From an uncultured Candidatus Binatia bacterium (GTDB lineage: Bacteria > Desulfobacterota > Binatia > Bin18): a stretch of DNA of 64,000 bases. Both the position numbers and the translations under genes were made by a program. Each line of letters starts with the position of its first letter. Position 1 is the first letter of the stretch. The notes beneath the pieces are model-generated. The model was not told where the DNA came from. It searched no databases and was given only the letters and a program-made list of their open reading frames with translations. The DNA is taken from contig CBDEWE010000003.1 of NCBI GenBank assembly GCA_965243855.1, positions 4,750,909 through 4,814,908 of the forward strand. Direction: 5' to 3'. This document shows, in pieces, positions 1 through 64,000 of this stretch.

Positions 1-81
1 GGGACAATCCGCAGCGCCTTTGTCAAAGACCCGGATGGGATCATTATTCAGTTGGACGAAATGGTCCCGGCCCGGACGTAG
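1..81 (+). CDS. VOC/glyoxalase-family protein, C-terminal fragment only (gene begins upstream of window)
   Basis: Frame-1 translation GTIRSAFVKDPDGIIIQLDEMVPART* resembles the typical glyoxalase/VOC C-terminus (F-x-DPDG-x-I-x-L-x-E). Stop codon at 79-81. Partial sequence, so low confidence. Confidence 0.4.
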   Translation, partial: GTIRSAFVKDPDGIIIQLDEMVPART

Positions 82-135
82 ACTCTCGTTTCCCTCTCCC
101 TCTGGGAGAGGGCCGGGGGGAGGGTGTTCTCTCTC
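82..135. terminator. GC-rich inverted repeats between convergent genes (probable bidirectional terminator)
   Basis: ccctct-ggg-agaggg hairpin and ggagagag/ctctctcc pairing lie between the + strand stop at 81 and the - strand stop at 136. There is no clean U-tract. Confidence 0.3.
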
Positions 136-912
136 CTAATGCCCGACCTCTGTCGGCTGTGGCTGAGCCTGTTTGGTTCGGATGGCCTTGGCCCGAGCGG
201 CCATCTCCTCAGCCTCGTCCTCACGACTGAGCTTTTGCAGCAAATCGACATATTTTTCGAGGATGACGGCCACTGCCGGATGGTCCGTGCCGAGTTTCTC
301 CTCGCGGATCTCAAGCGCCTGCCGAAAGAGCGGCTCGGCCTCTGCATACTTGCCCTGGGCAATGGCCAACTCGGCCAGTCCGCTGAGGCTGGTCGAGACG
401 GCAGGGTGAGTCGGCCCAAGCGCCTGCTGTCTGATTGTCAGCGATCGCTGAAAATACGACTCCGCCTCGGTGTAGCGTTCCTGGCTCATATAGACGGCGG
501 CCAGATTGTTGAGACAATTGGTGATGCGGTAATGCGTAGGGCCCACCAGGGCTTCGGCGATTGTCAGCGCGCGCTGGAGAAAGGTCTCGGCTTCGGCGTA
601 GCGGCCGAGTTCCCGGTACAGCGAGGCCAGATTATTCAGGCTCTGCGCCACCCACGGATGGTGGGGCCCGTAGTGCGCCTCCCGGATGGACAAGGCCCGT
701 TCATAATAGCCGGTGGCTTCGGCCCGCTTGCCCTGATTATGCGATAAGCTTCCCAGGTTGTTCAGGACAACGGCGACGCGGGAGTCCTGTGAGCCAAACT
801 TTTCCGCCTCTTGGAGGGCCGTGCGGAGTTGTTGCTCGGCTTCGACATAATGACCTTTTTGATACAGCCGTGCGCCCGCCTCGTTTGCCGCCTCCCAGGT
901 GGTGTCACTCAT
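136..912 (-). CDS. tetratricopeptide-repeat protein (TPR_10/TPR_12, kinesin-light-chain-like repeats)
   Basis: 258 aa made of repeated 42-aa units (A-E-A-E-x-L-x-x-R-A-L-x-I-x-E-x-x-L-G-x-x-H-P-x-V-A). Confidence 0.8.
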   Translation of the reverse strand: MSDTTWEAANEAGARLYQKGHYVEAEQQLRTALQEAEKFGSQDSRVAVVLNNLGSLSHNQGKRAEATGYYERALSIREAHYGPHHPWVAQSLNNLASLYRELGRYAEAETFLQRALTIAEALVGPTHYRITNCLNNLAAVYMSQERYTEAESYFQRSLTIRQQALGPTHPAVSTSLSGLAELAIAQGKYAEAEPLFRQALEIREEKLGTDHPAVAVILEKYVDLLQKLSREDEAEEMAARAKAIRTKQAQPQPTEVGH

Positions 913-992
913 AGCGTCCCCTTTTGCCCAGCGGTCCGAACATGCCCATGTGTAGCAGCCCGTGTGAGAAACTGCGAGGCATTGGTGGAGAC

Positions 993-1460
993 TTACGCTG
1001 ATGAAACCATTCTGATGACCGGCAGCAACACGTCGTTCCTGCGAACTGTTGACCGTTCAACCTCGACAAATCCGGCCTTTTTATAGAAGCCCTGAGCATT
1101 GAGGGTGGATTCCAAATAGACATCCCTTTGAGACCCGGCTCGTGCGGCTGTCAGGGCCTGTTCAAGGAGTAAAATGCCCACTCCTTGTTTGGCGCATTCG
1201 GGCGCAACATAGATGGCGTGAATCTCGCCAGGAATAGCCTGCCCGAAACCGAGAACGGAGAGGCCGTCGGTGGCGACAAACATTTCTCCTCTTCCAATGC
1301 CCGGAAGGTAACCTTGTGGAGAACGATTTTTCAGCCAGCCCGCAATCTGCTCGGACGAGTAATGTCCTTTGCACAGGGTTTTGACCGACTGGGTATGAAT
1401 TTCATGAATCCGCCCGGCATCATCGACCGTTGCTTGGCGGATTCTTAATCCCTGCTGCAC
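993..1460 (-). CDS. GNAT family N-acetyltransferase
   Basis: 155 aa. N-terminus IRQATVDDAGRIHEIH, and an acetyl-CoA pocket signature near the C-terminus (QGVGILLLEQ...GFYKKAGF). Confidence 0.8.
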   Translation of the reverse strand: MQQGLRIRQATVDDAGRIHEIHTQSVKTLCKGHYSSEQIAGWLKNRSPQGYLPGIGRGEMFVATDGLSVLGFGQAIPGEIHAIYVAPECAKQGVGILLLEQALTAARAGSQRDVYLESTLNAQGFYKKAGFVEVERSTVRRNDVLLPVIRMVSSA

Positions 1461-1484
1461 GAGACTCTCTTTGGATACCTGAGC

Positions 1485-2819
1485 TTACGCCGCTTCTCGA
1501 ATCACCGGCAGGCCGTCGGATGGAGCAAACGTAATACTCCGCCGGACAACACGCACGGTATGTCCCGGCACTGGCCGGAGTGAGACCCGAGACAACATCT
1601 GGGCGAGGACGATTTTCATCTCATAGGTGGCAAAGGCCGCACCCAGACAGTGGCGGACTCCGCCGCCAAAGGGGAAAAAGGTGTAGGGATCAACGCGTTT
1701 CCCAACAAACCGGTCGGGGTTAAACGTCTCGGGCTCAGGCCACAATTCCGGTCGCCGGTGGGTGAGGTAAATACACGGCGCGGCCACACAGTCCGCAGGT
1801 ATTTCGTACGCCCCGATCTGGGTGGGCTGTTCGAGATAGCGAACCACGACCGGAACAATAGGATTGAGTCGGGCCGTCTCTTTGATGGTCGCATCAAGAT
1901 ACTCAAGCTCGGAAATATGCTCGGCTCGTATGGGACTCCCTCCGACCACGCGCTGGAGCTCGGCGCGAACTTTTTCGAGAACGTCCGGGTTTTGTAACAG
2001 GCGGTGAACGACCCAGGAGAGCGAAGTGGCGGTGGTCTCATGTCCGGCCAGCAGCATGGTGATCATCTCATCGCGTAGCTCTTGATCGCTCATGGGCTGC
2101 CCATCTTCGTCTCGGGCTTCGATGAGCATGGCCATGATGTCGGTGCGTCCGTTTTGGGCTGCGGCTTTGCGTTGGGTAATCTGCTCGTACAGCACCGTAT
2201 CGATTTCGCGACCGAGTTGACTGATGCGCTGCCACGAGGTGAGCGGTCCCAGGTTGACTTGCAGCCAACGTATTAAGAGGAGAGGGCTACTCCCTACGAG
2301 TCTGAGAAACTCAATCAGCAAGGACCGCAGTTTCTGGAGCAGTGCGCCTTCGTCCACGCCAAAGACGGTCCGCAGAATGATGTCAAGCGTGATGGCCTGC
2401 ATGCGTTCGTGAATGGGGAAGGGCTGTTCCACCGGCCAGTTGTCAATCGACCGATCTGCCGCCTCGCGCATGATCTCGCCATAGAGACGCATGCGTTCGC
2501 CATGAAACGGTGGCATGAGCAGTTTGCGCTCCCGTTTATGGCGTGCGCCATCAAGCAACAGGACTGAGTTCTCGCCCAAAATCGGTTTGAGGACCACATT
2601 CCCCCGACCCGCCAGGGCGCGCTCGGGTGAGGCGGTAAAGATCTGTTTAATGGCAACCGGATCGCTAAAGAACGCGGTCGGCGGCGTATTGAGCCAACGC
2701 ATGGTGAAACACTCGCCATACTCCTGGGCATATTTCCGCATGATGGGGATGGGCCTGCGAACCCAGTTCAGCGTCTGGAACAGCCGGGGGAGCCTCGGGC
2801 CGGGGGGAAGGGAGCTCAT
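1485..2819 (-). CDS. cytochrome P450 monooxygenase
   Basis: 444 aa. Heme-thiolate loop FGGGVRHCLGAAFA, ExxR motif (ETARL), and I-helix AGHETT. Confidence 0.9.
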   Translation of the reverse strand: MSSLPPGPRLPRLFQTLNWVRRPIPIMRKYAQEYGECFTMRWLNTPPTAFFSDPVAIKQIFTASPERALAGRGNVVLKPILGENSVLLLDGARHKRERKLLMPPFHGERMRLYGEIMREAADRSIDNWPVEQPFPIHERMQAITLDIILRTVFGVDEGALLQKLRSLLIEFLRLVGSSPLLLIRWLQVNLGPLTSWQRISQLGREIDTVLYEQITQRKAAAQNGRTDIMAMLIEARDEDGQPMSDQELRDEMITMLLAGHETTATSLSWVVHRLLQNPDVLEKVRAELQRVVGGSPIRAEHISELEYLDATIKETARLNPIVPVVVRYLEQPTQIGAYEIPADCVAAPCIYLTHRRPELWPEPETFNPDRFVGKRVDPYTFFPFGGGVRHCLGAAFATYEMKIVLAQMLSRVSLRPVPGHTVRVVRRSITFAPSDGLPVIREAA

Positions 2820-2954
2820 AGAAAAAATCTACGAGACTCTGAGGCGAAGGGCAAGGTGGGAACAACGTGTCTCCTGGATGAGAAGACTTTTTCGTGTTGT
2901 GCCTCTCCACGTTTCACACTTATAAAGCATCCTCGACGGAATGGAGGTTCAGAC

Positions 2955-3062
2955 ATGAGCCCGGCACAGGCACTCACCACCGTCTTTTTAGTTTTCCTCG
3001 TAATGGGGCTGATCGGTTTGTTGATCGTTTTTACCGACAGAGGGCTGAAGTGGAAGAAATAA
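2955..3062 (+). CDS. small hydrophobic membrane peptide (35 aa), function unknown
   Basis: GGAGG Shine-Dalgarno 6 nt upstream of the ATG at 2955. Sequence MSPAQALTTVFLVFLVMGLIGLLIVFTDRGLKWKK: one TM helix and a basic C-terminal tail. Sits in an AT-rich islet. Confidence 0.4.
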   Translation: MSPAQALTTVFLVFLVMGLIGLLIVFTDRGLKWKK

Positions 3063-3074
3063 TGCTCTACCAAT

Positions 3075-3488
3075 TTATTTTGCTGTTCTGAGTCCGGCTT
3101 TATTGAGTGTAAGCAGACCTCCACTTAATGCTTGAGTATAAAGACCCTTACAATCAATCAGATTGACTTTTAATTGGGTGGAACGAACCTCCCGGATATA
3201 TAATCCACATTTTATCTCTTCGGCCTCTTCTTCGCTTTGTAGTTTGAAAACGGCCTCTGACCTATCAACATTGTCTTTTTGACCCAGCATCATAAAAGTC
3301 CCTGGCAAACTCCATATGGATAACTTCTTAAATCGTGGGTCAGAAGCGATTTCTTTTTTCAGTCTTTCCTTTACCAGATGCTTTAGAGCCGGCTCCCGAT
3401 ATACGGCCAGGTTCTCTCTGTTTTCCCTGGAGGAGCAGGAAAACATAAAAAAGAGCGCGAAAAATAAGGAGAGCGCTTTCATCCTCAT
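3075..3488 (-). CDS. lipoprotein of unknown function (AT-rich, probably horizontally acquired)
   Basis: 137 aa with signal peptide MRMKALSLFFALFFMFS|CSS (lipobox). The gene is about 42% GC against roughly 60% in the flanks. Confidence 0.6.
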   Translation of the reverse strand: MRMKALSLFFALFFMFSCSSRENRENLAVYREPALKHLVKERLKKEIASDPRFKKLSIWSLPGTFMMLGQKDNVDRSEAVFKLQSEEEAEEIKCGLYIREVRSTQLKVNLIDCKGLYTQALSGGLLTLNKAGLRTAK

Positions 3489-3518
3489 CAGTGCGGAGCG
3501 ACACCTGATACCACAGGC

Positions 3519-4715
3519 TTAAATCACCTCGTCTTCTTTGAGCGTCCGAATCTCGGCCTCGGACAATCCCAGCAATTTGCTGTACACCAGTTCGTTATGC
3601 TCGCCCAGATTCGGACTCGGGGTGTCGTTGGGAGGTTGCTGGTCGTTAAAGCGCCAGGGCGCACCGAGCACGGTGACAGGACCGGCGGTGGGATGATCGA
3701 TATCCTTGAGGATGCCGCGTTCGCGCAGGTGAGGGTCGTTGAGGACTTCTTCGACGGTCTGGACCGCCCCACAGGTGATATCCGCCTCGCCACACAGGCG
3801 CATGATTTCGTGTTTTGGATGACGTGAGGTCCAGGCGCTGACAATCTCATCCACTTCATCCGCGTGTTTGGAGCGGGCTCTATTGGTCGCGAATTTTTCG
3901 TCCCGGGCGATATCCTCACGTCCCATGAGGGTACACAGCGCCTGCCAGCGCTGGTTGTCCGAGGTCAGCAGTAAGACATAGCCGTCACTGGCGGGATAGC
4001 AGTTATACGGAGAGAAGGCGCGATTCGGCGCCCGGTTGCCGGCGCGCTCATAGCTGCCGCCTTGGGCGCGGTAGGCCGATATCTGGGCGGTCAGCGGTCC
4101 GATGGCCGACTCGAACAGCGAGGTTTCTACTTCGAGCCCCTCTCCGGTGCGGTCGCGCTGATGCAGGGCGGCCAGTATGCCGGCCGCAAAATGGATGCCT
4201 GCCATAATGTCCATAATCGGAGGTCCGGCCTTCATCGGTGGCCCGGCTGGATCGCCCGTTGTGCTCATGATGCCGGACAGGGCTTGGACAATGGAGTCAA
4301 ACGCGGGGTAGGCGCTGTACGGGCCGGTCTTGCCATAGCCCGAGCTTGACGCGTAAATGATACGCGGGTTGATACGCTTCAAGTCCTGATAGCCCAGCCC
4401 CAACTTGTCCATGGTCCCGGCGGTAAAGTTCTCGACGACAATATCGGCGTGTGTCACAAACTGTTTGAACAGCTCTTTGCCGCGTTCGGATTTGAGATTG
4501 AGCGTGATGCCTTTTTTGTTCGAGTTGAGCATCACAAAGGGATAACTCTGCTTTTCGGTGTCCGGAATGGGAAAAATACTACGCGCGCGCTCACCGTAGG
4601 GACGCGGCTCGATCTTAATGACTTCGGCGCCGAGCAGACCCAAAACTTGGGCGGCATAGGGACCGTTAAAGACGTGGGTGAGATCAAGAACGCGGATATC
4701 ATCGAGTGCTCGCAT
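3519..4715 (-). CDS. CoA-transferase family III (CaiB/BaiF-type)
   Basis: 398 aa. N-terminus IRVLDLTHVFNGPYAAQVLGLLGAEVIKIEP is the family-III signature. Confidence 0.85.
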   Translation of the reverse strand: MRALDDIRVLDLTHVFNGPYAAQVLGLLGAEVIKIEPRPYGERARSIFPIPDTEKQSYPFVMLNSNKKGITLNLKSERGKELFKQFVTHADIVVENFTAGTMDKLGLGYQDLKRINPRIIYASSSGYGKTGPYSAYPAFDSIVQALSGIMSTTGDPAGPPMKAGPPIMDIMAGIHFAAGILAALHQRDRTGEGLEVETSLFESAIGPLTAQISAYRAQGGSYERAGNRAPNRAFSPYNCYPASDGYVLLLTSDNQRWQALCTLMGREDIARDEKFATNRARSKHADEVDEIVSAWTSRHPKHEIMRLCGEADITCGAVQTVEEVLNDPHLRERGILKDIDHPTAGPVTVLGAPWRFNDQQPPNDTPSPNLGEHNELVYSKLLGLSEAEIRTLKEDEVI

Positions 4716-4840
4716 AGACAGTTCCCCTCATCAGCGGTCAGCTATCAGTCGAGGCAGGGAAAGGCAAGCAAGCGCAGGGGATTTCCTGAGAGGAGAAGAA
4801 AGGAGTACAAAGAGGAAGGATAACACCCAGGAGGTGGACT

Positions 4841-6277
4841 ATGCTGGATCTCATCATTAGCGGGGGAACCGTTGTGACGCCCCATACCACAGCGGAACTG
4901 GATGTAGGCATTACCGGGGAGCATATCGTTGCCGTGGGCCAACCGGGAACTCTGAGTGCCTCTGCCGGACGGGTAATCGATGCAACGGGCAAAATCGTTC
5001 TGCCGGGCGGGATTGAGCCCCATGCCCATATTGGTATTCCCGTCCCGCCGGACTGGACCGGCCAGCCGGACGTGATGACCCAGCCTCCCGAGGCGGCCAG
5101 TCGGGCGGCCGCGTTCGGCGGGGTGACGACCATTATCGATTTTGCCGGCGACCTGTCCCGTAAGGCGCTGCGCGGAGAACGGCGCCGCCCGCTGCTTGAG
5201 GTGCTTGAGCGCCGGCGGACCGTCTTTCGCGACCACTGTTACACGGACTTCGCCTTTCACTACATGCTTGCCGGGGAATGCGGACACCAGGCCGCGGGCC
5301 AGATTGCCGAGGCATTACAAGAGGGCGTGGGCAGCTTCAAGATTTTTACCACCACGGAGGTGCGTATCCCGTACGGACATCTGTGGGAGATTTTTGCTGA
5401 AGTGGCCAAACACGGCGGTATGATGGCCGTCCACGCGGAAGAGGACGAGGTTGTGAATTATATGCTTGAGAAGCTCAAGCGTGAGGGGCGCGACCAAGCC
5501 TATAATATGCACCTCGTCCATAACAATCTGTCCGAAGACTTGGCCTTTCGGACGATCATTCGTCTGGCCGAGCACACCGGTACGGGGGTGTATTTCGTCC
5601 ATACCACGGCCAAAGAAGGCGTGCGCGCCATTGCCGAAGCGCGCCAATCTGGCCAGCCCGTATACGGCGAAGCCCTGCATCACTATCTGCACTTCACCTG
5701 TGAAGATTATAAGAAGCCGGACGGCATGGCGATTCATACCTATCCGGCGCTGAAATTCGCCGACGACCGAGAGGCTCTGGTGGACGGGTTGCTCGACGGA
5801 CGCCTGTGCACCACGGCCACGGACGAGTATACGACCTATAAAGGCCCCAAACTGTTCAGCGATCGTATCGAATCCATCTGCGGTGGGCATAACGGCATCG
5901 AAACGCGCATCCCGGTGGCGTTCACGAAATGTGTAGTCGAACGGGGGATGCCGCTCCAGCGCTTTGCCGCCATCATCGCCACCAACGCAGCCAAGATTCT
6001 GGGTCTGTATCCGCAAAAGGGCGCCATTCAGCCGGGCAGTGATGCGGATATTGTTCTGCTCGACCCTCAGTTGACCAAAACACTTGCCGTGGAGGATCTG
6101 CACGCCGACTCTGACTACAGCATTTGGGAAGGGTATACGTGCCAGGGCTATCCGGTGATGACGCTCTTGCGTGGGAAGGTGATTGTTGAAGACGGCAAGC
6201 TCGTCGGCCACTCGACGGACGGGCGCTGGCTGAAGCGCAAGGTCGGGGGGGATGTTTTGGTTCGGCCCGCTCTGTGA
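4841..6277 (+). CDS. D-hydantoinase/dihydropyrimidinase-family cyclic amidohydrolase
   Basis: 478 aa. GGIEPHAHIG (HxH metal site), and FKIF lysine in the context of a carbamylated lysine. Overall DHPase/hydantoinase architecture. Confidence 0.85.
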   Translation: MLDLIISGGTVVTPHTTAELDVGITGEHIVAVGQPGTLSASAGRVIDATGKIVLPGGIEPHAHIGIPVPPDWTGQPDVMTQPPEAASRAAAFGGVTTIIDFAGDLSRKALRGERRRPLLEVLERRRTVFRDHCYTDFAFHYMLAGECGHQAAGQIAEALQEGVGSFKIFTTTEVRIPYGHLWEIFAEVAKHGGMMAVHAEEDEVVNYMLEKLKREGRDQAYNMHLVHNNLSEDLAFRTIIRLAEHTGTGVYFVHTTAKEGVRAIAEARQSGQPVYGEALHHYLHFTCEDYKKPDGMAIHTYPALKFADDREALVDGLLDGRLCTTATDEYTTYKGPKLFSDRIESICGGHNGIETRIPVAFTKCVVERGMPLQRFAAIIATNAAKILGLYPQKGAIQPGSDADIVLLDPQLTKTLAVEDLHADSDYSIWEGYTCQGYPVMTLLRGKVIVEDGKLVGHSTDGRWLKRKVGGDVLVRPAL

Positions 6278-6298
6278 TGCTATTGTCCGCCTGACAGA

Positions 6299-6356
6299 TC
6301 ATGATTACGTAGGACCCGCAACAACACCAGCGCTTTCAAAAGGAACGCGTCTAGCC
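6299..6356 (+). pseudogene. decayed ~55-bp duplicate of the 5' end of tam (codons 1-18), interrupted by two TAG stops
   Basis: atgattacgtaggacccgcaacaacaccagcgctttcaaaaggaacgcgtctagccgt aligns at about 89% identity to 8004-8060 (atgactacgtgggacccgcaacagtatcagcgctttcaaaaggaacgcgcccagccgt). It translates M-I-T-*-DPQQHQRFQKERV-*. Confidence 0.6.
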
Positions 6357-6690
6357 GTCGGTCCATGCCTGACTTTTTGCGGCACCAGCATGTTCTATTA
6401 TACAGGTCCATCTGAAATATTTGAGGCTTCTCACACGAGATCAATTCGTGAGAGTTTGTCTGAGGGAGGAAATCCCTAACTGGAAAAATAGAGCAATATC
6501 AGGTATATACTCCAGAGTTCCTTACGCGGTTTCACCGAAGCGAGGCTGGCTGCTCTGGGGATACGTGTTGGTAAAAACAAAAGAATTTTCTGCGGCATTG
6601 TATGTACCAGTATTGTTGTCATTGGCCGTGCTTTCGCATCATTTCATTCGAACCTCCAGCTCCGATCTTTCGACGTGGAAGGGAGGCGGG

Positions 6691-7098
6691 ATGGGGATGT
6701 TTTCGACCCAGGACGATCACGACACACGCTTTGTATCGATTTGGCTGGAGACCGAAGCGGGTGAGTTTATAGCCGCAAGGAAGAATATCGGGAAGCCTCT
6801 AGACCGCTATGTGGCTGAACCCACCGCCTCCAATTTGCAGGCCCTCTGCCGACATCTTGGCGAGGTCGTCTGGATTGACGCAAGACAGAGCAGAACCCCT
6901 ATTCACACCACCGAAAGCGCCGAGCCGGTTCCAGTGGCTATGGTTCAACGTGTGGCATCCGCCGTAGGTGAGCCCCTCATTACTCGTCGTATTCGCGTGA
7001 CTGGCTTTAAGCTCGTTGTGGACGTAGCCAGCGGAGAGCTGCACCACCAAACTCTTGGAACCCTCAATTGCGCAGCGAGCCGTGATGGGCGCAGTTGA
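6691..7098 (+). CDS. hypothetical protein (135 aa), likely partner of the downstream HTTM membrane protein
   Basis: Strong SD (GGGAGG) 5 nt upstream of the ATG at 6691. The longer ORF beginning at 6421 runs through AT-rich sequence that is unlikely to be coding. I recognise no known motif. Confidence 0.45.
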   Translation: MGMFSTQDDHDTRFVSIWLETEAGEFIAARKNIGKPLDRYVAEPTASNLQALCRHLGEVVWIDARQSRTPIHTTESAEPVPVAMVQRVASAVGEPLITRRIRVTGFKLVVDVASGELHHQTLGTLNCAASRDGRS

Positions 7099-7981
7099 TC
7101 GTCTTCGCAGCCACCCTGTGGTGGGGCAGTTAGCCGGTGCGACACCGTGCGATTCTTTTACTGTCATCACCTCTCTCACCCTTGGTATTCTTGTCTTTCG
7201 CGGCTACCGTCACGACTATTTTGAAATTCCCTTTCAGTTGCTCTTTGTCGCATTCTTGCTTGTTCCCAGGCTCCGCACCCAGGCTCTATTCTGGTTTTTG
7301 ATTGCCTGTTTCAGCGGCGCGGCCTTATGGCTCGACTGGCGGTCTGCCGACAACCACAAATATCTGCTGTTCTACTGGCTCGTGACCGTCTTTCTTGTCT
7401 GCGCACAGGGTGAACAGGAGCGACCTCTTCTGGTCAAAAAGGTCGCCCGCTATCTGCTGTGCTTCACCATGACGCTTGCCGTGGCGCAAAAATCTCTCTC
7501 GCCTGACTATTTGAGTGGTGATTTTTTTCAATTTGTCCTTATGACAGATGAACGCTTTAGCGCTGTGGCTGCCCTATTCTGTGGCATTGCCCCCGAGGTT
7601 CTTGAAGCAAATCGGGTGCTGTACCGCCAAGCCTCGGACCCGGTGAACCTGAACGCCACCTTCCCCCTCCTTTTCAGGAATGAAAAACTGGTATTGCTTG
7701 CCGGCGTCATGACGTGGCTCAACTACCTGATCGAGGCCGCCATTGCCGTGCTTGTTCTGCTTCCGCTGTCAGTCCGTTGGTCAATCATCATGCACCTGCT
7801 GTTAGTCGGCTTTATCGCTGCCGTCTATGCTGTGGCTCCGGTCCTTGGCTTCGGTTGGCTGCTGATTATTTGGGGTTATTGTCTCGTGCCCAACGAACTT
7901 GTCGCACTCCGCCTCAGTTATATTGCCTTATTTTTGCTTCTGTGTGTGTATGAAGCCCCGTGGTTGAGCTTGTTGGTGTGA
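7055..7981 (+). CDS. HTTM-domain (vitamin K-dependent gamma-carboxylase-like) polytopic membrane protein
   Basis: 308 aa, about 8 TM segments. The motif LDWRSADNHKYLLFYW matches the vertebrate gamma-carboxylase LDKTSWNNHSYLYGLL region (L-D-x-x-S-x-x-N-H-x-Y-L). The start may instead be at M7085. Confidence 0.55.
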   Translation: MEPSIAQRAVMGAVDRLRSHPVVGQLAGATPCDSFTVITSLTLGILVFRGYRHDYFEIPFQLLFVAFLLVPRLRTQALFWFLIACFSGAALWLDWRSADNHKYLLFYWLVTVFLVCAQGEQERPLLVKKVARYLLCFTMTLAVAQKSLSPDYLSGDFFQFVLMTDERFSAVAALFCGIAPEVLEANRVLYRQASDPVNLNATFPLLFRNEKLVLLAGVMTWLNYLIEAAIAVLVLLPLSVRWSIIMHLLLVGFIAAVYAVAPVLGFGWLLIIWGYCLVPNELVALRLSYIALFLLLCVYEAPWLSLLV

Positions 7982-8003
7982 AACTCTCTCATTCAGTGTT
8001 TTT

Positions 8004-8795
8004 ATGACTACGTGGGACCCGCAACAGTATCAGCGCTTTCAAAAGGAACGCGCCCAGCCGTTTTTCGACTTAGTGAATCGTCTGCCGGATGGCGAGGTGA
8101 CAACCGCCGCCGATTTGGGCTGCGGACCGGGTACGCTCACGGCGACTCTGACCGAACGCTGGCCCCATGCAACCGTGTGGGGGGTGGATAATTCGCCCCA
8201 GATGTTGGCCAAGGCCAGGGGGCTGCCGGCTCAGCCTCGGCTGCATTTTGTGGAAGCGGATATTGTCGAGTGGTCCCCGCCGCAGCGGCTGGACCGCATC
8301 ATCTCGAACGCGGCCTTGCACTGGGTGCCCGAGCATCAAGCCGTTTTACGGCGTTTGGTCGGCCTGCTGACTCCACACGGCGTGCTGGCGGTACAGGTGC
8401 CGAACAATCATGCCGAGGCCGCCCACCGGATTCTGCGTGAGTCAACGCAGCAAGAGCCGTGGAGGTCGCTGCTGGCCGGCTCGGAGGAGCGTTTCACGAT
8501 ACAGACCCCCCGCTGGTATGCCCAAACGCTCCATGCCCTGGGATGTACGGTCCAGGTATGGGAGACGATTTACTATCATCTCTTGTCCGGTGAGAATGCG
8601 GTCCTGGAATGGATGAAAGGCACGGCCCTGCGACCGACGCTTGAGCGTTTGGGCCAACGCCTCGGTCAGGACGGACAGGCCGCATTTCTGGACATGTACG
8701 GCCAGAAGCTCGCCCAGGCGTATCCGGCCGGTCCGAACGGGACGCTGTTTCCTTTTCGCCGCCTGTTCTTTATTGCGCAGCGCGATAAGCCCTGA
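8004..8795 (+). CDS. tam: trans-aconitate 2-methyltransferase
   Basis: 263 aa. N-terminus W-DP-QY-RF-ER, SAM motif DLGCGPG, VEADI, and C-terminus FPFRRLFFIA. All are collinear with E. coli Tam. Confidence 0.85.
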   Translation: MTTWDPQQYQRFQKERAQPFFDLVNRLPDGEVTTAADLGCGPGTLTATLTERWPHATVWGVDNSPQMLAKARGLPAQPRLHFVEADIVEWSPPQRLDRIISNAALHWVPEHQAVLRRLVGLLTPHGVLAVQVPNNHAEAAHRILRESTQQEPWRSLLAGSEERFTIQTPRWYAQTLHALGCTVQVWETIYYHLLSGENAVLEWMKGTALRPTLERLGQRLGQDGQAAFLDMYGQKLAQAYPAGPNGTLFPFRRLFFIAQRDKP

Positions 8796-8891
8796 TAACA
8801 CTCCGGGCCACCCTGCCACTCACGGAGTCGGCTGAGCCCAGCACAAGCCAACGAGCGGGCAGTCCACCATCAGCGGTGTTGAGAGAATATT

Positions 8892-10121
8892 GTGTCAGAC
8901 AGCACGCACAAACGCGCGATCTTCATTCTGGCCGGGGCGGTGTTTGCCACCATGCTGGGAAACGGCATGGTGATGCCCTTTATTCCCGTGTATGTCGCGC
9001 AATTCGGCCTGGGCGGCCTGGGGGCAGGCTTGCTGTTCAGCGTCCATGCCGCCACCCGGACCGTGTTGCTGCCGTTCATCGGACGCGCGTCCGACCGCTG
9101 GGGCAGACGTGGCTTTTTGCTGGTGGGGGTGCTGTTCTACGCCTTGGCCTCCCTGGCCTATCCCCTGGCCGACCGGGTCGCTGCCTTTGTCGGCATTATG
9201 GCAGTCCACGGCACGGGCATGGCCATCGTCCATCTGGTTTCCATGGCCTATGTCGGGGACCTGGCACCGCGCGGTGAGGAGGGCCGCTACAGCGGATATA
9301 TGAATACCGCCCTCTTGGGCGGGATTGCTAGCGGGCCTGTCCTGGGAGGAGTCATCCGCGACCTGTCCTCCATGTCGGTCAATTTTCTGACGATGAGTGT
9401 CATGAGCGGGGTGTCCTTTTTCTTGCTGGCGATCCTGCTGCCGCCTGTCGAATCCATCCGGACCGGACCGAAAAATCCCCAGCCAGCCTCCACCAGGCCC
9501 TGGCAATTACTCTCCTGCCGTCCGGTCGTCGGGGTAGCGAGCTTTCGTCTCGCCTATGCGTGTACGAACGCGTTGATCTGGATATTCTTGCCGGTTCTGG
9601 CCGCCCGGCTGTGGACCTTATCCACGACGCAGATCGGGGTGTTAATCTCCGTCAATGTGATGGTCAGCACCGTGTTGCAAGCCCCCTGTGGCCGGCTGGC
9701 CGACCGCAAGCGGAAGGCCGTGCTGATTACCCTGGGTGGAGTCGGCAGTGCGCTTGCCCTGGCCGCTGTTCCGTTTGCGACCGTGTTCTGGCAGGTGCTG
9801 GCTCTCAATATCTGTATAGGCGCGTGCTACGGCTTGGCCTTCCCGGCCCATACCGCAGTCGGCATGGAGAACGCCGGTCCGTACGGTATGGCCACCGTCA
9901 TGAGCCTGCTGATGATGGCGCACGGCGCCGGCATGATGGTTGGGCCGCTGCTGTTCGGCGCCATTGCGGATCAGCTGAGTCTGGCCTGGGCGTTCTGGGC
10001 TGGGGGGCTGATCAACCTCGGCCTGGTAATCGCATGTTGGCTGTTACTGGTCGGAGCGCCGGCCAAGCTGGAAGTCGAACCGCTCCGACCCGTGAACACC
10101 GATCCCGTTGAGGCGGACTAA
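8892..10121 (+). CDS. MFS transporter
   Basis: 409 aa, 12 predicted TM helices. The motif GRASDRWGRRGF lies between TM2 and TM3 (MFS signature D-R-x-G-R-R). GTG start. Confidence 0.85.
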   Translation: MSDSTHKRAIFILAGAVFATMLGNGMVMPFIPVYVAQFGLGGLGAGLLFSVHAATRTVLLPFIGRASDRWGRRGFLLVGVLFYALASLAYPLADRVAAFVGIMAVHGTGMAIVHLVSMAYVGDLAPRGEEGRYSGYMNTALLGGIASGPVLGGVIRDLSSMSVNFLTMSVMSGVSFFLLAILLPPVESIRTGPKNPQPASTRPWQLLSCRPVVGVASFRLAYACTNALIWIFLPVLAARLWTLSTTQIGVLISVNVMVSTVLQAPCGRLADRKRKAVLITLGGVGSALALAAVPFATVFWQVLALNICIGACYGLAFPAHTAVGMENAGPYGMATVMSLLMMAHGAGMMVGPLLFGAIADQLSLAWAFWAGGLINLGLVIACWLLLVGAPAKLEVEPLRPVNTDPVEAD

Positions 10122-11239
10122 AAGAACTTGATGACGCTTCGGGCCACCCCGCTGCCCGTTTTCAGCAGATCGTAGGCTTCGTTGACCTGTTCGAGCGAGA
10201 AGGTCTTGGAGACCAACTCGTCAATTTTGATCTTTTTATCCATATACATGTCGAGCAGGCGGGGCATGTCGACGCGGGGACGGGTCGAACCGTAGTACGA
10301 GCCCTGAATCCGCTTTTCCATCAAACAGAAGATGTTCGGGTTGATCGAGATGCGCGAACCGTCGGGCGACACGCCGACCACCGTACACACGCCCCCGCGG
10401 CCCGTCATCTTGAACGCCAATTCGATCGTCTTGGGTGTGCTGATGACCTCGAAGGCATAGTCGGCCCCGCGTCCACCGGTCAGTTCCATAACCGCCTTGA
10501 AGGCGTCGTCCTGGCCGGGATTGATGGTATGGGTCGCACCAAAGGTCTTGGCAAACTCCAGCTTCGAGTCGAGCAGATCGACCGCAATAACCTGCCGCGC
10601 CCCCGCCAGGGCACAGCCCTGAATGACGTTGAGACCCACCCCGCCACAGCCGACGACCACGGTGGATGAGCCGGGCTGGACGTTGGCGGTGTTGACTGCC
10701 GCCCCAACCCCGGTCATGGTTCCGCAGCCCACAAAACACGCCCGGTCGAGCGGAATATCCTCTCGGATTTTGATGGCGCAACTCTCGTGGACAACGGCCT
10801 CCTCCGCGAACGAGGCCGTGTACGCAAAGTGGAAAACCTCCTCGTTGTTCTTGCGCAGGCGTGTTGTCCCGTCCAAGAGCGTGCCGAGTGCTCTGGGCCG
10901 GGTCTCACACAGATGCGGTTGTCCCTGGGTACAATAGTGGCAGGTGCCACAGACGGGATTGAAAGACAGCACGACATGGTCGCCCTCTTTGACCGAGGTC
11001 ACGCCGGCGCCAACCTCGGTGACCACCCCGGCGCCCTCATGACCCAGAACCATGGGCAGCGGCATCCGCATATCGCCGGTCATGACGTGTAAATCGCTAT
11101 GACAGGCGCCGTTGGCCGCCACCTTGACCTTGACCTCTCCGGCTTTGGGCGGGTCGATGTGTAAATCTTCAATCACGAGTGGTTTGTTCGGCTCATATAG
11201 CACCGCAGCTTTCATGGACATTCCCTCCTGTTGATACAA
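10118..11239 (-). CDS. zinc-dependent alcohol dehydrogenase (class III/formaldehyde-DH-like)
   Basis: 373 aa. GHEGAGVVTEVG zinc-binding signature, CHSDLH, GxGxxG Rossmann motif (VVGCGGVG). Confidence 0.85.
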   Translation of the reverse strand: MYQQEGMSMKAAVLYEPNKPLVIEDLHIDPPKAGEVKVKVAANGACHSDLHVMTGDMRMPLPMVLGHEGAGVVTEVGAGVTSVKEGDHVVLSFNPVCGTCHYCTQGQPHLCETRPRALGTLLDGTTRLRKNNEEVFHFAYTASFAEEAVVHESCAIKIREDIPLDRACFVGCGTMTGVGAAVNTANVQPGSSTVVVGCGGVGLNVIQGCALAGARQVIAVDLLDSKLEFAKTFGATHTINPGQDDAFKAVMELTGGRGADYAFEVISTPKTIELAFKMTGRGGVCTVVGVSPDGSRISINPNIFCLMEKRIQGSYYGSTRPRVDMPRLLDMYMDKKIKIDELVSKTFSLEQVNEAYDLLKTGSGVARSVIKFF

Positions 11240-11360
11240 AATACCCCGTAGGAGACTGAAATGATAAACGGCTCGAAGGGCACTGTCCAGGAAGCCAATG
11301 TCCCGTTCTCACAAGGGCAAGCTAAGGAGGCGGGCGGGCCTTCCATTCTTCTGAGAAAAA

Positions 11361-13610
11361 ATGAATAACCCTGGTATGAAATTCCATCGAAGGCGGTGTG
11401 GAGGAGTGCTGTCCTGGGTTGTGTTGCTGTGCGCCGCTACGCTGCTGCCGTCTGACGTGCTTGCCCAGCCGCAGCACACGCTCGAAGATATTACCGTCAC
11501 GGCCCGTAAGCAGGAGCAGCGCGCATTCGATGTGCCCTTATCGCTGTCCGTGCTCCAGGACGAGGGGCTCGACCGGTTGCGCTCGTCGGGTATGGACGTG
11601 CGTTTTCTGAACAACCGCGTGCCCAGCCTGCAAGCCGAGTCGTCCTTTGGACGCTTCTTTCCCCGATTCTACATACGCGGCTTGGGCAATACCGACTTCG
11701 ATATGAATGCGTCTCAGCCGGTCTCGGTGATGTACGACGGGATTGTGTTGGAGAACTCCCAACTCAAGAGTACCCCGGTTTTTGATATCGAGCGGATCGA
11801 GGTGTTGCGCGGACCGCAGGGGACGCTCTTTGGGCGTAACACCACCGCCGGTGTCATCAAGATCGAGTCGGCCCGTCCGACCTGGGACTGGGAGGGCTAT
11901 GGCCGGTTGTCCTATGGACGATTCAACAGCGTGAATTTTGAGGCGGCACTGTCCGGTCCGCTGATCCCGTCCGTCCTGGCGGCGCGGGCCTCGGTGCTGG
12001 TCCAGCGTCGGAGCGACTGGGTAGACAACACCTACACTGACGAGGATAACGCCCTGGGCGGCTATCGCGATGTGGCCGGACGGCTTCAGTTTTTATTGAC
12101 GCCGACCGAGAATCTGTCCGGGCGGTTCAAGGTCCATATTCGCGACTTCGGCGGCACGCCCCGCCTCTTTCGGGCGAATGTGCTTAAGCCGGGCCAGGCC
12201 GACCTGGTTTCGGGCTTCCGACGCGACAAAATCGCCCATGACGCCGACGGTGACGCCGGGGTGAGCGGCCACGGCTTCGCCTCCGAGTTGCACTACACGC
12301 TTGGGCCGGTCCGGCTGATCTCGCTGACTGGTGGGGAATGGCTCGACAGCTTCGCAAGCGGCGATATCGACGGTGGCTATGGTGCGGTCTGGAGTCCGCC
12401 CAGCGGGCCGGGCCTGATTCCGTTTCCGGCCGAGACTGAGGACGGGATATCGGCTCTGCGTCAGTTAAGCCAGGAGGTTCGTCTGGAACACACGGCCTGG
12501 CAGCGCCTGGACTGGCGGGTGGGTGTCTTCTATTTCCACGAGGAACTCGACATGTTCGGCCTCAACTACGACACCCTGGCTGGGAATGTCGTGAATGGCC
12601 GTATCCGCCATGAGCAACGCACCGAGGCGTGGGCCGTGTTTGCCGGGGCAACGCTGAGCATCACCGACAATCTCGAAGTCGCCGCCGGCGTGCGCGTCTC
12701 TGAGGACGACAAGGAATACCGTATCGAACGGCTACAGTCGCCCATTGGAGCCGGACCGCTGGGCCCGCTCCACAAGGCCCCCCGCGACCTGGTGCCGAGT
12801 TGGGACCTGAGCCTGCGCTACCAGCCGCGGCCCGGCGTCCAGCCCTACGTCCGCGTGGCCAGCAGCTTTCGCGCGCCCAGCATTCAGGGCCGGTTGCTGT
12901 TCAGCGACGAGGTGACTGTGGCCGACACCGAGGACATCATCTCGGTCGAGGTCGGCCTGAAGACGCGCCTGTGGCAGCAGCGGCTCCACCTTGATCTGGC
13001 GGCCTATCATTTCTGGATGAACGATCAACAACTCACCGCGGTGGGCGGCGATGCCAATGTCGCCCGCCTGGTGAATGCCGACCGTACCATCGGACGGGGG
13101 GTTGAGGCTGAGCTGGCGCTGGTCCTGGCCCGAGGCCTGCGCTTTACCGCCGGCGCCAGTTACAATTATACGCGGCTTGACGACCCCGGTCTGTTCATCC
13201 CCCCGTGTGGCGCGGACTGCACCGTCCTGGACCCGCCCGGACCGGTGCCCGGTACCGTGTCGATTGACGGCAACCGGCTGTACCAGGCACCACGCTGGAT
13301 TGTAAATTTCAGTCTGGACTATACCCGCGTGCTTGCCGGTGGCTCGACCCTGATAGCGTCCACCGATTGGGCCTACCGCAGCCGTATTAACTTTTTTCTG
13401 TACGATTCGCGAGAATTCCGTGACGATCACCGGCTTGAGGGCGGGGCACGCGTGGCCTGGGTGTCGCCTTCCGGTGTCCTGGAAGTCGCGGCCTTTGGCC
13501 GTAATATTCTGAACGACACCTCTCCCGCCGGTGGCATCGACTTCAACAACCTGACCGCCTACATCAACCAACCGTCCTACTGGGGTGTTGAAGGGGTCGT
13601 GCGTTTCTGA
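11361..13610 (+). CDS. TonB-dependent outer-membrane receptor
   Basis: 749 aa. Signal peptide, plug domain (DITVTARKQEQRAFDVPLSLSVL), beta-barrel, C-terminal aromatic residue (..VVRF). Confidence 0.85.
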   Translation: MNNPGMKFHRRRCGGVLSWVVLLCAATLLPSDVLAQPQHTLEDITVTARKQEQRAFDVPLSLSVLQDEGLDRLRSSGMDVRFLNNRVPSLQAESSFGRFFPRFYIRGLGNTDFDMNASQPVSVMYDGIVLENSQLKSTPVFDIERIEVLRGPQGTLFGRNTTAGVIKIESARPTWDWEGYGRLSYGRFNSVNFEAALSGPLIPSVLAARASVLVQRRSDWVDNTYTDEDNALGGYRDVAGRLQFLLTPTENLSGRFKVHIRDFGGTPRLFRANVLKPGQADLVSGFRRDKIAHDADGDAGVSGHGFASELHYTLGPVRLISLTGGEWLDSFASGDIDGGYGAVWSPPSGPGLIPFPAETEDGISALRQLSQEVRLEHTAWQRLDWRVGVFYFHEELDMFGLNYDTLAGNVVNGRIRHEQRTEAWAVFAGATLSITDNLEVAAGVRVSEDDKEYRIERLQSPIGAGPLGPLHKAPRDLVPSWDLSLRYQPRPGVQPYVRVASSFRAPSIQGRLLFSDEVTVADTEDIISVEVGLKTRLWQQRLHLDLAAYHFWMNDQQLTAVGGDANVARLVNADRTIGRGVEAELALVLARGLRFTAGASYNYTRLDDPGLFIPPCGADCTVLDPPGPVPGTVSIDGNRLYQAPRWIVNFSLDYTRVLAGGSTLIASTDWAYRSRINFFLYDSREFRDDHRLEGGARVAWVSPSGVLEVAAFGRNILNDTSPAGGIDFNNLTAYINQPSYWGVEGVVRF

Positions 13611-13644
13611 CGACGGGTGCGAACCGGGCCGGTGCCGCAACACC

Positions 13645-15936
13645 ATGAGAGAGAATACGCTGCCACTGCGCGACCCTACCTGGAGCCTCGCGTCACTGCT
13701 GACCAGACTGGCGGTGACAGACCGCGCGCGCCGGCTCGGCGGGTGGGTCGTGGCGTTGTGGGCCGGGTTGCTGCCGTCTGTCGTGCTCGCTCAGCCGCAG
13801 CACGCGCTCGAAGATATTACGGTCACCGCCCGCAAGCAGGAGCAACGCGCCTTTGACGTGCCGTTGTCGCTGTCCGTGCTCCAGGGCGAGGGGCTCGACC
13901 GGCTACGCGCCTCGGGTATGGATGTGCGTTTTCTGACCAATCGAACGCCCAGCCTCCAGGTCATGTCGGGTTTCGGACGTGTCTATCCGTATTTCTTTAT
14001 CCGTGGTCTGGGCAATACGGACTTCGACATGAATGCCTCCCAGCCGGTGTCGATCATGCACGACGGGATTGTGCTGGAAAACCCGTGGCTCAAGGGACAT
14101 CCCATCTTTGATGTCGAGCGGGTCGAGGTGCTGCGTGGACCGCAGGGCACGCTGTTTGGGCGGAATACGCCGGCCGGCATCGTGAAGGTCGAATCGGCCC
14201 GTCCGACCTGGGGGTGGGAGGGCTATGGTCGGTTGTCCTACGGACGGTTCGACAGCGTGAATTTCGAGGGGGCGCTGTCCGGTCCGCTGATCTCGTCTGT
14301 CCTGGCGGCACGCGCCTCTCTGTTGGTACAGCGCCGGAGCGACTGGATAGATAACACCTATACCGGCAAGGACAACGCCCTGGGTGGCTACGATGACATT
14401 GCCGGCCGCATCCAGTTTGTGTGGACACCGGTGGAGAATTTTTCCGGGCGGTTCAAGGTTCATGTCCGAGACTTTGACAGCAATGCCCGGGTCTTCCGGG
14501 CGAATATATTCAGGCCGGGCCGCACCGGTCTACGCCCAGGGCTACGGCGCGACAAAACTGCCCAGGACGCTGGCAATCCGCAGTACCTGGCGAGCCACGG
14601 GTTTGCCACCGAGCTGCACTATACCCTGGGCGAGTTCCGCCTGATCTCGCTGACCGGTGGGGACTGGCTGGACGGCAGATCGCGCGGCGACGTGGACGGT
14701 GGCTATGGTGCGGTCTGGAGTCCGCCCAGCGGGCCGGGTCTGATTCCGTTTCCAACCGAGACGGCCGACGGCCTCTCGGCTCTGCGCCAGTTGAGCCAGG
14801 AATTCCGCCTGGAACACACGGCCTGGCAACGCCTGGACTGGCGGGTAGGCTTCTTTTACTTCCACGAGGAACTCGACATCGAGGGTTTCAGCTATGACAC
14901 CCTGGCCGGGAGTGTACTGAACGGCCGCATCCGTCAGGATCAACGCACCGAAGCCTGGGCCGTGTTTGCCGCCGCTACCTTTACCCTGACCGAAAATATC
15001 GAACTGGCTGCGGGTGTGCGTGTCTCCGAGGACGACAAGGAGTACGCGAGTGAGCGTCTTCAATCGCCCATTGGTGCCGGTCCGCTCGGTCCCATCCATA
15101 GGGCTCCCCGCGACCTGGTACCGAGCTGGGACCTGAGCCTGCGTTATCAGCTGCGACCTGGCATTCAGCCCTATGTGCGAGTGGCCAGCAGCTTTCGCGC
15201 TCCTAGCATCCAGGGCCGGTTGCTGTTCGGTGACGAGGTGACCGTGGCCGACACCGAGGACATCATCTCGGTCGAGCTTGGTCTGAAGCTGCGTGTGTGG
15301 CAGCAGCGTGTCCATTTGGACCTGGCGGCCTATCATTTCTGGATGCACGATCAGCAGCTCACCGCGGGGAGCGGTGTGGACAATGCCAACCGGCTGCTGA
15401 ACGCCGACCGCACCATCGGACGGGGCATCGAGGCGGAGGGGACCGTGGCCTTGGGCCATGGGCTGCGCCTGACGGCCGGCCTGAGTTATAACTACACCCG
15501 GCTCGACGATACGGGTCTGTTTGTTCAGCCGTGCGGTTCGGACTGTACGGTCCTTGACCCGCCCGGCCCGGTTCCAGGTACGGTCTCCATTGACGGCAAC
15601 CGTCTGCCTCAAGCCCCCCGCTGGATCGCCAACCTGAACCTGAGCTATACGCGCGTGTTACCCAGCGGTGCGGCCTTGATCCTGGCGACCGACTGGGCGT
15701 ATCGCAGCCGCATCAATTTCTTTCTGTACGAGTCGCGCGAGTTTCGCGACAATCATCTGCTTGAGGGCGGCCTGCGCCTGTCCTGGCTGTCGGCCTCGGG
15801 CGGTCTGGAAGTGGCCGCCTTTGGCCGCAACATCCTGAACAACGTCTCGCCCACCGGCGGCCTCGACTTCAACAATCTGGCCGGCTACGTCAATGAGCCA
15901 CCGGTGTGGGGCATAGAAGCGGCGGTACGCTTGTGA
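13645..15936 (+). CDS. TonB-dependent outer-membrane receptor (tandem paralogue of the upstream gene)
   Basis: Starts MRENTLPL at 13645. Shares long identical blocks with the 11361 gene (for example SGFASELHYTLG, AVWSPPSGPGLIPFP). Confidence 0.85.
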   Translation: MRENTLPLRDPTWSLASLLTRLAVTDRARRLGGWVVALWAGLLPSVVLAQPQHALEDITVTARKQEQRAFDVPLSLSVLQGEGLDRLRASGMDVRFLTNRTPSLQVMSGFGRVYPYFFIRGLGNTDFDMNASQPVSIMHDGIVLENPWLKGHPIFDVERVEVLRGPQGTLFGRNTPAGIVKVESARPTWGWEGYGRLSYGRFDSVNFEGALSGPLISSVLAARASLLVQRRSDWIDNTYTGKDNALGGYDDIAGRIQFVWTPVENFSGRFKVHVRDFDSNARVFRANIFRPGRTGLRPGLRRDKTAQDAGNPQYLASHGFATELHYTLGEFRLISLTGGDWLDGRSRGDVDGGYGAVWSPPSGPGLIPFPTETADGLSALRQLSQEFRLEHTAWQRLDWRVGFFYFHEELDIEGFSYDTLAGSVLNGRIRQDQRTEAWAVFAAATFTLTENIELAAGVRVSEDDKEYASERLQSPIGAGPLGPIHRAPRDLVPSWDLSLRYQLRPGIQPYVRVASSFRAPSIQGRLLFGDEVTVADTEDIISVELGLKLRVWQQRVHLDLAAYHFWMHDQQLTAGSGVDNANRLLNADRTIGRGIEAEGTVALGHGLRLTAGLSYNYTRLDDTGLFVQPCGSDCTVLDPPGPVPGTVSIDGNRLPQAPRWIANLNLSYTRVLPSGAALILATDWAYRSRINFFLYESREFRDNHLLEGGLRLSWLSASGGLEVAAFGRNILNNVSPTGGLDFNNLAGYVNEPPVWGIEAAVRL

Positions 15937-16027
15937 CGGGCGGTTCGGCATGGCTTTGCGGTGTTGCCAAACGGTTCGGGCTCAGGCAAAACGGAGCATA
16001 TCTTACGGAAGGAAAAGGAGGCAAAGC

Positions 16028-16309
16028 ATGATTGCATTGGTCGCAAAGCTGACGGTTCGCGAAGGCAAGGAGCAGGATTTTATTGATGCCATGAAGGATG
16101 TCGTCCCGGCCGTGCGTGAAGAGCCCGGCAACAGCGCCTATGTGATGAACCGTTCGAAAGAAAATCCGAGCATGTTCGTATTCTACGAGGAGTATACGGA
16201 CCAGGCCGCTTTTGATGCCCATCGTAAGCATCTCGGCGAACTCGGGGTGGACCTGAGGGCCATCCTCGCCGGCGCGCCGACGCTCGAATTCTATGAGAAG
16301 ATATACTAG
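16028..16309 (+). CDS. ABM/Dabb-fold (antibiotic-biosynthesis-monooxygenase-like) small protein
   Basis: 93 aa, MIALVAKLTVREGKEQDFIDAM.... SD AAGGAGG upstream of the ATG at 16028. Confidence 0.6.
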   Translation: MIALVAKLTVREGKEQDFIDAMKDVVPAVREEPGNSAYVMNRSKENPSMFVFYEEYTDQAAFDAHRKHLGELGVDLRAILAGAPTLEFYEKIY

Positions 16310-16324
16310 AGTGCGTTCCCCGTT

Positions 16325-16360
16325 GAAGTAGCCTAACTATCGAAGAGGGACACGGCATAT
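16325..16360 (+). terminator. Rho-independent terminator
   Basis: gagggacacg-gcatat-cgtgtccctc followed by TTTTTGTTT, 15 nt after the ABM gene stop. Confidence 0.7.
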
Positions 16361-16440
16361 CGTGTCCCTCTTTTTGTTTGCGCGTATGGGAATGCTTGCG
16401 TAGTGTTGAGGTGAAAAGCCACACTCAGAACGAGGCTCTT

Positions 16441-16896
16441 ATGATGCTCGAAATTGACCCGGAGGCCAAACAAGGCGTCCAACTCGGTCCGGTGACGGTG
16501 ACCGCTGAGGATATTCAATCCTTTGCCGAGGCGATGGGCGATCTCAACCCGCTGTATACGGACGTTGAGGCGGCGCGCGCCGCCGGCTACCCGGACGTTA
16601 TTGCCCCCCCGATGTTCTGTATGCGGATGCGCGGCGGCAGAATGCTGCCCGAGGTCCCGCTCCCGTCCGGCTTCATGAGTCTGAACGCGGGACAGGAACT
16701 CGAATTCCACGACGAGATTATTGCCGGGCAGACCTATACCATTACCTCGCGTGTGGCCGATGTGTATGAAAAAACAGGCCGGAGCGGCCCTATGGAGATC
16801 ATTGTTCGGGAGTCAACGATTACGGATGCCGAGGAACGAACGATCGTGACGATCCGCGAGCGACAAATCGTGCGCTCACCGGAAAAGAAAATCTAG
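16441..16896 (+). CDS. MaoC-like hot-dog fold protein (N-terminal-type dehydratase subunit)
   Basis: 151 aa from ATGATG at 16441. FAS1/MaoC_dehydrat_N-like (PLYTDVEAARAAGYPDVIAPPMF). Confidence 0.7.
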   Translation: MMLEIDPEAKQGVQLGPVTVTAEDIQSFAEAMGDLNPLYTDVEAARAAGYPDVIAPPMFCMRMRGGRMLPEVPLPSGFMSLNAGQELEFHDEIIAGQTYTITSRVADVYEKTGRSGPMEIIVRESTITDAEERTIVTIRERQIVRSPEKKI

Positions 16897-16907
16897 GTCC
16901 AGGACTC

Positions 16908-17882
16908 ATGCGTATCAGTCTGGACCCCTGGGGGGGCGACTACGGCAGCCAGATCTCGACGCCACAGGCGGTCGATGAAGAACATTTCTCCGCCCAAGTT
17001 ACGGGACAGCAGGTTGAGGCCGGTCCGTGGCAGCCCCGGACACCAGCTCCCGAGCAGATGCCGAACATGACCGCGGTGATTGACGGTGTCATGCGGGTCG
17101 ATGCGCCCGCAGTCATGAGTGACGACGAGACGCGCTTTCTGGCCCTGTTCGGGTCGTACGCGGCCGGGGCGGTCGTTATTGACCGTCGTGTCGAGATTAT
17201 CGAGGAACAGCTCGACCGCCTCTTTATTGTTGGCGGGGGGCAATCCGGACAGGATGTGCTGGTCGCGGCCGGAACGGGTGGAAAGATTCCCATGCGCTAC
17301 CGGAGCATGAGCGTGTCGGACCTCACCCCGGATTCCTTACGTGAAAGCCTCCTGACTGCAATGCGGCAGGCCGAGGTTGATTTGGCCCGAAAGCTGTCTG
17401 GGAACGAACGTCTCATACTTGCGGACGGTAATCTGACCTTTTTAGGCGATAGCTCCTCAGTTGTTGGGGTCATCAAGACGATTCAACGGATGTACCTTGC
17501 GCCCAAAGAGGCAAAAATTCTCGAACAGCTTCAGCCGGGTGAACGAACACCGTTGTTCCAATTCTCTGGCAGTAGCAGGCGAAAAAGTTTTGAGGTGTTC
17601 ACCTGTTATCTGCGTTTGGCGAATCCGCGACCGATCGAGCATCCATTTACCGGACTGGTGCGCTTAGAAGTGAAGCTTGGACTTGGTATTCAGCAGGCGG
17701 TCATGCTGTTAGATCAAGCCGCACATGCGGTTTCGGCTCTGGCCTCCCGCGCGCCAAAAGACCCCCGCGCCCCTCAAAATTTGATTCCCATCGGTGGACT
17801 AGAGCGACGGTTGCGGCACCGGCTGGGTGACCCCAAGCTGGTCCGGCGGTGTATTGAGAAGGCCCTCCTGAACCAGGTATAG
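16908..17882 (+). CDS. NurA-like nuclease (RNase-H-fold, predicted)
   Basis: 324 aa. AVIDGV motif resembles the NurA catalytic (V/I)DGS motif. Placement 20 nt upstream of a HerA-like ATPase is the canonical NurA context. This is an inference without HMM support. Confidence 0.5.
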   Translation: MRISLDPWGGDYGSQISTPQAVDEEHFSAQVTGQQVEAGPWQPRTPAPEQMPNMTAVIDGVMRVDAPAVMSDDETRFLALFGSYAAGAVVIDRRVEIIEEQLDRLFIVGGGQSGQDVLVAAGTGGKIPMRYRSMSVSDLTPDSLRESLLTAMRQAEVDLARKLSGNERLILADGNLTFLGDSSSVVGVIKTIQRMYLAPKEAKILEQLQPGERTPLFQFSGSSRRKSFEVFTCYLRLANPRPIEHPFTGLVRLEVKLGLGIQQAVMLLDQAAHAVSALASRAPKDPRAPQNLIPIGGLERRLRHRLGDPKLVRRCIEKALLNQV

Positions 17883-17902
17883 CCAAACGGAAAGGAGAAC
17901 GC

Positions 17903-19597
17903 ATGGGGAGAGTCATCGGCACGCAAGACGCCACCCCACTTGAATTCTGGGTGTGGCTCGAAGAAGGCGAAGCTATTCAGGTTGATGATGCCATCGTGGT
18001 CGAGACCGACTCGCCAAACGGACCGCTGAAATTATTCGGCATGGTCGATATCGTCCGGGCACGCCATCAGGGATCGACGTTTGACTCCGACGTGGTTGAG
18101 GCGGAACGCGGTCTGCCCGTTGAACTCTCTATCGCCGCGCACGTTAAAGTGACCCGTTTGATGCCGGAGTATTATTATCCGCCGATGCCGGGTGACCAGG
18201 TCCGTACGGTCGAGGATGAAGAATTCGCGCAAGCCCTGTTCATGGACAAGATGGAGCGCAAGTTCCCGATCGGCCTGTCCCTGTCCGGCAAGGATGTTGT
18301 GTACGGCAACCTGGATTTTCTGAACGGTCGCAAGGGCGCGCATATGAATATCAGCGGCGTGTCCGGTATTGCCACCAAGACGACCTATTCCACCTTTCTG
18401 CTCCACAGCCTGCTGCACTGTGGGCATCTGACGGACGCGAAAAACACGCACGCGATTATTTTTAACGTCAAGGGCGAAGACCTGCTGTTCCTGGACAAGG
18501 CCAGTAACGTCATGCCCGTAGAAGAAGAAGCCCTCTACGCTCAACTGGGCTTGCCGGCGGAGCCGTTTGATTCGGTTCAATTTTATGTTCCACCGATGGA
18601 AAACGCTCGTGGTCCGATCATGCCCAAGGTCAGCTCCCGTAAGGCGGATGAGGTCACGCCATACTTTTGGACGGTTCGGGATTTCTGCCGGCAACGCTTA
18701 CTACGCTATCTGTTTTCTGAAGGCGGGGAAGATGCCTCCTTGCTGTCAGCCCTGACCTATCAGGTGGAACGCAAACTCCTTGAAGCAGCCGAAGACGCTG
18801 AGAAAGATGGTCCGGGTCCGGGTGTGTTGCTCCCCTTGGGAGAGGAGCTGGCAGAGGACGACAGTTCAGCCCCTCCGACCGAGGTTCGCGATTTTCCGAC
18901 CCTCCTCCGAGCGATGGAGGCCATTGCCAGTAATACCAACCATTCGCCCGGTACGGTCGGCGCGTTTATGCGTCGTCTGTACAGCGCGGAAGACAAGGTC
19001 GCGTATCTTATCCGTGACCCTGCGGACTCCGACGCGGCCCGGCACGCCATCAGCTGGCGTAACAAGCAGGTAACCGTGGTCAGCCTGAGCGGGCTGTACG
19101 AAGTTGGAAAGAGCTTCGTGGTGGGATCGGTATTGCAACAGATTCAGGAAGAAAAAGAAGCGACCGGATCGGCGGAACCCCTGTGTTTTATCGTTGTGGA
19201 CGAATTGAACCGCTACGCGCCCCGTGACGGCTGGTCTCCGATTCGAGAGCGGTTGCTTGAAATTGCCGAGCGGGGGCGGTCCAGCGGAACGATTCTGATT
19301 GGTGCGCAGCAGACCGCGTCCGAAGTGGAGCGGCGGATTGTTGCCAACCCTGCTTTTCGGATCGTTGGCCGGCTGGATGCCGCCGAAGCCGAGCGTGCCG
19401 AATATGGTTTTCTGCCGCCAACCTTGCGCAAGCGGGCCGCCATTTTAACCTCCGGGCGGATGATCGTGTCTCAACCCGACATTCCCACCCCAGTCCCGAT
19501 TAAGTTTCCTATGCCGGCCTGGGCGACCCGAGCGGACGAACAGAAACTGCCGTCCCCTACTTTGAAGCTGTCCCGAGTCCGAGAAAGCGAGTATTAA
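17903..19597 (+). CDS. HerA-like (FtsK/HerA-superfamily, DUF87) ATPase
   Basis: 564 aa. N-terminal HAS-barrel-like region (MGRVIGTQDATPLEFWVWL...). DUF87 core PIGLSLSGKDVVYGNLDFLNGRKGAHMNISGVSGIATKT. Walker B CFIVVDELNRYAP. The P-loop is non-canonical (SGIATKT). Confidence 0.65.
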   Translation: MGRVIGTQDATPLEFWVWLEEGEAIQVDDAIVVETDSPNGPLKLFGMVDIVRARHQGSTFDSDVVEAERGLPVELSIAAHVKVTRLMPEYYYPPMPGDQVRTVEDEEFAQALFMDKMERKFPIGLSLSGKDVVYGNLDFLNGRKGAHMNISGVSGIATKTTYSTFLLHSLLHCGHLTDAKNTHAIIFNVKGEDLLFLDKASNVMPVEEEALYAQLGLPAEPFDSVQFYVPPMENARGPIMPKVSSRKADEVTPYFWTVRDFCRQRLLRYLFSEGGEDASLLSALTYQVERKLLEAAEDAEKDGPGPGVLLPLGEELAEDDSSAPPTEVRDFPTLLRAMEAIASNTNHSPGTVGAFMRRLYSAEDKVAYLIRDPADSDAARHAISWRNKQVTVVSLSGLYEVGKSFVVGSVLQQIQEEKEATGSAEPLCFIVVDELNRYAPRDGWSPIRERLLEIAERGRSSGTILIGAQQTASEVERRIVANPAFRIVGRLDAAEAERAEYGFLPPTLRKRAAILTSGRMIVSQPDIPTPVPIKFPMPAWATRADEQKLPSPTLKLSRVRESEY

Positions 19598-19607
19598 GGA
19601 TACGGGC

Positions 19608-20783
19608 ATGAGGTTCCTTCACACCTCGGACTGGCACGTGGGCCGGACTATTCGAAATCGCTCGCGGATGGATGAGCACCGGGCGGTATTTACCGAGATT
19701 GTTGATATTGCTAAGCGCGAGCAAGTTGATGCTGTCCTGGTGACAGGTGACGTCTTTCACGAGCGGCGCCCGCCGCTTGCTGCCGAGGAATTGGTGGCGC
19801 AAACCCTGGCGCAACTCGCCCGCGACAATATCGTCTCTATCGTCATTCCCGGTAACCACGATGACGCCGCCCGCCTGCGCACTCTGAAACCGCTGGGTGA
19901 CTTGCTCCACGTCCATATGATGACGGATATGAGTGAAACCCCGTCGGACCTCATCGTTTCCATTCCCCAGCGGACTGGAGGAGAGCGAGCGCTGGTGAGT
20001 TGTCTGCCCTACCTGCATCCTCACCGCGTCCTGACTGCGGCCGAAGGAACCGACAAAAGCGAGAACGAGCGTCTGAGTGTGTATCAGAGTATGGTGCAGG
20101 ACTATCTCCGCGCCCTGGAGGAAGAGATGCTGCAAATGGACCCTAATGCGGTGTCCATCCTACTCGCCCACGCCCATGTTTCCGGGACGGAGTTTGGAGG
20201 GGGCGAATGGCGCTCAAGTGTCTTTCCTATCGATCCGGGGATATTTCCCAGTCAGGTACACTATGTAGCCCTGGGGCATATGCACCAGCCCCAAAAGGTC
20301 GGCGGGACACGGGCACAGGCACGTTACGCCGGATCGATCCTGCAAATGGACTTTGGCGAGCGGGGCCAACAAAAAAGCGTATATCTGATTGAGGCCCATC
20401 CGGGGAAACCGGCGGAGGTCTCACCGATTGCGCTGACCGCAGGCAAAGCCCTGCTGCGCCGGACGGGAAGCGCCGAAGAAATACTGTCACAGGCGGAAGA
20501 GTTCACCAATGCCTGGGTTGAGGTCGTCTTAAAGCCGGAAGGCCAAACGTCTGAGCTGATCGAGCAAATCCGAACGCTACCGGGCATAGTCTCGCTCCGA
20601 CTTGAAGAGACACAGGCGAGCGATTCCCTCAGCGAAGCGGCTCACGATCCGAAGGAGCGGCCCGCGGCGGAACTTTTCACCGACTATTACAAGTCAAAAC
20701 GCGGCACGGAGCCCGAGCCTCAACTCGTGTCCCTGTTTGAGCGGCTGTATCAGGAGGTCAGCACCGCGCGGGACGAGCCGTGA
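19608..20783 (+). CDS. sbcD: SbcD/Mre11-family nuclease
   Basis: 391 aa. Phosphoesterase motifs DWH (I), GDVFH (II), GNHD (III), LAHAH (IV), GHMH (V). Starts MRFLHTSDWHVG. Confidence 0.9.
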   Translation: MRFLHTSDWHVGRTIRNRSRMDEHRAVFTEIVDIAKREQVDAVLVTGDVFHERRPPLAAEELVAQTLAQLARDNIVSIVIPGNHDDAARLRTLKPLGDLLHVHMMTDMSETPSDLIVSIPQRTGGERALVSCLPYLHPHRVLTAAEGTDKSENERLSVYQSMVQDYLRALEEEMLQMDPNAVSILLAHAHVSGTEFGGGEWRSSVFPIDPGIFPSQVHYVALGHMHQPQKVGGTRAQARYAGSILQMDFGERGQQKSVYLIEAHPGKPAEVSPIALTAGKALLRRTGSAEEILSQAEEFTNAWVEVVLKPEGQTSELIEQIRTLPGIVSLRLEETQASDSLSEAAHDPKERPAAELFTDYYKSKRGTEPEPQLVSLFERLYQEVSTARDEP

Positions 20784-20826
20784 ATGCCAGACCCCAACCC
20801 CGAACCCCCAGTCCCCCATTAAAGTC

Positions 20827-23800
20827 ATGCGCCCACAGAAACTCAACCTCAAAAACTTCATGCCCTTTCGGGCGACAGGTGATCAGGGGCACGAAGTCGA
20901 CTTTTCGCAACTCGACCTGTTCTCCATTACCGGCCCGATGGCCAGTGGCAAGTCTGCGCTCATCGACGCTATGGTCTGGTGCCTGTATGGCCGTACCGCA
21001 CGCTATGGTACGGATTCAAAGGGAGTGATCTCGACCGGTGAGCAGACGTGTGAGGTCGCGCTCGATTTTACGCTTGGACCGCGTTGGTTCCGGGCCGTAA
21101 GACGAACGGGGAAAATCACGGACTCCGGTCTCAGCGAACGCGAAGGGGAAGAGTGGATACAGGATGCCTCCGGGTCTGCGCGGCTTACCAGACGGATTGA
21201 AGAGCTCCTGGGCCTCGATTTTGACAGCTTCACTAAAACCGTGATCCTTCCCCAAGGTCAGTATGCCGAATTTCTCACCAGCGAGCCAAAAAAACGGCGC
21301 GAGTTACTGGCGAAAATCCTGGAGCTTGGCGTATATTCCCGGGTGGCCGATCAGGCCAAACTTGTGGCTGATCGGGAAAAAACTCGAGCGGAAACACTGC
21401 GTGAAACTTTGGCTCAATACGCCGGTCTGAGTCAGGAGCATATTGCGCTTCAGAAAGAAGAACTTTCCAAGCTCAGCCAGCGCATTGAACAGGTTTCTCA
21501 GCAAGAAGAACGCTTGCGCAGTGTGACCCAACACGTCGATCACATAGCGGGCTTGCGAAGTCGTGTGACCGAGCTTCAGACCGAAGTGCAGACACGTACT
21601 CAGGAGAAAGAGTTGGCGCAAAAGAAGGCTGACAAGGCAACCGTCCAGGTTGCCAGCCTGACAGATGAATTGGCAAAGATTGGTCAGGAGCGAGAATCGC
21701 TAGGATACGACACGGCGAGGCACGAAGTTGTCAAACGTGCAGTTGCCCATCTCAAGGAATGGATGGTTGCCCGAAAGGGGACCGAGCAGAAGAACGCTGA
21801 ACAGACTCGTGTTCGGGAGGAAGTTGAGGCGCTTGCCCAAAAGATCGAGTCTCACACGCGGCAGGTCGAGCAAACGCGGTCTCAACATCAGGACTACACC
21901 GCCAGGTTTGAGCAGCTTGTTGCCGAAGCCGGCGACGTGACCACACTGACGGAAAAGTTTAGCGCGGCAAAGCGCTGGAAAGAACTGCAACAGGAACAAC
22001 AGCAACTGACCGCCCGGATAGCTTCTCTCCGTCAAAAACAGACCTCAACCCAACACACTCTGGATGATGTGAAGCAACAGGAAGCGGCGCACGAGCAGAC
22101 TACCCAAGAACTGAAAGAAAGAATCGACCAAGCGAAAAAAGACGAGCAGCAAAAGCGCCAACTGATGTCCGAAGCAGAACGCCTGGAGCAAGAACGACAA
22201 GAGGCCGAGAAGGTGAAAAAACAGGTGCAATCCGAATATGAGACCACCCGCACGGCGCTGAGCAGAGCGGAACAAGCGATGCAGCGCGCCCGGCACGATT
22301 GCGCTCAAGCCGAAGAACAAGAGCAGGTAGCCCGCGTGGCGCTTGAAGATACACAGCGCCGACACGAAGCCGCACATCTGCGAGAGACGCTTTACGTCGG
22401 TGAGGCATGTCCTGTGTGTCGGACAACTGTCAGCGAAGTTCCCGCCGTTCAAGAAGCGGGAGACGATTTGAAGGAACTTCAGGCTCAAGTGGAGCGTGCC
22501 AGACATGCAACCGAGCAGAAGCGTACCGAAGCGCAAAAAGCCAACATCGAGGTTACGGCCCTTCAGGTGAGGCTCGACACTGCGAAATCAGAACTTGAAG
22601 AACGCGGGCGGGTCCGGCAAGAAGTCCAAGCTCGATTCGTGGTGCGTTTCCCCGACTATATGTTTCCTTCCGAAGTCATTCAGGCTGTACAGACCCAGCA
22701 AGAAGAACTGAGCGTAGCGCTCAGAGACATGGAAGCTCAGGCCGCCTCTGCCGAGCGGGAAAAATCGAGACTGGCCGATCAACGGGAAACCGCACAACGA
22801 GAAGACACCCGGTTGAGTGAGGAACTGCGCGGGAGAACGGAAAGACTGGATACCAACACACAGGAGTCGGAGGTGCTTGGGCGTGATATTGCCGTCTTTC
22901 TCTCAAAGCATGAAGACCCTGAGCAGAGCGTGGCACAACGCCGGACTACGGTGATGCAGGCTGAGCAACGGATGAAGGAGGCAGAGAAGGCCTTGCGTCA
23001 GCTCGAAGCGACGCTTAACTCGTTCAAAACAACTCAGGTCCAGAAAGATGGTGACCTCAAATTGCTTGCCGCCGAGTACAAAGGCGCATTGCTCCGAGCC
23101 GAGCGCGAAGCGCAGGCCGTACGCACTTGCCTTGGTCTGGCGGAAGATGCGGTACTGCCACAGACTGAAGACGTAGAAAATGAACTCAAAGCGCTGTCGG
23201 ACAAGCAAACCCGGCACACGGATTTGTTGCAGCGTGAAGAAACCGCACGGGCGAGGCGAGAACAGGCTGAACGCCAATCCACCGAGTCACAGGCCGACCT
23301 TCAAGCCCGAACACAAATGCTGGAGGAGTCACAGAAGAAGCGGCAACAGGTGTCCAACACGATTGCAGAGGGGCGGGAAAAGCTTCGTGGGCTGATTGAG
23401 CAACACAACCTCACTGACACCGGCGAAGACGGAGAGCAGATCAAACCCCAACTTGAAACGGTTCGTGGACAGATGATGTCTCTCCAAGGACAACGCGGGC
23501 GTTTAGAGGTCGAACATGCCGAAGCAGAACGTCGTTGGCAGGAGAAAGAGCAAGAAGAAGAGAAGCTGCACGCTGCCGAGAGTGAAGAACGTCTGGCCTC
23601 GGACTTGCGCAAGCTCCTGGGCTCGGAATTTACCGATTTCTTGTCACGAGGAGCCATAGAGGCACTAATGCGCGATGCGTCCGCTCACCTGCAACGCCTC
23701 ACCCACGGGCGCTATGTGTTTGATATTGCGTATCGGGGACGGGCGATCACACTCCAGATTGTTGACCATGAGGATCAGCGCCGTGCCCGGCCTACCCATT

Positions 23801-24108
23801 CGCTGTCGGGCGGAGAGACGTTTTTAGCCTCGCTTGCTATTGCGCTCGCGCTCTCGCAAGGATTTCGGACCGTTGCGACCGGCCGGGCCGCCCAGACCTC
23901 AACCGAATGCCTAATTTTAGATGAAGGGTTCGGGACGCTGGACCGGGAAGGCGTACAGATGGTCACGGAAACCCTGCAAGAGTTGCGGGGCGAAGAGGGT
24001 CGGATGGTGGGCATTATTACCCATGTCGAAGAAGTCGCCGTGGCCATGCCCATGCGTATAGAAGTACGCAAAGGTGGCAGGACGAGTGAGATTACGGTAT
24101 CAGGCTAA
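20827..24108 (+). CDS. sbcC: SbcC/Rad50-family ATPase with coiled coil and zinc hook
   Basis: Starts MRPQKLNLKNF. Walker A GPMASGKSA. About 800 aa of coiled coil with a central CPVC zinc hook (EACPVCRT). ABC signature LSGGETFLASLA, Walker B ILDEGFGTLD. The track ORF from 20602 is a 5' overextension. Confidence 0.9.
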   Translation: MRPQKLNLKNFMPFRATGDQGHEVDFSQLDLFSITGPMASGKSALIDAMVWCLYGRTARYGTDSKGVISTGEQTCEVALDFTLGPRWFRAVRRTGKITDSGLSEREGEEWIQDASGSARLTRRIEELLGLDFDSFTKTVILPQGQYAEFLTSEPKKRRELLAKILELGVYSRVADQAKLVADREKTRAETLRETLAQYAGLSQEHIALQKEELSKLSQRIEQVSQQEERLRSVTQHVDHIAGLRSRVTELQTEVQTRTQEKELAQKKADKATVQVASLTDELAKIGQERESLGYDTARHEVVKRAVAHLKEWMVARKGTEQKNAEQTRVREEVEALAQKIESHTRQVEQTRSQHQDYTARFEQLVAEAGDVTTLTEKFSAAKRWKELQQEQQQLTARIASLRQKQTSTQHTLDDVKQQEAAHEQTTQELKERIDQAKKDEQQKRQLMSEAERLEQERQEAEKVKKQVQSEYETTRTALSRAEQAMQRARHDCAQAEEQEQVARVALEDTQRRHEAAHLRETLYVGEACPVCRTTVSEVPAVQEAGDDLKELQAQVERARHATEQKRTEAQKANIEVTALQVRLDTAKSELEERGRVRQEVQARFVVRFPDYMFPSEVIQAVQTQQEELSVALRDMEAQAASAEREKSRLADQRETAQREDTRLSEELRGRTERLDTNTQESEVLGRDIAVFLSKHEDPEQSVAQRRTTVMQAEQRMKEAEKALRQLEATLNSFKTTQVQKDGDLKLLAAEYKGALLRAEREAQAVRTCLGLAEDAVLPQTEDVENELKALSDKQTRHTDLLQREETARARREQAERQSTESQADLQARTQMLEESQKKRQQVSNTIAEGREKLRGLIEQHNLTDTGEDGEQIKPQLETVRGQMMSLQGQRGRLEVEHAEAERRWQEKEQEEEKLHAAESEERLASDLRKLLGSEFTDFLSRGAIEALMRDASAHLQRLTHGRYVFDIAYRGRAITLQIVDHEDQRRARPTHSLSGGETFLASLAIALALSQGFRTVATGRAAQTSTECLILDEGFGTLDREGVQMVTETLQELRGEEGRMVGIITHVEEVAVAMPMRIEVRKGGRTSEITVSG

Positions 24109-24148
24109 GGCATTCACTCTCTAGAAGAGATCGTTAAGGAGGAGGGTT

Positions 24149-25018
24149 ATGGCACTGCATTCAGCAACAGTCGGCTCTGTTGGACAACCGTTTGTCAGCG
24201 AAATCGATGCACGTTGGGTCATGTCGTACGCGGCCGGACTCGACGATTATTTACCCTGTTATATGGACACCTGCCGACCGGACGGGATCGTTGCTCACCC
24301 GCTCTTTCCGGTCTGTATCGAGTGGCCGGTCCTGCTCGCCATGCGAGACAGTGCTCTGAAACGGGAAGAGGCTCTGCGGGGTGTCCATGCCACACACGAC
24401 CTGGTGGTTCACCGTCTGATCCGGGCGGGTGAAAAGCTGACAACCCAGGCAACGGTGGCCGGCGTTGAACAGCGCAAACCGGGGGCTTATCAGACCGTCC
24501 GTTTTGATACTCGGGACGCCAATGGCCAGCTGGTCTGTTCGACCTGGTACGGAACGCTCTTTCGTGGGGTTGACGTCGAGGGGGAGAACATCCCGGTCTC
24601 CGACCTGCCGACCCCATTGGAACCGCTCGATGCAGCAACAAGAGCGGAGGCGGAAATCCCGGTGACGATTTCGGCCGGCGCGGCCCATGTCTACACCGAG
24701 TGCGCGCGTATCTGGAACCCAATTCATACCGATCCGGCGGTGGCCGAGCAGTATGGATTACCGGGGCTAATCCTGCACGGTACCGCAACGCTGGCGCAGG
24801 GTATCTCCTGCGTCGTTGCCCAGGAAACCGACGGCCATCCGGAACGGGTCAAACGGATCACCGGACGTTTTGGCGCCATGGTGTTCATGCCTTCGCGCCT
24901 GACCGTGCGGATCGTGTCACGGGAGGCGAGCGCGGAGGGCGACGTGGTGCGGTTTGAGATACGGACTGAGGAGGGCAAGCCCGCGGTGCGGGACGGGGCC
25001 ATTATTTTGGGAGAATAG
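24149..25018 (+). CDS. double hot-dog MaoC-like dehydratase
   Basis: 289 aa with two hot-dog halves. The C-terminal half carries the MaoC dehydratase motif (IWNPIHTDPAVAEQYGLPGLILHGT). Confidence 0.75.
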   Translation: MALHSATVGSVGQPFVSEIDARWVMSYAAGLDDYLPCYMDTCRPDGIVAHPLFPVCIEWPVLLAMRDSALKREEALRGVHATHDLVVHRLIRAGEKLTTQATVAGVEQRKPGAYQTVRFDTRDANGQLVCSTWYGTLFRGVDVEGENIPVSDLPTPLEPLDAATRAEAEIPVTISAGAAHVYTECARIWNPIHTDPAVAEQYGLPGLILHGTATLAQGISCVVAQETDGHPERVKRITGRFGAMVFMPSRLTVRIVSREASAEGDVVRFEIRTEEGKPAVRDGAIILGE

Positions 25019-25075
25019 AGTTGTGGGTAAATAAGAGTTCAGCCAATAAGGATACGGAGAAGGAGAGATAGGTGT

Positions 25076-26083
25076 ATGCAACGTGGACTGATTTTTCCCG
25101 GAGGTGGGATGTCGCAGCGCGACATGATGGTCGTGGCCAAAGAAGCCGAAGCGGCCGGCTTTGATTCTCTGTATGTCACCGAAGCCTGGCGTAGCGCCTT
25201 CGTGCCGTTGACCGCGCTTGCCCTGGCAACCGAACGGGTCCGGATTGGTTCCTACGTGCTGAACGCCTATGGCCGCAGCCCTTTTATTGCGGGTATGAGT
25301 GCGGTCGATGTGGATGAACTTTCCGGTGGACGGCTGCTGCTCGGGGTCGGCAGCGGCAACCGGCATATTAACGCCGAGTGGCAGGGTGTTCCGCATGAGA
25401 AACCCTACCAGAAAATGACCGAGTATATTGAAAACCTCAAACAAATCGTCCGTACCCCCGCCGGCTCGCGCGTCTCATACCAGGGCGAAATTCATACCAT
25501 GGACTGGGTGCCGGCAGTGACTCCCGTTCGCGAGAGCATTCCCATATACATCTCTGCCATTTTCCCCCGTATGGTCCGCGTCGCCGGCCGGGTCGCGGAC
25601 GGTATAGCCATGGGCGCGATATTATCCGCACCGTACGCGCGCAAGGTGATTCAACCTGCAGCCCGAAAATCTGCGGAAGAGGCTGATCGCGACCCGCATG
25701 CCCTCGGTTTTCTGATGGGCTCGTTTGTCTCGGTGCATGAGGAACGTGAGGTCGCCCGTCAGGCCGCGCGTGAAGCGATCTGCCGTCTCTTCTCCCCCCT
25801 GCCGCATCCGTACTACGAGTATATGCTGCGGGAGCAGGGTTTCTCGTCTGCCGCAGACGCAGCGTTGAAGCACGTACCTGAGGGAAATATTCAAAAAGCG
25901 GCAGAGGCTATGACCGACGAAGTGGTCGATACCGTTACCATCGCCGGGACCCCCGAAGAATGCCGCCGCCGTCTGGCCGAGTATGAAGGCGTGGTGGACG
26001 AGGTGATTTTTGTCAACGTGTCCTACGCGTCGGGAGCAGGCGCAGGCATGCTGGAGGGGTATCGGAAACTCATTCAGCTGTAG
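25076..26083 (+). CDS. luciferase-like monooxygenase (LLM) class flavin/F420-dependent oxidoreductase
   Basis: 335 aa TIM-barrel LLM signature (GFDSLYVTEAWRSAFVPLTALA...). Confidence 0.8.
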   Translation: MQRGLIFPGGGMSQRDMMVVAKEAEAAGFDSLYVTEAWRSAFVPLTALALATERVRIGSYVLNAYGRSPFIAGMSAVDVDELSGGRLLLGVGSGNRHINAEWQGVPHEKPYQKMTEYIENLKQIVRTPAGSRVSYQGEIHTMDWVPAVTPVRESIPIYISAIFPRMVRVAGRVADGIAMGAILSAPYARKVIQPAARKSAEEADRDPHALGFLMGSFVSVHEEREVARQAAREAICRLFSPLPHPYYEYMLREQGFSSAADAALKHVPEGNIQKAAEAMTDEVVDTVTIAGTPEECRRRLAEYEGVVDEVIFVNVSYASGAGAGMLEGYRKLIQL

Positions 26084-26154
26084 TGTCTCTTTCACCGACT
26101 CAAGGCTTTTACAGCGACAGTCCCTGCGACGTCCCGGCCTGGAGGCGTGTGGAT

Positions 26155-26892
26155 TTACACATCCGCAGTCAGGCTGGCCAAAGAGCCGGAGCGGGGGAGG
26201 GCGATCCAACCTTCCCGTTTGGCGGCCGCCATATGTTTCCGCGGAATGGGTTCGATCTGATCTGTGGCCGCAGCCCGAGCGATAAGAGCGGCCACGACCG
26301 CATCAAGCGCATCGTCGCTTTTCTCACACGCCTGCTGCGCGTTAACCGGCCAATCCAGCCGCGGTTTTGTGGCGCTAATCAACCGGCGTGTTACCACGCG
26401 TCGTTTTTCCTCACCCGGTTTCTTCTTATAGCCGGTGGAAGGGAAACCCCAGATATGTAGAGCGGCGGCGGGATACACCTCAACAAAGCGACCACGGCCA
26501 CTGCGATCAATCCGTCCTTTCTCAGAGAGCAAGCGGGCGGCGCGTATGGCCGTGACACCGATCAGGTCTGATGACACGCTCAACGGCCAGCGCTTGATGC
26601 GCGCACGCACGAAGTGATCCGTCGCGCGGTATCGGAGCGAAGCGGTGGAGACTGTCGGCCACACGTTCTGACGCTGGTGCGCGTAAACGGCGGCGGCGAA
26701 TGCGGTCGGCCAGCCGAACGGGGCGTCGATGCCGATCTTGTCCGAGCGGCCAAACATCTCCAGCAGTGTCGCGTCGTCCGCCCCACACCGAAGCTCACTG
26801 ATGCGGGCCTTCGGCTTGACCCATTCGATGAGGCAATACGCCGTGTTCTCCGGCTGCGCCGCCAAATCGACGCCGAGCGTCGTGTGTGGCAT
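26155..26892 (-). CDS. DUF429-family protein (predicted RNase-H-like fold)
   Basis: 245 aa. N-terminus LGVDLAAQP...T..C and a central GIDAPFGWP motif typical of DUF429. Confidence 0.55.
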   Translation of the reverse strand: MPHTTLGVDLAAQPENTAYCLIEWVKPKARISELRCGADDATLLEMFGRSDKIGIDAPFGWPTAFAAAVYAHQRQNVWPTVSTASLRYRATDHFVRARIKRWPLSVSSDLIGVTAIRAARLLSEKGRIDRSGRGRFVEVYPAAALHIWGFPSTGYKKKPGEEKRRVVTRRLISATKPRLDWPVNAQQACEKSDDALDAVVAALIARAAATDQIEPIPRKHMAAAKREGWIALPRSGSLASLTADV

Positions 26893-26955
26893 TCGGACAC
26901 CTTTGCGCCGCGTGAACTCGGACTCGTCCCTGATGCGCTGCTTCGATGTTCTGCG

Positions 26956-27336
26956 CTACTCGCTCTTGGCTTTCTTCTCGTCGATGCTATCGAACACCTG
27001 TTTGGCGATACGCAGGCCGTTGACGCCGACCGGCCAGCCGCCGTAGTGGGCCAGATGGATCATGATCTCGTTGATCTTGTCGCGGCTGATGCCGATGTTG
27101 AGCGCGCCGCGGATGTGAACCTTGAGTTCCGGGTCACGGCCCAGCACGGTCAGGGCGGCCATGGTAATCATTGAGCGCTCTTGAATGGCCAGGCCGTCCC
27201 GTCCCCAAATATCGCCGAACAGATTTTTTACAGTGATATCCAGAAAATCTTCGTGCATGCTGCCCGGTCGGGGTTCTACGCCGAAGAGCTCTTTCATCTT
27301 TGCCGCTCCCTTTTGATAGCGTTCGGAATCTGCCAT
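26956..27336 (-). CDS. carboxymuconolactone decarboxylase (AhpD-like) family protein
   Basis: 126 aa. CMD signature and the HLAHYGGWP motif. Confidence 0.8.
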   Translation of the reverse strand: MADSERYQKGAAKMKELFGVEPRPGSMHEDFLDITVKNLFGDIWGRDGLAIQERSMITMAALTVLGRDPELKVHIRGALNIGISRDKINEIMIHLAHYGGWPVGVNGLRIAKQVFDSIDEKKAKSE

Positions 27337-27355
27337 ATTCGCCTCCTTCTCCGTT

Positions 27356-27387
27356 GTTGAGATGCAGAATGGTTGAGATACAGAATA
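27356..27387. promoter_or_regulatory. tandem 16-bp direct repeat in divergent intergenic region (candidate operator)
   Basis: gttgagatgcagaatg followed directly by gttgagatacagaata, between the CMD gene start (27336, -) and the rhodanese start (27462, +). Confidence 0.3.
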
Positions 27388-27461
27388 CCCTTGCCCGGCA
27401 AGAGTCCGTTGTCTAGTATCAGACCGGCAGTTCTGTCGTCAAAACCGCAAAAGAGTGTCTG

Positions 27462-27782
27462 ATGTCTCCCGAAATCACCGTTCACGAACTCCAGGCCAAA
27501 CAAAACGCGGGTGCAGACTTTGTGCTGCTCGATGTCCGTGAAGCCGAAGAAGTGGCGCTGGTGCAGCTCCCGCACTCGGTCCATATTCCGATGGGCGATA
27601 TCCCCAGCCGTTTGCACGAACTCGACCCTGAGGCCGAGATTGTGGTCTACTGCCACCACGGGGTGCGGAGTCTGCGCGTAGTCCACTTCCTGCGCCAACA
27701 CGACTTCGCGCGGGCCGTCAATCTGGCGGGCGGGATAGACGCCTGGGCCAACGAGATCGACCCCCGTATGGCCCGATACTAA
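27462..27782 (+). CDS. rhodanese-domain sulfurtransferase
   Basis: 106 aa. Active-site loop VVYCHHGVRS (Cys followed by Arg). Confidence 0.8.
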   Translation: MSPEITVHELQAKQNAGADFVLLDVREAEEVALVQLPHSVHIPMGDIPSRLHELDPEAEIVVYCHHGVRSLRVVHFLRQHDFARAVNLAGGIDAWANEIDPRMARY

Positions 27783-27805
27783 ATCTGTAGTGAGATAGGA
27801 ACACG

Positions 27806-29041
27806 ATGAGCGAACATCCTTCCTCCATGCCTGATCCCCAGGCCCCAGGTCCCCTGCATGGTATTCGCGTGGTTGAATGTGGTCATATGGTCGCAGCTGC
27901 GTATGCGGGTAAGCTGATGGCTGACCTTGGCGCAGAGGTAATCAAAGTCGAAGAACCGGGCGGCGACCTCGCCCGGCAGCGCGGACCCTATCCAGGGAAT
28001 ACCCCCCATCCCGAAAAGAGCGGGCTGTTTCTGTATCTGAATACGAATAAGCGCGGGGTGACGCTGGACCTGGAGACGGCAAAAGGCCGAGAGTTGTTCC
28101 AGCGATTGGTCAAGGACGCGGATGTCGTGGTCCATAATTATCATCCCACCCAGATCGCCTCCCTTGGTTTGGAGTATGAGGCCCTGGCCCAGCACAATCC
28201 CAAGCTGGTCATGACCTCGATTTCACCCTTTGGGCAAACCGGCCCGCATCGGGAGTACACCGCGCACGACTTAACCATGTGGACTGCGGGTGGCATTGCC
28301 TTTCTGGGTGGAGCGGGCGGACGACCGGACCTGCCGCCCCTCAAGGCCGCCGGTCAACAGGCGGGATTCCAGGCTGGGGTCAACGCCGGTATCGCCTCGC
28401 TGGGGGCCCTGTACGCCCGACTCGGGACGGGCAGGGGCCAGCACATCGACATCTCGGTCCAAGAGTGTCTGGTCGCCATTATGGAGAATAACTATATTGC
28501 CTGGCCGTACGATCAGACGACGCCGTCGCGGCTGGGCTTTCGGTTGATTCCCCAGGACGTCCTGCCCTGCCGCGACGGCTATATTTATGTGCTCGCGGTT
28601 GAAGAGCATCAGTGGCAGAACGCGGTTGAGTTGATGGGCAATCCAGAATGGGCGGACACCGAGCTCTTCCAGGATTTTTTGGCTCGCTCGGTCAACTGGG
28701 ACGCCCTGAAAGCGTTGCTGGAAGACTGGTTGCAGGACAAGTCGGTCCAAGAGGTCTACCACGGAGCGCAGAAACGGCGCGTGCCTTTTGCGCCGGTTTC
28801 GACCATGGGCGACCTGCTCAAATCCGAACATCTCAACGCGCGGGGCTTTTTTGTCGAGATCGGACATCCCGAAGCCGGCTCTCTTCGCTATCCGGGGTCG
28901 CCGTTCAAATTTGCCGCCTCGCCGTGGACCCTGCGCAGTCCGGCCCCATGCCTGGGCCAGCACAATGAGGAGATCTATGGCGGGCAGCTCGGGATTGCGC
29001 CGGAAGAATTGCAGTCGTTGCAAGAAACGAAGGTGATTTGA
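27806..29041 (+). CDS. CoA-transferase family III (CaiB/BaiF-type)
   Basis: 411 aa. LHGIRVVECGHMVAAAYAGKLMADLGAEVIKVEEP. Confidence 0.85.
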   Translation: MSEHPSSMPDPQAPGPLHGIRVVECGHMVAAAYAGKLMADLGAEVIKVEEPGGDLARQRGPYPGNTPHPEKSGLFLYLNTNKRGVTLDLETAKGRELFQRLVKDADVVVHNYHPTQIASLGLEYEALAQHNPKLVMTSISPFGQTGPHREYTAHDLTMWTAGGIAFLGGAGGRPDLPPLKAAGQQAGFQAGVNAGIASLGALYARLGTGRGQHIDISVQECLVAIMENNYIAWPYDQTTPSRLGFRLIPQDVLPCRDGYIYVLAVEEHQWQNAVELMGNPEWADTELFQDFLARSVNWDALKALLEDWLQDKSVQEVYHGAQKRRVPFAPVSTMGDLLKSEHLNARGFFVEIGHPEAGSLRYPGSPFKFAASPWTLRSPAPCLGQHNEEIYGGQLGIAPEELQSLQETKVI

Positions 29042-29116
29042 TTTGGGGATTGGGGATTGGCAAGGAGACGTTCCCCGGATCTCTCACTAAGAAGCGTATG
29101 TACGAAGGTATGAAGA

Positions 29117-30337
29117 ATGATGTCTGAGCAATTACCGTTATCGGGCGTTCGTGTTGCCGATTTTACCTGGGTGTGGGCTGGGCCGTTCTGTACCTTGCAA
29201 CTGGCTCATCTGGGAGCCGAGGTCATTCGGATCGAGTCAGAGAGCCGCCTGTGTGTCACGCGGCGTATTCCGCCGGTTGCGGACGGGGAAGCCGGGCCGA
29301 ACCGCTGTGGGTATTTTAATCAGTACAACCAAGGCAAACACTCGATATGCCTCAATCTCAAAAAGCCGGAGGGCCTGGAGGTCGCAAAAAAGCTGGTTGC
29401 AGCCAGCGATATCGTTGCTGAGAATTTTGCCGCGGGTGTAATGGACCGGATGGGCCTGGGATACGAAACCCTCAAAACGATAAAGCCCGATATCATCATG
29501 ATTGCGCTCTCCGGCTATGGTGCGACCGGACCGGAAAGCCCGTATGTATCCTATGGTCCGGCCCAAGTGCCGATGAGCGGGCTGGCCTCCCTGACGGGCT
29601 TTCCCGACTCCCCCCCGATGAGCGTCGGGTTTTCTTATGGCGACCCGAACGGTGGGCTGCACGGCGCTTTTGCCGTGTTGGCCGCGATGATGCATCGCGC
29701 CCGGACTGGGGAGGGGCAGTATATTGACATGTCGCAGTGGGAGACCTCGGTGGCGCTCGTGGGCGAAGGGATCATGGCTCAGGAAATGAACGGCGCCGCA
29801 CCCCAGCGGATGGGCAACCGCGACCCGTATATGGCTCCGCACGGCCTGTTCCGCTGTCAGGGGGAAGACCGCTGGGTCAGTATTGTGGCGGCGAACGACG
29901 ACGAGTGGCAGCGGCTGTGTGCGGTTATGGAGAAGCCGGACCTGGCCAGTGATGCTCGATTTGCGACGCTGGCAGATCGGAAGGACAACGAAGATGCCCT
30001 CGAATCCGCTGTCACAGACTGGACTGCCACGCGGTCCGCGGAAGAGGTCACCCGCACGCTCCAGGCGGCGGGTTTGGCCGCCTTTCCGGCCGTGACCAAT
30101 AAGGAATTGGCCGAAGACGACCACCTGCGCTCCCGCCCCTTCTTTGCCGCGCTTGAGCACCCGGAGGTCGGTGTACGGCAACATGCCGGCATCCCGTGGC
30201 ACTTCTCGGATACTCCGTGTCAGGTCCGTCGGCCCGCGCCCTGTTTTGGCCAGGATACCGAGGATGTGTTACAGCGCGTATTGGGCTATTCGGCAGACGA
30301 AGTCGCCACCCTCAAGGATAACGGGGTCTTAAGCTGA
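29117..30337 (+). CDS. CoA-transferase family III (CaiB/BaiF-type), second tandem copy
   Basis: 406 aa. LSGVRVADFTWVWAGPFCTLQLAHLGAEVIRIE. Confidence 0.85.
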   Translation: MMSEQLPLSGVRVADFTWVWAGPFCTLQLAHLGAEVIRIESESRLCVTRRIPPVADGEAGPNRCGYFNQYNQGKHSICLNLKKPEGLEVAKKLVAASDIVAENFAAGVMDRMGLGYETLKTIKPDIIMIALSGYGATGPESPYVSYGPAQVPMSGLASLTGFPDSPPMSVGFSYGDPNGGLHGAFAVLAAMMHRARTGEGQYIDMSQWETSVALVGEGIMAQEMNGAAPQRMGNRDPYMAPHGLFRCQGEDRWVSIVAANDDEWQRLCAVMEKPDLASDARFATLADRKDNEDALESAVTDWTATRSAEEVTRTLQAAGLAAFPAVTNKELAEDDHLRSRPFFAALEHPEVGVRQHAGIPWHFSDTPCQVRRPAPCFGQDTEDVLQRVLGYSADEVATLKDNGVLS

Positions 30338-30368
30338 GGGCGGTTGGTCTCCTCTGAAAAATCACCTG

Positions 30369-30797
30369 ATGCGATTCCCTTTGCATTTTCCCTTTTTGCT
30401 GGTTGGGTTTCTTCTGGTGTCCGGCGGTGCGGCAGGCCCGGCCCACGCCCAGCATGGCGGTCTACCTATAGAACTGTATGGGATGATCAGCTTTGCGCCG
30501 GGCAGTCAGGTCGTGACGCTGGCCGTGGGAAAGGGAGAGACGGTACGGTTTCGGGTACAGGATATAGAGAGCCGCCATGCCGATTTCTCGGTGATCAATT
30601 TTCTGTCCGAAATTCGTTATCGTGAGCCGGGCCTGTATATCAAGGGTCCGGCGCATTATGTGGACCTGTTACGCAAGGAAGAGCCCGAAAAACGTCTGCT
30701 CAAACTCACCGGTCTGTACTATTCGAGCGCCCGCAATTTTGTGCTGAGCCGGGTCCGGCCGGTCCGGCCGGGCGAGCAGAACGAGCGACCCTTCTAA
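30369..30797 (+). CDS. secreted hypothetical protein
   Basis: 142 aa. Signal peptide MRFPLHFPFLLVGFLLVSGGAAGPAHA. No recognisable domain. Confidence 0.45.
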   Translation: MRFPLHFPFLLVGFLLVSGGAAGPAHAQHGGLPIELYGMISFAPGSQVVTLAVGKGETVRFRVQDIESRHADFSVINFLSEIRYREPGLYIKGPAHYVDLLRKEEPEKRLLKLTGLYYSSARNFVLSRVRPVRPGEQNERPF

Positions 30798-30859
30798 GTG
30801 CTGATATCGAAGCGCGGCGCCCCCTGTCTGCCAGGTCGCTGCTGAAGGAAGGTGGCAGG

Positions 30860-31597
30860 ATGAGCGAACAAAAGAAAGCAATCGTGGTCGGCGTCGGAGC
30901 CGAAGTCGGAGTTGGCGGGGCCGTCTGTCACCGTCTGGCGCGTGAGGGCCTGCACGTGTTTATTGCTGGGCGTACCCAGGCAAGGCTGGAGCAGCTCGTG
31001 TGGAGTATTCAGACCAACGGCGGAAGCGCGACCGGGGTGGTGACGGATACCACGCAGGAGCCTGATGTCCTCCGCTTGTTTGATAACGCGGAAAACCAGG
31101 GCGACGGTGTACTGGACTGCGTGGTGTATAACGCGGGCAATAATTTCCCCAAGCCGCTACTGGAGACCGAAGCCGAGTTCTTTGAGATGGTCTGGCGGGT
31201 GGGCTGCCTGGGCGGCTTTCTGGTCGGTCGGGAAGCTGGTCGGCGCATGATCCCCCGCGGACGGGGAACTATTATTTTTACCGGTGCGACCGCCTCGATT
31301 AAGGGCCGCCCGCCGTTCGGTTCGTTTGCCTCGGCCAAAGCGGCCCTGCGTTCTCTGTCGCAAACCATGGCACGCGACTGGGGACCGCAGGGGATACACG
31401 TGGCGCATGTGATTATCGATGGCGGTATTAACGGTGCCCTGCTGAACACTCGCCGCCCACAGCTCAAAGAGCAGCGCGGGGAAGACGGTCTGTTGGATGT
31501 TGACGCCATTGCCGATACCTATTGGCATCTCTATACCCAGGATAAAACCGCCTGGGCTCAGGAAATCGACCTGCGACCGTATAAAGAAACGTTTTAA
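30860..31597 (+). CDS. short-chain dehydrogenase/reductase (SDR)
   Basis: 245 aa. N-terminal nucleotide-binding region VVGVGAEVGVGGAV, and a SAK triad (S..K pair). Confidence 0.8.
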   Translation: MSEQKKAIVVGVGAEVGVGGAVCHRLAREGLHVFIAGRTQARLEQLVWSIQTNGGSATGVVTDTTQEPDVLRLFDNAENQGDGVLDCVVYNAGNNFPKPLLETEAEFFEMVWRVGCLGGFLVGREAGRRMIPRGRGTIIFTGATASIKGRPPFGSFASAKAALRSLSQTMARDWGPQGIHVAHVIIDGGINGALLNTRRPQLKEQRGEDGLLDVDAIADTYWHLYTQDKTAWAQEIDLRPYKETF

Positions 31598-31632
31598 GTG
31601 TGGGTCGGTCGGGACCGAAAGAAGGGGAACGT

Positions 31633-32670
31633 ATGAATTTTGGGTTATTGCTGCCATTTCGGAATCCGAAACAATGGGAAGTGCCGTTTCCGCAACTCTA
31701 CCAGGAGCATATCGAGCAGGCGGTCCTGGCCGAGGAGTTGGGCTACGATCATATCTGGACGACCGAGCATCATTTTGCGGACGACGCCTGGTCGCCCTCC
31801 CTGCTGCCGATCCTGTCCGCCATGGCTATGAAAACCAGCCGCATTCGGCTCGGGACCTATATTATCGTCCTGCCCCTGCATAACCCGGTTCGGGTTGCGG
31901 AAGATGCCGCAACTGTTGACATCCTCTCCAAGGGTCGGCTTGATCTGGGTCTCGGCCAGGGCTACTGGCTGAGCGAATTCGCCAGCTTCGGTATTCCGCG
32001 CAAAGAGCGTGCGGCACGGCTCGAAGAAGGAACCGAGATTATCCGGCGCTGCTTTACCGAGGACAGCTTCTCTTTTGAGGGTAAGCACTACAATCTGCGC
32101 GAAGTGATCCTGGCTCCCAAGCCCGTCCAAAAACCCCACCCGCCAATCTGGATCGCGGCGATGGCGGAGAAATCGGTCGCCCGGGCCGCGAGACTAGGCT
32201 ATCACCTGGGGGGTAGCGGCGGAGTGGACTTGCAGCAAATGTACGATGCCGGACTCCAGCAATACGGCCGTAATACGGACGATTATCATATTGCCCAACT
32301 GCGGGCGGTCTATGTGGCCGAGAGCCGAGAGCAGGCCTGGGACGATGTGGAACCGCATCTGTACTATATGATGAGTTCCTATGACCGGCGTTTTAAGGAG
32401 GCTGACGACCTGCCCTGGAGCGACTCGGTCATGTCCACCCCTACGGTGCCACCGGTAGGTGAGCTGCGCCACGTCAAGGACCTGTCCTTTTTCCAAGCGC
32501 CGCTCATCGTCGGGACTCCGGACGATGCCATTCAGGAGATCAAGCGCTACAGCGCGGAAACACGCGTCACCCATCTGGTGATGTGGATGCAGATGGCGGG
32601 GCTTGATCCGAAAAAATCACAGCGCTCAATGGAGCTATTTGCCAAAGAAGTCATGCCGCATTGTCGGTAG
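31633..32670 (+). CDS. LLM-class flavin/F420-dependent oxidoreductase
   Basis: Starts MNFGLLLPF at 31633. LGYDHIWTTEHHF, GRLDLGLGQGY. Confidence 0.8.
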   Translation: MNFGLLLPFRNPKQWEVPFPQLYQEHIEQAVLAEELGYDHIWTTEHHFADDAWSPSLLPILSAMAMKTSRIRLGTYIIVLPLHNPVRVAEDAATVDILSKGRLDLGLGQGYWLSEFASFGIPRKERAARLEEGTEIIRRCFTEDSFSFEGKHYNLREVILAPKPVQKPHPPIWIAAMAEKSVARAARLGYHLGGSGGVDLQQMYDAGLQQYGRNTDDYHIAQLRAVYVAESREQAWDDVEPHLYYMMSSYDRRFKEADDLPWSDSVMSTPTVPPVGELRHVKDLSFFQAPLIVGTPDDAIQEIKRYSAETRVTHLVMWMQMAGLDPKKSQRSMELFAKEVMPHCR

Positions 32671-32684
32671 GAGGGGTCCGTCTT

Positions 32685-33833
32685 ATGCCGTCCATCGCAC
32701 GTGTCGCCGGTATATGTGATCCGGCATTCAAGGCCGTCCGCGAGGCGCTTGAGCAAAACCTGGCCGATGGCAAGGAAATTGGCGAGTGTGTGGCCGTTGT
32801 TGTGAATGGGAAGACGGTTGTTGATCTGTGGGGTGGGTATAAGGATCGAGCACGGACGCAGCCCTGGGAGCGGGATACCCTCGTGTGCATGTTCTCGGTC
32901 GGAAAGCCGCTCTCCATCCTACCGGTGTTGATCCTCGCCGATCAGGGCCGAATTGACTTGGACCAGCCCGTCTCCCGTTATTGGCCAGAGTTTAGCCAAG
33001 CCGGTAAAGAGCACGTTACTGTCAACCACGTGCTTTCTCATCAGGCAGCTATTCCCGGAGCGTTCAAGGCCCGCAAAGGCGATGCCTACCATTGGGGAAA
33101 CATGGTCCGGGCTATCGAGGAACAGGAACCGTTATGGGAGCCTGGCACGAACGGCTGCTACCATACGGTTACCCTGGGCTATCTGACTGGCGAGTTGGTG
33201 CGGCGCGTCACCGGAAGGACCATCGGCCAGTTCTGGCGTGAAGAAATAGGCCTGCCGCTCGACATCGACTACCATTTTGGCCTGTCTGCGACGGATCAGC
33301 AGCGTTGTGCGGAAATCTACGAAGCCCCTCACGGACCGTTCATGGATGCGATCCGGGATACGAATACCCTCCTTGGTAAATGCTGGGTTCCATTGCCGTT
33401 ACAGGACCACGAAGAGGATTTTAACAGCGAGTTATATCGGGCTACGGAGATGCCGTCTTTTAACGGCCAGGGTATCGCCCGTGGTGTGGCCCGGTTATTT
33501 TGCATCCTGGCCTGTGGCGGCGAACTTGAGGGGTCGCGTCTGCTCAGCCAGGCTCTGGTTGAGCATGCCATGACCGAGGCGTGGTATCAGACCGATGCGC
33601 TTGGGCTAACGTGTCGAATGTCCAACGGTGGATTTATGCTGCGTAACCCCGAGTTGACCTCGTATAATCACAATCCCAGATCGTTCGGGCATCTGGGTCT
33701 GGGTGGTGCTATCGCCTTTGGCGACCCGGACGCCAAACTGGGCTTTAGCTTTTGTGGTAATCGCATGGCGCCAATAGGCGACCTCGGGCCGTATGCGAGC
33801 CGGTTGCTACAGGCGACAGCAGCCTCACTGTGA
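32685..33833 (+). CDS. beta-lactamase-family serine hydrolase (class C/esterase EstB-like)
   Basis: SxxK catalytic motif (SVGK). The ATG at 32685 is preceded by GGAGGGG. About 383 aa. Confidence 0.75.
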   Translation: MPSIARVAGICDPAFKAVREALEQNLADGKEIGECVAVVVNGKTVVDLWGGYKDRARTQPWERDTLVCMFSVGKPLSILPVLILADQGRIDLDQPVSRYWPEFSQAGKEHVTVNHVLSHQAAIPGAFKARKGDAYHWGNMVRAIEEQEPLWEPGTNGCYHTVTLGYLTGELVRRVTGRTIGQFWREEIGLPLDIDYHFGLSATDQQRCAEIYEAPHGPFMDAIRDTNTLLGKCWVPLPLQDHEEDFNSELYRATEMPSFNGQGIARGVARLFCILACGGELEGSRLLSQALVEHAMTEAWYQTDALGLTCRMSNGGFMLRNPELTSYNHNPRSFGHLGLGGAIAFGDPDAKLGFSFCGNRMAPIGDLGPYASRLLQATAASL

Positions 33834-33898
33834 GGCTGCTGTCAGAGAGGAGCGAGAGCCCGGATAGGGATCAGCTCCGGCCATTCTTTTTCGGTCGT

Positions 33899-35299
33899 CT
33901 ATAATTTCGGGTGCTGCCGGTGCCACTCGGTGGCCTGCTCATACGCATAGCCAACCTGACAGATGGTCTGCTCGTCAAACGGCTTGCCGGCAATCTGGAG
34001 ACCAACGGGTAAACCGTCCGGGTCAAAGCCGCACGGCACCTGAAGGGCCGGCAGCCCGGTGAAATTGAAAATCGGGGTATAGACGCTGAAGTCCGTAGAA
34101 ACGATGCTCAGGCCGGGCGAGTCTTCGGCAATCCGGTTGACCTGAAAGCCGGCGGTGGGCAGCATCAGGACATCAACGCTGGTGTTGAGGGCGTTGAGGA
34201 GGTCGTCTCGCACCTGGGCACGGACCTGGGCGCCCATCAGGTATTGGGCCCCGCTGACCAGGAGACCGTAGGCCACAAAGAGTTTGGCGTGGGGATTATA
34301 CCTCTCTCCGCAGTTGCGCACATTGTCCACGTGGATGGCGGCGCACTCGGAAAATAATCCCGGCCACTCAATAGCCTGGAGCTGGGCCAACGTAATGGAA
34401 GGGACATCAACGATTTCCGCTCCGAGGCTTGCGAGCTGCTTGACTGCCTGGTTATAAGGTCCGAGCAGCTTGGGGTCACAGTTATCCTCATAAATGGAAC
34501 GCAGCAGCCCGATCCGCATGCCTGTAATGTCCTGACCGAGCTTCTGGGTAAAGTCCGGCACGGGTACATTTGCCGAGGCCGGGTCCAGAGGATCATAGCC
34601 GGCACAGCCTTGTAGCATGAGGGCTGCGTCGGTCACGGTTCGGGCGAGCGGACCGGTATGGTCGAGGCTCCACGAGAGCGGATACACGCCCGCTCGACTG
34701 ACGCGCCCGTAGGTTGCTTTGAGTCCGACAATGCCGCAGCACTGAGCTGGCCAGCGGATGGAGCCGCCCGTACACGATCCCATGCCGGCATAGGCCATGC
34801 CAGCGGCGGTAGACGCCGCGGTGCCGCTGCTCGACCCGCCGGCGTCGTGGGCCAGGTTCCAGGGATTATGGGTAGGCTGGTAATAGGACTGTTTGGTGGG
34901 AAAACCATAGGCAAACTCATAGGTCGCGGTCTTACCCAGGACCAGCGCGCCGGCTTCCTTGAGTTTGGCCACCGAGGTGCAGTCCTTCTCGGCCACATAA
35001 TGCTCCAGCGATTGGGAGCCGCAGGTGGTTGGCCCGCATTCATAGATGTCTTTGATGCCGATTGGGACGCCGTGCAGGGGGCTGCGATAGGTCCCGCGCT
35101 GAATCTCGGCCTCAGCCGCGTGGGCCGCTTCCATCACTTCGTCTCTGAAAACCGTGTTAAAGGCATGGAGCTGAGGTTCGAGTTGCTCCACTCGATCCAG
35201 CATGGCCTGGGTGACCTCGACCGGAGAGATATCTTTCCGCTGAATGTTCCCGGCCAATTCCTCAATCGACATATAGGCGAGTTCTCGGGCAGCCGTCAT
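33899..35299 (-). CDS. amidase-signature (AS) family amidase
   Basis: 466 aa. GGSSSGTAASTAAG / GSCTGGSIRWPA amidase-signature region with the Ser-cisSer-Lys triad. Confidence 0.85.
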   Translation of the reverse strand: MTAARELAYMSIEELAGNIQRKDISPVEVTQAMLDRVEQLEPQLHAFNTVFRDEVMEAAHAAEAEIQRGTYRSPLHGVPIGIKDIYECGPTTCGSQSLEHYVAEKDCTSVAKLKEAGALVLGKTATYEFAYGFPTKQSYYQPTHNPWNLAHDAGGSSSGTAASTAAGMAYAGMGSCTGGSIRWPAQCCGIVGLKATYGRVSRAGVYPLSWSLDHTGPLARTVTDAALMLQGCAGYDPLDPASANVPVPDFTQKLGQDITGMRIGLLRSIYEDNCDPKLLGPYNQAVKQLASLGAEIVDVPSITLAQLQAIEWPGLFSECAAIHVDNVRNCGERYNPHAKLFVAYGLLVSGAQYLMGAQVRAQVRDDLLNALNTSVDVLMLPTAGFQVNRIAEDSPGLSIVSTDFSVYTPIFNFTGLPALQVPCGFDPDGLPVGLQIAGKPFDEQTICQVGYAYEQATEWHRQHPKL

Positions 35300-35517
35300 G
35301 ATGCTCCCCCTTTCTTATCGAGCGCATGTACCAGCACGGGCTCGCTCTCCGGCATGCTCATCCCCTCAACCAGTTGGCGGGACTGCCGCATGTCTTCCAC
35401 GACCCGCTGCCAGCGCAGGAGGTTTTCATACGGGACCAGCAACTTATCGAGTTCGGCATCAGTGAGCTCGAGATCCCACTCGGCGAGTTTCGCTGCAATG
35501 AGGGCTTTTGTGTCCAT
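35296..35517 (-). CDS. small amidase-associated GatC/AtzG-like subunit (predicted)
   Basis: 73 aa, helical, overlaps the amidase start by 4 nt. The size and pairing mirror GatC-like small partners of AS amidases (AtzE/AtzG-type). Confidence 0.45.
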   Translation of the reverse strand: MDTKALIAAKLAEWDLELTDAELDKLLVPYENLLRWQRVVEDMRQSRQLVEGMSMPESEPVLVHALDKKGGAS

Positions 35518-35526
35518 ACTCTTCTC

Positions 35527-35811
35527 CTACTTCAGTTCCGTTTCCACAAAGACGAACTCGTAGTCATTGGCGTTAATCACATCGTGTTCGACCCCGACAT
35601 TCCGAAAATAGGGGACACCCTGGATCAACTCGGCTTCGTGATCGCCGTCCGGGGCTTTCAGCAATAACTTGCCCGTTGTCATGGGGACGACAACATAGTC
35701 GTACTCGTGCCGATGGTAGCCGGTGGCCGCACGGGGGGCGAAACGCCACTCCGTCACACGCACGCGCTCATTCTCGATGAGGACTGTTGAGCGGGCTTGC
35801 TCTTGCGACAT
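35527..35811 (-). CDS. cupin-domain protein
   Basis: 94 aa from MSQEQ. H-R-H-E...H metal-binding pattern (GYHRHEYDY...VEHDV). Confidence 0.65.
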   Translation of the reverse strand: MSQEQARSTVLIENERVRVTEWRFAPRAATGYHRHEYDYVVVPMTTGKLLLKAPDGDHEAELIQGVPYFRNVGVEHDVINANDYEFVFVETELK

Positions 35812-35963
35812 ACAACTCTCCTTCCCTGTTGCTGTGGAAAGAGCGTAGCGCAAGAATTTTGAGATGCAACTCTTTTCGTTGTGACAGGATGAGCGGCGAA
35901 AAAGGCGGCCCGACGGTAGGGTCGTGAGTCCAGCCGGACTGGATTACAGATTTTGGCCGGGAG

Positions 35964-36677
35964 CTAGGAGCGCTCAGCAGCTACCCACTCACGCTGCATC
36001 CGGTCCGAGTGGAGGCCCATGCGTGGCTTTCGCTCGGGAATAATCTGATAACAGGTGGACTGAGCGGTCCCGAGCCCATAGAGAGTCTCATAACCGGCTG
36101 ACTGCTGCCACCGCTGGCAATCCGTGGTGCTGCCCCAGGAGCTGAGCAGGACATAATGCACGGGAGCCTGTCGCGGAACGATGCCGGCGATCTGGGTAAA
36201 GATATAGGGGGTATGGATACGTTCTTTCTTGAGCGCCTCATAGGGCAGGATACTGAAGCTCGCAATGTCCGAGAGTCCATCGGTGACCTGACCGGACTCT
36301 GCGTCTGAAAGCGGCGTATCCCGAAGCAACATGGTTTCGTTCAAGATGATGCCAGTCGCCGCTTCGCCATCGGCCAGTATCCGGCCCTTGCGGATGTAAT
36401 AGGCGGTCCACCATTTTTCTCGGGCTTCATCCTGAACCTTCACATGTTCGCGGTCGCGCTGCCAGTCTTCCATAGATTCAAGCGTGTCAAACTTGGCAAA
36501 GAAGAGCCACCAGGAAGTTCCCGCGATCGGCCCGCCATAGGTTTCCCGAAAGCCCTCCTGAGCCACGGCATGGGGCATGAACTGTTCATGGCGTTTGATG
36601 TAGGCGTCCAGGAGTTCCGGGCGTGGACGAAAGCCGCCCTCGGCAATGTGCAGGGTAGAGGAAAAATCTTCAGCCAT
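35964..36677 (-). CDS. hypothetical protein (237 aa)
   Basis: Long ORF with plausible amino-acid composition. No recognisable motif, though it may be a tandem Dabb/ABM-like fold. Confidence 0.45.
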   Translation of the reverse strand: MAEDFSSTLHIAEGGFRPRPELLDAYIKRHEQFMPHAVAQEGFRETYGGPIAGTSWWLFFAKFDTLESMEDWQRDREHVKVQDEAREKWWTAYYIRKGRILADGEAATGIILNETMLLRDTPLSDAESGQVTDGLSDIASFSILPYEALKKERIHTPYIFTQIAGIVPRQAPVHYVLLSSWGSTTDCQRWQQSAGYETLYGLGTAQSTCYQIIPERKPRMGLHSDRMQREWVAAERS

Positions 36678-36699
36678 GGCACCCTCCCTTTTTCAGCAC

Positions 36700-36950
36700 C
36701 GGAAGTGCTGAGGTGAGTCTACTCAGCCACGATTTGATAGGCAAGCTTGCGAGTGGGAATATCTCATCCCCTCTTGGGAGGGGTGCCGCAACGCGGCGGG
36801 GTGGGTTTCCGCCGGTTGAGTAGGCTGCGTCAGGGCGGGAGGGCCAGGCCGGAGGAACCCACCCCGGCCCTTCGGGCCACCCCTCCAAGGAGGGGAGTGG
36901 GTATAGAAGGCTTTTGTCCCGCTCAGCAAAGTGCTATGGCGGCAGGGGAG
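36700..36950 (+). promoter_or_regulatory. GC-rich multi-hairpin leader/intergenic element upstream of the amidohydrolase gene
   Basis: Hairpins: cccctc-ttgg-gagggg, gccgc-aac-gcggc, long-range ggggtgggtt...aacccacccc, ggccc-ttc-gggcc, cccctcc-aa-ggagggg. SD GGAGGAGG immediately before the ATG near 36960. Confidence 0.35.
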
Positions 36951-36959
36951 GAGGACGCC

Positions 36960-38426
36960 ATGTCAACATCAAAGTCTGCTGCAGTCCGAGCCAAGCTGGA
37001 TCACCCGGTTATTGATTCAGATGGTCATATGGTCGAATTTGAACCCGGCTTTCTCGACTATCTCGCGCGAGAGGGCGGTGCTTCTATGGTCAAGCGCTTT
37101 CTCTCACCCGAGCGCAACTCCGGAGGCTGGGGCCGTTTGTTTCGTTGGTATTCCTTGTCGCCTGAAGAGCGTCTGGACCAACGTGCGACGCGCTCGCCGT
37201 GGTGGGCGCTACCGACAAAGAACACCTTGGACCGCGCAACCGCTATGCTGCCCAAGCTGCTGTCCGAACGGATGGACGTCATCGGCCTGGACTTTACTGT
37301 TCTCTACCCAACGCTGGGCTTACTGTTCCCACATATTGAAAACACCGAAATGCGCCGGGCAGCTTGCCGGGCGCTCAATACTTTTCATGCGGAGTATTTC
37401 GGCGAGTATGCCAGCCGGATGACCCCGGCGGCCGCCATTCCCATGCACACGCCACAGGAGGCTATTGAAGAGCTTGAGTTTGTAGTCCACGAGCTCGGTC
37501 TCAAGGCCGTGATGATGGCCGGGCATGTGCAGCGTCCCATTCCGGTTGTCGAGCGTGCAGCCCCGGAAGTCGCCGAACACGCGTTTTGGCTGGATACGTT
37601 CTGTTTGGACAGTGCGTATGACTATGATCCGGTCTGGGCTCGCTGTGTCGAGCTGAAGCTCGCGCCGACCTTTCACTCGCCGGCCATGGGCTGGGGCAGC
37701 CGGACCTCCATCTCGAACTATATGTATAACCACATCGGACATTTTGCCGCCTCGGGCGAGGCGCTGTGTAAAGCCATGTTCATGAGTGGCGTCACGCGTC
37801 GATTTCCGACGCTCAAGTTCGGCTTCCTGGAAAGTGGGGTTGGCTGGGCGTGCAACCTCTACGCCGATATGATCGGCCACTGGGAGAAGCGCAACGGCAC
37901 CAAGATGGTCAACTACGATCCGGCTAATCTGAACTCTGAGCAGTTACTCGATCTGTATCAACGTTACGGCGGCAAATGGGCCGAGGAATATCCCGGCCGT
38001 CTGATCGATGAAAGAAACTTGATGGGCGGCACCCGCGAAGACCCGAACACGCTGGACGACTGGGCGCGCTGCGGGATTGAAAAAGCCGAAGACATTAAAG
38101 ATTTGTTTGTCCCGAATTTCTATTTCGGCTGTGAAGCCGACGATCCCATGAATGCTATCGCGTTTAATGCCAGGCTGAATCCGTTCAGTGCTCGCCTCAA
38201 GGCCATTTTTAGTTCGGATATCGGCCACTGGGACGTGCCCGACATGGAAGAAGTTCTGGAAGAGGCCCACGAACTGGTCGAGCACGACGTGATCACCCCA
38301 GATGATTTTCGGGATTTTGTCTTCACCAATCCGACCACGCTATGGACGGGGACCAATCCCGACTTTTTCAAAGGAACAGTGGTGGAGGGGGCCGTGGACA
38401 AGCTGCTGGCTCAAGAGGCTGCGTAA
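36960..38426 (+). CDS. amidohydrolase-2 (PF04909, ACMSD-like) family metal-dependent hydrolase
   Basis: Starts MSTSKS (M72 of the track ORF, which is a TTG-initiated 5' overextension through the GC-rich leader). VIDSDGHMVEF and a TIM-barrel hydrolase pattern. Confidence 0.75.
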   Translation: MSTSKSAAVRAKLDHPVIDSDGHMVEFEPGFLDYLAREGGASMVKRFLSPERNSGGWGRLFRWYSLSPEERLDQRATRSPWWALPTKNTLDRATAMLPKLLSERMDVIGLDFTVLYPTLGLLFPHIENTEMRRAACRALNTFHAEYFGEYASRMTPAAAIPMHTPQEAIEELEFVVHELGLKAVMMAGHVQRPIPVVERAAPEVAEHAFWLDTFCLDSAYDYDPVWARCVELKLAPTFHSPAMGWGSRTSISNYMYNHIGHFAASGEALCKAMFMSGVTRRFPTLKFGFLESGVGWACNLYADMIGHWEKRNGTKMVNYDPANLNSEQLLDLYQRYGGKWAEEYPGRLIDERNLMGGTREDPNTLDDWARCGIEKAEDIKDLFVPNFYFGCEADDPMNAIAFNARLNPFSARLKAIFSSDIGHWDVPDMEEVLEEAHELVEHDVITPDDFRDFVFTNPTTLWTGTNPDFFKGTVVEGAVDKLLAQEAA

Positions 38427-38450
38427 CTGCGTGGGATAAAGAGGAGAAGC

Positions 38451-40139
38451 ATGGCCTGCGATCTGGTGATCAAAAACGGAACCGTTGTGGATGGCACGGG
38501 TGCGGCCCGCTATCAGGCCGATGTTGGGATAGCGCAGGGCCGGATCGCTGAAATTGCGCCAACCGGAACGCTCAATGGGCGTGCCTCCCGCGTTATTGAT
38601 GCGTCCGACCTGATCGTCGCTCCTGGCTTTATTGACCCTCACACCCACTACGACGCTCAGGTCTGCTGGGACCCGCTGATCTCCTGTTCTTCGTGGAACG
38701 GGGTGACGAGTGTGGTAATGGGAAACTGCGGGGTGGGGCTCGCGCCGTGTCTGCCTGAGAAGCGTGAGGTACTGGCCTGGGATCTGGTCAATGTGGAGGG
38801 GATGTCCTTTGAGGTCTTGTCAAAGGGCGTGACCTGGGAATGGGAGAGCATGGCGGATTTCATGGCTGCTCCGTTCCAGACGGGGATGGGAATCAATCTC
38901 GGGTTTCTGGTTCCACTATCGCCGATTCGATCCTACGTTATCGGAGAAGCCGCCCAGGAGCGCGCCGCAACGCCTGAAGAGACCCAGCGTATTGCAACCC
39001 TCCTGCGAGAGGGTGTACAGGCCGGGGCGCTCGGCTTTTCTACCACCGTGGCCACGCAACACGTAGGCTTTAAGGGGCGTCCCCTGGCGTGTCGCCTCGC
39101 CAGTCGGGACGAGCTACGGGCGTATGCAAATGTGCTACGCGACCTCGGGCAGGGCGCGATCGAGGTGAACCTGGGGGGTGCCGGATCATCCATCCTGCCC
39201 TCAGGCAGTCCCGAGTTGATTGATTTCCTGCTGGTCGAAAGCCAGCGTCCGGTCACTTGGCTGTCGGTGCAAACGCGGAACGACCAGCCAACCGCGCACC
39301 GCGAACTGCTGACCAATACCGATGGACTGATTCAACGCGGAGGGATTCCCCAGGCGAGCTGCCAGCCTACAGAGCTCCAGTTCAATCTGCGCAACCCCTT
39401 TATCCTGGGCGCATATGACGTCTGTCACTCCTTGTTTAACTGTACTGCTGAGGAACAGGCGCGGATCTATGCCGACCCGGCATTCCGGGCGGAGTTCCGG
39501 GAGGCGTGTACGACAACGCCCAAAGCCTTCAGCGGCCAGTGGCAGCAGACGCAGGTGTGCAAGGTCGGTAAACCAACGCATCAGGCGTGGCTGGGGAAGA
39601 GCATTGCGGAGTTGAGTCAGCAGGCCGGCACCGATCCCTTTGACACCTTTTTCGATTTGGCCCTGGCCGACGATTTGGCGACCGAGTTCTCCCTGGCCAT
39701 GCTGAATTTCGATCTCGACTTGGTTGAGGAAGTCATTACGGACCCGCGCGTGTTGATCGGCTTGTCGGACGGCGGGGCGCATGTCGATATGCTGTGTAAT
39801 GCCGGCTATCCGACCTATCTGCTGGGGACCTGGGTGCGGAGGCGTCAGGCCATGAGTCTGGAACGAGCGGTGCAGCGCATCACCTCCGAACCGGCCCGGC
39901 TTTTTGGGGTGTGGGATCGGGGCGTGATTGCAGCCGGTAAGGCGGCGGACTTTGTGGTTTTCGATTCCGATACGGTTGATGCCGGGGAAAAAGTGATGCT
40001 GAACGATCTGCCGGGTGGGGAGCGACGCTTTGTACAACGCGCCGAAGGCATACACTACGTCGTGGTGAACGGAGAGGTTGTGCTCACTCAGGGCGAGCAC
40101 TCCGGCGCACTGCCGGGGCAGATGCTGCGTGCGGGGTGA
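38451..40139 (+). CDS. N-acyl-D-amino-acid deacylase (D-aminoacylase) family amidohydrolase
   Basis: 562 aa. VIKNGTVVDGTG...VAPGFIDPHTHYD is the D-aminoacylase N-terminal signature. Confidence 0.8.
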   Translation: MACDLVIKNGTVVDGTGAARYQADVGIAQGRIAEIAPTGTLNGRASRVIDASDLIVAPGFIDPHTHYDAQVCWDPLISCSSWNGVTSVVMGNCGVGLAPCLPEKREVLAWDLVNVEGMSFEVLSKGVTWEWESMADFMAAPFQTGMGINLGFLVPLSPIRSYVIGEAAQERAATPEETQRIATLLREGVQAGALGFSTTVATQHVGFKGRPLACRLASRDELRAYANVLRDLGQGAIEVNLGGAGSSILPSGSPELIDFLLVESQRPVTWLSVQTRNDQPTAHRELLTNTDGLIQRGGIPQASCQPTELQFNLRNPFILGAYDVCHSLFNCTAEEQARIYADPAFRAEFREACTTTPKAFSGQWQQTQVCKVGKPTHQAWLGKSIAELSQQAGTDPFDTFFDLALADDLATEFSLAMLNFDLDLVEEVITDPRVLIGLSDGGAHVDMLCNAGYPTYLLGTWVRRRQAMSLERAVQRITSEPARLFGVWDRGVIAAGKAADFVVFDSDTVDAGEKVMLNDLPGGERRFVQRAEGIHYVVVNGEVVLTQGEHSGALPGQMLRAG

Positions 40140-40196
40140 GATCCGAGCCGGAGCGTTGCCCGACGATCAATCGTCAGTGCGCGGCGAGGAGGGCGC

Positions 40197-41261
40197 ATGA
40201 AATTCGCTATTCTCTATAACACCGACTATTACCCCGACATCCACGGCTCGGCCGAGCAGTATTACAACCAGATTCTGGAACAGGTCGAACTGGAGGAAGA
40301 ACTCGGCTTTGACGCGGTCTGGTTTGGCGAGCACCACTACTCGGGCTATTCGTTCGGGTCGCCGCCCGTCATGGCCATGGCGGCCGCTGGCCGGACCAAA
40401 CGCATTCGGCTCGGGACCGGCATCTCCCTGGTGCCACTTAATAATCCTATCCGGCTGGCCGAAGAGTACGCCATGGTCGATGTGCTCTCCGGCGGACGCC
40501 TGGAGTACGGCATCGGTCGGGGTTTTCTGAAATACTCGCATAAAATTTTTGGCGTGGACGAAGCGGAGAATACCGAGCGTTATCACGAGGGGACGGATAT
40601 CATCTGTAAAGCCTGGACGAGCGCACGGCCCTTCTCGTATCGCGGCAAATTCTGGGAACTCGAAGATTACACGTTTTTCCCCAGCCCGCTGCAAAAGCCT
40701 CATCCGCCTATTTACGCTTCCGGAGCGATTACGCCCGAGAGTTACCAGTGGGCCGGTCAGCGGGGCTTTCATTTGGCGACTGCCTTTTTCCTACCCAACC
40801 AGGAGCACGTCCAGGAGTGTATCGGCCTCTACCGTCAAGCGCTCCGGGAAAACGACCATGAGCCGGCCACCCGTGATGTCGCTGGCGTGTATCAGATGTA
40901 TTGTGGTGAATCGAACGAAGAAGCCCGGCGCAACGGCGGTCAGCACGCGCTGACGTATTACGCCTTCTTTGGGGCCTTGGCCCAGCGTGGCGCCTTAACC
41001 TCTCAGTCGTTCGCCTACCACAAAGGAACGATTTCGCATCTCTTTGCCGGGCTGACCTTCGAGGACCTGGACAAGCGCAACTTGGTCCTGGTTGGCGACC
41101 CGGATAATCTGGTCGAACGTATCCGCTGGGCCAAAGAGTTCTACGGTACGAACTATCTGATTCTTGAAATCGCCCAAGGCGGCATGAAGCACGAACATGT
41201 CATGCCCTCGCTCGAACGCTTTGCCAAATATGTCATACCCGTATTTCGGGATGAGGAATGA
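40197..41261 (+). CDS. LLM-class flavin/F420-dependent oxidoreductase
   Basis: 354 aa. LGFDAVWFGEHHY, GRLEYGIGRG. Confidence 0.8.
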   Translation: MKFAILYNTDYYPDIHGSAEQYYNQILEQVELEEELGFDAVWFGEHHYSGYSFGSPPVMAMAAAGRTKRIRLGTGISLVPLNNPIRLAEEYAMVDVLSGGRLEYGIGRGFLKYSHKIFGVDEAENTERYHEGTDIICKAWTSARPFSYRGKFWELEDYTFFPSPLQKPHPPIYASGAITPESYQWAGQRGFHLATAFFLPNQEHVQECIGLYRQALRENDHEPATRDVAGVYQMYCGESNEEARRNGGQHALTYYAFFGALAQRGALTSQSFAYHKGTISHLFAGLTFEDLDKRNLVLVGDPDNLVERIRWAKEFYGTNYLILEIAQGGMKHEHVMPSLERFAKYVIPVFRDEE

Positions 41262-41281
41262 GGTATCTCCTCCTCAAAGGG

Positions 41282-41345
41282 GTGGCGCGTGAGCGCCGGG
41301 GTGGGCTCTCTCCCCCACCGGTCTCTTGCTATATGCCCCTAAAAT
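41282..41345. repeat. GC-rich palindromic intergenic element (GGGGTGGG...CCCACC family)
   Basis: ggcgc-gtga-gcgcc, ggtggg-ctctctcc-cccacc, ccgcc-...-ggcgg. Shares the GGGGTGGG/CCCACC core with the element at 36795-36870. Confidence 0.4.
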
Positions 41346-41430
41346 ATGAAAGAGTCGGTGCATCCGCCTGCCAGCGGTACGGGCGGGGCAATCTCAAACC
41401 GTAAGAACGAGGAAAAAGGGAGGACTGCAT

Positions 41431-42726
41431 ATGCATATTATGTCTTTCTCGGAACGTGAATACGTCGATGTCTCCGAGGATGCAATCATCGAAAACGGGA
41501 GTAGCTATTTTGGCCTTCCCAATACGATGTTTGATGCCGATCGGGGCGGCCAGCTCATGAATGAGTATCTGGACGAGCGGGTCTACGCCGAAGAGCTGGG
41601 CTTTGATGGCGTCATGCTCAACGAGCACCACCAGACCCCGTTTTGTGGTGGTGGGGTCATGGATGTGGAAGCCTCCATTCTAGCTCGGATTACCAAGCGG
41701 GTGAAAATTGTCCTGCTCGGCAACCCCCTCCCGGTGGGCGATCCGCTACGACTGGCGGAAGAGTTGGCCACGATTGATATGATTTCCGGTGGACGTCTGG
41801 TACCGGGTTGGGTGCGTGGCGCGGGCACGGAACAACTCGCCAATAACATCAACCCGGCCTATAATCGGGAGCGCTTTAACGAAGCCCACGACTTTATTCA
41901 ACAGGCGTGGACCAAACCGGGACCGTGGCGCTACGAGGGCAAACACTTCCATTACCGGAACGTCAATCCCTGGCAGTTGCCGGTTCAGAAGCCGGTGCCG
42001 CAACAATGGATTCCGGGGCTGATCAGCCCGGAAACGGTCGTCTGGAGCGCCAAACACCGCTATCCCTATGTGGCGCTGGGGACCAATGTCGAATCGACGG
42101 TCGAGATGGTGAATCTGTACGCCGATGTCGCCGAGCAGGAAGGCTATCAGGCCGGACCGGAGAACTTCGGCTATTTGCAGAACGTGTGTGTGGCCGAGAC
42201 GGAGGAGAAGGCGCACGAGTTGGCCCGGGGCTTTGTCTTTGGCGGTGGATTCGGTTCGTTTGCCCGCGCCGAGTGGATGTTCCCTCCGGGATACAACTCC
42301 AAGGCAGCGACCAAGCGTCTGGCGCAAGCCCTGACGGACCCGCGCACCGGCGCCGAAATCATCAAGCATACCCAGGGTGAGATTGACGTTGAAGAAATCA
42401 AGCGGAGTATTGAGTCGGGTTTTCAGGCTTCGCTTGACAGCGATCTGATTATGGCCGGTACGCCGGAAACGGTCATGAAAAAGCTGCGCAAAATGTGCGA
42501 AACCCTCCGACCCGGCATCATGGGTCTGTGGTATCACCACGGTCCGATGAGCTTTGAGCAGCGCAAGACCTGCCTGCGTCTGCTCGGCCAGGAAGTCCTG
42601 CCGGCCATGCGGGAAATGGCCAAAGAGCTCGATCTGCCTGGGCCGTTTGAGGTGACGCCGGGCTCGCGGCCGCTGCCGGCATCCGGCAAACGCGATCAGA
42701 TCGTGCCCGATATCGCTGCGGCTTAA
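41431..42726 (+). CDS. LLM-class flavin/F420-dependent oxidoreductase
   Basis: 431 aa. LGFDGVMLNEHHQ, GGRLVPGWVRG. Confidence 0.8.
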   Translation: MHIMSFSEREYVDVSEDAIIENGSSYFGLPNTMFDADRGGQLMNEYLDERVYAEELGFDGVMLNEHHQTPFCGGGVMDVEASILARITKRVKIVLLGNPLPVGDPLRLAEELATIDMISGGRLVPGWVRGAGTEQLANNINPAYNRERFNEAHDFIQQAWTKPGPWRYEGKHFHYRNVNPWQLPVQKPVPQQWIPGLISPETVVWSAKHRYPYVALGTNVESTVEMVNLYADVAEQEGYQAGPENFGYLQNVCVAETEEKAHELARGFVFGGGFGSFARAEWMFPPGYNSKAATKRLAQALTDPRTGAEIIKHTQGEIDVEEIKRSIESGFQASLDSDLIMAGTPETVMKKLRKMCETLRPGIMGLWYHHGPMSFEQRKTCLRLLGQEVLPAMREMAKELDLPGPFEVTPGSRPLPASGKRDQIVPDIAAA

Positions 42727-42750
42727 TTGGTTTAGATTCAGCAACAAAAC

Positions 42751-42786
42751 AGGGGCGGCCCTATGGACCGCCCCTTTCTTTTTTCG
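42751..42786. terminator. bidirectional Rho-independent terminator between convergent genes
   Basis: aaaacaGGGGCGGcc-ctatg-gaCCGCCCCtttcttttttcg, with an A-tract upstream and a T-tract downstream. Confidence 0.65.
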
Positions 42787-42809
42787 GGATAGAATTGTCG
42801 GTGCGGCTT

Positions 42810-44069
42810 TTAGTGAAAGCCCATGAGGGTACGATAATAATCCCAATAGCCACGAATGGCGCTCTCGGTTAAGAGATTCTCCTGATTCTCTCTTCCCGTA
42901 CCACCGAAGGCGAGCAGGGAGCATTCGTCCTTTTCCCGGGCTATAGCCTGCTGGACCAATTCGGTGGCATAGCCATCTTCCATGGAGATATAGCCGGCCG
43001 GACCGACCAGATTGGCCTGCTTGATGCGGATGCGGCGGATTTCCTCGTCATCGTCTTCATAGCCAAAGAACGTAAACAACAGTTCAAACTGATCCGGGCC
43101 CTTGGGCAGAATATGTCGGGTCGCCAAAGTGTTTTGAATCTGCTGGACGACCAGGCACGGAAAAATCATCTGGATGTGATTGGTTAATTCCACCTCAAAT
43201 TCTCTGCGTGAGGTGAGCAGCGAGGGGTCGGCGAGGGTGTAGTCCGTCTGGTAACTGCGGATGTTCTTGCCTGTGTAGGCGGCTACCTCTTCTTGCTCCG
43301 TCTTTTTATACGCGCGCAGCATGCTGTGTCGGCCCGATTCATCCATAATCACCCCGCCCCCTTGGGATGAACGATAGATACCAAAAGTGGTGTGAAAAAG
43401 GTGCAGCAGACTGGCGTGATAGGGGTCTTTTACATTCTCCGAGTAGAGTTTCCAGTTGGCATGAACGAACTGACGGGCGTAGCCTAGCACCTGGACCGGT
43501 CGGTTGAAGACCCGGTCGAGCCACGGCCGCATGGCCGGTCCCAGATAGTCGGCCAGCGGTTCAACCTCAGAAGAAAAGGAAGCAAAGATCAGCCCGTTAT
43601 AGGTAGCCACGCGCAGTTTCTGGAGGGAGTGCTGGGCGAGATCAAAGTCAGCCGGGTACCCGCCCTGACGGCGAATACCGGTACGAAACGGGACACCAAT
43701 CAGATCGCCCTGCTGGTTATAACTCCACTGGTGGTAGATACAGGTATGGGTTGCCCGGTTACCCCGAGACTCGCGGCACACCAGTGCCCCACGATGAGCG
43801 CACCGATTCACAAAGGCGTGCAGCTTCCCCGATTTGTCGCACGAGACAACGACGGGCGTATCGCCAACAAAGGTTGAGCGGAAATCTCCGGGGTTGGCAA
43901 CCTCCGCTTCGAGCCCTACATAGCTCCAGGTTGGACCTCTGAAGATGCGTTCCTGTTCCAGGTTGTAGACGGTAGGATCGCAAAAGACCTGATACGGGAC
44001 TGAGGTTATCCCCGCTGTCGTCGGCCATCTCAACGCGACGGGCGCATTGTCCATGGGTGAAAAGCTCAT
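42810..44069 (-). CDS. Rieske non-heme iron oxygenase, alpha subunit (no adjacent beta subunit)
   Basis: Starts MSFSPM (AGGAGG 7 nt upstream). Rieske motif CAHRGALVC...CIYHQW. Mononuclear iron ligands in the catalytic domain. Confidence 0.85.
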   Translation of the reverse strand: MSFSPMDNAPVALRWPTTAGITSVPYQVFCDPTVYNLEQERIFRGPTWSYVGLEAEVANPGDFRSTFVGDTPVVVSCDKSGKLHAFVNRCAHRGALVCRESRGNRATHTCIYHQWSYNQQGDLIGVPFRTGIRRQGGYPADFDLAQHSLQKLRVATYNGLIFASFSSEVEPLADYLGPAMRPWLDRVFNRPVQVLGYARQFVHANWKLYSENVKDPYHASLLHLFHTTFGIYRSSQGGGVIMDESGRHSMLRAYKKTEQEEVAAYTGKNIRSYQTDYTLADPSLLTSRREFEVELTNHIQMIFPCLVVQQIQNTLATRHILPKGPDQFELLFTFFGYEDDDEEIRRIRIKQANLVGPAGYISMEDGYATELVQQAIAREKDECSLLAFGGTGRENQENLLTESAIRGYWDYYRTLMGFH

Positions 44070-44219
44070 CCTGGCACCTCCTTGATAAGCGCTTTTCTTC
44101 TCCCACTTCCTCTCTTTAGTAGACACCGGTTTGTGTCGATTGACAAGCCATATTTGAGGCGCGTATACGAGGAGCAGGGGTGCTGTCCCAAGCAGGCTCT
44201 GAGAGAAAAGGGAGGACCT

Positions 44220-44477
44220 ATGAGTGCGCAAAGCTTGAACATCATGCTGGTTGACCTGTTTCGATCTGAGACGGAGTTGGCCCAGTACCAGAAAGACCCC
44301 GAGGTAATTCTGGCAAACTACGATGTCACGGACGAAGAGCGGGCGCGGCTCAAAGACCCAGACTGGGGGTGGCTCTATACGCACGGGATTCATCCCTACA
44401 TTCTGGTCCAGTTTGCCTTAGCCATGGGGGTAGAGATCCCACAGTATGTGCAACAGGTGAAAGAAGCGGCCGGGTAG
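44220..44477 (+). CDS. LigA-like small subunit of class III extradiol dioxygenase (predicted)
   Basis: 85 aa from MSAQSLNIML. SD GGGAGGA upstream. Immediately precedes a LigB-type catalytic subunit. Confidence 0.5.
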   Translation: MSAQSLNIMLVDLFRSETELAQYQKDPEVILANYDVTDEERARLKDPDWGWLYTHGIHPYILVQFALAMGVEIPQYVQQVKEAAG

Positions 44478-44525
44478 GGGACGGCCAGCTCGAAGACCCG
44501 TCAAACAAGAAAAAAGGAGAACCAA

Positions 44526-45347
44526 ATGGCGAATATCGTTGCAGCCATGTCGTCAGTTCACAGTCCCCTGATGATGAGTGCGCCCCAGATGGCGGATGAG
44601 GCCACCTGGGGAAGGATCAATACGGGCTTCGATACCCTCCGAGACACCTTCACTTCTGCTGGAGCCGATACGATCGTCGTTATCTCAGATGAACATTTTA
44701 ATGCGCTCGACCCGCGCCGCTATCCGTCGTTTGGTGTGGTGACGGCTGAGACGAGCGTCGGTCCGGTCGAAAACTGGCTTGGCGTTCCCTGTAACAGTAT
44801 CTCGGTCAGGTTTGAGCCGGAGCTGGCTGAAGCGGTCCTCGACGAAGGGGTTCGCCAAGGTTTTGATTTGACGCGGATTGGTGAAGTCGGTTTAGACCAT
44901 GGCTTTCTTACCTGTCTGAACTTTCTTACGCCGCAGTGGGACATGTCCTATCTCTGGCTAATTCAGAACTGTGTCCTGCCACCCCTGCCGAGCCTGAAGC
45001 GGTGTTATGATTTCGGGCGGATGGTCGGACAAGCTATCCGGTCGTGGGACAGCTCCCGCCGCGTGGCTCTGCTCGGCACGGGTGGGTTGTCGCATGCGGT
45101 TGGCACGCCGGATATGGGCAAGGTGGATGCGCATTTCGATAGAAAATTTCTCGATCTCCTGTGCCAACAGGACCCGGCCATGCTCGATATTACGGATGCG
45201 GAGATCGATGCGGTCGGCAACGGCACGCACGAGATCCGGAACTGGATTGCGGTGGCCGGGGCAGTCGAAGGTGCAAAGGGCGAAGTCGTCATGTATGAAG
45301 AAGGAACCATGGTCGTAGGCTTCGGCATGATGCAGTTCCAACTGTAA
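44526..45347 (+). CDS. LigB-type (class III) extradiol ring-cleavage dioxygenase, catalytic subunit
   Basis: 273 aa. MANIVAAMSSVHSPLMM... has LigB-family N-terminal His ligands. Confidence 0.8.
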   Translation: MANIVAAMSSVHSPLMMSAPQMADEATWGRINTGFDTLRDTFTSAGADTIVVISDEHFNALDPRRYPSFGVVTAETSVGPVENWLGVPCNSISVRFEPELAEAVLDEGVRQGFDLTRIGEVGLDHGFLTCLNFLTPQWDMSYLWLIQNCVLPPLPSLKRCYDFGRMVGQAIRSWDSSRRVALLGTGGLSHAVGTPDMGKVDAHFDRKFLDLLCQQDPAMLDITDAEIDAVGNGTHEIRNWIAVAGAVEGAKGEVVMYEEGTMVVGFGMMQFQL

Positions 45348-45360
45348 AGTCCATTCCACG

Positions 45361-45412
45361 AAGAGGAAACGTCTCCAGTATCTCGTCGCTATGGAAGGAG
45401 ACGTTTCCTCTT
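45361..45412. repeat. 52-bp palindromic element, copy 1 of a 3-member family (arms AAGAGGAAACGTCTCC / GGAGACGTTTCCTCTT)
   Basis: Perfect 16-bp inverted repeat with a 20-nt spacer. Arms and spacer are homologous to the elements at 54164 and 55467. Confidence 0.6.
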
Positions 45413-45420
45413 TAGCTCGG

Positions 45421-46302
45421 ATGAGTGGAGCCAGACAGCGTGGAACGCTCGCTGTTCTGGGTGTGGGCATCCTCGCCATCTCGACAGCCGCGCCGCTGAT
45501 CAAACTCGTTCCCGACGTCCCGCCGCTCGTGGTGGCCGCCTTTCGGCTCGGTCTCGCCGCGCTGATATTTACCCCGCTGAGCCTCGTCCGGCTCCGAGCC
45601 GCCGCCGGCTCACTATCGCTTCCTGACCTGCGGGTGGTGAGTGTGGCCGGTCTATGTCTGGCACTCCACTTTGCCGCCTGGATTGCCTCGCTCCGCTACA
45701 CCTCTGTCGCGAGTTCCGTGGCACTGGTGACCATGAATCCGCTCCTGCTCGCCATTGCCGGCTATCTCATCTGGAGGGAACGTCTCGTCCGGCGTCAATG
45801 GTTGGGGATAGGCTTGGCATTACTCGGCAGCCTGTGTATAGGCTGGAACGATTTTCAGCAGGTAGGTCCGGCCCGAGAGTCCGCGCTGTACGGCGACGCC
45901 TTAGCCGTATGCGGTGCGGTCATGATCTCTGCCTATCTGCTGTGTGGACGCCTGGCCCGCCCGCGTCTCGGCCTGAGCGTGTATGTCGGGCTGGTCTATG
46001 GGTGTGCGGCTGTTCTCTTACTCGCCGGCTGTTTTGTCCTCCAACTGCCGCTGCTGGGCTATGCCCCACGGGTCTACCTCGTCCTGGTCCTGCTTGCCCT
46101 TATCCCTCAAGTGTTGGGCCATACCATTCTGAACTGGGCGCTGGCCTATATGTCTCCGACACTGGTCGCACTGGCGATTCTTGGCGAGCCGCTTGGAGCC
46201 GCCCTGCTGGCCTGGATATTCCTCAACGAGTCAGTAGGCCTGCTCCAAGGGATAGGGGCGGTGGGCCTGCTGACGGGGATTGTAATGGGACAGCAACGGT
46301 GA
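45421..46302 (+). CDS. DMT-superfamily (EamA) transporter
   Basis: 10 TM helices and two EamA repeats. The ATG at 45391 lies inside the palindromic element, so I prefer the start at M11 (45421). Confidence 0.75.
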   Translation: MSGARQRGTLAVLGVGILAISTAAPLIKLVPDVPPLVVAAFRLGLAALIFTPLSLVRLRAAAGSLSLPDLRVVSVAGLCLALHFAAWIASLRYTSVASSVALVTMNPLLLAIAGYLIWRERLVRRQWLGIGLALLGSLCIGWNDFQQVGPARESALYGDALAVCGAVMISAYLLCGRLARPRLGLSVYVGLVYGCAAVLLLAGCFVLQLPLLGYAPRVYLVLVLLALIPQVLGHTILNWALAYMSPTLVALAILGEPLGAALLAWIFLNESVGLLQGIGAVGLLTGIVMGQQR

Positions 46303-46364
46303 CGGAACGGAGATAACGGGTCAATAGCCCGGCACAGGGCAACCACCAGGGTTGCCCTGGCCTG

Positions 46365-47072
46365 CTAGTCATTATTTGCCAGGGAAAGCAGGATTTGCAG
46401 CAGATACCAGAACATCAGGGCAACACCGGCAAATAGCGCCAGCGAGGCGGCGACGTGTTGGTCGGTCCGATAGTGGTGAATAATGTTCGAGGTTGTATAC
46501 AGAATAGACCCGGCGGCAAAGGCAACCATAATGGTGGAGAAGAACAACCCCAGGCTAAAGCCAAACATCATACTGGCCAAGATTACCCCCAGGGCGACAA
46601 ATCCGCCGACGGAGAGAACACCCCGCAGAAAAGAGAAGTCTTTACGCGTAGTGAAGGCCGTGAACGTCAGCCCGCCAAACAGCAGCAAGGTCATCAGGCC
46701 TGCCGTCGGAATCACATCCGGCGAGCTATAGTGCGTCGCAATATACAGCATGGGGAGAAAGATGACTGCCTGGGCCACGATATACAGACCCAGTCCAAGA
46801 TATTGCATCTGCGGTGAGGCATCAGACTGTGCCCAGCGGTCGGCCAACCAGGACACGCCCATGAATGCGGCGAGCACGACGAACCAGCCGTAACCACCAA
46901 CCATGGTCTGGACCAGAGCTGGTGCAAACGACGACTGCAACAGGAGATTTTCAACCAGGATAAAGGCCAAGATTGCCAATGCGAGGTGGGTGTACGTGCG
47001 GCGGATAAACTCCGCGCGCGCCACCTCAGATGCATAGGCCGCGGGCTGGGAATACGTCATCGTCGAAGCCAT
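46365..47072 (-). CDS. Bax-inhibitor-1/YccA family membrane protein
   Basis: 235 aa, 7 TM helices. FIRRTYTHLALAILAF start and a BI-1 pattern. Confidence 0.8.
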   Translation of the reverse strand: MASTMTYSQPAAYASEVARAEFIRRTYTHLALAILAFILVENLLLQSSFAPALVQTMVGGYGWFVVLAAFMGVSWLADRWAQSDASPQMQYLGLGLYIVAQAVIFLPMLYIATHYSSPDVIPTAGLMTLLLFGGLTFTAFTTRKDFSFLRGVLSVGGFVALGVILASMMFGFSLGLFFSTIMVAFAAGSILYTTSNIIHHYRTDQHVAASLALFAGVALMFWYLLQILLSLANND

Positions 47073-47189
47073 ACATACCTCCGTAGAGTTGACTATCCTT
47101 TTCTCAGGCTAATGCCCTGACAGGGGACAGTCAATGCCGAGGGCGAGAGGAAAAAAGGTTGTGAAGGGGAGAGCGTGGTCATATCGGCG

Positions 47190-47227
47190 GTAGGGAAAAA
47201 GGAAAGGGCGACCATACTGGGCCGCCC
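47190..47227 (-). terminator. Rho-independent terminator for the esterase gene
   Basis: On the minus strand: gggcggccc-agtat-ggtcgccc followed by tttcctttttcc, about 44 nt after the stop. Confidence 0.5.
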
Positions 47228-47270
47228 ATCTACATCCGATGGCAAGCAATAGGCGTACAGCCCTGCGCGT

Positions 47271-48197
47271 TTATTGAGCAAACGCGGCTTTCAGTCCCTC
47301 AGCCACTTCCGCCAGTGCTTTCTTCTGAGCGTCAAGATGGAAGAAGCTGAAGAAGCCGTGAATCGTTCCGTCGTAGCGGGATATTGTGATATTAGCCCCG
47401 GCGTCTTGGAGCTTTTTGCCGTAGGCCTCGCCCTCGTCGCGCAGAGGATCAAACTCGGCCGTGATCACCAGCCCCGGCGGGGGACTGTTCACGTATTTGG
47501 CCAAGAGCGGGGAGGCGTACGGGCTCTTTCCGGCCTCGTCGTTTTCAAGATAATGGTCCCAGAACCACACCATGGAATCCTTGGTCAGCAGATAACCTTC
47601 CCCGTTCTGCTTGCATGACTCGGTATCAAAGGAATGGTTGGTGACCGGATAGAGCAGGAGTTGGTAGGCGAGCGAAGGGGCACCCCGGTCGCCGGACATG
47701 AGCGCCACTGCTGCGGCGAGGTTGCCGCCGGCACTATCGCCGCCAACCGCTACTCGTTGCGGATCTCCACCAAGGGACGCCACGTTGAGCACCGCCCATT
47801 TGGTCGCTTCGTAGCAATCCTCGGGCGCTGCGGGAAATTTATGCTCAGGCGCGAGGCGGTAATCGACGGAAATCATCATGCAGCCGGCGGCGTTGGTCAG
47901 GGCACGACAGGTTGCATCGTGGCTTTCGAGGTCGCCGACCACCCAGCCACCACCATGAAAAAAGACCAGAACGGGAAGCGGGCCATCTCCCTCGGGCGTA
48001 TAGATCCGGACCGGCAGGTCGCCGTTCGGGGTCGGAATATCCCGATCTTCAACCTTGGCAACCGGCTCTGGATTCTCAATCTGGAAGAGCTGCTGAATGG
48101 CTTGGCGTGCTTCTGCAACCTCCATTTCATTAAAGCCGCGACCGCCGGCGGCCACGATTTGATCAATAAAGGCTTGTTCCTGCTGGCCTAGGGGCAT
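47271..48197 (-). CDS. alpha/beta-hydrolase esterase/lipase (HSL family)
   Basis: 308 aa. HGGGW oxyanion motif, nucleophile elbow GDSAGG. Confidence 0.85.
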
Positions 48198-48422
48198 ACT
48201 TCCCTCCTTGCTGTGATTCGCGCTGTGCTGTGTCGATAGGTCATGACTGGAATGAGATGTTTATCTGGGGTGAGTGGTGTTTTTCAAGAGGGTAATCGAC
48301 GCCGTACGCACATCACATGGCTGAGACACGTACGCTGGGACTCCCGGTTGACTGGAAGAAGAAAGGGAGCGGTTGAGACCGAGTCTCGGACTCTCTTTTT
48401 TCAGCCCGAGACCATGGGGCGA

Positions 48423-49388
48423 TCAGCGTGTGCTTGCCTGCCCGTTCACCCAACGGGCAAATTTGTCCGTTTCATTCCGGGCCTGCCGCCACAGGAGTTG
48501 AACCGCGCGGTCCGGGTCCCAGCTGCCAGGTCGCTCAATGAAGTCAAAGCCTAGTTTGTCCGGCGAGTCTTTAATGCTCGAACGGAGAAACGGATATTTA
48601 TCCACCCAGGCGGTGACAGGTGAATCGTAAAAATAAGGAACAGCTTCGGAAGTAAAGCTTACGGCCCGACCCTGCCGGATGTCTTTCCGTTCACTGCTGA
48701 TGTAGTCATACTTGTACTGCCGGATCGCACGGGCCGTCTCATAATAACCGATGAGGACTCTGGCGCCGGCCACCACGCGTTTTTCTGCATCTCCTTGGCT
48801 TTGGCGGCTCAAGCTGCGGAGCCGATTCCTGGCTTCTCGTACGCCCTTCTCATAGACTAGAAGCGGGCCGGACAGCACGGCCAGCGTTTCCAGCCCGCGC
48901 AAGGTGGCGAGGGCCTGGTCGCCTATGGCTTCCGTTCTCATTTGCACGCCTTCCGGCAACGGTGCCGTCAACATGGTTTGCAGGCTGGCGACCGCCTGTT
49001 TTTCTTCTTTCTTCTCTTCTATTCGCTGCCAGATTTCGGGCTCAAAAAAGATCGGACGCCGTTTTCCCTTGCGGGCGACCAACAGCAGGACGGCCTTCTG
49101 CTTTTTCTGAGCATCACGGACTGCGTTGCGGTAACTCTTACAGTTTTGAATAGGCCAGCTATTCACCTGCTCAAGGATGTCACCCTTGCGCAACCCGACG
49201 CGTGAGCCTGGGGTGAGCTGGGCAATCTCAGCAATAGGGAGACCAGGTGCATCTTTTTGCTTGGCTGGGTGGAGGGTGAGACCCAGATACTCTTGCGCTT
49301 CCTGACAGGGGTTTGCTCTGGCGGGAGACGGCTGAAAAAAGAAACTCAGTGTGACCACAGTCACAAGAACAAAAACGGAATATCTCAC
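48423..49388 (-). CDS. secreted PDZ-domain protein
   Basis: 321 aa. Signal peptide and a PDZ-like segment (GSRVGLRKGDILEQVNSWPI). Confidence 0.55.
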   Translation of the reverse strand: MRYSVFVLVTVVTLSFFFQPSPARANPCQEAQEYLGLTLHPAKQKDAPGLPIAEIAQLTPGSRVGLRKGDILEQVNSWPIQNCKSYRNAVRDAQKKQKAVLLLVARKGKRRPIFFEPEIWQRIEEKKEEKQAVASLQTMLTAPLPEGVQMRTEAIGDQALATLRGLETLAVLSGPLLVYEKGVREARNRLRSLSRQSQGDAEKRVVAGARVLIGYYETARAIRQYKYDYISSERKDIRQGRAVSFTSEAVPYFYDSPVTAWVDKYPFLRSSIKDSPDKLGFDFIERPGSWDPDRAVQLLWRQARNETDKFARWVNGQASTR

Positions 49389-49560
49389 GGGGACCTTCCT
49401 TCTCTCTTGGCTACCCGCATTTTATATATGGGAGCCTATCGAGTTCGGTCAAGGCGCATGCCGGACAGATCGTGGTCGAAAGTGAGCCAAGGCAGCCGCT
49501 TCTACATCGCCGGGGGCTACGGGATTCGAGTCGAAACCTGAGATAGGCCGGCCAGCGGGA

Positions 49561-50415
49561 CTATCTCTCCCCCCAGCGGAGTTTGCTGCGCAGGACATCA
49601 AAAAAGGTTCGATTGGGGGAGATGATGAGCGGTACGGTCACGCGAGAGCGTTGAATACGCACGGTGTCCCCACTCTTGAGCGGATGCCCTTCTTGGCCGT
49701 CCAAGGTCAGAGTGACGTCCTCATCCGGAGTCTGGACTACAACGTTGATCTCGGCTTGGTCCGGGAGAATAACCGGCCGATTTGTCAACGTATGCGGACA
49801 GATCGGCGTCAGCACGACAACGCCAAGCGTGGCATCAACAATCGGCCCGCCCGCCGCCAGCGAATAGGCGGTCGAGCCGGTTGGGGTGGCGACAATGAGC
49901 CCGTCCGCTTTATAGGTACATAAATGTTTGCCATCCACCCAGGTGGCAAGATCCATAATACGGGCCAGGGCTCCTTTATTAATGACCGCGTCATTCAGCG
50001 CCTGAAACGTGCCAACCGGCTGCTTGTCACGAACAAGCGTGGTGGTGAGCAGGCTGCGCCGCTCGATTGCATAATCGCCAGCGAAGATACGGGTGAGCGT
50101 GGTAAACAGCTCTTCGGTCGTTGTTTCGGTCAGAAAGCCCAGCCCGCCAAGATTGACGCCAAGAATAGGCGCGTCCCGTGGCGTGGCCCGCCGGGCAACG
50201 CTGAGCAGTGTCCCGTCACCGCCCAGCACGACAACCAGGTCGGCCTGGGCCATGATCTCGACTTTACGCCATCCCCGCCCCAGACCGAGCTCTTCACTGG
50301 TGCGGTCCTCCGGCAGAATGCTCTTGCCGCGCTCTTGCAGCCAGGCAACCAGATCGCGACCCAGCGCAATTGCGGCGGGCGTATTGACTTTGATGACCAG
50401 ACCGATTGTCTGCAT
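49561..50415 (-). CDS. nadK: NAD(+) kinase
   Basis: 284 aa. GGDGTLL, NDAVINKG, and D(A/G)LIVATPTGSTAYS motifs. Confidence 0.9.
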   Translation of the reverse strand: MQTIGLVIKVNTPAAIALGRDLVAWLQERGKSILPEDRTSEELGLGRGWRKVEIMAQADLVVVLGGDGTLLSVARRATPRDAPILGVNLGGLGFLTETTTEELFTTLTRIFAGDYAIERRSLLTTTLVRDKQPVGTFQALNDAVINKGALARIMDLATWVDGKHLCTYKADGLIVATPTGSTAYSLAAGGPIVDATLGVVVLTPICPHTLTNRPVILPDQAEINVVVQTPDEDVTLTLDGQEGHPLKSGDTVRIQRSRVTVPLIISPNRTFFDVLRSKLRWGER

Positions 50416-50477
50416 ACATCGAGCGGAGCGGTGAGGGCGCTCCCTTTTCTCCGTGCCTCGCGTATAATGGCCTACCT

Positions 50478-51842
50478 ATGGCAATCCGTCAGCCTCATCT
50501 GAAGGATCAGCACGGTTTATTTACTCATACTGCCGAAAAGGAGGCGGCCAAGAAAGCCCCTCTGGCCGAGCGGATGCGACCCCAGACGCTGGATACCTAT
50601 ATTGGCCAGACGCATCTCCTCGGGCCGGGTCGCCTCCTGCGCCAAATGGTTGAGCAGAAAACGCTGACGTCTCTGATCCTATGGGGGCCGCCGGGCAGCG
50701 GCAAAACGACTCTGGCCCGGGTGCTCGCCCAGGCTGTAGAATTGCCATGGGCGAGCTTTTCGGCGGTCCTGTCCGGGGTTAAAGAGCTGCGTCTCATCCT
50801 GGCGGATGCGCAGCGGCACCAGCAGCAAACGGGGCAGTCGACCGTCGTATTTGTGGACGAAATTCACCGTTTCAATAAAGCCCAACAGGACGCCTTTCTG
50901 CCGCATGTAGAGCAGGGACTGATTATCCTGATTGGCGCAACAACGGAAAATCCGTCTTTTGAAGTGATTGCCCCTCTCTTGTCGCGCTCTCGCGTGGTGG
51001 TGCTGGAAGCGCTTGAGGCGGATCAGCTTGTCCAGATTCTGTCTCACGCCTTACAGGACACCGGCCGCGGCCTTGGGCAGCATCAGATTGAAGCGGACGA
51101 AGCCGTGCTGCGAATCATTGCCGAGGCCGCACAGGGAGATGCCCGGGTCGCCCTCAATACCCTTGAGGTCGCAACAACCCTGGCGGTCCAGAAAAAAGCT
51201 ACGCACCTTGACGTGGCCCTGGTACAAGAAGCAACCCAGCGGAAGGCGATCCTGTACGACAAGGCTGGAGAGGAACACTATAATGTCATTTCCGCCTTTA
51301 TTAAGAGCCTGCGCGGGAGTGATCCCGATGCGGCCTTATATTGGATGATGCGCATGCTGGAGGCGGGGGAAGATATTCTCTTTATTGCCAGACGGATGGT
51401 CATCTTTGCAGCCGAAGACATTGGCAATGCCGACCCACAGGCATTGTCTCTGGCTATAGCAACCAAGGAAGCGGTGCATTTCGTCGGGCTGCCGGAGGCG
51501 CGTATTCCATTAGCCCAAGCCGCTACCTACCTCGCGGTCGCGCCCAAATCGAACGCGTCATACAAAGCCATGACCGCCGCCCAGGCGGATGTGCAGACCC
51601 ATGGCCCTCTGCCCGTTCCGCTCCATTTGCGCAACGCACCGACAAAGCTGATGAAAGACCTGGAGTATGGCAAGGGGTACCAGTATGCGCATGATTACGA
51701 GGATGCCGTTGTGACCCAGACTCATTTGCCTGAGAAATTGACCCAACGACGGTATTATCAGCCCAGCGATCGCGGCCATGAAAAAGTCATGGGTGAGCAA
51801 CTGAAGGCACGGCGGAAAAGGCGAGCAGACCCTCAGGACTGA
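50478..51842 (+). CDS. rarA: replication-associated recombination protein A (AAA+ ATPase)
   Basis: PLAERMRP start region, Walker [12 protein letters not shown], Walker [11 protein letters not shown]. Start chosen at M25 of the track ORF. Confidence 0.9.
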
Positions 51843-51905
51843 AACAGAGTGGACTAGGTCGGGGCAGCGTATGAAACGGCGCTGTCATACGGAAGGAGGA
51901 AAAGC

Positions 51906-53060
51906 ATGGAATACGCATCACCGGAACCTTTTACGATTGCCATTCCGGATGCGGTGCTGGCTGACCTGGAAAATCGGCTTAACCGCGTACGCTGGCCGGG
52001 CGAGCTCCCCCATTCAGGCTGGGATTACGGCGCGAATCTCTCCTATATTCAGCAACTCGTTGAATACTGGCGCACTGAGTATGACTGGCGCGCCCAGGAA
52101 CGGGCGATGAATCACTGGGACCATTTCAAAACCACTATAGACGGTCAGGGGATCCATTTTATCCACGCGCGCGGGAAAGGTCCCGCGCCGCTGCCGCTGA
52201 TTATTTCGCACGGTTGGCCTGGCTCGTTTTATGAGTTTATGGATGTGATCGGGCCGTTAACCGACCCCGCCGCCCACGGCGGTGACCCGGCCGACGCATT
52301 CGATGTGGTGGTGCCGTCCCTGCCGGGCTATGGGTTTTCCGACCCGCCGCAAGAGCGCAAAGTCAATATCAGCCGCATGGCCGAGTGGTTCGCCGTCTTG
52401 ATGCGAGAGGTCCTCGGCTATGAGCGTTACGCTGCCCAGGGGGGCGACTGGGGCGCAATGATTTCGTCCCGGCTGGGCTATGCCTATCCTGAACAACTGA
52501 TCGGTGTGCATCTCAATATGGTCGGGGCTGCGCCTCATCCGGCCAACCGCCAGAACTTGAGCGCCGCGGAAGAGGAATTTCTGAAAAGTGCGAGAGCCTG
52601 GCAACGCGAGGAGCGTGGTTATCAGGAAATTCAGGGCACCAAGCCTCAGACCTTGAGCTTTGCGCTCAACGACTCGCCCGTTGGAGTATGCGCCTGGATC
52701 GTTGAAAAGTTTCGGACCTGGAGTGACTGTGACGGGAATCCAGAAAACTCCTATACTAAAGACCAACTGCTGACCAACGTCATGATTTACTGGGTCACGC
52801 AAACCTTCCATTCGGCCTCCCGCATTTATTATGAAGAGCGGCACCATCCGTGGCGGCTGGGAAAGGACGAAAAAGTGAGTGCCCCCACCGGGGTCGCCGC
52901 CTTTCCAAAAGAGATTGCCCGCCCGCTGCGGGAGTGGGCTGAACGGGCGTATAATGTTCAGCACTGGACTGACATGCCGGCCGGCGGTCATTTTGCGGCC
53001 ATGGAGCAGCCCGCGTTGCTGGTCGAGGATATTCGGACGTTCTTCCGCGGTCTGCGTTAA
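51906..53060 (+). CDS. epoxide hydrolase (microsomal-EH-like alpha/beta hydrolase)
   Basis: 384 aa. Epoxide-hydrolase N-terminal domain, and the HGWPGSF oxyanion motif. Confidence 0.8.
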   Translation: MEYASPEPFTIAIPDAVLADLENRLNRVRWPGELPHSGWDYGANLSYIQQLVEYWRTEYDWRAQERAMNHWDHFKTTIDGQGIHFIHARGKGPAPLPLIISHGWPGSFYEFMDVIGPLTDPAAHGGDPADAFDVVVPSLPGYGFSDPPQERKVNISRMAEWFAVLMREVLGYERYAAQGGDWGAMISSRLGYAYPEQLIGVHLNMVGAAPHPANRQNLSAAEEEFLKSARAWQREERGYQEIQGTKPQTLSFALNDSPVGVCAWIVEKFRTWSDCDGNPENSYTKDQLLTNVMIYWVTQTFHSASRIYYEERHHPWRLGKDEKVSAPTGVAAFPKEIARPLREWAERAYNVQHWTDMPAGGHFAAMEQPALLVEDIRTFFRGLR

Positions 53061-53065
53061 GGTCG

Positions 53066-53770
53066 ATGGCCGACCACCACAAAATTATTCTCCACGGCTC
53101 ACGACGCTCACCTTTTGTAGAAAAAGTCTACCGGGGCCTGATGCTGAAACGCTTACCGTTCGAGATCCACGAGCCCCACACGTTTCAGGACCTCCGTCGG
53201 CATAATCCCACGACGGGCAAGATGCCGGCGCTTGAGCTGGACGGACAGCTACTCTTTGATTCAACGTTTATCCTGCGTGCGCTTGACGCCTATCAGCCGA
53301 GTCCGCCATTGCTGTCAGCCGACCCACTTGTTGCTGCACAGCAACGGTTGATTGAGGATTGGGCGGACGAGTCCCTGTATTGGTATGGCATGGCCTTGCG
53401 GTGGACGATCCCGGCCAATACCAAACGCGCGCTCCAGGTTTTCGTGTCCGCGGCACCGCCGCTGCTCCGTCCTCTCCTCAGGATCACGGCGCCACGCCTG
53501 ATGCGGTCACAGGTTCGGGCTCAAGGGACGGGCCGGCTGCCCGCGGACGTGCTGGTACGCGAACTCGATGGACACCTCGCGGCTCTGGTCAAAATGGTCG
53601 GACGTGGTCCCTTCTTCTTTGGTCTGGACCAGCCTAGCGTTGCCGACCTGGCCGTCTACGGACAATTATTCTTTCTGTACGACAAGGTCGCCCCCGAAGG
53701 CCGGGCAACAGTTGAGAATCATCCCGCGCTGACCGAACTCTGTCTACGTTTGGATGTCATGACCGACTAG
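53066..53770 (+). CDS. glutathione S-transferase family protein
   Basis: 234 aa with a thioredoxin-like N-domain and a helical C-domain. Confidence 0.7.
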   Translation: MADHHKIILHGSRRSPFVEKVYRGLMLKRLPFEIHEPHTFQDLRRHNPTTGKMPALELDGQLLFDSTFILRALDAYQPSPPLLSADPLVAAQQRLIEDWADESLYWYGMALRWTIPANTKRALQVFVSAAPPLLRPLLRITAPRLMRSQVRAQGTGRLPADVLVRELDGHLAALVKMVGRGPFFFGLDQPSVADLAVYGQLFFLYDKVAPEGRATVENHPALTELCLRLDVMTD

Positions 53771-53810
53771 GGGACAGAATATTCAGGTGGGCCTGTCCGC
53801 AAAGGCAATG

Positions 53811-54248
53811 TCAGCTCTGGGCTTGCTGCGGGATGATCTCAAAAGCGAAGGCCTCTTTATACCAGCCAATCCAGCGAAAGATGCGAGCAAGGAAATATTT
53901 GCGAAAGAAGAGCGGAAAAATAACATCCCGGACCCGTCTCTCCTCCATCCAGACCGCGATGCCCTGGAAGCGGGTTGAACCTATCTGACAGGTGACGGTC
54001 GGCGTCTGTTTCAGGTTCTTGACCCACTGCGAGTTCGAGCCTCGACCGGACGAGACATAAACCTTGTCCTGGGTTGCGACAAACCAGATTTTGACCGTGC
54101 GTGGTGTGCCTGTCTTTCGGCCGACAACGGTCAGTTCAAGGAGCGATTCGCGATTAAGAGCGGCAAGAGTAAACGTATCCAGCTTTGTCGATGTGAGGGA
54201 GGACACGTTTACTCTTTCAAGGTCATATGAGCTGTTTGCGCCGGTCAT
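53811..54248 (-). CDS. DUF385/Ddn-like F420H2-dependent reductase family protein
   Basis: LELTVVGRKTGTPRTVKIWFV...VSSGRGSNSQWVKNLKQTPTVTCQIG matches the Ddn-family core (TTGRKSG-PR...ASKGG...W..NL..NP.V.VQIG). ATG lies 10 nt after the purM stop. Confidence 0.65.
   Translation of the reverse strand: MTGANSSYDLERVNVSSLTSTKLDTFTLAALNRESLLELTVVGRKTGTPRTVKIWFVATQDKVYVSSGRGSNSQWVKNLKQTPTVTCQIGSTRFQGIAVWMEERRVRDVIFPLFFRKYFLARIFRWIGWYKEAFAFEIIPQQAQS
54164..54217. repeat. ~54-bp palindromic element, copy 2 (arms AAGAGTAAACGT / ACGTTTACTCTT, 30-nt spacer)
   Basis: aagagtaaacgt-atccagctttgtcgatgtgagggaggac-acgtttactctt. Lies within the predicted 5' coding region of the Ddn-like gene. Confidence 0.6.
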
Positions 54249-54258
54249 AGCGTCGCCA

Positions 54259-55356
54259 TCATTCCAGCGGCCCAAAGCGCCCTGCCGTGCCCTTGAGGTT
54301 CCGAGGCTCGATGATGATCGTCCGCTCCGGAGAGGGAACCGTCGTACCGAGGCGCCAAGCCTGGACGCCATGATCGGCGGCGATCCGCATCACGCGGTCA
54401 GCCTCCACCTCAGCAACCACAACACAGAAGCCTATCCCCATATTATAGACCTGGTACATTTCCGCGTCGGTGATCTGCCCAACGTCCTGCAACACTGTGA
54501 AAAGTGGGGGCGGCGGCGGAAGGGTATGAATATGATATCCCACTGCGGCCGCGGTCCGAGTGAGATTGAAAAAGCCGTCTCCAGTGATGTGAATCAGGGC
54601 TTTGAGCTGAATATCGGCGGCAAACATGGCGGTGATTTCCGGAACATAAATATGGGTTGGTTCCAGCAGTTCTTCTCCGACGGTACGTCCAAGTTCCTGC
54701 AGATAGCTATCGACCTTGAGTCGGGCACCCTTGAACAGTACCTGTCGGGCCAAGGTTAAGCCATTACTATGGATGCCGCTGCTGGCAAGCCCGATCAGCG
54801 TATCGCCCGGCTCGACCTCTTTGCCGATAATAATACGGTCAAGCGGAACCGTCCCGATAGCGGTACCGGCGAGGTCCAGGCCACCGCCGTCCCGAACGCC
54901 GTGAACCATCTCCCTGAGTTGTGCAATTTCTCCACCCGCAATATTGACCCTGGCCTGCTCGGCACCATGATGCAGACCTTGACCTAATGCGTCGAGCACA
55001 TCTGGTTGTAAACTCTCGACCGCGACATAATCAACAAACGAGATCGGGGTTGCGCCAACGCACAACAAGTCGTTGACGTTCATGGCGATACAGTCAATGC
55101 CCACCGTATCGTATTTCCCCAGCAGCTCTGCCACCAGGAGTTTGGTCCCAACCCCATCGGTGGTAATGCCAATACCGAGGTTGAACGCGTCGAGACGAAT
55201 GATGTTGGCAAAATATCCAAGAGGCAGAGCGGGCCGAGCAGTGGGGTGAAAAGAGAAGGTTTGTTCGACCCAGGCACGGAGTCGATTTAAGCCCGCTTCG
55301 GCCTGTGTGCTATCGACGCCTGAGGCAGCATACCGTGGGTCTCTTACGCGATCCAT
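54259..55356 (-). CDS. purM: phosphoribosylformylglycinamidine cyclo-ligase (AIR synthetase)
   Basis: Starts MDRVRD (M100 of the track ORF). TTDGVGTKL, IDCIAMNVNDLLCVGATP, and the PurM C-terminal domain. Confidence 0.8.
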   Translation of the reverse strand: MDRVRDPRYAASGVDSTQAEAGLNRLRAWVEQTFSFHPTARPALPLGYFANIIRLDAFNLGIGITTDGVGTKLLVAELLGKYDTVGIDCIAMNVNDLLCVGATPISFVDYVAVESLQPDVLDALGQGLHHGAEQARVNIAGGEIAQLREMVHGVRDGGGLDLAGTAIGTVPLDRIIIGKEVEPGDTLIGLASSGIHSNGLTLARQVLFKGARLKVDSYLQELGRTVGEELLEPTHIYVPEITAMFAADIQLKALIHITGDGFFNLTRTAAAVGYHIHTLPPPPPLFTVLQDVGQITDAEMYQVYNMGIGFCVVVAEVEADRVMRIAADHGVQAWRLGTTVPSPERTIIIEPRNLKGTAGRFGPLE

Positions 55357-55466
55357 GTGCCGCTCTACTCTACCGAATCTCTTATCCGAAGGCAATTGTC
55401 CGGCTCTGCTCTTGACTCCATACTGAGCCACGCTCACTATGAAAGAGAGTCCACCGATACGTTTCA

Positions 55467-55520
55467 AAAGAGTCAACGTATCCAGCTTTGGCGATATGAG
55501 GGAGGACACGTTTACTCTTT
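55467..55520. repeat. ~54-bp palindromic element, copy 3 (direct orientation relative to copy 2)
   Basis: aagagtcaacgt-atccagctttggcgatatgagggaggac-acgtttactctt. Sits in the divergent purM/exeA intergenic region. 51/54 identical to copy 2. Confidence 0.6.
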
Positions 55521-55551
55521 TCAGTCCTGCGAGACTGTCTGTCAGACGCCT

Positions 55552-57429
55552 ATGTATGAAGCCTTTTACGGTTTTCAGGAAAATCCGTTCCGCCTCACCC
55601 CAGACCCGCGTTACCTCTTTCTGAGCGCCAATCACCAGGAAGCCCTTGGTCACCTCCTATTTGGGGTGAATGAGGGCAATGGCGTGGTGGTCCTGACCGG
55701 AGAAATTGGTGCGGGGAAAACGACGCTCCTGCGGACCCTGGCGAGCGATCTGGATGCGTCGATAACGCTTGCGTATCTCTTTAATCCCGCGCTGTCCGAC
55801 GTCGAACTCTTGCAAGCGATCAATGCCGACCTGGGACTACCGGCCGACTCAACGAGCAAAAGAGAGTTAACCGACGAACTCAACCGTTTTCTTCTCGCCC
55901 AACAGGCTGCGGGACGACGGGTGGTGGTGATTATTGATGAAGCCCAGAATCTGGCAGTGCCGGTTTTAGAACAGCTCCGTCTCCTCTCTAACCTCGAGAC
56001 CGAACAAGAAAAGCTGCTGCACATTATTCTTGCCGGGCAACCAGAACTGCGTGAAATTTTGGCCCAGCCAGAACTTGCCCAACTCGACCAGCGCGTGACC
56101 ATACGCTGGCATCTTGAGCCACTAGGTGTAAAAGAAACCGCAGCCTACGTCCGACACCGGCTCAGCGTTGCCACAGATGGACGAGAAGTCTCGCTTTTTT
56201 CGCCTTCGGCCCTGCGGCGGGTGTACCGTTTTTCGCGCGGTATCCCGCGACTCATCAATATCCTGTGCCACCGTGCGCTCTTGGTTGGTTATACTCAAGA
56301 AGAGTCACACATACGGTCACAGACGATTCGACAGGCGATCAAGGAATTACGTCGCCATACGACTCGTAGCCCGCGCTTTCGCTGGTCGCCGACCACTGCG
56401 ACGATCGCACTCGTTGTTGGCGGATTCCTGCTGGTCTGGGGAAGCTTTGATATTCCTGCGGCGTGGAATCAATTGGACTTGTGGGCATCGCGCGAAGATG
56501 CACAACGCCCTCCCCCAGCGGACACTTTTCCCGTACCGGAAACGCGGCCCGGCGTTTCTCAGGAAGAACAGAAAGGGGCGGAAACACCGTCCTCCACCTT
56601 GGAGCCACGGGTCGGAGACCTTGCGGTTGCACTATCCTCCCCTCAGGAATTATTCCACACGCTCCAGCAGGACGAGATGCTGTCCAGTGCCGTGCGAGCA
56701 ACACGCGAACTGATTGCCACGTGGCAGGGGTCGCCTTTGGAAGAAATTGAGTGGCAAGGCGGGAAACTCGACCTTGCCACCATTGCTGCCGCTCGTCGGC
56801 TTAAGTATCTGCCTGTACGGAGTGATATCCGCCTCCTGACCCTGCTGGACCTGCCAGTGATGATCGGTTTGACTGTTCCACCTTCTCAGCAGACGCGCTT
56901 TGCTCTGATCCGCCAGATGACCGATACCCACTGTCGTATCCGGCTGGAGAGAGATTACGTCGTGCCACTCGAAGCGATTACGCAACGCTGGTTCCGGGAA
57001 GCGCACGTCTTTTGGAAAAACTACGAAGAGATCCGAACAACCCTGGCTATGGGCAGTAGTGGCCCGGCGGTCGAGAAATTGCAAACCCTATTGGCCAACG
57101 TCCCCACGCCGTCTCATAGAGGAACCCTGCGCGTCCATCAGGCGGGAGAGCCGACGCCGTTTTTTGGGCCACAAACGCAGGACGCGGTAGCGCGATTCCA
57201 GAAAATGCAGCGCCTCGTCCCCGACGGGATCGTTGGGCCGCAGACCCTGATTCTCCTGTATCGTCGCCTTCCCGAGTATACGCCGCCGAGTCTGAGTCGA
57301 AGAGAGAGGGTAGAGGGTGCATTTGCCGTTCAATTCCCAACGGGGGTACGGCAAGGAACAGATCTTCCTCTTCGTGGAGAGAGGGCCGAGCCCATCGAGC
57401 AACTGGAGCCTATGGGGAAGGACGCATGA
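55552..57429 (+). CDS. ExeA/GspA-like AAA ATPase with C-terminal peptidoglycan-binding domain
   Basis: Starts MYEAFYGFQENPF. Walker A TGEIGAGKTT, Walker B VVVIIDEAQ. One TM segment. C-terminal PG_binding_1 repeat (VEKLQTLL...DGIVGPQT). Confidence 0.8.
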   Translation: MYEAFYGFQENPFRLTPDPRYLFLSANHQEALGHLLFGVNEGNGVVVLTGEIGAGKTTLLRTLASDLDASITLAYLFNPALSDVELLQAINADLGLPADSTSKRELTDELNRFLLAQQAAGRRVVVIIDEAQNLAVPVLEQLRLLSNLETEQEKLLHIILAGQPELREILAQPELAQLDQRVTIRWHLEPLGVKETAAYVRHRLSVATDGREVSLFSPSALRRVYRFSRGIPRLINILCHRALLVGYTQEESHIRSQTIRQAIKELRRHTTRSPRFRWSPTTATIALVVGGFLLVWGSFDIPAAWNQLDLWASREDAQRPPPADTFPVPETRPGVSQEEQKGAETPSSTLEPRVGDLAVALSSPQELFHTLQQDEMLSSAVRATRELIATWQGSPLEEIEWQGGKLDLATIAAARRLKYLPVRSDIRLLTLLDLPVMIGLTVPPSQQTRFALIRQMTDTHCRIRLERDYVVPLEAITQRWFREAHVFWKNYEEIRTTLAMGSSGPAVEKLQTLLANVPTPSHRGTLRVHQAGEPTPFFGPQTQDAVARFQKMQRLVPDGIVGPQTLILLYRRLPEYTPPSLSRRERVEGAFAVQFPTGVRQGTDLPLRGERAEPIEQLEPMGKDA

Positions 57430-58340
57430 GCACGATACTTGACGCTCTCAGAAAAATTGAAGGAGAAAGACAAGGGCAGAGCGGCAAGGTCCGGACTCGC
57501 GTACTGTTAGGCCCTCCTCGACCGCTCTCTGCTACCCCTCCACACCGGTCTCGGCTGTGGACGGCTGGTATGAGTTTTCTTCTGGTAGGATTAATCGTAG
57601 GCGTATGGATGACCCGTCAGGAAGAAATCCTTCCAGAAGAAGGAGAAACGCCTCATCGCCTCTCAAAAGAAGCGGAACGCCGCTTTCCGCTACCGGTTGT
57701 ACCTGAAAATTCTGGAGATCCCGAGAAAATAGACTCTACCGTCGTGGAGGGGCAAGTCCAAGAAGAACGGGGAAGAATAGGGAGTGCCACTGACACCTCA
57801 CTGCCTGAGCAGCCCCTTGTCCTCTCAGAGCCGTCGCCTCTCCAGGCTTCCCCCTTTGTCTCCTCGCCCCAAGTCGCGCTGCGCACGTCGCTTGTGGACG
57901 CCACCCCCCAGGGGTTTTCCGAGCCAACTGGAGAGAAAGCTGACCAAGCACCTCGAGAGCGTGAAGACAGCGTCCAGCACGTTTCCGAGACGGCAGGTGA
58001 AAGGCTTGAGATCACCCTGGAGAGTGGACCCGAGAAGCAGGCTGGAGAGGCGGAGCGCTCTGAACAAGAACAGCCGCTTGCGTCAGGGAATCCGGTAGAT
58101 ATAGCAGAGCCGGACGAATCGGAAGATGTCTATGATCCAGCCCCAGCCAATTCAGCGGTCAGCTTTCTTCAGTGGTCACCCGAGTCTGCACGACGAAAGG
58201 CCTTTGTCAGGGTCGGAGGGAGCCCGTTAACCCTTGTCCACGAAGGCGATGCTATTGGCGGCTATACGGTCGTTGAAATTCAGCCAAACGCGGTCGCCCT
58301 TCGGTCTAGTATGACCCGCTTTCAAATCCGTGTTCGCTAA
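57426..58340 (+). CDS. GspB/ExeB-like protein
   Basis: N-terminal MSTILDALRK (GspB hallmark), a single TM segment, a Pro/Glu-rich linker, and a GspB_C-like C-terminus. Overlaps the exeA stop by 4 nt. Confidence 0.65.
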   Translation: MSTILDALRKIEGERQGQSGKVRTRVLLGPPRPLSATPPHRSRLWTAGMSFLLVGLIVGVWMTRQEEILPEEGETPHRLSKEAERRFPLPVVPENSGDPEKIDSTVVEGQVQEERGRIGSATDTSLPEQPLVLSEPSPLQASPFVSSPQVALRTSLVDATPQGFSEPTGEKADQAPREREDSVQHVSETAGERLEITLESGPEKQAGEAERSEQEQPLASGNPVDIAEPDESEDVYDPAPANSAVSFLQWSPESARRKAFVRVGGSPLTLVHEGDAIGGYTVVEIQPNAVALRSSMTRFQIRVR

Positions 58341-58382
58341 AGCCTTGACATCTCTCTGTCTGAGGCTGACGGAGGGGAAGAA

Positions 58383-58502
58383 TTACGAAGCTGCGGCCTT
58401 TCTGACCTTCGCCTCCGCCTTGAGCTCTTTGATGCGGCGCTTGAGTGCTTTTTCGCGGCGTTTGCGGCGTCGACGAATTTCCTGATCTCTTTCTCTATGC
58501 AT
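58383..58502 (-). CDS. candidate small hyper-basic protein (39 aa), missed by the 60-aa ORF track
   Basis: MHRERDQEIRRRRKRREKALKRRIKELKAEAKVRKAAAS. AGGAGA SD 4 nt upstream. Lies between the gspB-like and minC genes. Confidence 0.3.
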   Translation of the reverse strand: MHRERDQEIRRRRKRREKALKRRIKELKAEAKVRKAAAS

Positions 58503-58633
58503 GGTCTCTCCTGGTCTTCTCTCCGATTGCTCTTACAGGTGTTTCCGTAAACTTGAAGCGGACACTATACCCGTCTCAACCCGGCCTGAAAACAGGGTTA
58601 AACTTTCTCGGTGGGAAAAAGGCGAGCTACTAG

Positions 58634-59431
58634 ATGTTGTGGACTATATATTTTTCTGCTACAGGGAGTTGTGGATGGTCTGGAATCAACTATACCAGCA
58701 TCCAAACGAACGAGCGGGTGGAGTTGGTCGTGTCACAGGGGGGAACCTCGTTATTTTCCATAAAAGGACTCAAGGAAGGTCCTACTCTTCTCTTCGATAA
58801 CCATGCTCCGTTTGCCGATGTCGTTGCAGCGGTTGAGGAAGAATTAGCGCGGGCGAATGGTTTCTTTCGCGGCTCCCCTATCGTACTGCACTTTGGGGAC
58901 CGTTTCCTGCAAAAAGAAGAATGGTGGCACCTGAAGGAGGCCCTCCACCGAGAAGAGGTGCTGCTGCGCTATGTGGTTTCAAACAATGCTGCTAGCAGGA
59001 AGATGTTATATAAGGAAGGGCTGTCCGTCCGGGAGAATCTGCCGTCGCCCCGGAAGGAAAAAACGGATCAAGACACTATTCCGCCTGAAGGACAGCGGGC
59101 ATCATATCTGCGCCACGGGATGCGGGGCGGACAGAAAGAAGTTTTTGATGGAGATGTGATCCTGGCTGGTGATGTGAACCAAGGGGCGGAAATCATCGCA
59201 GGTGGGGATGTGGTTGTGATAGGAACGCTACGCGGAGTCGTCCACGCCGGCTATCCCGATAACGACGGGGCTGTGGTTATCGCGCTCAACCTGACGCCGT
59301 TACAGCTCAGAATTGGACCCTTGATCGCCATTCCAGAAGAAGGGCAAAACCACCGCGGTGTACTCCACCCGGAAGTCGCCCGGGTTCTGGATGATCAGAT
59401 CGTGATTGAACCGTATAACGGGAAGCTATAG
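58634..59431 (+). CDS. minC: septum site-determining protein MinC
   Basis: C-terminal beta-helix repeats (GDVNQGAEIIAGGDVVVIGTLRGVVHAG). The start is uncertain: a GTG near 58712 is possible. Confidence 0.75.
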   Translation: MLWTIYFSATGSCGWSGINYTSIQTNERVELVVSQGGTSLFSIKGLKEGPTLLFDNHAPFADVVAAVEEELARANGFFRGSPIVLHFGDRFLQKEEWWHLKEALHREEVLLRYVVSNNAASRKMLYKEGLSVRENLPSPRKEKTDQDTIPPEGQRASYLRHGMRGGQKEVFDGDVILAGDVNQGAEIIAGGDVVVIGTLRGVVHAGYPDNDGAVVIALNLTPLQLRIGPLIAIPEEGQNHRGVLHPEVARVLDDQIVIEPYNGKL

Positions 59432-59443
59432 GAGAGGTGAGCC

Positions 59444-60238
59444 ATGAGTGGACGAGCTATCGTCGTTACCTCGGGCAAGGGAGGGGTCGGGAAAACGACC
59501 GCGACCGCAAATATCGGCCTTGGTCTCGCCAGCCAGGGGAAAAAGGTTGTGATGATTGATGGAGATATCGGGTTGCGCAACCTTGACCTTACTATGGGGG
59601 TCGAAAACCGGGTCGTCTACAATATCGTTGACGTGGTGAGCGGGCGCTGTCAGCCGAGGCAGGCTCTGGTCAAGGACAAGCGGATTTCGAACCTTTTTCT
59701 GATTCCAGCCTCGCAGATTGATCAGAAGGAGGCGATTAATGCCGACCAGATGCGGGATTTGTCTGTGCAGTTGAAGGAGGAATTCGATTTTGTCCTCATA
59801 GACTGCCCGGCCGGGATTGAGCAGGGGTTCCGAAACGCGGTGGCGGCGGCAGATGAGGCGATTGTGGTGACGACACCAGATGTCTCTCCGGTCCGTGATG
59901 CAGACCGGGTCATTGGTCTGCTGCAGAGCTCGCTCGGCGAACCGCAACTTATTATCAATCGTATGTCCATGGCCATGGTAAAGCGGGGGGACATGCTCGA
60001 CCAACAAGATGTGTTAGACATCTTGGCCGTCCGTCTCCTTGGGATTGTCCCCGAAGATGAAGCAGTCGTGATTGCCGGTAACAAGGGGACCCCGGTCGTC
60101 CTGAACGGCGGCTCGCCGTCTGGTGATGCCTACGGGCGTATCGCGCGCAGGATTCTTGGGGAAGACGTTCCGATTCCCGAGTTGAATGGCCACTCCAGTT
60201 TCGCCCAGCGAATCGGGAAATTTATCTTTGGGAGATAA
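59444..60238 (+). CDS. minD: septum site-determining ATPase MinD
   Basis: 264 aa. Deviant Walker A VTSGKGGVGKTT, and a C-terminal amphipathic helix. Confidence 0.95.
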   Translation: MSGRAIVVTSGKGGVGKTTATANIGLGLASQGKKVVMIDGDIGLRNLDLTMGVENRVVYNIVDVVSGRCQPRQALVKDKRISNLFLIPASQIDQKEAINADQMRDLSVQLKEEFDFVLIDCPAGIEQGFRNAVAAADEAIVVTTPDVSPVRDADRVIGLLQSSLGEPQLIINRMSMAMVKRGDMLDQQDVLDILAVRLLGIVPEDEAVVIAGNKGTPVVLNGGSPSGDAYGRIARRILGEDVPIPELNGHSSFAQRIGKFIFGR

Positions 60239-60241
60239 GCT

Positions 60242-60529
60242 ATGACATTAACGGAACGCATCCAGCTTTTTTTTGGTAAGGGTGGAAGTGGAAGTAAGGA
60301 CGCGGCAAAGAATCGTCTCCTCCTGGTTTTACAAGACGACCGGCTTGGTTTGACTGGGGAAAAGAAGGAAGCCTTGCGGAAAGACATCCTTGCGGCAATT
60401 CGGAAGCATCTCGATATCGACGCGGAGGGCTTCACCATGGAGTTTATGTCCAGCTCAGCAGATCAGAAGGAGATGCGGGTCACCGCCCCCGTACAGCTTG
60501 GCCGGGGGGCAGTGAACCTCTCAAAATAA
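60242..60529 (+). CDS. minE: cell division topological specificity factor MinE
   Basis: 95 aa. Starts MTLTERIQLFFGK. Has the anti-MinCD and topological-specificity domains. Confidence 0.9.
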   Translation: MTLTERIQLFFGKGGSGSKDAAKNRLLLVLQDDRLGLTGEKKEALRKDILAAIRKHLDIDAEGFTMEFMSSSADQKEMRVTAPVQLGRGAVNLSK

Positions 60530-60565
60530 GTACGGTTAAAAGCCGATTGGAGTAATAGGACGGAC

Positions 60566-60597
60566 TGAAAAGGGCGACGAGAGTCGCCCTTTTTCTT
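60566..60597. terminator. bidirectional Rho-independent terminator (minE / hslU convergent)
   Basis: gaaaaGGGCGAC-gaga-GTCGCCCtttttctt. Confidence 0.65.
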
Positions 60598-60639
60598 GTG
60601 TCCCCTCTTTTCTTCCAGGGAGAGGCGGTTCTGCGATGT

Positions 60640-62028
60640 CTATAGAATATAGCGGGACAAGTCTTGATCTTTGACGATCGCATCCAGCTTGTCCCGGACA
60701 TAATTGGCATCAATCGGCAGCTCCCGCCCGCTCAATTCTGGAGCGTCAAAGGAGAGGTCCTCGACCAGCCGTTCGACTACCGTGTGCAGTCGCCGCGCCC
60801 CGATGTTCTCAGTCCGTTCATTCACGGTGGCGGCAATCTGGGCAATCTGTTCTACGGCGTCGGTCGTAAAGTTGAGCCTGACGTCTTCTGTGTCGAGTAA
60901 AGCGACATACTGGGTCAGTAGCGCGTTTTTTGGTTCGGTCAGGATTCGAACAAAGTCTCCGTGCGTCAGAGGTTCCAACTCCACACGAATCGGGAAACGC
61001 CCCTGAAATTCCGGAATCAGGTCTGAGGGTTTGGCGGTATGAAATGCGCCCGACGCAACGAAAAGGATGTGGTCGGTACGGACCATGCCATATTTAGTGT
61101 TAACGGTGCAGCCTTCGACCAGCGGCAGCAGGTCACGCTGAACACCCTGGCGGGAGACATCTGCGCCATGAGTGTTCTCTCGGCCGGCAATTTTATCGAT
61201 TTCATCAATAAAGATGATGCCAGTCTGCTCGACCCGACGAATGGCCTCCTGGACAACCGCGTCCATATCAACCAGCTTATCGGCCTCTTCGACCGTCAGA
61301 ATCTCGAGCGCTTCCGGGACCTTCACGCGGCGTTTCTTGGTTTGCTTGGGCATCATATTGGAGAACATCTCTTTGAGCTGATTCTCCATTTCTTCCATAC
61401 CCTGAGGGGCCATGACTTCGACAAAGGGGGCGGCCGAGCGGGTAATTTCAAGCTCTACCTCTCGCTCATCCAGTTTCCCTTCGTGGAGCATGCGGCGCAT
61501 TTTTTCTCGGGTGCTGTGTCTGGCGCTTGCGGCTCCCTCCTCACTCAGGCTGGACGCGGACGGCGTTGGAGGAAGCAGGAGGTCGAGAAGCTGCTCTTCC
61601 GCCTGGGCGTGGGCCTTGACTTGAATCCGTTCCTTTTCTTCCTGCTTGACCAGGCCGACGGCGAGTTCTGTCAGATCCCGTACCATAGATTCGACATCGC
61701 GTCCCACATAGCCGACCTCGGTAAACTTTGAGGCCTCCACTTTGATAAACGGAGCCTGTGCCAGACGCGCCAAACGACGAGCGATCTCGGTTTTGCCAAC
61801 CCCGGTCGGACCGATCATCAAAATATTTTTCGGGGCGATCTCGTCCCGTAAATCTTCCGGGACTTGCTGACGTCTCCAGCGATTCCGCAACGCAATCGCA
61901 ACGGAACGTTTGGCTTTCGCTTGGCCAATAATATACCGGTCCAGCTCAGAGACGATTTCTCGCGGGGTCATAACCGGGGGACCTGTGTCTTGAACGAGTA
62001 CGGGTGCCCCGTCGACGACATCCGTCAT
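60640..62028 (-). CDS. hslU: ATP-dependent protease ATPase subunit HslU
   Basis: 462 aa. [15 protein letters not shown], and the I-domain insertion. Confidence 0.95.
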
Positions 62029-62029
62029 C

Positions 62030-62554
62030 TTATAGCTCCTCCACTACAATCTGATCGTTGGTGTATACGCAGATAGCTCCGGCGATGCGCATGGCCTCCT
62101 CAACAATCCGGACTGCATCCAGAGGCGTATGGGCGACTAATGCGCGGGCCGCTGCCAGGGCATAATTGCCGCCCGACCCAATGGCGAGAACGCCGTCGTC
62201 GGGTTCAAGCACATCTCCGCTCCCGGAGATCAGCAGAGACGACTCATGATCAACGACCGCCATGAGCGCTTCAAGGCGCCGTAAGACCCGGTCCGCACGC
62301 CAGTCCCGTGCCAGTTCGACTGCGGCCCGCCGGAGGTTGCCATTATATTCTTCCAGCTTGCCTTCAAATTTTTCGCACAGGGTAATGGCGTCCGCCGTCC
62401 CGCCCGCAAAGCCCGCCAGAATGCGATCCTTATACAAACGGCGTACTTTCCGTGCGGCGTGCTTGACGACAGTGTCTCCAAGGCTGACCTGCCCGTCTCC
62501 CGCCATGGCAACCTTGCCGTCACGGCGGACGGTGAGAATAGTTGTCCCGTGCAT
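62030..62554 (-). CDS. hslV: ATP-dependent protease subunit HslV
   Basis: [21 protein letters not shown]. Start at M11 of the track ORF (MHGTTIL) exposes the N-terminal Thr after Met removal. Confidence 0.9.
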
Positions 62555-62668
62555 GGATGCGCTCACCGTATGTCCTCCAACCACCGGATATTCATAGCAT
62601 AGAGTCTTGAATGAACTATTGCAGGCGACGTTATAGAGGATGCAGGGGATGAGTCACAAGAGGTCAGC

Positions 62669-63613
62669 TCAGGCTCGCGGGTGCGCCTTGTCATACACTT
62701 GGGTGAGGCGGTCTAAATTGACGTGGGTGTAGCGCTGTGTGGTGGACAGGCTGGAATGCCCCAGTAACTCCTGAATCGCCCGCAGGTCAGCTCCCGCATC
62801 AAGCAAATGGGTCGCAAAGGTGTGGCGCAGTGCGTGAGGACTGATCTTGTGGGCCAGACCGCACTGCTTGGCATAGCTGGCCACAAGTCGAGCCACACTC
62901 CGAGGAGTTAAGCGTCCACCGCGTTGGTTGAGAAAAACCGGCTTGGCGACACCTGCCGACACATCGTGGGACGTTGGTTGATAATTATTGCCGAGCAAGG
63001 CCGGAATCTCTGACCGATACCGGTGTAGCGCGTCAAGCGCCGTGCGGCCAATCGGCACAATCCGTTCCTTCTGCCCCTTCCCCTTCACCCGTAGGACTTC
63101 AAGGTTGGGATCAATATCCTCCCAGTTCAGGCCGGTTAATTCACTGACACGGAGCCCGCACGAATAGAGCACTTCGAGTATGGCCCGGTCACGTAGCTCG
63201 GCGGGAGTAGCCGGTGCGGGAGTGTCTAGGAGCCGAAACATATCGTCAACCGGGAGATAGGTCGGAAGGGGGTGGTCTTGCTTGGGCGAACTCAGGTGCA
63301 GGGTCGGGTCTTGGTCAATCACGGCCTCACGCAGCAAGAAGCGAAAAAAGCTCTTGAGTGCCGAGAGCTTCCGACTAATCGAGCTTTTCGTATGCTGTCG
63401 ATACAAGGTGGACAAAAAGGCCTGAATGATGTGGTGGCTGATCTGGGTAACATCGACCTGTCCACGCTCAGCCTGTTCTGTCGGCTTTTCAACAAAAGCG
63501 AAGAATTGATGCAGATCGCTGCAGTAGTTCCGCAGGGTATGGGTAGAGACATTTTTCTCTACCTCCAGATAGACGGTATAGCGGTCAAACAATTCGTGGA
63601 GTTCTGGGGTCAT
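62669..63613 (-). CDS. xerC: tyrosine site-specific recombinase XerC (XerC/XerD family)
   Basis: 314 aa. Catalytic R...K...HxxR...Y (LRHTFATHLL...GHSSLSTTQRYTHV). Sits upstream of hslVU as in many proteobacteria. Confidence 0.8.
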   Translation of the reverse strand: MTPELHELFDRYTVYLEVEKNVSTHTLRNYCSDLHQFFAFVEKPTEQAERGQVDVTQISHHIIQAFLSTLYRQHTKSSISRKLSALKSFFRFLLREAVIDQDPTLHLSSPKQDHPLPTYLPVDDMFRLLDTPAPATPAELRDRAILEVLYSCGLRVSELTGLNWEDIDPNLEVLRVKGKGQKERIVPIGRTALDALHRYRSEIPALLGNNYQPTSHDVSAGVAKPVFLNQRGGRLTPRSVARLVASYAKQCGLAHKISPHALRHTFATHLLDAGADLRAIQELLGHSSLSTTQRYTHVNLDRLTQVYDKAHPRA

Positions 63614-63744
63614 GAGAATTTCAATTTGCCGCTTTCAATGGTATCAACAAGTCCGGTTTGAAGAAAGTGAGGAGGGAGACGGCCTATGATGAAAAAACGA
63701 ATTGCGCGCCGGATAGTGTAGAGAAAGGGAAAAACGGGGGCGGT

Positions 63745-64000
63745 GGTGCGAGTCTGTTATCAGTGCCAGGCAGAAATATCTCTCGAAGAGCCCATTGGAC
63801 GACGCGACACGTGTACAGGGTGCGGGGCTGACGTGCGTTGCTGTCTCAATTGTACCTTTTATGATGTGCGTTCTGCTGACGCGTGCCGTGAACCACAGGC
63901 CGATCTCGTCCAGCATAAGGACGCTGCAAATTTTTGTGAATTCTTTGCCCTCAGGAATACGCAGCCGAGTCTGGCTCGTCCATCCGCAGCAGACGCCCGG
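63745..64000 (+). CDS. cysteine-rich zinc-ribbon-like protein, 5' partial (runs off the window edge)
   Basis: VVRVCYQCQAEISLEEPIGRRDTCTGCGADVRCCLNCTFYDVRSADACREPQAD... has four or more CxxC-type pairs. GTG start. Preceded in frame by a short SD-led ORF (MMKKRIARRIV) and a single TAG. Confidence 0.35.

What the first reader, a model, noticed from the sequence alone, without database searches (positions are those of the whole stretch)
6299..8060. Decayed 55-bp duplicate of the tam start brackets a 1.65-kb insertion
Positions 6299-6356 repeat the first ~18 codons of tam (8004-8060) at about 89% identity, now carrying two in-frame TAG codons. The copy sits 22 nt after the hydantoinase stop. This implies hydantoinase and tam were once adjacent, and that about 1.65 kb (6357-8003) was inserted near tam codon 18. 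A short duplication of the target then decayed, or a second intact tam start was supplied. The insert begins AT-rich (~45% GC for 6360-6700) and carries two genes, an unknown 135-aa protein and an HTTM membrane protein. No transposase or integrase is present, so the mechanism is unclear.
Basis: seen in the sequence. Interest (0 to 1): 0.55.

Follow-up and report, generated by a model that had tools for sequence, protein, structure and literature searches.

The report
Dead tam start left by gene insertion
A 58-base dead copy of the start of a methyltransferase gene marks where two genes of unknown function were inserted next to it in some uncultured Binatia bacteria; this is an ordinary one-off rearrangement, not a new kind of mobile element.

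Summary
Window 6301-6358 repeats tam 8004-8061 (51/58 identical, all 7 differences transitions, in-frame TAG at codons 4 and 18). It sits 23 nt after the hydantoinase-like gene's stop.

Twenty-three related Candidatus Binatia loci settle the polarity. At least five close relatives have Hyd stop, the same 23-nt spacer, then tam (empty site). Seventeen loci carry the same insert with identical junctions, so this was one event.

The upstream copy is a dying fragment: open (no stop codon within the 58 nt) in L005, L007 and L010, stop codons here, a 3-nt deletion in L030, and 49- and 116-nt deletions in L001 and L006.

The insert has no transposase, integrase or terminal inverted repeats. It carries a two-gene module, a 135-177-aa protein and a 298-aa membrane protein. 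The membrane protein has no Pfam HTTM hit, but its confident model resembles vitamin-K carboxylase (TM about 0.5). The module occurs at 75-78% DNA identity in unrelated contexts, and here its conserved tail is cut short.

The bases flanking the module look like the two halves of the older Hyd-tam spacer. I therefore favour (about 0.5) an intergenic landing followed by unequal or illegitimate recombination with an empty allele. A single insertion with a 58-nt target duplication is the main rival (about 0.3). Filled, empty and a third allele are interspersed on flanking-gene trees. Interest is low.

The parts
4841..6277 (+). Hyd: hydantoinase/dihydropyrimidinase-like cyclic amidohydrolase, the left flank of the site
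   Evidence: Pfam Amidohydro_1. NCBIfam TIGR02033 scores 328 bits, full length but below the 393 cut-off. Syntenic in 18 Binatia loci.
6278..6300 (+). 23-nt Hyd-tam spacer of the 'empty' allele type (TGCTATTGTCCGCCTGACAGATC)
   Evidence: The same spacer lies between the Hyd stop and the tam ATG in empty loci L002, L004, L008 and L011, and before the remnant in all filled loci.
6301..6358 (+). Dead remnant of tam nt 1-58, with TAG at 6310-6312 and 6352-6354
   Evidence: 51/58 identical to 8004-8061. Orthologous remnants are open (no stop in the 58 nt) in L005, L007 and L010, carry a 3-nt deletion in L030, and are cut to 36 and 34 nt in L001 and L006. There is no codon-position pattern in its divergence.
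6359..6378 (+). Left junction (6358|6359) and about 20 nt that resemble the left half of the older Hyd-tam spacer (CGGTCCATGCCTGACTTTTT)
   Evidence: Local alignment to the L017 spacer GCCTGACGTTTTTT scores 11 (shuffle P = 0.008; 47 of 9137 genomic windows reach it). L012 has CGGCCAGCCTGAC just upstream of tam (P = 0.019). These comparisons were chosen after seeing the data, so they are suggestive only.
6379..6564 (+). AT-rich 5' region of the insert (about 45% GC), with no homologue outside the filled alleles; presumed promoter region of the module (inference)
   Evidence: No BLASTN or TBLASTX match outside the filled loci upstream of about 6580. Flat codon-position divergence. No Rfam hit. 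No sigma-70-like site was found on the + strand of 6200-8100.
6565..7098 (+). orfA: 135 aa from the ATG at 6691, possibly 177 aa from the GTG at 6565 with an N-terminal hydrophobic helix; function unknown
   Evidence: Only 5 homologue clusters in 5.8e9 proteins. 6595-6699 is 74% identical over 35 aa to the sequence upstream of the L028 homologue. The third codon position diverges fastest. No Pfam, NCBIfam or PADLOC hit. The AF2 model is unusable (pLDDT 34).
7085..7981 (+). Memb: 298-aa all-helical membrane protein whose start overlaps the orfA stop; distant HTTM/GGCX-like fold
   Evidence: 26 homologue clusters, none with a Pfam domain. AF2 model pLDDT 90, pTM 0.86. The only consistent PDB fold matches are vitamin K-dependent gamma-carboxylase (prob up to 0.97, TMq 0.47-0.52, E about 0.7). 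Purifying selection is indicated by third-position divergence of 0.063 against 0.016-0.029.
7982..7998 (+). Truncated 3' tail of the module (AACTCTCTCATTCAGTG), with the right junction at or near 7998|7999
   Evidence: In L026, L027, L028 and L031 the homologous tail continues as the hairpin CCCTC-GTTCAGT-GAGGG and at least 15-30 nt more. In the window homology stops after TTCAGTG.
7999..8003 (+). TTTTT: tam-proximal bases of the older spacer type. With the preceding GTG it is identical to GTGTTTTT|ATG of L003.
   Evidence: L003 GCCGTGTTTTT|ATG, L009 GTGTTTTCC, L013 TTGTTTTCT, L017 TTGTTTTCC. The empty allele has CAGGCC|ATG instead.
8004..8795 (+). Functional tam-like SAM methyltransferase (263 aa)
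   Evidence: NCBIfam trans-aconitate 2-methyltransferase models match full length but below cut-off: 277.5 bits against 320, and 261 against 297. Pfam Methyltransf_25/31/12/11. Intact in all 23 Binatia loci.

Best explanation
First layer (shown, about 0.9). In the ancestor of this Binatia group the Hyd-like gene and tam were adjacent, separated only by a short spacer. One rearrangement, which happened once, placed a foreign fragment of about 1.64 kb between them. That fragment is a two-gene module (orfA plus an HTTM-like membrane protein) that lives in unrelated contexts in other genomes. The rearrangement left two copies of tam nt 1-58. The downstream copy heads the intact gene. The upstream copy (6301-6358) has no function and is decaying by point mutation here and by small deletions elsewhere. 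The filled allele has since spread among related genomes by homologous recombination through the conserved flanks. It coexists with the empty allele and with a third allele carrying a fatty-acid hydroxylase and an Flp pilin gene.

Second layer (inferred, about 0.5). No mobile-element machinery was involved. The module first landed in the intergenic Hyd-tam spacer of one chromosome, so it is still flanked by spacer-like bases: CGGTCCATGCCTGACTTTTT on the left and (GTG)TTTTT|ATG on the right. The present structure then arose when that allele met an empty-type allele in an unequal exchange. One end was homologous and the other was an illegitimate joint at tam nt 58. This could have been homology-facilitated illegitimate recombination, a single crossover of a circularised fragment, or an equivalent tandem duplication of about 80-100 nt covering the spacer plus the tam start. 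On this reading the second tam start was brought in, or duplicated, together with its own upstream bases. This explains why similarity between the two copies begins exactly at the ATG.
For: Empty sites with the same 23-nt spacer are found in L002, L004, L008 and L011, homologous spacers in L015 and L023, and Hyd-tam adjacency in the more distant L017, L018 and L022.

All 17 filled loci share the left junction GCC(G/A)T|CGG and the right junction CAGT(G/A)TTTTT|ATG, except where later deletions removed the left one. This points to one event.

The remnant decays independently: stops in the window, a 3-nt deletion in L030, and 49- and 116-nt deletions in L001 and L006. Its divergence is 11% with no codon pattern.

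The module is found at 75-78% nt identity in four other contexts (L026, L027, L028/L029, L031), without flanking repeats there. Its conserved tail is cut in the window. There are no terminal inverted repeats: score 7 against shuffles of 6.7 +/- 1.3. No recombinase is present.

The insert is younger than the flanks. Third-position divergence among 7 filled loci is about 6% in the insert against 15% in Hyd and tam, and diversity jumps at both junctions.

Filled, empty and D-type alleles are interspersed in all five flanking-gene trees. For example, L030 (filled) is 98.3% identical to L009 (D-type) over 4.5 kb of left flank.

For the second layer: the 8 nt before the functional ATG equal those of L003, not those of the empty allele. 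The first 20 nt of the insert align to the L017 and L012 spacers (P = 0.008 and 0.019). PMC3240628 documents both one-ended homologous plus illegitimate integration and single-crossover integration that duplicates the homologous segment around the inserted DNA.
Against: No intermediate allele was found in 25 genome loci or 17 metagenome contigs. That is, none has the module in the spacer without the remnant, and none has a duplication without the module.

The spacer-like matches are short (5-8 nt on the right, about 20 nt on the left) and were noticed after the fact. Correcting for the 8 spacers compared brings the left-hand P to about 0.05.

TTCAG also occurs in the L017 spacer, so the exact right junction is ambiguous.

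The remnant's own upstream spacer is the derived 23-nt type, while the functional copy has the older type. This needs either two alleles or later conversion.

No close donor copy of the module (above 80% identity) was found outside this locus, so microhomology at the left joint cannot be checked.
Confidence: 0.5

Rival explanations
1. A single-step insertion into tam after nt 58 of an empty-type chromosome. A linear foreign fragment (6359-8003) was joined at a staggered break, or copied in by replication template switching that re-entered upstream of the exit point. This duplicated exactly tam nt 1-58. The TTTTT and the spacer-like left end would then be donor sequence or filler that resembles the spacer by chance.
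For: This needs the fewest events. Both copies were nearly identical at origin, with consensus remnant and consensus functional copy differing at 1-2 of 58 nt. The remnant is preceded by exactly the empty-allele spacer. No intermediate alleles were found.
Against: The duplication would have to begin exactly at the A of the ATG by coincidence. The 8 nt before the functional ATG match another natural tam upstream allele (L003), and the first 20 nt of the insert match the spacer. A 58-nt target duplication is not typical of any known insertion mechanism (own knowledge).
Confidence: 0.3
2. The two 58-nt repeats are attL and attR of a small integrase-less cassette. A recombinase encoded elsewhere mobilises it into the 5' end of tam, and the cassette carries a replacement tam start so that the gene survives.
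For: The architecture (direct repeats flanking the insert, the left repeat with a chromosomal upstream flank, the right repeat with an element-side upstream flank) is what site-specific integration into a gene end produces. The module does occur in several genomic contexts.
Against: No recombinase is present in the insert. All 17 filled loci are one inherited event, not repeated integrations. In the other contexts the module has no flanking direct repeats and no tam-like sequence. The module tail is truncated here relative to those copies, so the ends are not defined. The repeats are left to decay. The other insert at this site (D-type) has no tam duplicate.
Confidence: 0.05
3. Polarity reversed for the close relatives. 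The filled state is older within this species group, and some 'empty' genomes are revertants that lost the insert by homologous recombination between the two 58-nt direct repeats.
For: Deletion between the repeats would regenerate exactly the empty site, with the ATGACT start that both the remnants and the empty alleles carry. Filled and empty states are interspersed on the trees.
Against: Outgroups (L015, L017, L018, L022, L023) are all unfilled. The insert coalesces more recently than the flanks. The interspersion is equally explained by allele exchange. Even if true for some genomes, the remnant still requires an earlier Hyd-tam adjacency.
Confidence: 0.07
4. The upstream copy is kept for a function, for example as a short leader ORF or regulatory element for the inserted genes.
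For: In L005, L007 and L010 the 58 nt carry no stop codon. In L005 the ATG opens a 23-codon ORF (read from the sequences).
Against: The window copy has stops at codons 4 and 18. L006 has lost the ATG. L001 and L006 have lost 22-24 nt of the remnant plus adjacent DNA. Divergence is 11% with no codon pattern. There is no Rfam match.
Confidence: 0.03

Closest known systems
Homology-facilitated illegitimate recombination (HFIR) and single-crossover (Campbell-type) integration of a fragment carrying part of the target gene
   Same: Foreign DNA enters with one homologous exchange and one illegitimate joint. Alternatively, a circular molecule carrying a piece of the target recombines once and leaves that piece duplicated on both sides of the insert. 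PMC3240628 reports lacZ duplications of 109-950 bp flanking the integrated DNA and micro-homologies of 3-10 bp at HFIR joints. No dedicated recombinase is needed and the ends are arbitrary.
   Different: Classical HFIR usually deletes recipient DNA rather than duplicating it. Here the duplicated homology is only 58 nt. The donor allele has not been found, and the process is inferred from natural variation in uncultured bacteria rather than observed.
Flexible genomic islets / replacement alleles at a conserved chromosomal position
   Same: At least three alternative contents (nothing; orfA+Memb; FA hydroxylase +/- Flp pilin) occupy the same Hyd-tam interval in closely related genomes. They are shuffled among lineages by recombination in the conserved flanks.
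   Different: This islet is very small (0-2.4 kb). Unusually, it retains a molecular scar, the tam remnant, that records how one allele was made.
Transposon or IS insertion with target-site duplication
   Same: A direct repeat of target sequence brackets the inserted DNA.
   Different: The repeat is 58 nt rather than the few bases typical of IS elements (own knowledge). There is no transposase, there are no inverted repeats and the ends are not defined.
HTTM / vitamin K-dependent gamma-carboxylase-like membrane proteins (Pfam PF05090), for the cargo protein Memb
   Same: A multi-helix membrane protein of about 300 aa. A confident AF2 model has GGCX chains as its only consistent PDB matches (TMq about 0.5, prob up to 0.97).
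   Different: None of 26 family members has a Pfam HTTM hit even at E <= 1. Foldseek E-values are about 0.7-1.5 and sequence identity is 13-14%. Catalytic residues were not examined.

Membership tests
IS element / transposon | Encodes a transposase | tested here: not met
   Neither ORF of the insert hits any Pfam or NCBIfam family.
IS element / transposon | Terminal inverted repeats at the insert ends | tested here: not met
   The best local alignment of 6345-6420 to the reverse complement of 7945-8015 scores 7, against shuffles of 6.7 +/- 1.3. No terminal pair appears in the repeat finder.
IS element / transposon | The same defined ends at independent insertion sites | tested here: not met
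   In four other contexts the shared segment runs 32-50 nt past the Memb stop, whereas here it is cut at 17 nt. The left limits also differ.
Integrase-mediated integrative element (attL/attR) | Direct repeats of the target flank the element | tested here: met
   58-nt repeats at 6301-6358 and 8004-8061.
Integrase-mediated integrative element (attL/attR) | Tyrosine or serine recombinase within or next to the element | tested here: not met
   None in the insert. The flanking genes are CoA-transferase, Hyd, tam, MFS and ADH.
Integrase-mediated integrative element (attL/attR) | Repeated independent use of the same site, or att-like repeats at other copies | tested here: not met
   All filled loci share one set of junctions. 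Other module copies lack flanking repeats. D-type inserts carry no tam duplicate.
HFIR / single-crossover integration | One junction homologous, one illegitimate, with short micro-homology | tested here: inconclusive
   The right side runs into intact tam, and GTG (3 nt) is shared between the module tail and the L003-type upstream. The left-joint partner sequence is unknown because no donor was found.
HFIR / single-crossover integration | Existence of a donor allele with the module next to tam or Hyd and no remnant | tested here: not met
   Not seen in 25 genome loci or in 17 contigs carrying the module. Sampling is limited to one genome per species and one protein cluster.
HTTM (PF05090) for Memb | Match to the Pfam HTTM profile | tested here: not met
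   No hit for the window protein (E <= 0.01) or for any of 26 homologues (E <= 1).
HTTM (PF05090) for Memb | Fold of the GGCX membrane domain | tested here: inconclusive
   GGCX chains are the top and only consistent matches (prob 0.77-0.97, TMq 0.47-0.52), but E is about 0.7-1.5.
Trans-aconitate 2-methyltransferase (Tam) | Score above the NCBIfam equivalog cut-off | tested here: not met
   PRK14103 scores 277.5 against 320 and PRK01683 scores 261 against 297. Both alignments are full length. The protein is 'Tam-like'; its substrate is untested.
D-hydantoinase / dihydropyrimidinase | Score above the NCBIfam equivalog cut-off | tested here: not met
   TIGR02033 scores 328 against 393, full length. 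It is a cyclic amidohydrolase of that superfamily; its substrate is untested.

The most novel reading that the evidence does not exclude
The orfA-Memb pair is a minimal, recombinase-less mobile cassette that is moved in trans and targets gene starts. It carries a surrogate 5' end so that the interrupted gene is rebuilt. On this reading the 58-nt repeats are its attachment sites rather than an accidental scar.
Probability: 0.04. Interest if true: 0.6.

Novelty: new member of a known kind. Interest (0 to 1): 0.22.

Why it matters
This is a clean natural example of a small gene pair entering a bacterial chromosome without any mobile-element machinery. Empty, filled and alternative alleles are all sampled, and a dated scar decays in different ways in sister lineages. 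It shows that uncultured Binatia exchange small islets by homologous recombination. It also flags a tiny unannotated protein family, a distant HTTM-like membrane protein with a small partner, as accessory cargo. It does not reveal a new mechanism or system. Its practical value is for annotation: the 58-nt fragment should not be called a gene, and tam starts at 8004.

Tried and rejected
- An exact-protein look-up of the window's Tam, and of the representative P0001, found nothing.
- The metagenome scan with Memb returned only one more filled locus, L030.
- The search for terminal inverted repeats was negative.
- The search for direct repeats around module copies in other contexts was negative.
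- An Rfam search of 6200-8100 gave no hit.
- The promoter and terminator scan was at background level. The 5-bp hairpin plus T-run at 6357-6373 straddling the left junction is no better than shuffles.
- There are no paralogues of the insert elsewhere in the window.
- BLASTN and TBLASTX of 6359-6580 against all loci found nothing outside the filled alleles.
- The PADLOC scan of both cargo proteins gave only a meaningless KwaA hit at E = 0.05.
- The structure prediction of orfA failed (pLDDT 34), so no fold search was run.
- Contexts of P0012 and P0042 were uninformative. One is a low-coverage contig and the other a frameshifted filled locus.
- I considered whether a divergent donor tract marks the filled alleles' tam. 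Only nt 4 (G) is specific to them, so there is no evidence of a distant donor.
- The excess of private substitutions in the window's remnant (5/58 against 8/332 in the neighbouring non-coding DNA, Fisher P = 0.03) is too weak to interpret.
- My first tblastn used orfA coordinates one base off (6692). Hits were still found through DNA homology. The coordinates were corrected to 6691-7098 after the error.
Full report
**1. The observation**

Window 6301-6358 and 8004-8061 form an ungapped 58-nt direct repeat with 51 identical positions, or 88%.
- All seven differences are transitions.
- Two of them create in-frame TAG codons, at codon 4 (6310-6312) and codon 18 (6352-6354).
- The second-best match to the tam start anywhere in the window has 25 mismatches. 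The chance expectation for the observed match is about 7e-15.
- The copy starts at the ATG, 23 nt after the stop of the upstream amidohydrolase gene (4841-6277), and ends after tam nt 58.
- Between the copies lie 1645 nt (6359-8003). GC is 45-47% for the first 250-340 nt, against 58% for the window.

**2. The genes**
- The left flank (Hyd) is a cyclic amidohydrolase closest to D-hydantoinase/dihydropyrimidinase models, below their cut-off.
- The right flank is a 263-aa SAM methyltransferase. It matches trans-aconitate methyltransferase models over their full length, also below cut-off.
- The insert has two overlapping ORFs.
  - orfA runs 6691-7098 (135 aa). Conservation at the protein level upstream of that ATG, plus a weak codon-position signal, suggests a possible GTG start at 6565, giving 177 aa with a hydrophobic N-terminus.
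  - Memb runs 7085-7981 (298 aa).
- Neither ORF matches any Pfam, NCBIfam or PADLOC family.
- Memb belongs to a family of only 26 clusters among 5.8 billion proteins. orfA belongs to one of five clusters.
- A confident AlphaFold model of Memb (pLDDT 90) has the vitamin K-dependent gamma-carboxylase as its only consistent PDB match, with TM about 0.5 and probability up to 0.97 but E about 1.
- Both genes evolve under purifying selection.

**3. Relatives**

A genome scan with Tam returned 23 loci from Candidatus Binatia MAGs. Synteny mapping and junction read-outs show the following.
- **Empty sites.** L002, L004, L008 and L011 have the Hyd stop, the same 23-nt spacer, then the tam ATG. L015 and L023 have homologous 21-26-nt spacers. 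The more distant L017 (43-nt spacer), L018 and L022 (1 nt) also have Hyd next to tam.
- **Filled sites.** L001, L005, L006, L007 and L010, plus L030 from a metagenome, ten more contigs and a frameshifted one, carry the same insert. All have the 23-nt spacer followed by the tam remnant. All that retain the region share the left junction GCC(G/A)T|CGG(T/C)CC and the right junction CAGT(G/A)TTTTT|ATG. This was therefore a single historical event.
- **A third allele (D-type).** In L003, L009 and L016 the interval instead holds a minus-strand fatty-acid hydroxylase gene, with or without an Flp pilin gene.
- **No Hyd.** L012-L014, L019 and L020 lack Hyd altogether.

**4. The remnant is dead**

It carries no stop codon in L005, L007 and L010. 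It has two stops in the window and a 3-nt deletion in L030. It has an ATG-to-GTG change plus a 116-nt deletion in L006, and a 49-nt deletion in L001. Its divergence among filled loci is 11% with no codon pattern. The consensus remnant and the consensus functional copy differ at only 1-2 of 58 positions. Most of the 12% divergence seen in the window is therefore private decay: 5 singleton changes.

**5. Population history**
- The insert is less diverged among seven filled loci than the flanks. Overall divergence is 3.5%, about 6% at third positions and 5.3% in its non-coding part. Hyd and tam show 15% at third positions. Diversity steps up at both junctions.
- In trees of five flanking genes, filled, empty and D-type loci are interspersed. 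L030 (filled) and L009 (D-type) are 98.3% identical over 4.5 kb of left flank, up to 22 nt before the Hyd stop.
- The alleles are therefore exchanged by homologous recombination in the conserved flanks. This makes the interval a small flexible islet.

**6. What the insert is not**
- There is no transposase or integrase.
- There are no terminal inverted repeats.
- The ends are not defined. The same module occurs at 75-78% nucleotide identity in four unrelated contexts (L026, truncated, in the genome of an empty-site strain; L027; L028/L029; L031). Those copies have no flanking repeats.
- In those copies the sequence after the Memb stop forms a hairpin, CCCTC-GTTCAGT-GAGGG, and homology continues 32-50 nt. 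In the window it stops after TTCAGTG, 17 nt past the stop.
- This is the signature of an arbitrary break, not of an element end.

**7. How the second tam start arose**

Two details argue that it was not a simple target-site duplication.
- First, the 8 nt before the functional ATG (GTGTTTTT) are identical to the tam upstream of L003. They are close to those of L009, L013, L014 and L017 (TTGTTTTCC-type). The remnant, by contrast, is preceded by the derived CAGGCC of the empty allele. By inspection, the 23-nt spacer can be derived from the 43-nt L017 spacer by two deletions (my inference).
- Second, the first 20 nt of the insert (CGGTCCATGCCTGACTTTTT) align with the left half of that older spacer. 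The matches are GCCTGACGTTTTTT in L017 and CGGCCAGCCTGAC in L012. P is 0.008 and 0.019 by shuffling, and 0.5% of genomic windows reach the L017 score.

So the module appears to sit inside a second copy of the Hyd-tam spacer. The duplicated unit is then spacer plus tam 1-58.

The simplest history has two steps. The module first landed harmlessly in the spacer of one chromosome. That allele and an empty-type allele were then joined unequally, with one homologous exchange and one illegitimate joint at tam nt 58. This could be HFIR, integration of a circularised fragment by a single crossover, or an equivalent tandem duplication of about 100 nt. Both one-ended integration and duplication of the homologous segment around inserted DNA are documented experimentally (PMC3240628). 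This history also explains why similarity between the copies begins exactly at the start codon: only the coding sequence is shared between the two arrangements.

I give this about 0.5. The caveats are that the matches are short and were noticed after the fact, and that no intermediate allele was found. The main rival, at about 0.3, is a one-step insertion after nt 58 with a 58-nt duplication, by a staggered break or by template switching. An att-site or integrase reading is disfavoured (about 0.05).

**8. Consequences**

tam remains intact in every genome. In filled alleles it lies 22 nt after Memb, and the module's terminator-like hairpin has been removed. It is therefore probably co-transcribed with the module (inference). 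The fragment at 6301-6358 should not be annotated as a gene.

**9. Verdict**

The phenomenon is a known kind: an illegitimate-recombination scar in a recombining islet. Its interest is low to modest.

Noticed in passing
window 3062-3519: An AT-rich segment (about 41-48% GC) holds a minus-strand 137-aa lipoprotein-like ORF (3075-3488, MRMKALSLFFALFFMFSCSS...). It is present in the window, L001 and L032-L040, but absent from L002, L004, L030 and others. This is a second presence/absence polymorphism 3 kb upstream.
   Followed up: partly
window 999-1483: A stretch of about 485 nt has no counterpart in the otherwise collinear L002 locus.
   Followed up: no
window 10115-10125 (MFS/ADH convergent junction); L002 12116-20419, L030 9032-11074: The interval between the MFS transporter and the alcohol dehydrogenase is also variable. 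It carries about 8.3 kb extra in L002, about 2 kb in L030, and other sizes in L003, L005, L009, L015 and L016.
   Followed up: no
L003 4088-6540; L009 7748-10000; L016 8774-10000: A third allele of the Hyd-tam interval carries a minus-strand fatty-acid hydroxylase (PF04116) and, in L003 and L009, an Flp/Fap pilin gene (PF04964). The breakpoint lies 22 nt before the Hyd stop, giving Hyd a different C-terminus (ISRPVV against LVRPAL) that resembles the outgroup L018/L022.
   Followed up: partly
window 8004-8061: The window's functional tam start (ATGACT...CAACAGTAT) is identical over 58 nt to that of the empty-site locus L011. It differs from all other filled alleles, which have ATGGCT. This suggests a recombination or gene-conversion tract ending right at the start codon.
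   Followed up: partly
L026 5840-6953 (genome of L008): A genome with an empty Hyd-tam site carries a truncated module copy elsewhere: Memb only, with orfA missing. It is fused to 128 nt of an HTH_3 regulator gene that lies 0.7-1.6 kb upstream of the module in L027 and L028. The module may therefore be part of a larger conserved unit.
   Followed up: partly
L031 1240-2412: Relative to L028, this module copy has a 1.17-kb insertion 50 nt after the Memb stop. The insertion includes a DUF4096 (transposase-related, faint hit) fragment.
   Followed up: no
L021 1664-4706; L004/L007 about 13420-17960: L021 has two tandem Hyd paralogues (71% and 74% identity to the window's Hyd). L004 and L007 have two tandem segments of about 2.2 kb that are 77-78% identical, downstream of ADH.
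   Followed up: no

Follow-up and report, generated by a model that had tools for sequence, protein, structure and literature searches.

A nurA-herA-sbcD-sbcC block in a Candidatus Binatia chromosome is a putative DNA-end processing operon of a kind common in many bacterial phyla

Is a bacterial gene block that combines nurA, herA, sbcD and sbcC an archaeal DNA end-resection machine in a new host, a HerA-based defense module, or an ordinary bacterial operon? The question is raised by a 64,000-nt stretch of DNA from an uncultured Candidatus Binatia bacterium (GCA_965243855.1 CBDEWE010000003.1:4750909-4814908; here called the window), in which the four genes are co-directional on the plus strand and nearly abut, as described in a first-pass annotation. 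The nurA gene (16908..17882; 324 aa) is separated by 20 nt from herA (17903..19597; 564 aa), which lies 10 nt upstream of sbcD (19608..20783; 391 aa), and sbcC (20827..24108; 1093 aa) follows after 43 nt. The sbcC frame is open from 20602, and its true start was set at the ATG at 20827 because profile and homologue alignments all begin there. A good Shine-Dalgarno sequence (GGAAAGGAG) precedes herA, and a terminator scan detected no credible terminator inside the four-gene block. The packing is operon-like. A LexA-type box was looked for upstream of the block and not found.

The nurA product is a NurA-family nuclease of the bacterial (Deinococcus) type, with predicted 5'-3' polarity. It matched the Pfam NurA model (PF09376) with 40.3 bits (cut-off, 21; E = 3.3e-10), Deinococcus radiodurans NurA (PDB 7f6d_H) over its full length (4.1e-26), and T. 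maritima NurA TM1739 (4e-6), in agreement with its initial designation as NurA-like. The AVIDGV motif is located at residue 56, and D59, E156 and D173 were invariant among 54 homologues. D59 aligns with D53 of D. radiodurans NurA, the position mutated in the nuclease-dead D53A variant (PMC9960219).

The herA gene encodes a predicted hexameric double-stranded DNA translocase of the FtsK/HerA superfamily, also of the bacterial (Deinococcus) type. D. radiodurans HerA (PDB 7f6d_B) aligned over residues 2-546 (E = 8.8e-134), with the N-terminal HAS barrel (region 2-101) inside the alignment, and was matched at 1.1e-184 in a profile search. The P-loop is deviant (GVSGIATKT, 152-160, with Thr before Lys) and invariant in the clade (54 homologues). 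The same 54 homologues share the Walker B motif FIVVDE (429-434), part of which falls within VVDELNRY (at 431); D433 and E434, equivalent to the functionally tested residues 487 and 488 of the D. radiodurans protein, are conserved. A Pfam DUF87/HerA (PF01935) match, suggested earlier as a check on this identity, was not obtained at E <= 0.01, and relatives of the window HerA likewise have no precomputed Pfam domain. Evidently, the DUF87 model does not cover the bacterial (Deinococcus-type) HerA clade, and the identity of HerA therefore rests on its full-length homology to D. radiodurans HerA. A VirB4/TraC-type conjugative ATPase was also considered and rejected, as no such match was found in Pfam, NCBIfam or PDB.

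Both proteins are full-length orthologues of the D. radiodurans pair (DR_0836/DR_0837; PDB 7F6D, 7WRW and 7WRX), in which nurA is likewise the first gene. The two systems share their catalytic Asp, Walker B and DNA-binding Arg positions, as well as the deviant P-loop, which reads ATKT in place of GKT. However, the D. radiodurans pair has been studied as a two-gene nurA-herA operon, whereas in the window sbcD and sbcC follow directly. The connection of that pair to sbcCD was called an open question by its authors (PMC4663267).

The SbcD and SbcC assignments were also upheld. SbcD, the Mre11-family nuclease subunit, scored 179 bits on TIGR00619 (sbcd; 1.4e-52; cut-off, 77.65) and matched Pfam Metallophos and SbcD_C (1.8e-7 for the latter). 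It retains all five phosphoesterase motifs, DWHVG (D8xH10), GDVFH (G47D48), GNHD (G82NHD85), H188 and GHMH (G223HxH226), and D8, H10, D48, N83, H84, H188, H224 and H226 were invariant among 54 homologues. SbcC, the Rad50-family ATPase, aligned with TIGR00618 over its full length (3e-63) at 214 bits against a curated cut-off of 478.5; its homologues in other phyla, at 244 to 278 bits, likewise fall under this cut-off. The protein exceeded the Pfam cut-offs for AAA_23 and SbcC_Walker_B and carries a Walker A motif (GPMASGKSA at 36), a CPVC zinc hook midway along the coiled coil (residue 528), the LSGGE signature (LSGGETF; 993) and a Walker B motif (LILDE; 1029). With these, all motifs quoted in the first-pass annotation for the four proteins are accounted for. 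The catalytic motifs and zinc hook of canonical SbcCD (Escherichia coli, Bacillus) are thus all present, but canonical SbcCD stands alone, whereas the window pair forms part of an operon with nurA and herA.

The gene content of the block equals that of the archaeal operon, whose order in Sulfolobus (SSO2251-2248) is herA-mre11-rad50-nurA. The same four functional components, adjacent and co-directional, are found in Sulfolobus and Pyrococcus as in the window, and a HerA hexamer with a NurA dimer is the working unit common to both. The archaeal genes are co-transcribed, and archaeal HerA binds Mre11-Rad50 (PMC2288612). Horizontal acquisition of an entire archaeal resection operon would agree with this content, with the order herA-sbcD-sbcC-nurA in Actinomycetota, which matches the archaeal one, and with the archaeal origin assumed in the literature for bacterial herA-nurA (PMC5448004, PMC12977600). 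However, such a transfer is very unlikely given the lineages of the proteins. Bacterial models scored 2 to 3 times above archaeal Mre11/Rad50 models on the window SbcD and SbcC: archaeal Mre11 models covered only the N-terminal ~90 residues of SbcD (41 to 63 bits), and Rad50 models reached at most 82 bits on SbcC, compared to 214 for sbcc. Likewise, block SbcD proteins from four phyla scored 178 to 210 bits on bacterial sbcd versus 56 to 65 on archaeal Mre11, and their SbcC proteins scored 214 to 278 bits on bacterial sbcc versus 81 to 113 on Rad50. Judged by these profile scores, the window proteins belong to the bacterial SbcD/SbcC type and not to that of archaeal Mre11/Rad50. Furthermore, a PDB search with a profile of the window HerA clade returned no archaeal HerA at E <= 1, the window order is nurA-first, and bacterial NurA and HerA are structurally distinct from the archaeal proteins (PMC9960219). 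The GC and GC3 of the block are native-like, its composition resembles that of its neighbors, and there is no sign of a mobile element: neither an integrase or transposase nor repeats at its flanks were found. The label "archaeal-type" given earlier to this gene set therefore holds for gene content and not for lineage, with bacterial SbcD/SbcC scores and a D. radiodurans-type HerA. If there was a transfer from archaea, it must lie far back in time, and the sbcCD portion of the block is bacterial.

The HerA type of the window was present in at least 588 species-level genomes, and linkage was counted in 75 evaluable species-level loci carrying it. The expectation that bacterial nurA-herA is usually not linked to sbcCD was contradicted, as sbcD/sbcC was part of the same locus in 66/75; sbcD started within 300 nt of herA in 58 loci and farther off in 8. 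The genes inserted between separated herA and sbcD were mutually unrelated, which indicates that there is no fifth conserved component. Nine of the 75 loci contained nurA-herA or herA without sbcCD nearby, suggesting that the HerA-NurA pair can work unlinked. The loci span Binatia, Acidobacteriota, Actinomycetota, Chloroflexota, Myxococcota, Gemmatimonadota, Cyanobacteriota and others. Two gene orders were observed, nurA-herA-sbcD-sbcC (nurA-first; 34 complete loci) and herA-sbcD-sbcC-nurA (nurA-last; 20), and the existence of two different orders points to the linkage itself being selected. For the six pairs among the four proteins, pairwise distances co-varied (Spearman 0.63 to 0.83).

Several diderm phyla are among the sbcD-linked loci, and the same arrangement has been published for Oceanithermus profundus (PMC5448004); contrary to what had been supposed, the block is therefore not unusual for a Gram-negative genome. 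O. profundus, a member of the Deinococcota (the window is from Binatota), has the same four-gene architecture, nurA-hepA(herA)-sbcD-sbcC, with bacterial SbcD/SbcC genes downstream of herA. This cluster was already read as an archaeal-like double-strand-break repair arrangement (Blesa et al. 2017, PMC5448004). However, Blesa et al. described secondary recruitment in one genus, while in our survey linkage was the majority state in many phyla. Overall, the block is ordinary, common in many bacterial phyla and already published in this arrangement for one species.

In the experimental literature, bacterial herA-nurA is still treated as a Deinococcus-Thermus peculiarity (PMC12977600). We tentatively raise the converse, on balance somewhat doubtful, proposal that bacterial HerA-NurA usually, and perhaps ancestrally, occurs as the four-gene module, with Deinococcus and Thermus as derived exceptions. 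If true, the module would constitute a widespread, largely unrecognized bacterial end-resection machine beside RecBCD, AddAB and AdnAB, and may be the main resection machine in, e.g., Binatia, Acidobacteriota, Acidimicrobiia and Chloroflexota. More modestly, the conserved linkage argues for cooperation between SbcCD and HerA-NurA in bacteria.

We consider the block to be, probably, a bacterial operon for DNA-end processing that resides on the chromosome, is maintained by vertical descent and encodes the SbcCD and HerA-NurA machines. The four identities, intact catalytic residues, operon-like packing and multi-phylum linkage support this role. Most likely, SbcCD would clean DNA ends and the HerA-NurA motor-nuclease would resect them. 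SbcCD, the bacterial Mre11-Rad50, would detect hairpins and DNA ends and use ATP to remove termini that are blocked or structured. The HerA hexamer would drive duplex DNA along its central channel and into the NurA dimer on the HAS-barrel face, where the two strands would be separated and degraded 5'-3', so that 3' single-stranded tails remain for RecA. Foreign linear DNA could be degraded by this activity as well, as it is by RecBCD. The tight gene packing could couple expression of all four subunits. Previous research has shown that D. radiodurans HerA-NurA resects DNA ends in vitro (PMC9960219). However, D. radiodurans lacking nurA-herA showed a ~10-fold gain in resistance to mitomycin C and high-dose UV (PMC9960219), and the in vivo role is thus not simple repair. 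In addition, Thermococcus kodakarensis HerA-NurA degrades both strands, and the authors questioned its role in resection (PMC12977600).

By analogy with Sir2-HerA, DUF4297-HerA and SMC/Rad50-like ATPases (Lamassu LmuB, Wadjet JetC), the block might be mainly an anti-phage/anti-plasmid system in which SbcCD and HerA-NurA destroy incoming linear or unprotected double-stranded DNA. An antiviral role is now raised in the archaeal HerA-NurA literature (PMC12977600), and loss of the pair does not sensitize D. radiodurans to damage (PMC9960219). Among relatives, one locus (L001) is near a methyltransferase/ResIII/AAA_15 cluster, another (L006) adjoins an OLD-TOPRIM/UvrD fusion, and the block on a Streptomyces plasmid adjoins Wadjet-like genes. 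Matches to PADLOC models were also obtained. However, those of defense-HerA models to HerA were weak (1.4e-5 to 5e-3) and limited to ~110 to 150 C-terminal residues, NurA had no match, and that of LmuB to SbcC (6e-29) reflects generic SMC-head/coiled-coil similarity, since full-length SbcC models score far better. The Sir2-HerA and DUF4297-HerA systems (PDB 8xau, 9c1m and 8ziq) also combine a HerA-family hexameric ATPase core with a nuclease or effector, but their profile matches with the window HerA are weak (E = 5e-4 to 0.015) and do not extend beyond the C-terminal ATPase region. Their partner is Sir2 or DUF4297, neither of which is encoded among the neighboring genes, whereas the window HerA has NurA and SbcCD. 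Furthermore, unlike typical defense islands, the block keeps a constant chromosomal position among Binatia genomes (HerA identity, 78 to 97%). Only 4 of 72,556 plasmid records carried the block, one of them really a chromosome, and a phage search returned two weak partial matches. As no signature of a defense system was found and the neighborhood in the window is moreover purely catabolic, with a stable, metabolic context, a primarily defensive function is unlikely, as is the earlier suggestion of a HerA defense module that recruited SbcCD.

HerA is FtsK-like, involvement in cell division has been suggested for it (PMC4663267), and HerA/NurA-like paralogues of Thermus have been implicated in transjugation (PMC5365140, PMC5448004). 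HerA-NurA could accordingly serve other DNA pumping, in intercellular transfer or chromosome segregation, with sbcCD a neighbor only by descent. This is highly improbable: conjugation and secretion genes are absent from the window, the orthologue is the repair-type DR_0837 HerA and not a TdtA-like paralogue, and the sbcCD linkage recurs in two gene orders across phyla, which would hardly be expected if the genes were not functionally linked.

The DNA-end processing block is flanked, as first annotated, by two MaoC hot-dog genes. The upstream gene, maoC1 (16441..16896, plus strand), encodes a HadA-like hot-dog hydratase subunit (Pfam FAS1_DH_region, 5.9e-30). It is 11 nt from nurA without an intervening terminator and is probably co-transcribed with it. 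However, maoC1 precedes nurA only in Binatia/Methylomirabilota-like loci and is absent in the other loci compared; it is lineage-specific context outside the conserved module. A strong terminator-like hairpin (16342..16373, plus strand; a 14-bp stem and then a T-run), which lies 3' of a TonB-receptor region and also kept in another Binatia locus (L008), is the likely upstream limit of the transcription unit. Downstream, maoC2 (24149..25018, plus strand) encodes a fused double hot-dog hydratase (Pfam MaoC_dehydratas, 6e-16, and FAS1_DH_region). It begins 40 nt past sbcC and is possibly co-transcribed with the block, and its retention in only the nearest Binatia genomes marks it, too, as lineage-specific context. 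The last co-directional gene encodes a luciferase-like (F420-type) oxidoreductase (25076..26083, plus strand; Pfam Bac_luciferase, 4.1e-65), and a convergent DUF429 gene (26155-26892, minus strand; 3e-28) closes the possible transcription unit.

Four co-directional genes on the forward strand of the window (16908-24108) are tightly packed, with intergenic gaps of 20, 10 and 43 nt. The product of the first, nurA (16908-17882), matched the Pfam NurA profile above the gathering score (3.3e-10) and the NurA chain of the Deinococcus radiodurans HerA-NurA complex (7f6d; E = 4.1e-26), which bears out its identification as NurA in the first-pass annotation. The product of herA (17903-19597) aligned over its whole length with D. 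radiodurans HerA (7f6d_B; E = 8.8e-134). Its proposed identity as HerA therefore held, although the Pfam DUF87 match proposed with it was absent from the Pfam profile search of this ORF. SbcD (19608-20783) carries the Metallophos and SbcD_C domains and scored 179 bits against TIGR00619 (sbcd; cut-off, 77.65), while SbcC carries AAA_23 and SbcC_Walker_B and aligned with TIGR00618 (sbcc) over its full length (3e-63), at a score under the curated cut-off. The sbcC reading frame is open from 20602 to 24108; all alignments to profiles and homologues begin at residue 76, which corresponds to the ATG at 20827, and the gene was therefore placed at 20827-24108 (1,093 aa). The first-pass annotation had given the same four genes, overall span and gaps, and every motif it quoted was found in the proteins. 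The four-gene observation is thus confirmed as real and correctly annotated.

The catalytic residues are intact. In an alignment of 54 complete homologues, NurA D59, E156 and D173, the HerA P-loop (G152-x-S-G-x-A-T-K-T160) and Walker B residues D433/E434, and every residue of the SbcD phosphoesterase motifs were invariant. By alignment, NurA D59 corresponds to D53 of D. radiodurans NurA, the site mutated in the nuclease-dead protein, and HerA D433/E434 to positions 487/488 of D. radiodurans HerA, the sites mutated in the ATPase-dead protein. The HerA P-loop (window positions 18356-18382, residues 152 to 160) is deviant, reading G-V-S-G-I-A-T-K-T with Thr replacing the canonical Gly before Lys. 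This form is common to D. radiodurans HerA and invariant in the 54 homologues. GLYEVGKS, at residue 397, looks canonical but lacks conservation and probably matches by chance.

A profile built from this HerA clade matched D. radiodurans HerA at 1e-184 and detected no archaeal HerA at E ≤ 1. When SbcD and SbcC from the window and from Acidimicrobiia, Acidobacteriota and Gemmatimonadota blocks were scored, the bacterial models gave 178 to 210 bits for SbcD (sbcd) and 214 to 278 bits for SbcC (sbcc), whereas the archaeal models gave 56 to 65 bits (Mre11) and 81 to 113 bits (Rad50), respectively. As the proteins score far higher with bacterial models and archaeal HerA went undetected, the set, initially described as archaeal-type, is archaeal-like in gene content only, and its proteins are of bacterial lineages.

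The block had also been taken to be rare in bacteria, and this does not hold. In a survey of one genome per GTDB species, scanned with two conserved HerA peptides, HerA relatives were encoded in at least 588 species-level genomes (588 of 600 stretches among the matches listed). Furthermore, when 1.84 billion cluster representatives were searched exhaustively, 310 matched at E ≤ 1e-30 and 994 at E ≤ 1e-10. NurA, SbcD and SbcC were then placed by tblastn in the best 80 loci, 75 of which had at least 1.5 kb downstream of herA and were evaluable. Among these 75, sbcD started within 300 nt of herA in 58, lay farther off in the same locus in 8 (66 of 75 together) and was not found in 9. In this bacterial HerA clade, sbcCD is therefore linked with nurA-herA as a rule, which supports functional cooperation. 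According to record titles, the surveyed loci belong to Binatia, Methylomirabilota, Acidobacteriota, Actinomycetota (mostly Acidimicrobiia), Chloroflexota, Myxococcota, Gemmatimonadota, Planctomycetota and CSP1-3, together with some metagenome-assembled genomes (MAGs) labelled Proteobacteria. The closest genomes (HerA identity, 90 to 97%) are MAGs of Candidatus Binatia, among them complete chromosomes. The label "uncultured Enterobacteriaceae" on two MAG contigs (L015 and L016), with HerA 75 to 76% identical to that of the window, is almost certainly mistaken, owing to an error of binning or taxonomy.

Two gene orders were found. Complete loci with the order nurA-herA-sbcD-sbcC number 34, the window among them, and those with herA-sbcD-sbcC-nurA number 20, for the most part from Actinomycetota. 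The latter, present in many Acidimicrobiia loci (among L040 to L087) as well as in L088 and L090, is also how the archaeal operon is arranged; the Actinomycetota loci arranged this way still have SbcD and SbcC of the bacterial type. In six loci, mostly from Actinomycetota, herA and sbcD are separated by 1.5 to 3.3 kb of unrelated genes. A conserved fifth gene at this position was considered and rejected, as the inserts are unrelated (Pyr_redox, DAO, deacetylase and MerR genes; oxidoreductases).

The distances of the four proteins co-vary, a sign of co-inheritance that does not separate transfer of the module from vertical descent. Divergence within the Binatia-like group is greatest in NurA and SbcC (mean identities: HerA, 0.84; SbcD, 0.78; NurA, 0.66; SbcC, 0.66). 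On Binatia chromosome OX638322.1 (L012, 5619-10083), HerA and SbcD are 97% and 94% identical to those of the window and NurA just 52%, and an insert of about 3 kb with a CesT-like chaperone gene lies between the upstream hot-dog gene (maoC1) and nurA. The nurA allele appears to have been replaced. Two metagenome contigs with 52% identical HerA (L006, 9033-17290, and L007) carry nurA-herA followed by a 504-aa ORF that corresponds to the C-terminal half of SbcC alone, from just before the CPVC zinc hook; sbcD was not found in either locus. These loci look like four-gene blocks reduced by deletion. About 1.3 kb further downstream, past two small ORFs, both encode a 923-aa, Gabija-like fusion of an OLD-like ATPase/TOPRIM with a UvrD helicase.

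In the window, the block lies within a co-directional run that begins with a HadA-like hot-dog gene (maoC1, 16441-16896), which ends 11 nt before nurA and is preceded by a strong hairpin with a T-run (16342-16373). Downstream, a fused double hot-dog gene (maoC2, 24149-25018) starts 40 nt past the end of sbcC and is followed by a luciferase-like oxidoreductase gene, and a convergent DUF429 gene (26155-26892, minus strand) closes the run. Judged from spacing, these seven genes (16441-26083) may form one transcription unit. A second candidate terminator (26384-26403) was rejected as the downstream boundary, as it lies within the DUF429 gene. Among relatives, the hot-dog neighbours are confined to Binatia/Methylomirabilota-like ones; they reflect lineage-specific synteny and do not belong to the conserved module. 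No LexA/SOS boxes (GAAC-N4-GTTC, CTGT-N8-ACAG or GTTC-N7-GTTC) were found upstream of maoC1, and an Rfam scan of the whole window returned no RNA families. A leader of about 60 nt is conserved and says little, as its conservation is limited to the closest Binatia genomes.

The first-pass annotation had alternatively considered a HerA-based defence module. Defence-like genes do occur near some relatives, and on the linear plasmid of Streptomyces sp. BB1-1-1 (L090, 1-6313) the block adjoins Wadjet-like genes (TIGR02680, TIGR02678 and DUF2397) and an ImmA/IrrE protease gene. However, in PADLOC, NurA had no match, HerA matches were marginal and partial, and the match of SbcC to LmuB reflects generic SMC-like similarity. 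The clade profile likewise reached defence HerAs (9c1m, 8xau and 8ziq) at just 5e-4 to 0.015, in the C-terminal ATPase region. Moreover, the block was found in 4 of 72,556 plasmid records, one of which is really a chromosome, phages gave two weak partial matches, and its chromosomal position is constant across Binatia genomes. No integrase, transposase or defence genes were found among the ORFs scanned (to about position 44400), and searches for flanking direct or inverted repeats marking a mobile insertion gave just short, chance-like matches. The GC content of the block (0.56 to 0.59; GC3, 0.58 to 0.66) is near that of its neighbours, perhaps slightly lower, and is not diagnostic of recent transfer. 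A defence system is thus weakly supported. As some relatives sit near defence-like genes, the block may nevertheless have a dual role resembling that of RecBCD.

The best-supported reading of the block is a putative operon for coupled DNA-end processing. SbcCD would detect and clean ends or hairpins, after which HerA-NurA would translocate on the duplex and digest it 5'-3', leaving 3' tails for RecA. We infer that the genes are co-transcribed and that SbcCD and HerA-NurA cooperate physically in repair. The D. radiodurans HerA-NurA complex, in which a NurA dimer sits on a stable HerA hexamer and a pin motif parts the strands, has been solved and resects DNA ends (PMC9960219). However, resistance to high-dose UV and to mitomycin C was raised about 10-fold in a D. 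radiodurans double knockout (PMC9960219), which calls for caution regarding a repair role, and recent archaeal biochemistry casts doubt on 3'-tail production by HerA-NurA and suggests degradation of foreign double-stranded DNA (PMC12977600).

By itself, the locus is of little significance: a known machine, here well formed, in an uncultured lineage. The recurrence of the sbcCD and nurA-herA linkage in two orders and many phyla provides comparative evidence that these proteins work together in bacteria, a connection described as still open in the D. radiodurans literature (PMC4663267), and suggests that the experimental literature underestimates how widespread the module is. A 2026 paper confined bacterial herA-nurA to the Deinococcus-Thermus phylum (PMC12977600). 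As in the window, a herA homologue is followed by SbcD and SbcC homologues in Oceanithermus profundus, a cluster that Blesa et al. (2017) read as archaeal-like in architecture and function (PMC5448004). We found no published account of a broad bacterial distribution of the block in a literature search with incomplete coverage of older work, where earlier mention of bacterial four-gene clusters is possible. Cooperation between SbcCD and HerA-NurA is testable in O. profundus and in three other cultured carriers, namely, Nonomuraea gerenzanensis (block chromosomal), Streptomyces sp. BB1-1-1 (linear plasmid NZ_CP134205.1) and Sphaerospermopsis kisseleviana NIES-73 (plasmid). In the records of these three, HerA and NurA are annotated just as "ATP-binding protein" or "hypothetical protein." To see if the herA-linked sbcCD might be one of two copies, the 11.85-Mb N. 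gerenzanensis chromosome was searched; it was matched in two places by its own SbcD and only at the herA-linked one by an unrelated Streptomyces SbcD.

Elsewhere in the window, catabolic genes are densely packed (1-16000 and 26000-44400) and encode a P450, three family-III CoA-transferases, a Rieske ring-hydroxylating oxygenase, several amidohydrolases, an amidase and four luciferase-like (F420-type) oxidoreductases besides the one in the possible seven-gene unit (five in total). Two overlapping ORFs, 6421-7098 (225 aa) and 7055-7981 (308 aa), had no Pfam match at 1e-5. Two adjacent TonB-dependent receptor genes (11361-15936) are missing at the same position in a close relative (L001), which carries PIN and PpoB2 genes there instead.

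Follow-up and report, generated by a model that had tools for sequence, protein, structure and literature searches.

The three palindromes found in the 64-kb window (the whole stretch of DNA analysed here) are copies of a 54-bp hairpin repeat that is scattered through the genomes of Binatia and is apparently previously undescribed. The element is most probably a lineage-wide non-autonomous mobile repeat, working like REPIN/MITE elements and Rickettsia palindromic elements (RPEs). It is present in multiple copies in many Binatia genomes, has precise filled and empty sites and occurs in every genomic context, supporting the REP/MITE-like repeat that a sequence-only reading of the window had listed among its options. 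A literature search on palindromic repeats in Binatia returned nothing relevant.

Three homologous hairpins in the window

Within the 64-kb window, the arm pattern AAGAGKMAACGT-N(20-32)-ACGTTTMCTCTT matched solely at positions 45361-45412, 54165-54216 and 55468-55519, and none of 100 dinucleotide-preserving shuffles of the window contained a match (chance expectation 0). A repeat finder grouped the same three sites, with 94% identity between copies 2 and 3 over 53 nt and 68% between copies 1 and 2. The segments are also significantly similar by an nhmmer profile, which recovered all three at E = 1e-16 to 5e-22 and no fourth copy in the window. Pattern scan, shuffles, repeat finder and profile thus agree that the three homologous palindromes first noticed by eye are real, and their inverted arms, spacer motifs and common orientation are as originally described. 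The identity of copies 2 and 3 had been given as 51/54; the two differ at 4 of 54 positions and are therefore 50/54 identical.

Each copy is 54 bp long, with the ends (A/G/C)AAGAG and CTCTTT. In copy 1 (45360..45413, plus strand), the 16 bp of the stem pair without a mismatch, the loop measures 20 nt and the arm pair is the G-C variant. Copy 2 (54164..54217, plus strand) carries the T-A variant, and an A.C mismatch in its arm on the plus strand becomes a G.U pair on the minus strand. Copy 3 (55467..55520, plus strand) has one C.T arm mismatch. All three fold into 12-16-bp hairpins, both as RNA (z -2.6 to -4.9; -21 to -31 kcal/mol) and as DNA (z -3.5 to -6.7). The left flank of copy 3 (55441..55466, plus strand; GAAAGAGAGTCCACCGATACGTTTCA) holds an AAAGAG hexamer and the arm-like GATACGTTTC and, to judge from these motifs, may be what remains of an earlier copy. 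Two further candidates in the window were rejected, namely a match at 60255, which is a partial, chance match within minE, and a palindrome at 16343-16372 (AAGAG...CTCTT), which is an ordinary terminator with a T-run.

A repeat family across Binatia genomes

A pattern scan of reference genomes gave at least 113 eight-kb tiles with matches. All the tiles listed come from about 20 MAGs, labelled Binatia apart from one labelled Thermodesulfobacteriota, and the listed matches, in 0.9 Mb, comprise 131 strict copies and about 45 diverged ones. Both the host range and the copy number, 100 to a few hundred per Binatia genome, are estimates from these listed matches. The consensus is AAAGAG[T/G]AAACGTGTCC-(20-21 nt asymmetric loop, AGC...TTGGAGG)-GGACACGTTT[A/C]CTCTTT, with a length of 54 bp, sometimes 55, and terminal inverted arms of 17 bp around the loop, so that long hairpins can form from either strand when single-stranded. 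Pairing is maintained in 96% of stem cells. Covariation at arm positions 7/51 and 8/50 preserves it, with 79 copies having UA at 7-51, 41 having GC and eight lacking a pair there, and the observed covariation score was reached in none of 500 shuffles.

Filled and empty sites

At no fewer than 12 distinct sites, the flanks of related loci align up to the junction and differ solely by a 54/55-bp block. Examples are position 5567 of locus L002 (filled) versus L100/L092 (empty), ftsA in L004/L012 (filled) versus L058 (empty), and L025/L040 versus L077. The element is gained or lost as an exact block without target-site duplication. No target-site duplication of 2 bp or longer was seen across 134 copies or at the empty sites, with flank matches of 1 bp in 55 of the 134 copies, 2 bp in nine and 3 bp in two. 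Flanking positions reveal a weak, dyad-symmetric site preference, with GC at -5/-4 and +4/+5. Where orthologous sites are both filled, the loop is inverted in six of 30 pairs, and in several pairs the arm pair is swapped from T-A to G-C.

At shared sites the elements are conserved to 0.88 and the mostly coding flanks to 0.89, implying constraint or homogenisation rather than free decay, so the element may have a host function. Neither local GC skew nor the majority gene strand, each taken as a proxy, revealed a replication-strand bias (p = 0.86 and 0.22). Loop orientation does not track GC skew and so lends no support to a strand-specific single-strand mechanism. Loop flipping would erase any GC-skew signal.

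Genomic context and copies inside genes

The copies lie in intergenic spacers of every type and in gene interiors. Genes in the fetched loci were called by codon usage, with approximate starts and some genes missed, and the context counts are therefore approximate. Coding potential continues in the same frame on both sides of 22 of 134 copies (~15%), and all three frames are used. This in-frame persistence inside conserved genes is explained by the length of 54 bp, or 18 codons, with most reading frames open. In MnmG, the copy corresponds to an exact 18-residue insert relative to solved MnmG structures; in a UvrA-like gene, the in-frame insert falls in a variable loop of UvrA; and FtsA and an MrpA/NuoL-like gene also carry in-frame copies. 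The MnmG, FtsA and UvrA cases are verified. One disruptive copy splits a di-haem oxidoreductase (DHOR) gene at L072. Between genes, many copies fill short spacers in co-directional pairs, near start codons. By the crude gene calls, divergent spacers hold 32 copies versus 13 in convergent ones, an excess that may stem from the length of these spacers or from a role linked to promoters.

The stable folds, the GGAGG conserved on the 3' side of the loop and the many copies in short co-directional spacers close to start codons would suit a cis-regulatory RNA hairpin, selected at many genes for masking Shine-Dalgarno (SD) sequences or for stabilising or processing mRNA between cistrons. Such a role is nevertheless very unlikely. 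Between the GGAGG and the 3' end of the element there are 17 nt or more, too many for the motif to serve the next gene, and both orientations with respect to transcription are represented (35 vs 49). Nor are G.U wobbles favoured over A.C mismatches on the sense strand (22 vs 42). Copies are also found in ORFs and in convergent and divergent spacers, and presence or absence at one site varies between close relatives. Rfam gave no match at gathering thresholds in the whole window, nor at E <= 5 in 54100-55600. The translational hairpin sequestering an SD sequence, as proposed from the window alone, is hence not borne out. An intrinsic terminator was likewise rejected, since a terminator scan placed none at the elements and copies also occur in 5' regions and ORFs; around purM, the promoter and terminator scan gave nothing at the elements.

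Sites for a putative dimeric DNA-binding protein, either a global regulator with a large regulon or a nucleoid-associated protein structuring the chromosome, are exceedingly unlikely. They would agree with the half-sites AACGT/ACGTT, which are invariant at a fixed spacing (in part imposed by the search pattern), with the preference for divergent over convergent spacers, and with a conservation equal to that of the flanks. However, protein half-sites do not need the pairing that the covariation at 7/51 and 8/50 preserves, and a site holds either the entire 54-bp block, conserved loop included, or none of it. Together with the copies in ORFs and between convergent genes, the flipping of the conserved loop and the T-A/G-C covariation, this speaks against the operator for a dimeric regulator that had been suggested earlier.

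The copies around ligB and purM

Copy 1 begins 12 nt past the stop of a LigB-family dioxygenase gene (44526..45347, plus strand) and precedes an EamA/DMT transporter gene (45421..46302, plus strand) whose start codon is uncertain, at 45391 or 45421. As the sequence-only reading had it, this copy follows ligB and overlaps a transporter ATG: the start of the longest ORF, at 45391, lies within the loop, with a second in-frame ATG at 45421. Copies 2 and 3 bracket purM (AIR synthase; 54259..55356, minus strand; Pfam AIRS/AIRS_C), which is not part of the element. Copy 3 lies in the divergent spacer between purM and exeA, upstream of both genes, with 110 nt between it and the purM ATG (55356) and 31 nt between it and the ATG (55552) of an exeA-like gene for an AAA ATPase with a peptidoglycan-binding domain (55552..57429, plus strand; Pfam). 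Copy 2 sits 41 nt beyond the purM stop, within the gene for an F420H2-dependent quinone reductase/DUF2255-like protein (53811..54248, minus strand; Pfam PF04075, 3.6e-12). It is in frame between the ATG at 54248 and the conserved body of that gene, where it would encode ERVNVSSLTSTKLDTFTL, and the product is 59% identical to its L117 orthologue from residue 28 on. The description of the two copies as flanking purM exactly thus holds in that one lies on each side, but copy 2 is in frame within the next gene.

In the 91%-identical relative L114, copy 3 is absent, and the window has 75 extra nt there, bordered by a 5-bp direct repeat, AGTCC. In L117, the site of copy 2 is empty and the ATG of the next gene lies ~10 nt after the purM stop. 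In these relatives the place of purM is unchanged, with exeA on one side and the same downstream gene on the other, although the copies are missing, which gives no support to the idea of a purM unit bracketed by the two copies. No element was found in 80 loci with purM relatives from other metagenomic lineages. The window copies are not a dedicated purM regulator, and we infer that all three are insertions specific to this lineage.

The 93% identity of copies 2 and 3 and their direct orientation on either side of purM might also recall attC-like or dif-like recombination sites that bracket purM as a mobile cassette. This is scarcely conceivable given that relatives without the copies hold purM at the same locus with the same neighbours. 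Elsewhere, closely spaced pairs of elements (L002, L020, L088, L033, L062 and L106) flank ordinary, unrelated genes such as coxS, an FKBP-type isomerase gene and folD. The arms, inspected by eye, do not match the attC core/inverse-core consensus RYYYAAC/GTTRRRY, and in the ORF list for 42.5-58.5 kb, part of which was scanned against Pfam, no integrase gene was seen.

Proposed mode of mobility

For the mobile hairpin repeat that we favour, a genome-encoded enzyme would recognise the hairpin or its arms and move copies in trans. HUH/RAYT-type single-strand cut-and-paste appears to be the best-fitting mode for this putative enzyme, because the junctions are precise and duplication-free and the element forms a hairpin. 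Local effects would arise as by-products, namely a stable hairpin in the ligB-EamA transcript, in the transcript from purM to the next gene and in the exeA or purM leader, and, for copy 2, 18 additional residues in the product of the gene following purM, or a new start region for that gene.

A gene for such an enzyme was sought in ~1 Mb, where tblastn with approximate IS200 TnpA and E. coli RAYT queries gave no credible match to a RAYT/IS200-like gene, and a scan for the motif HUH...Y..NP found nothing. No RAYT lies between the closely spaced element pairs, where ordinary genes are found. A long autonomous element sharing the arms was not found in ~1 Mb either, all solitary arms being compact or truncated copies. 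Since this sample covers a few percent of the genomes, the missing transposase is weak evidence.

A strict REPIN/REP system, in which a doublet of REP sequences forms a hairpin copied by a single-copy, vertically inherited RAYT (an HUH tyrosine transposase), is a special case of the mobile-repeat explanation with the enzyme named, and we regard it as possible but doubtful. It accounts for a hairpin built from two inverted conserved ends and a spacer, for an estimated copy number of at least 100, for exact junctions without duplication and for persistence across many species of one lineage. However, no RAYT was found in the ~1 Mb examined, replication-strand bias is absent, neither arm forms a REP-type palindrome of its own with a conserved 5' tetranucleotide, and ~15% of copies lie within ORFs, whereas REPINs are described as extragenic (PMC3337134).

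It is unlikely, though conceivable, that the element is an ancient, vertically inherited Binatia-wide hairpin replicator whose mobilising enzyme belongs neither to the classical DDE transposases nor to the typical RAYTs. Such an enzyme would act by exact cut-and-paste or re-targeting at weakly dyad-symmetric sites, which would explain the lack of duplication, the reuse of the same sites, the loop flips and the arm swaps, and copies inside genes would be translated as tolerated 18-residue modules. Still more remote, and argued by analogy, is that stop-containing or frameshifting copies in genes (e.g., DHOR at L072) might be bypassed or eliminated at the level of the RNA or the ribosome. Precedents for bypass at these levels are T4 gene 60 and the mitochondrial byp elements.

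Significance

To our knowledge, Rickettsia offers the best-known case of small palindromic repeats that persist within protein-coding genes, by a mechanism that still awaits explanation. The Binatia element provides a second system of in-gene palindromic repeats, in a different, uncultured lineage. Its length of exactly 18 codons, its cleanly filled or empty sites and the several complete chromosomes that can be compared make the choice of sites, the avoidance of gene killing and the mobilising enzyme computationally tractable. The repeat also misleads gene callers in Binatia MAGs, giving false N-terminal extensions as well as protein ends of the form '...KE*', the latter because the arm supplies TAA. 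It could pass for a regulatory motif, as here, and could serve as a lineage marker in metagenomes.

Comparison with known repeat systems

REPINs are hairpins made of inverted conserved ends and a spacer, multi-copy and vertically persistent (PMC3116915, PMC3337134). The Binatia element resembles them in this architecture, in the gain or loss of the whole block as a unit, in its many copies without target duplication and in its vertical persistence across the species of a lineage. In contrast, REPINs are extragenic, ~70-110 bp long, built of palindromic REP units and adjoin a RAYT gene, whereas the Binatia arms are simple, ~15% of copies lie in genes and no RAYT was found in ~1 Mb.

Bacterial MITEs (Correia/CREE, ERIC, Chunjie and others) are small non-autonomous repeats in operons and occasionally in genes (PMC10969869). 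Terminal inverted repeats on a short (<500 bp) non-coding unit and many copies are common to both, with the 54-bp element at the very small end of the range. However, classical MITEs make target-site duplications, and the Binatia element shows none of 2 bp or longer; they also share their ends with a parent IS, and none was seen for this element in ~1 Mb.

Palindrome-associated elements (PATEs), derived from IS200/IS605, depend on hairpins and integrate and excise precisely without duplication. Their left hairpin differs from the right one, insertion takes place 3' of a particular tetra- or pentanucleotide, and a replication-strand bias is seen. The Binatia element shares the hairpin dependence and the precise, duplication-free gain and loss, but has one symmetric hairpin, a weak symmetric target preference and no correlation with skew.

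RPEs are short palindromic repeats of Rickettsia that occur between genes and in frame in unrelated conserved genes (PMC10969869). Like them, the Binatia element is a palindrome of a single lineage with in-frame copies in unrelated conserved genes, where the ORF is kept and a peptide segment is added. RPEs are ~100-150 bp long and belong to obligate intracellular Rickettsia, whereas the Binatia element has 54 bp, or 18 codons, and shows exact empty sites, loop flipping and a preference for dyad-symmetric sites. Because size and host differ, the Binatia element, compared here by description, is best regarded as an analogue of RPEs and is not claimed as a member.

A family of 54-bp palindromic elements in Binatia

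The sequence-only reading had described three homologous palindromic elements in the window, and this observation held, with small corrections to their coordinates and identities. The three copies are located at 45360-45413 (copy 1, GAAGAGGAAACGTCTCC-AGTATCTCGTCGCTATGGAA-GGAGACGTTTCCTCTTT), 54164-54217 (copy 2, CAAGAGTAAACGTATCC-AGCTTTGTCGATGTGAGGGA-GGACACGTTTACTCTTT) and 55467-55520 (copy 3, AAAGAGTCAACGTATCC-AGCTTTGGCGATATGAGGGA-GGACACGTTTACTCTTT), and direct reading had recognized one unit common to all three sites. Within the window, arms of this pattern separated by 20-32 nt occur only at these sites; 100 shuffles gave none. The same three copies come out of a repeat finder and of an nhmmer profile search, and neither finds a fourth in the window, which gives a density of 3 copies per 64 kb. 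The spacers share one orientation, on the + strand, and folding prediction, the check that had been proposed, yields long hairpins for all three copies both as RNA and as DNA. A look-alike at 16343-16372, a perfect 12-bp palindrome (AAGAGGGACACG-GCATAT-CGTGTCCCTCTT) followed by TTTTTGTTTG and placed directly after a stop codon, was rejected; it is an ordinary intrinsic terminator, and its AAGAG/CTCTT ends resemble the 54-bp repeat only superficially.

The 54-bp element is a widespread family and not a local three-copy repeat. When the pattern AGAGNNAACGTNTCCN{18,30}ACGTTNNCTCT was scanned over 185,579 species-representative genomes, at least 113 eight-kb tiles (hereafter designated by L numbers) were matched, whereas by our own estimate, based on how large the database is and on the 21 bases specified, approximately 3-4 would match by chance. 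Of the tiles listed, all but those of a single Thermodesulfobacteriota-labelled MAG come from MAGs (about 20) that carry the label Candidatus Binatia or Binatota. They contain 131 copies fitting the relaxed arm pattern and about 45 more that are diverged or truncated. Treating the 131 strict copies found in the 113 tiles as a zero-truncated Poisson sample puts the density at about 0.3 strict copies per 8 kb, or about 190 per 5-Mb genome with diverged copies not counted, a figure of our own arithmetic that indicates the order of magnitude only. No copies were present in 80 metagenomic loci with purM relatives, which served as a negative control. Coding DNA identity between the window genome and the tile genomes is only 65-75%; the window genome, though it carries the family too, is therefore more distantly related to them.

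Alignment of 134 copies gave a consensus of three segments, AAAGAG[T/G]AAACGTGTCC, AGC[A/T]TCT..CATG.TCTATTGGA and GGACACGTTT[A/C]CTCTTT, with a modal length of 54 bp followed by 55 bp. Conservation drops abruptly beyond AAAGAG and CTCTTT. The loop is both conserved and asymmetric, with AGC at its 5' side and TTGGAGG at its 3' side, so that every copy has an orientation.

A second repeat family, GC-rich and multi-hairpin (CCCCTCTTGGGAGGGG...GGGGTGGGTT..AACCCACCCCGGCCCTTCGGGCCACCCCTCCAAGGAGGGG), was also observed at window 36766-36897, L106:2004-2049, L048:3338-3382 and L055:7511-7551, and several times in L035 and L109, with 90-97% identity between the window and Binatia MAGs. Several loci have the 54-bp element embedded in this repeat at one fixed position, between ...GGAGGG and GTGCCGC.... 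In addition, window 11443-12567 and 13769-14893 share blocks of at least 300 nt that are 82% identical at a constant offset of 2326 bp, an offset also found for smaller repeats; the arrangement resembles a gene or gene pair duplicated in tandem.

The hairpin is maintained and behaves as a symmetric DNA entity

The palindrome is maintained across the family. In the 134-copy alignment, 96% of the cells of a 17-pair stem are paired. At pair 7-51, 79 copies have U-A and 41 have G-C, with only 8 unpaired, and pairs 8-50 and 14-44 show two-sided changes too. The covariation score was reached by none of 500 shuffles and shifting the register abolishes pairing, nine of the pairs being set by the search pattern and thus uninformative.

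Selection on an mRNA structure predicts more G.U than A.C on the sense strand and one dominant orientation. Among copies in co-directional spacers or ORFs, G.U was counted 22 times versus 42 for A.C on the sense strand, and the two orientations relative to transcription were represented by 35 and 49 copies. At pair 14-44, read relative to the loop, G.U and A.C-type states were equal (15 versus 14). No match to the element was found in Rfam, and the conserved GGAGG, separated by 17 nt or more from the element's 3' end, is too distant to be the ribosome-binding site of the next gene. Taken together, the lack of a G.U excess, the presence of both orientations, the absence of an Rfam match and the distant GGAGG indicate that the element acts as a symmetric DNA entity. 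For the same reasons, the earlier proposal of a translational hairpin masking a Shine-Dalgarno sequence is not supported; effects at the RNA level, such as a hairpin of -20 to -30 kcal/mol in transcripts, probably occur but would be incidental.

Gain, loss and turnover at orthologous sites

The 250-bp flanks of each copy were compared with all other tiles, which yielded many orthologous pairs, including a class in which the flanks align up to the junction and the partner genome lacks the block. At least 12 distinct sites are filled in one genome and empty in another with exact junctions. For example, L002 reads ...catcttgccgg[54 bp]ttccaccttgg... where L100 reads ...catctttccggttccaccttgg..., the ftsA site is filled in L004 and L012 and empty in L058, and two further sites are filled in L025 and L040 (empty in L077) and in L036 and L045 (empty in L112). 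No target-site duplication of 2 bp or more was found, and gain or loss is block-wise and duplication-free. The site preference is weak and dyad-symmetric, with G enriched at -5 (47%) and +4 (43%) and C at -4 (53%) and +5 (54%), where each base has a background frequency of about 29%, and the flanks are nearly devoid of A at -6 (4/134) and of T at +6 (2/134). These sequence comparisons suggest that the element moves or gets precisely removed.

Filled sites also differ among themselves. The loop is reverse-complemented in 6 of 30 filled orthologous pairs, as in L023/L104 (flank identities 99% and 91%), and several pairs swap the T-A and G-C arm pair (e.g., L036/L045 and L004/L012). In a cox-type dehydrogenase operon (large, small and FAD subunits), copies occupy both short spacers (L002:5565-5618 and 6163-6217). 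The spacer between the large- and small-subunit genes, ahead of the large one, compared among L002, L103, L100 and L092, is empty in two genomes and filled in two, and the two filled genomes carry different arm variants in opposite loop orientation. Because empty, filled and opposite-variant states coexist, this site was either hit twice, or its copy was removed, exchanged or inverted in situ; the same site is reused or turned over. Where sites are shared, the elements are as similar to each other (identity 0.88) as are the mostly coding flanks (0.89), showing that the copies are not freely decaying.

Overall, the element is probably a mobile, non-autonomous hairpin repeat. Its copies would be mobilised in trans by a genome-encoded enzyme, for which the precise junctions and hairpin dependence would make HUH/Y1 enzymes (RAYT, IS200/IS605) the first candidates. 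Mobilisation of the HUH/Y1 type has been proposed for REPINs (PMC3116915). A specifically RAYT-driven version is doubtful, since no HUH/Y1 gene (RAYT, IS200/IS605) was found in about 1 Mb of sequence and a skew-linked orientation bias is absent; the general reading of a mobile hairpin repeat is therefore the more probable.

Insertions inside genes

By a crude home-made codon-usage gene caller, 57 copies lie in co-directional spacers, 32 in divergent spacers, 13 in convergent spacers and 27 inside called ORFs; presence in ORFs is tolerated. With same-frame coding potential on both sides as the criterion, 22 of the 134 copies are intragenic and in frame. All three reading frames are used, giving peptides that include KEETSP..., (Q/E)RGNVSS...DTFPL and KSKRV...GHV.S(L/F). 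Aligned to solved structures of Escherichia coli MnmG (8zu0, 3g05), MnmG of L083 shows a single gap, which coincides with the element and is exactly 18 residues long. In L093, the sequences flanking the element in a UvrA-like gene both align to solved UvrA, and the element itself falls in a gapped variable loop; for FtsA, an orthologue without the insert exists at the DNA level.

Upstream ORFs often end with '...KE*' inside the element because the T-variant arm reads AAA GAG TAA in one frame. Such ends occur in L061, L072, L102 and others, and at L087:2252-2306 both convergent genes end in one copy; they give rise to systematic annotation artefacts in these MAGs. At L072:4261-4315 (OZ244620.1), a 55-bp copy breaks a di-haem oxidoreductase gene (PF06537) by an in-frame TAA and a frameshift. 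Profile positions 451-499 of PF06537 are matched by the 76-residue ORF downstream; when the two ORFs are joined, the score increases from 41 to 62 bits and the match spans the junction. The gene is probably a pseudogene, killed by the insertion, and would be the test case for any idea of bypass or RNA removal.

Window copies and the purM neighbourhood

According to Pfam, copy 1 lies between a LigB-family dioxygenase gene (44526-45347, +) and an EamA transporter gene (up to 46302, +). It takes up most of the 73-nt gap from the LigB-family stop to ATG 45421, and ATG 45391 of the longest ORF falls in its loop. Copies 2 and 3 bracket purM (54259-55356, -), which is followed by an F420H2_quin_red/DUF2255-like gene (53811-54248, -) and faces an exeA-like AAA ATPase gene (55552-57429, +). 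At the copy 2 site in L117, a metagenomic locus with a purM relative, the ATG of the orthologous downstream gene lies about 10 nt past the purM stop (MPDLQALNRESL...) without the element, a position matched by window ATG 54248. The window ORF from this ATG reads MTGANSSYDL-ERVNVSSLTSTKLDTFTL-AALNRESL..., with copy 2 in frame before the conserved body. The gene may start either at ATG 54248, copy 2 then being an 18-residue coding insert, or at a GTG inside copy 2.

The metagenomic locus L114, 91% identical to the window over purM and exeA, lacks copy 3, and window 55461-55522 corresponds to about 11 nt there. The window has 75 extra nt flanked by a 5-bp direct repeat, AGTCC; the difference could have arisen by insertion in the window lineage or by a deletion in L114 that the hairpin stimulated. 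The additional sequence left of copy 3 (ACCGATACGTTTCA) looks like an arm fragment. Window 55441-55466 (GAAAGAGAGTCCACCGATACGTTTCA), which abuts copy 3 on its left, contains the terminal hexamer and a piece resembling an arm. Combined with the AGTCC repeat, this suggests either a decayed older copy or slippage that deleted sequence in the relative L114.

In the distant relatives L116 and L118, purM adjoins exeA without the element. Relatives with purM and without the flanking copies therefore exist, as L114, L116 and L118 lack copy 3 and L117 lacks copy 2. The idea that copies 2 and 3 form a purM-flanking unit is not supported, since pairs elsewhere flank unrelated genes and purM synteny is kept without the copies. 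Their direct orientation around purM looks coincidental, and the element is not a purM regulator.

Comparison with known systems

A full-text literature search returned no description of palindromic repeats in Binatia. The element belongs to the small palindromic mobile repeats, a known category, and the family itself is apparently undescribed. The initial suggestion of a REP/MITE-like repeat is supported: the element is a multi-copy hairpin with inverted arms and exact empty sites, although it shows neither the duplication of MITEs nor the extragenic restriction of REPINs. Like REPINs, it is a hairpin doublet present in many copies, produces no duplication and persists in a lineage; unlike REPINs as described, it also resides inside genes, and RAYT was not found in about 1 Mb. 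Like MITEs, it has terminal inverted repeats and is non-autonomous, but the target duplication of a classical MITE is absent. Its exact 18-codon length, clean empty sites, loop flipping and symmetric target preference are unusual. Closest in behaviour are the Rickettsia palindromic elements (RPE), which reside in frame in conserved genes (PMC10969869), as does the present element, although it is too small for an RPE and its host differs. The element represents a solid family with RPE-like behaviour in a different, uncultured bacterial class.
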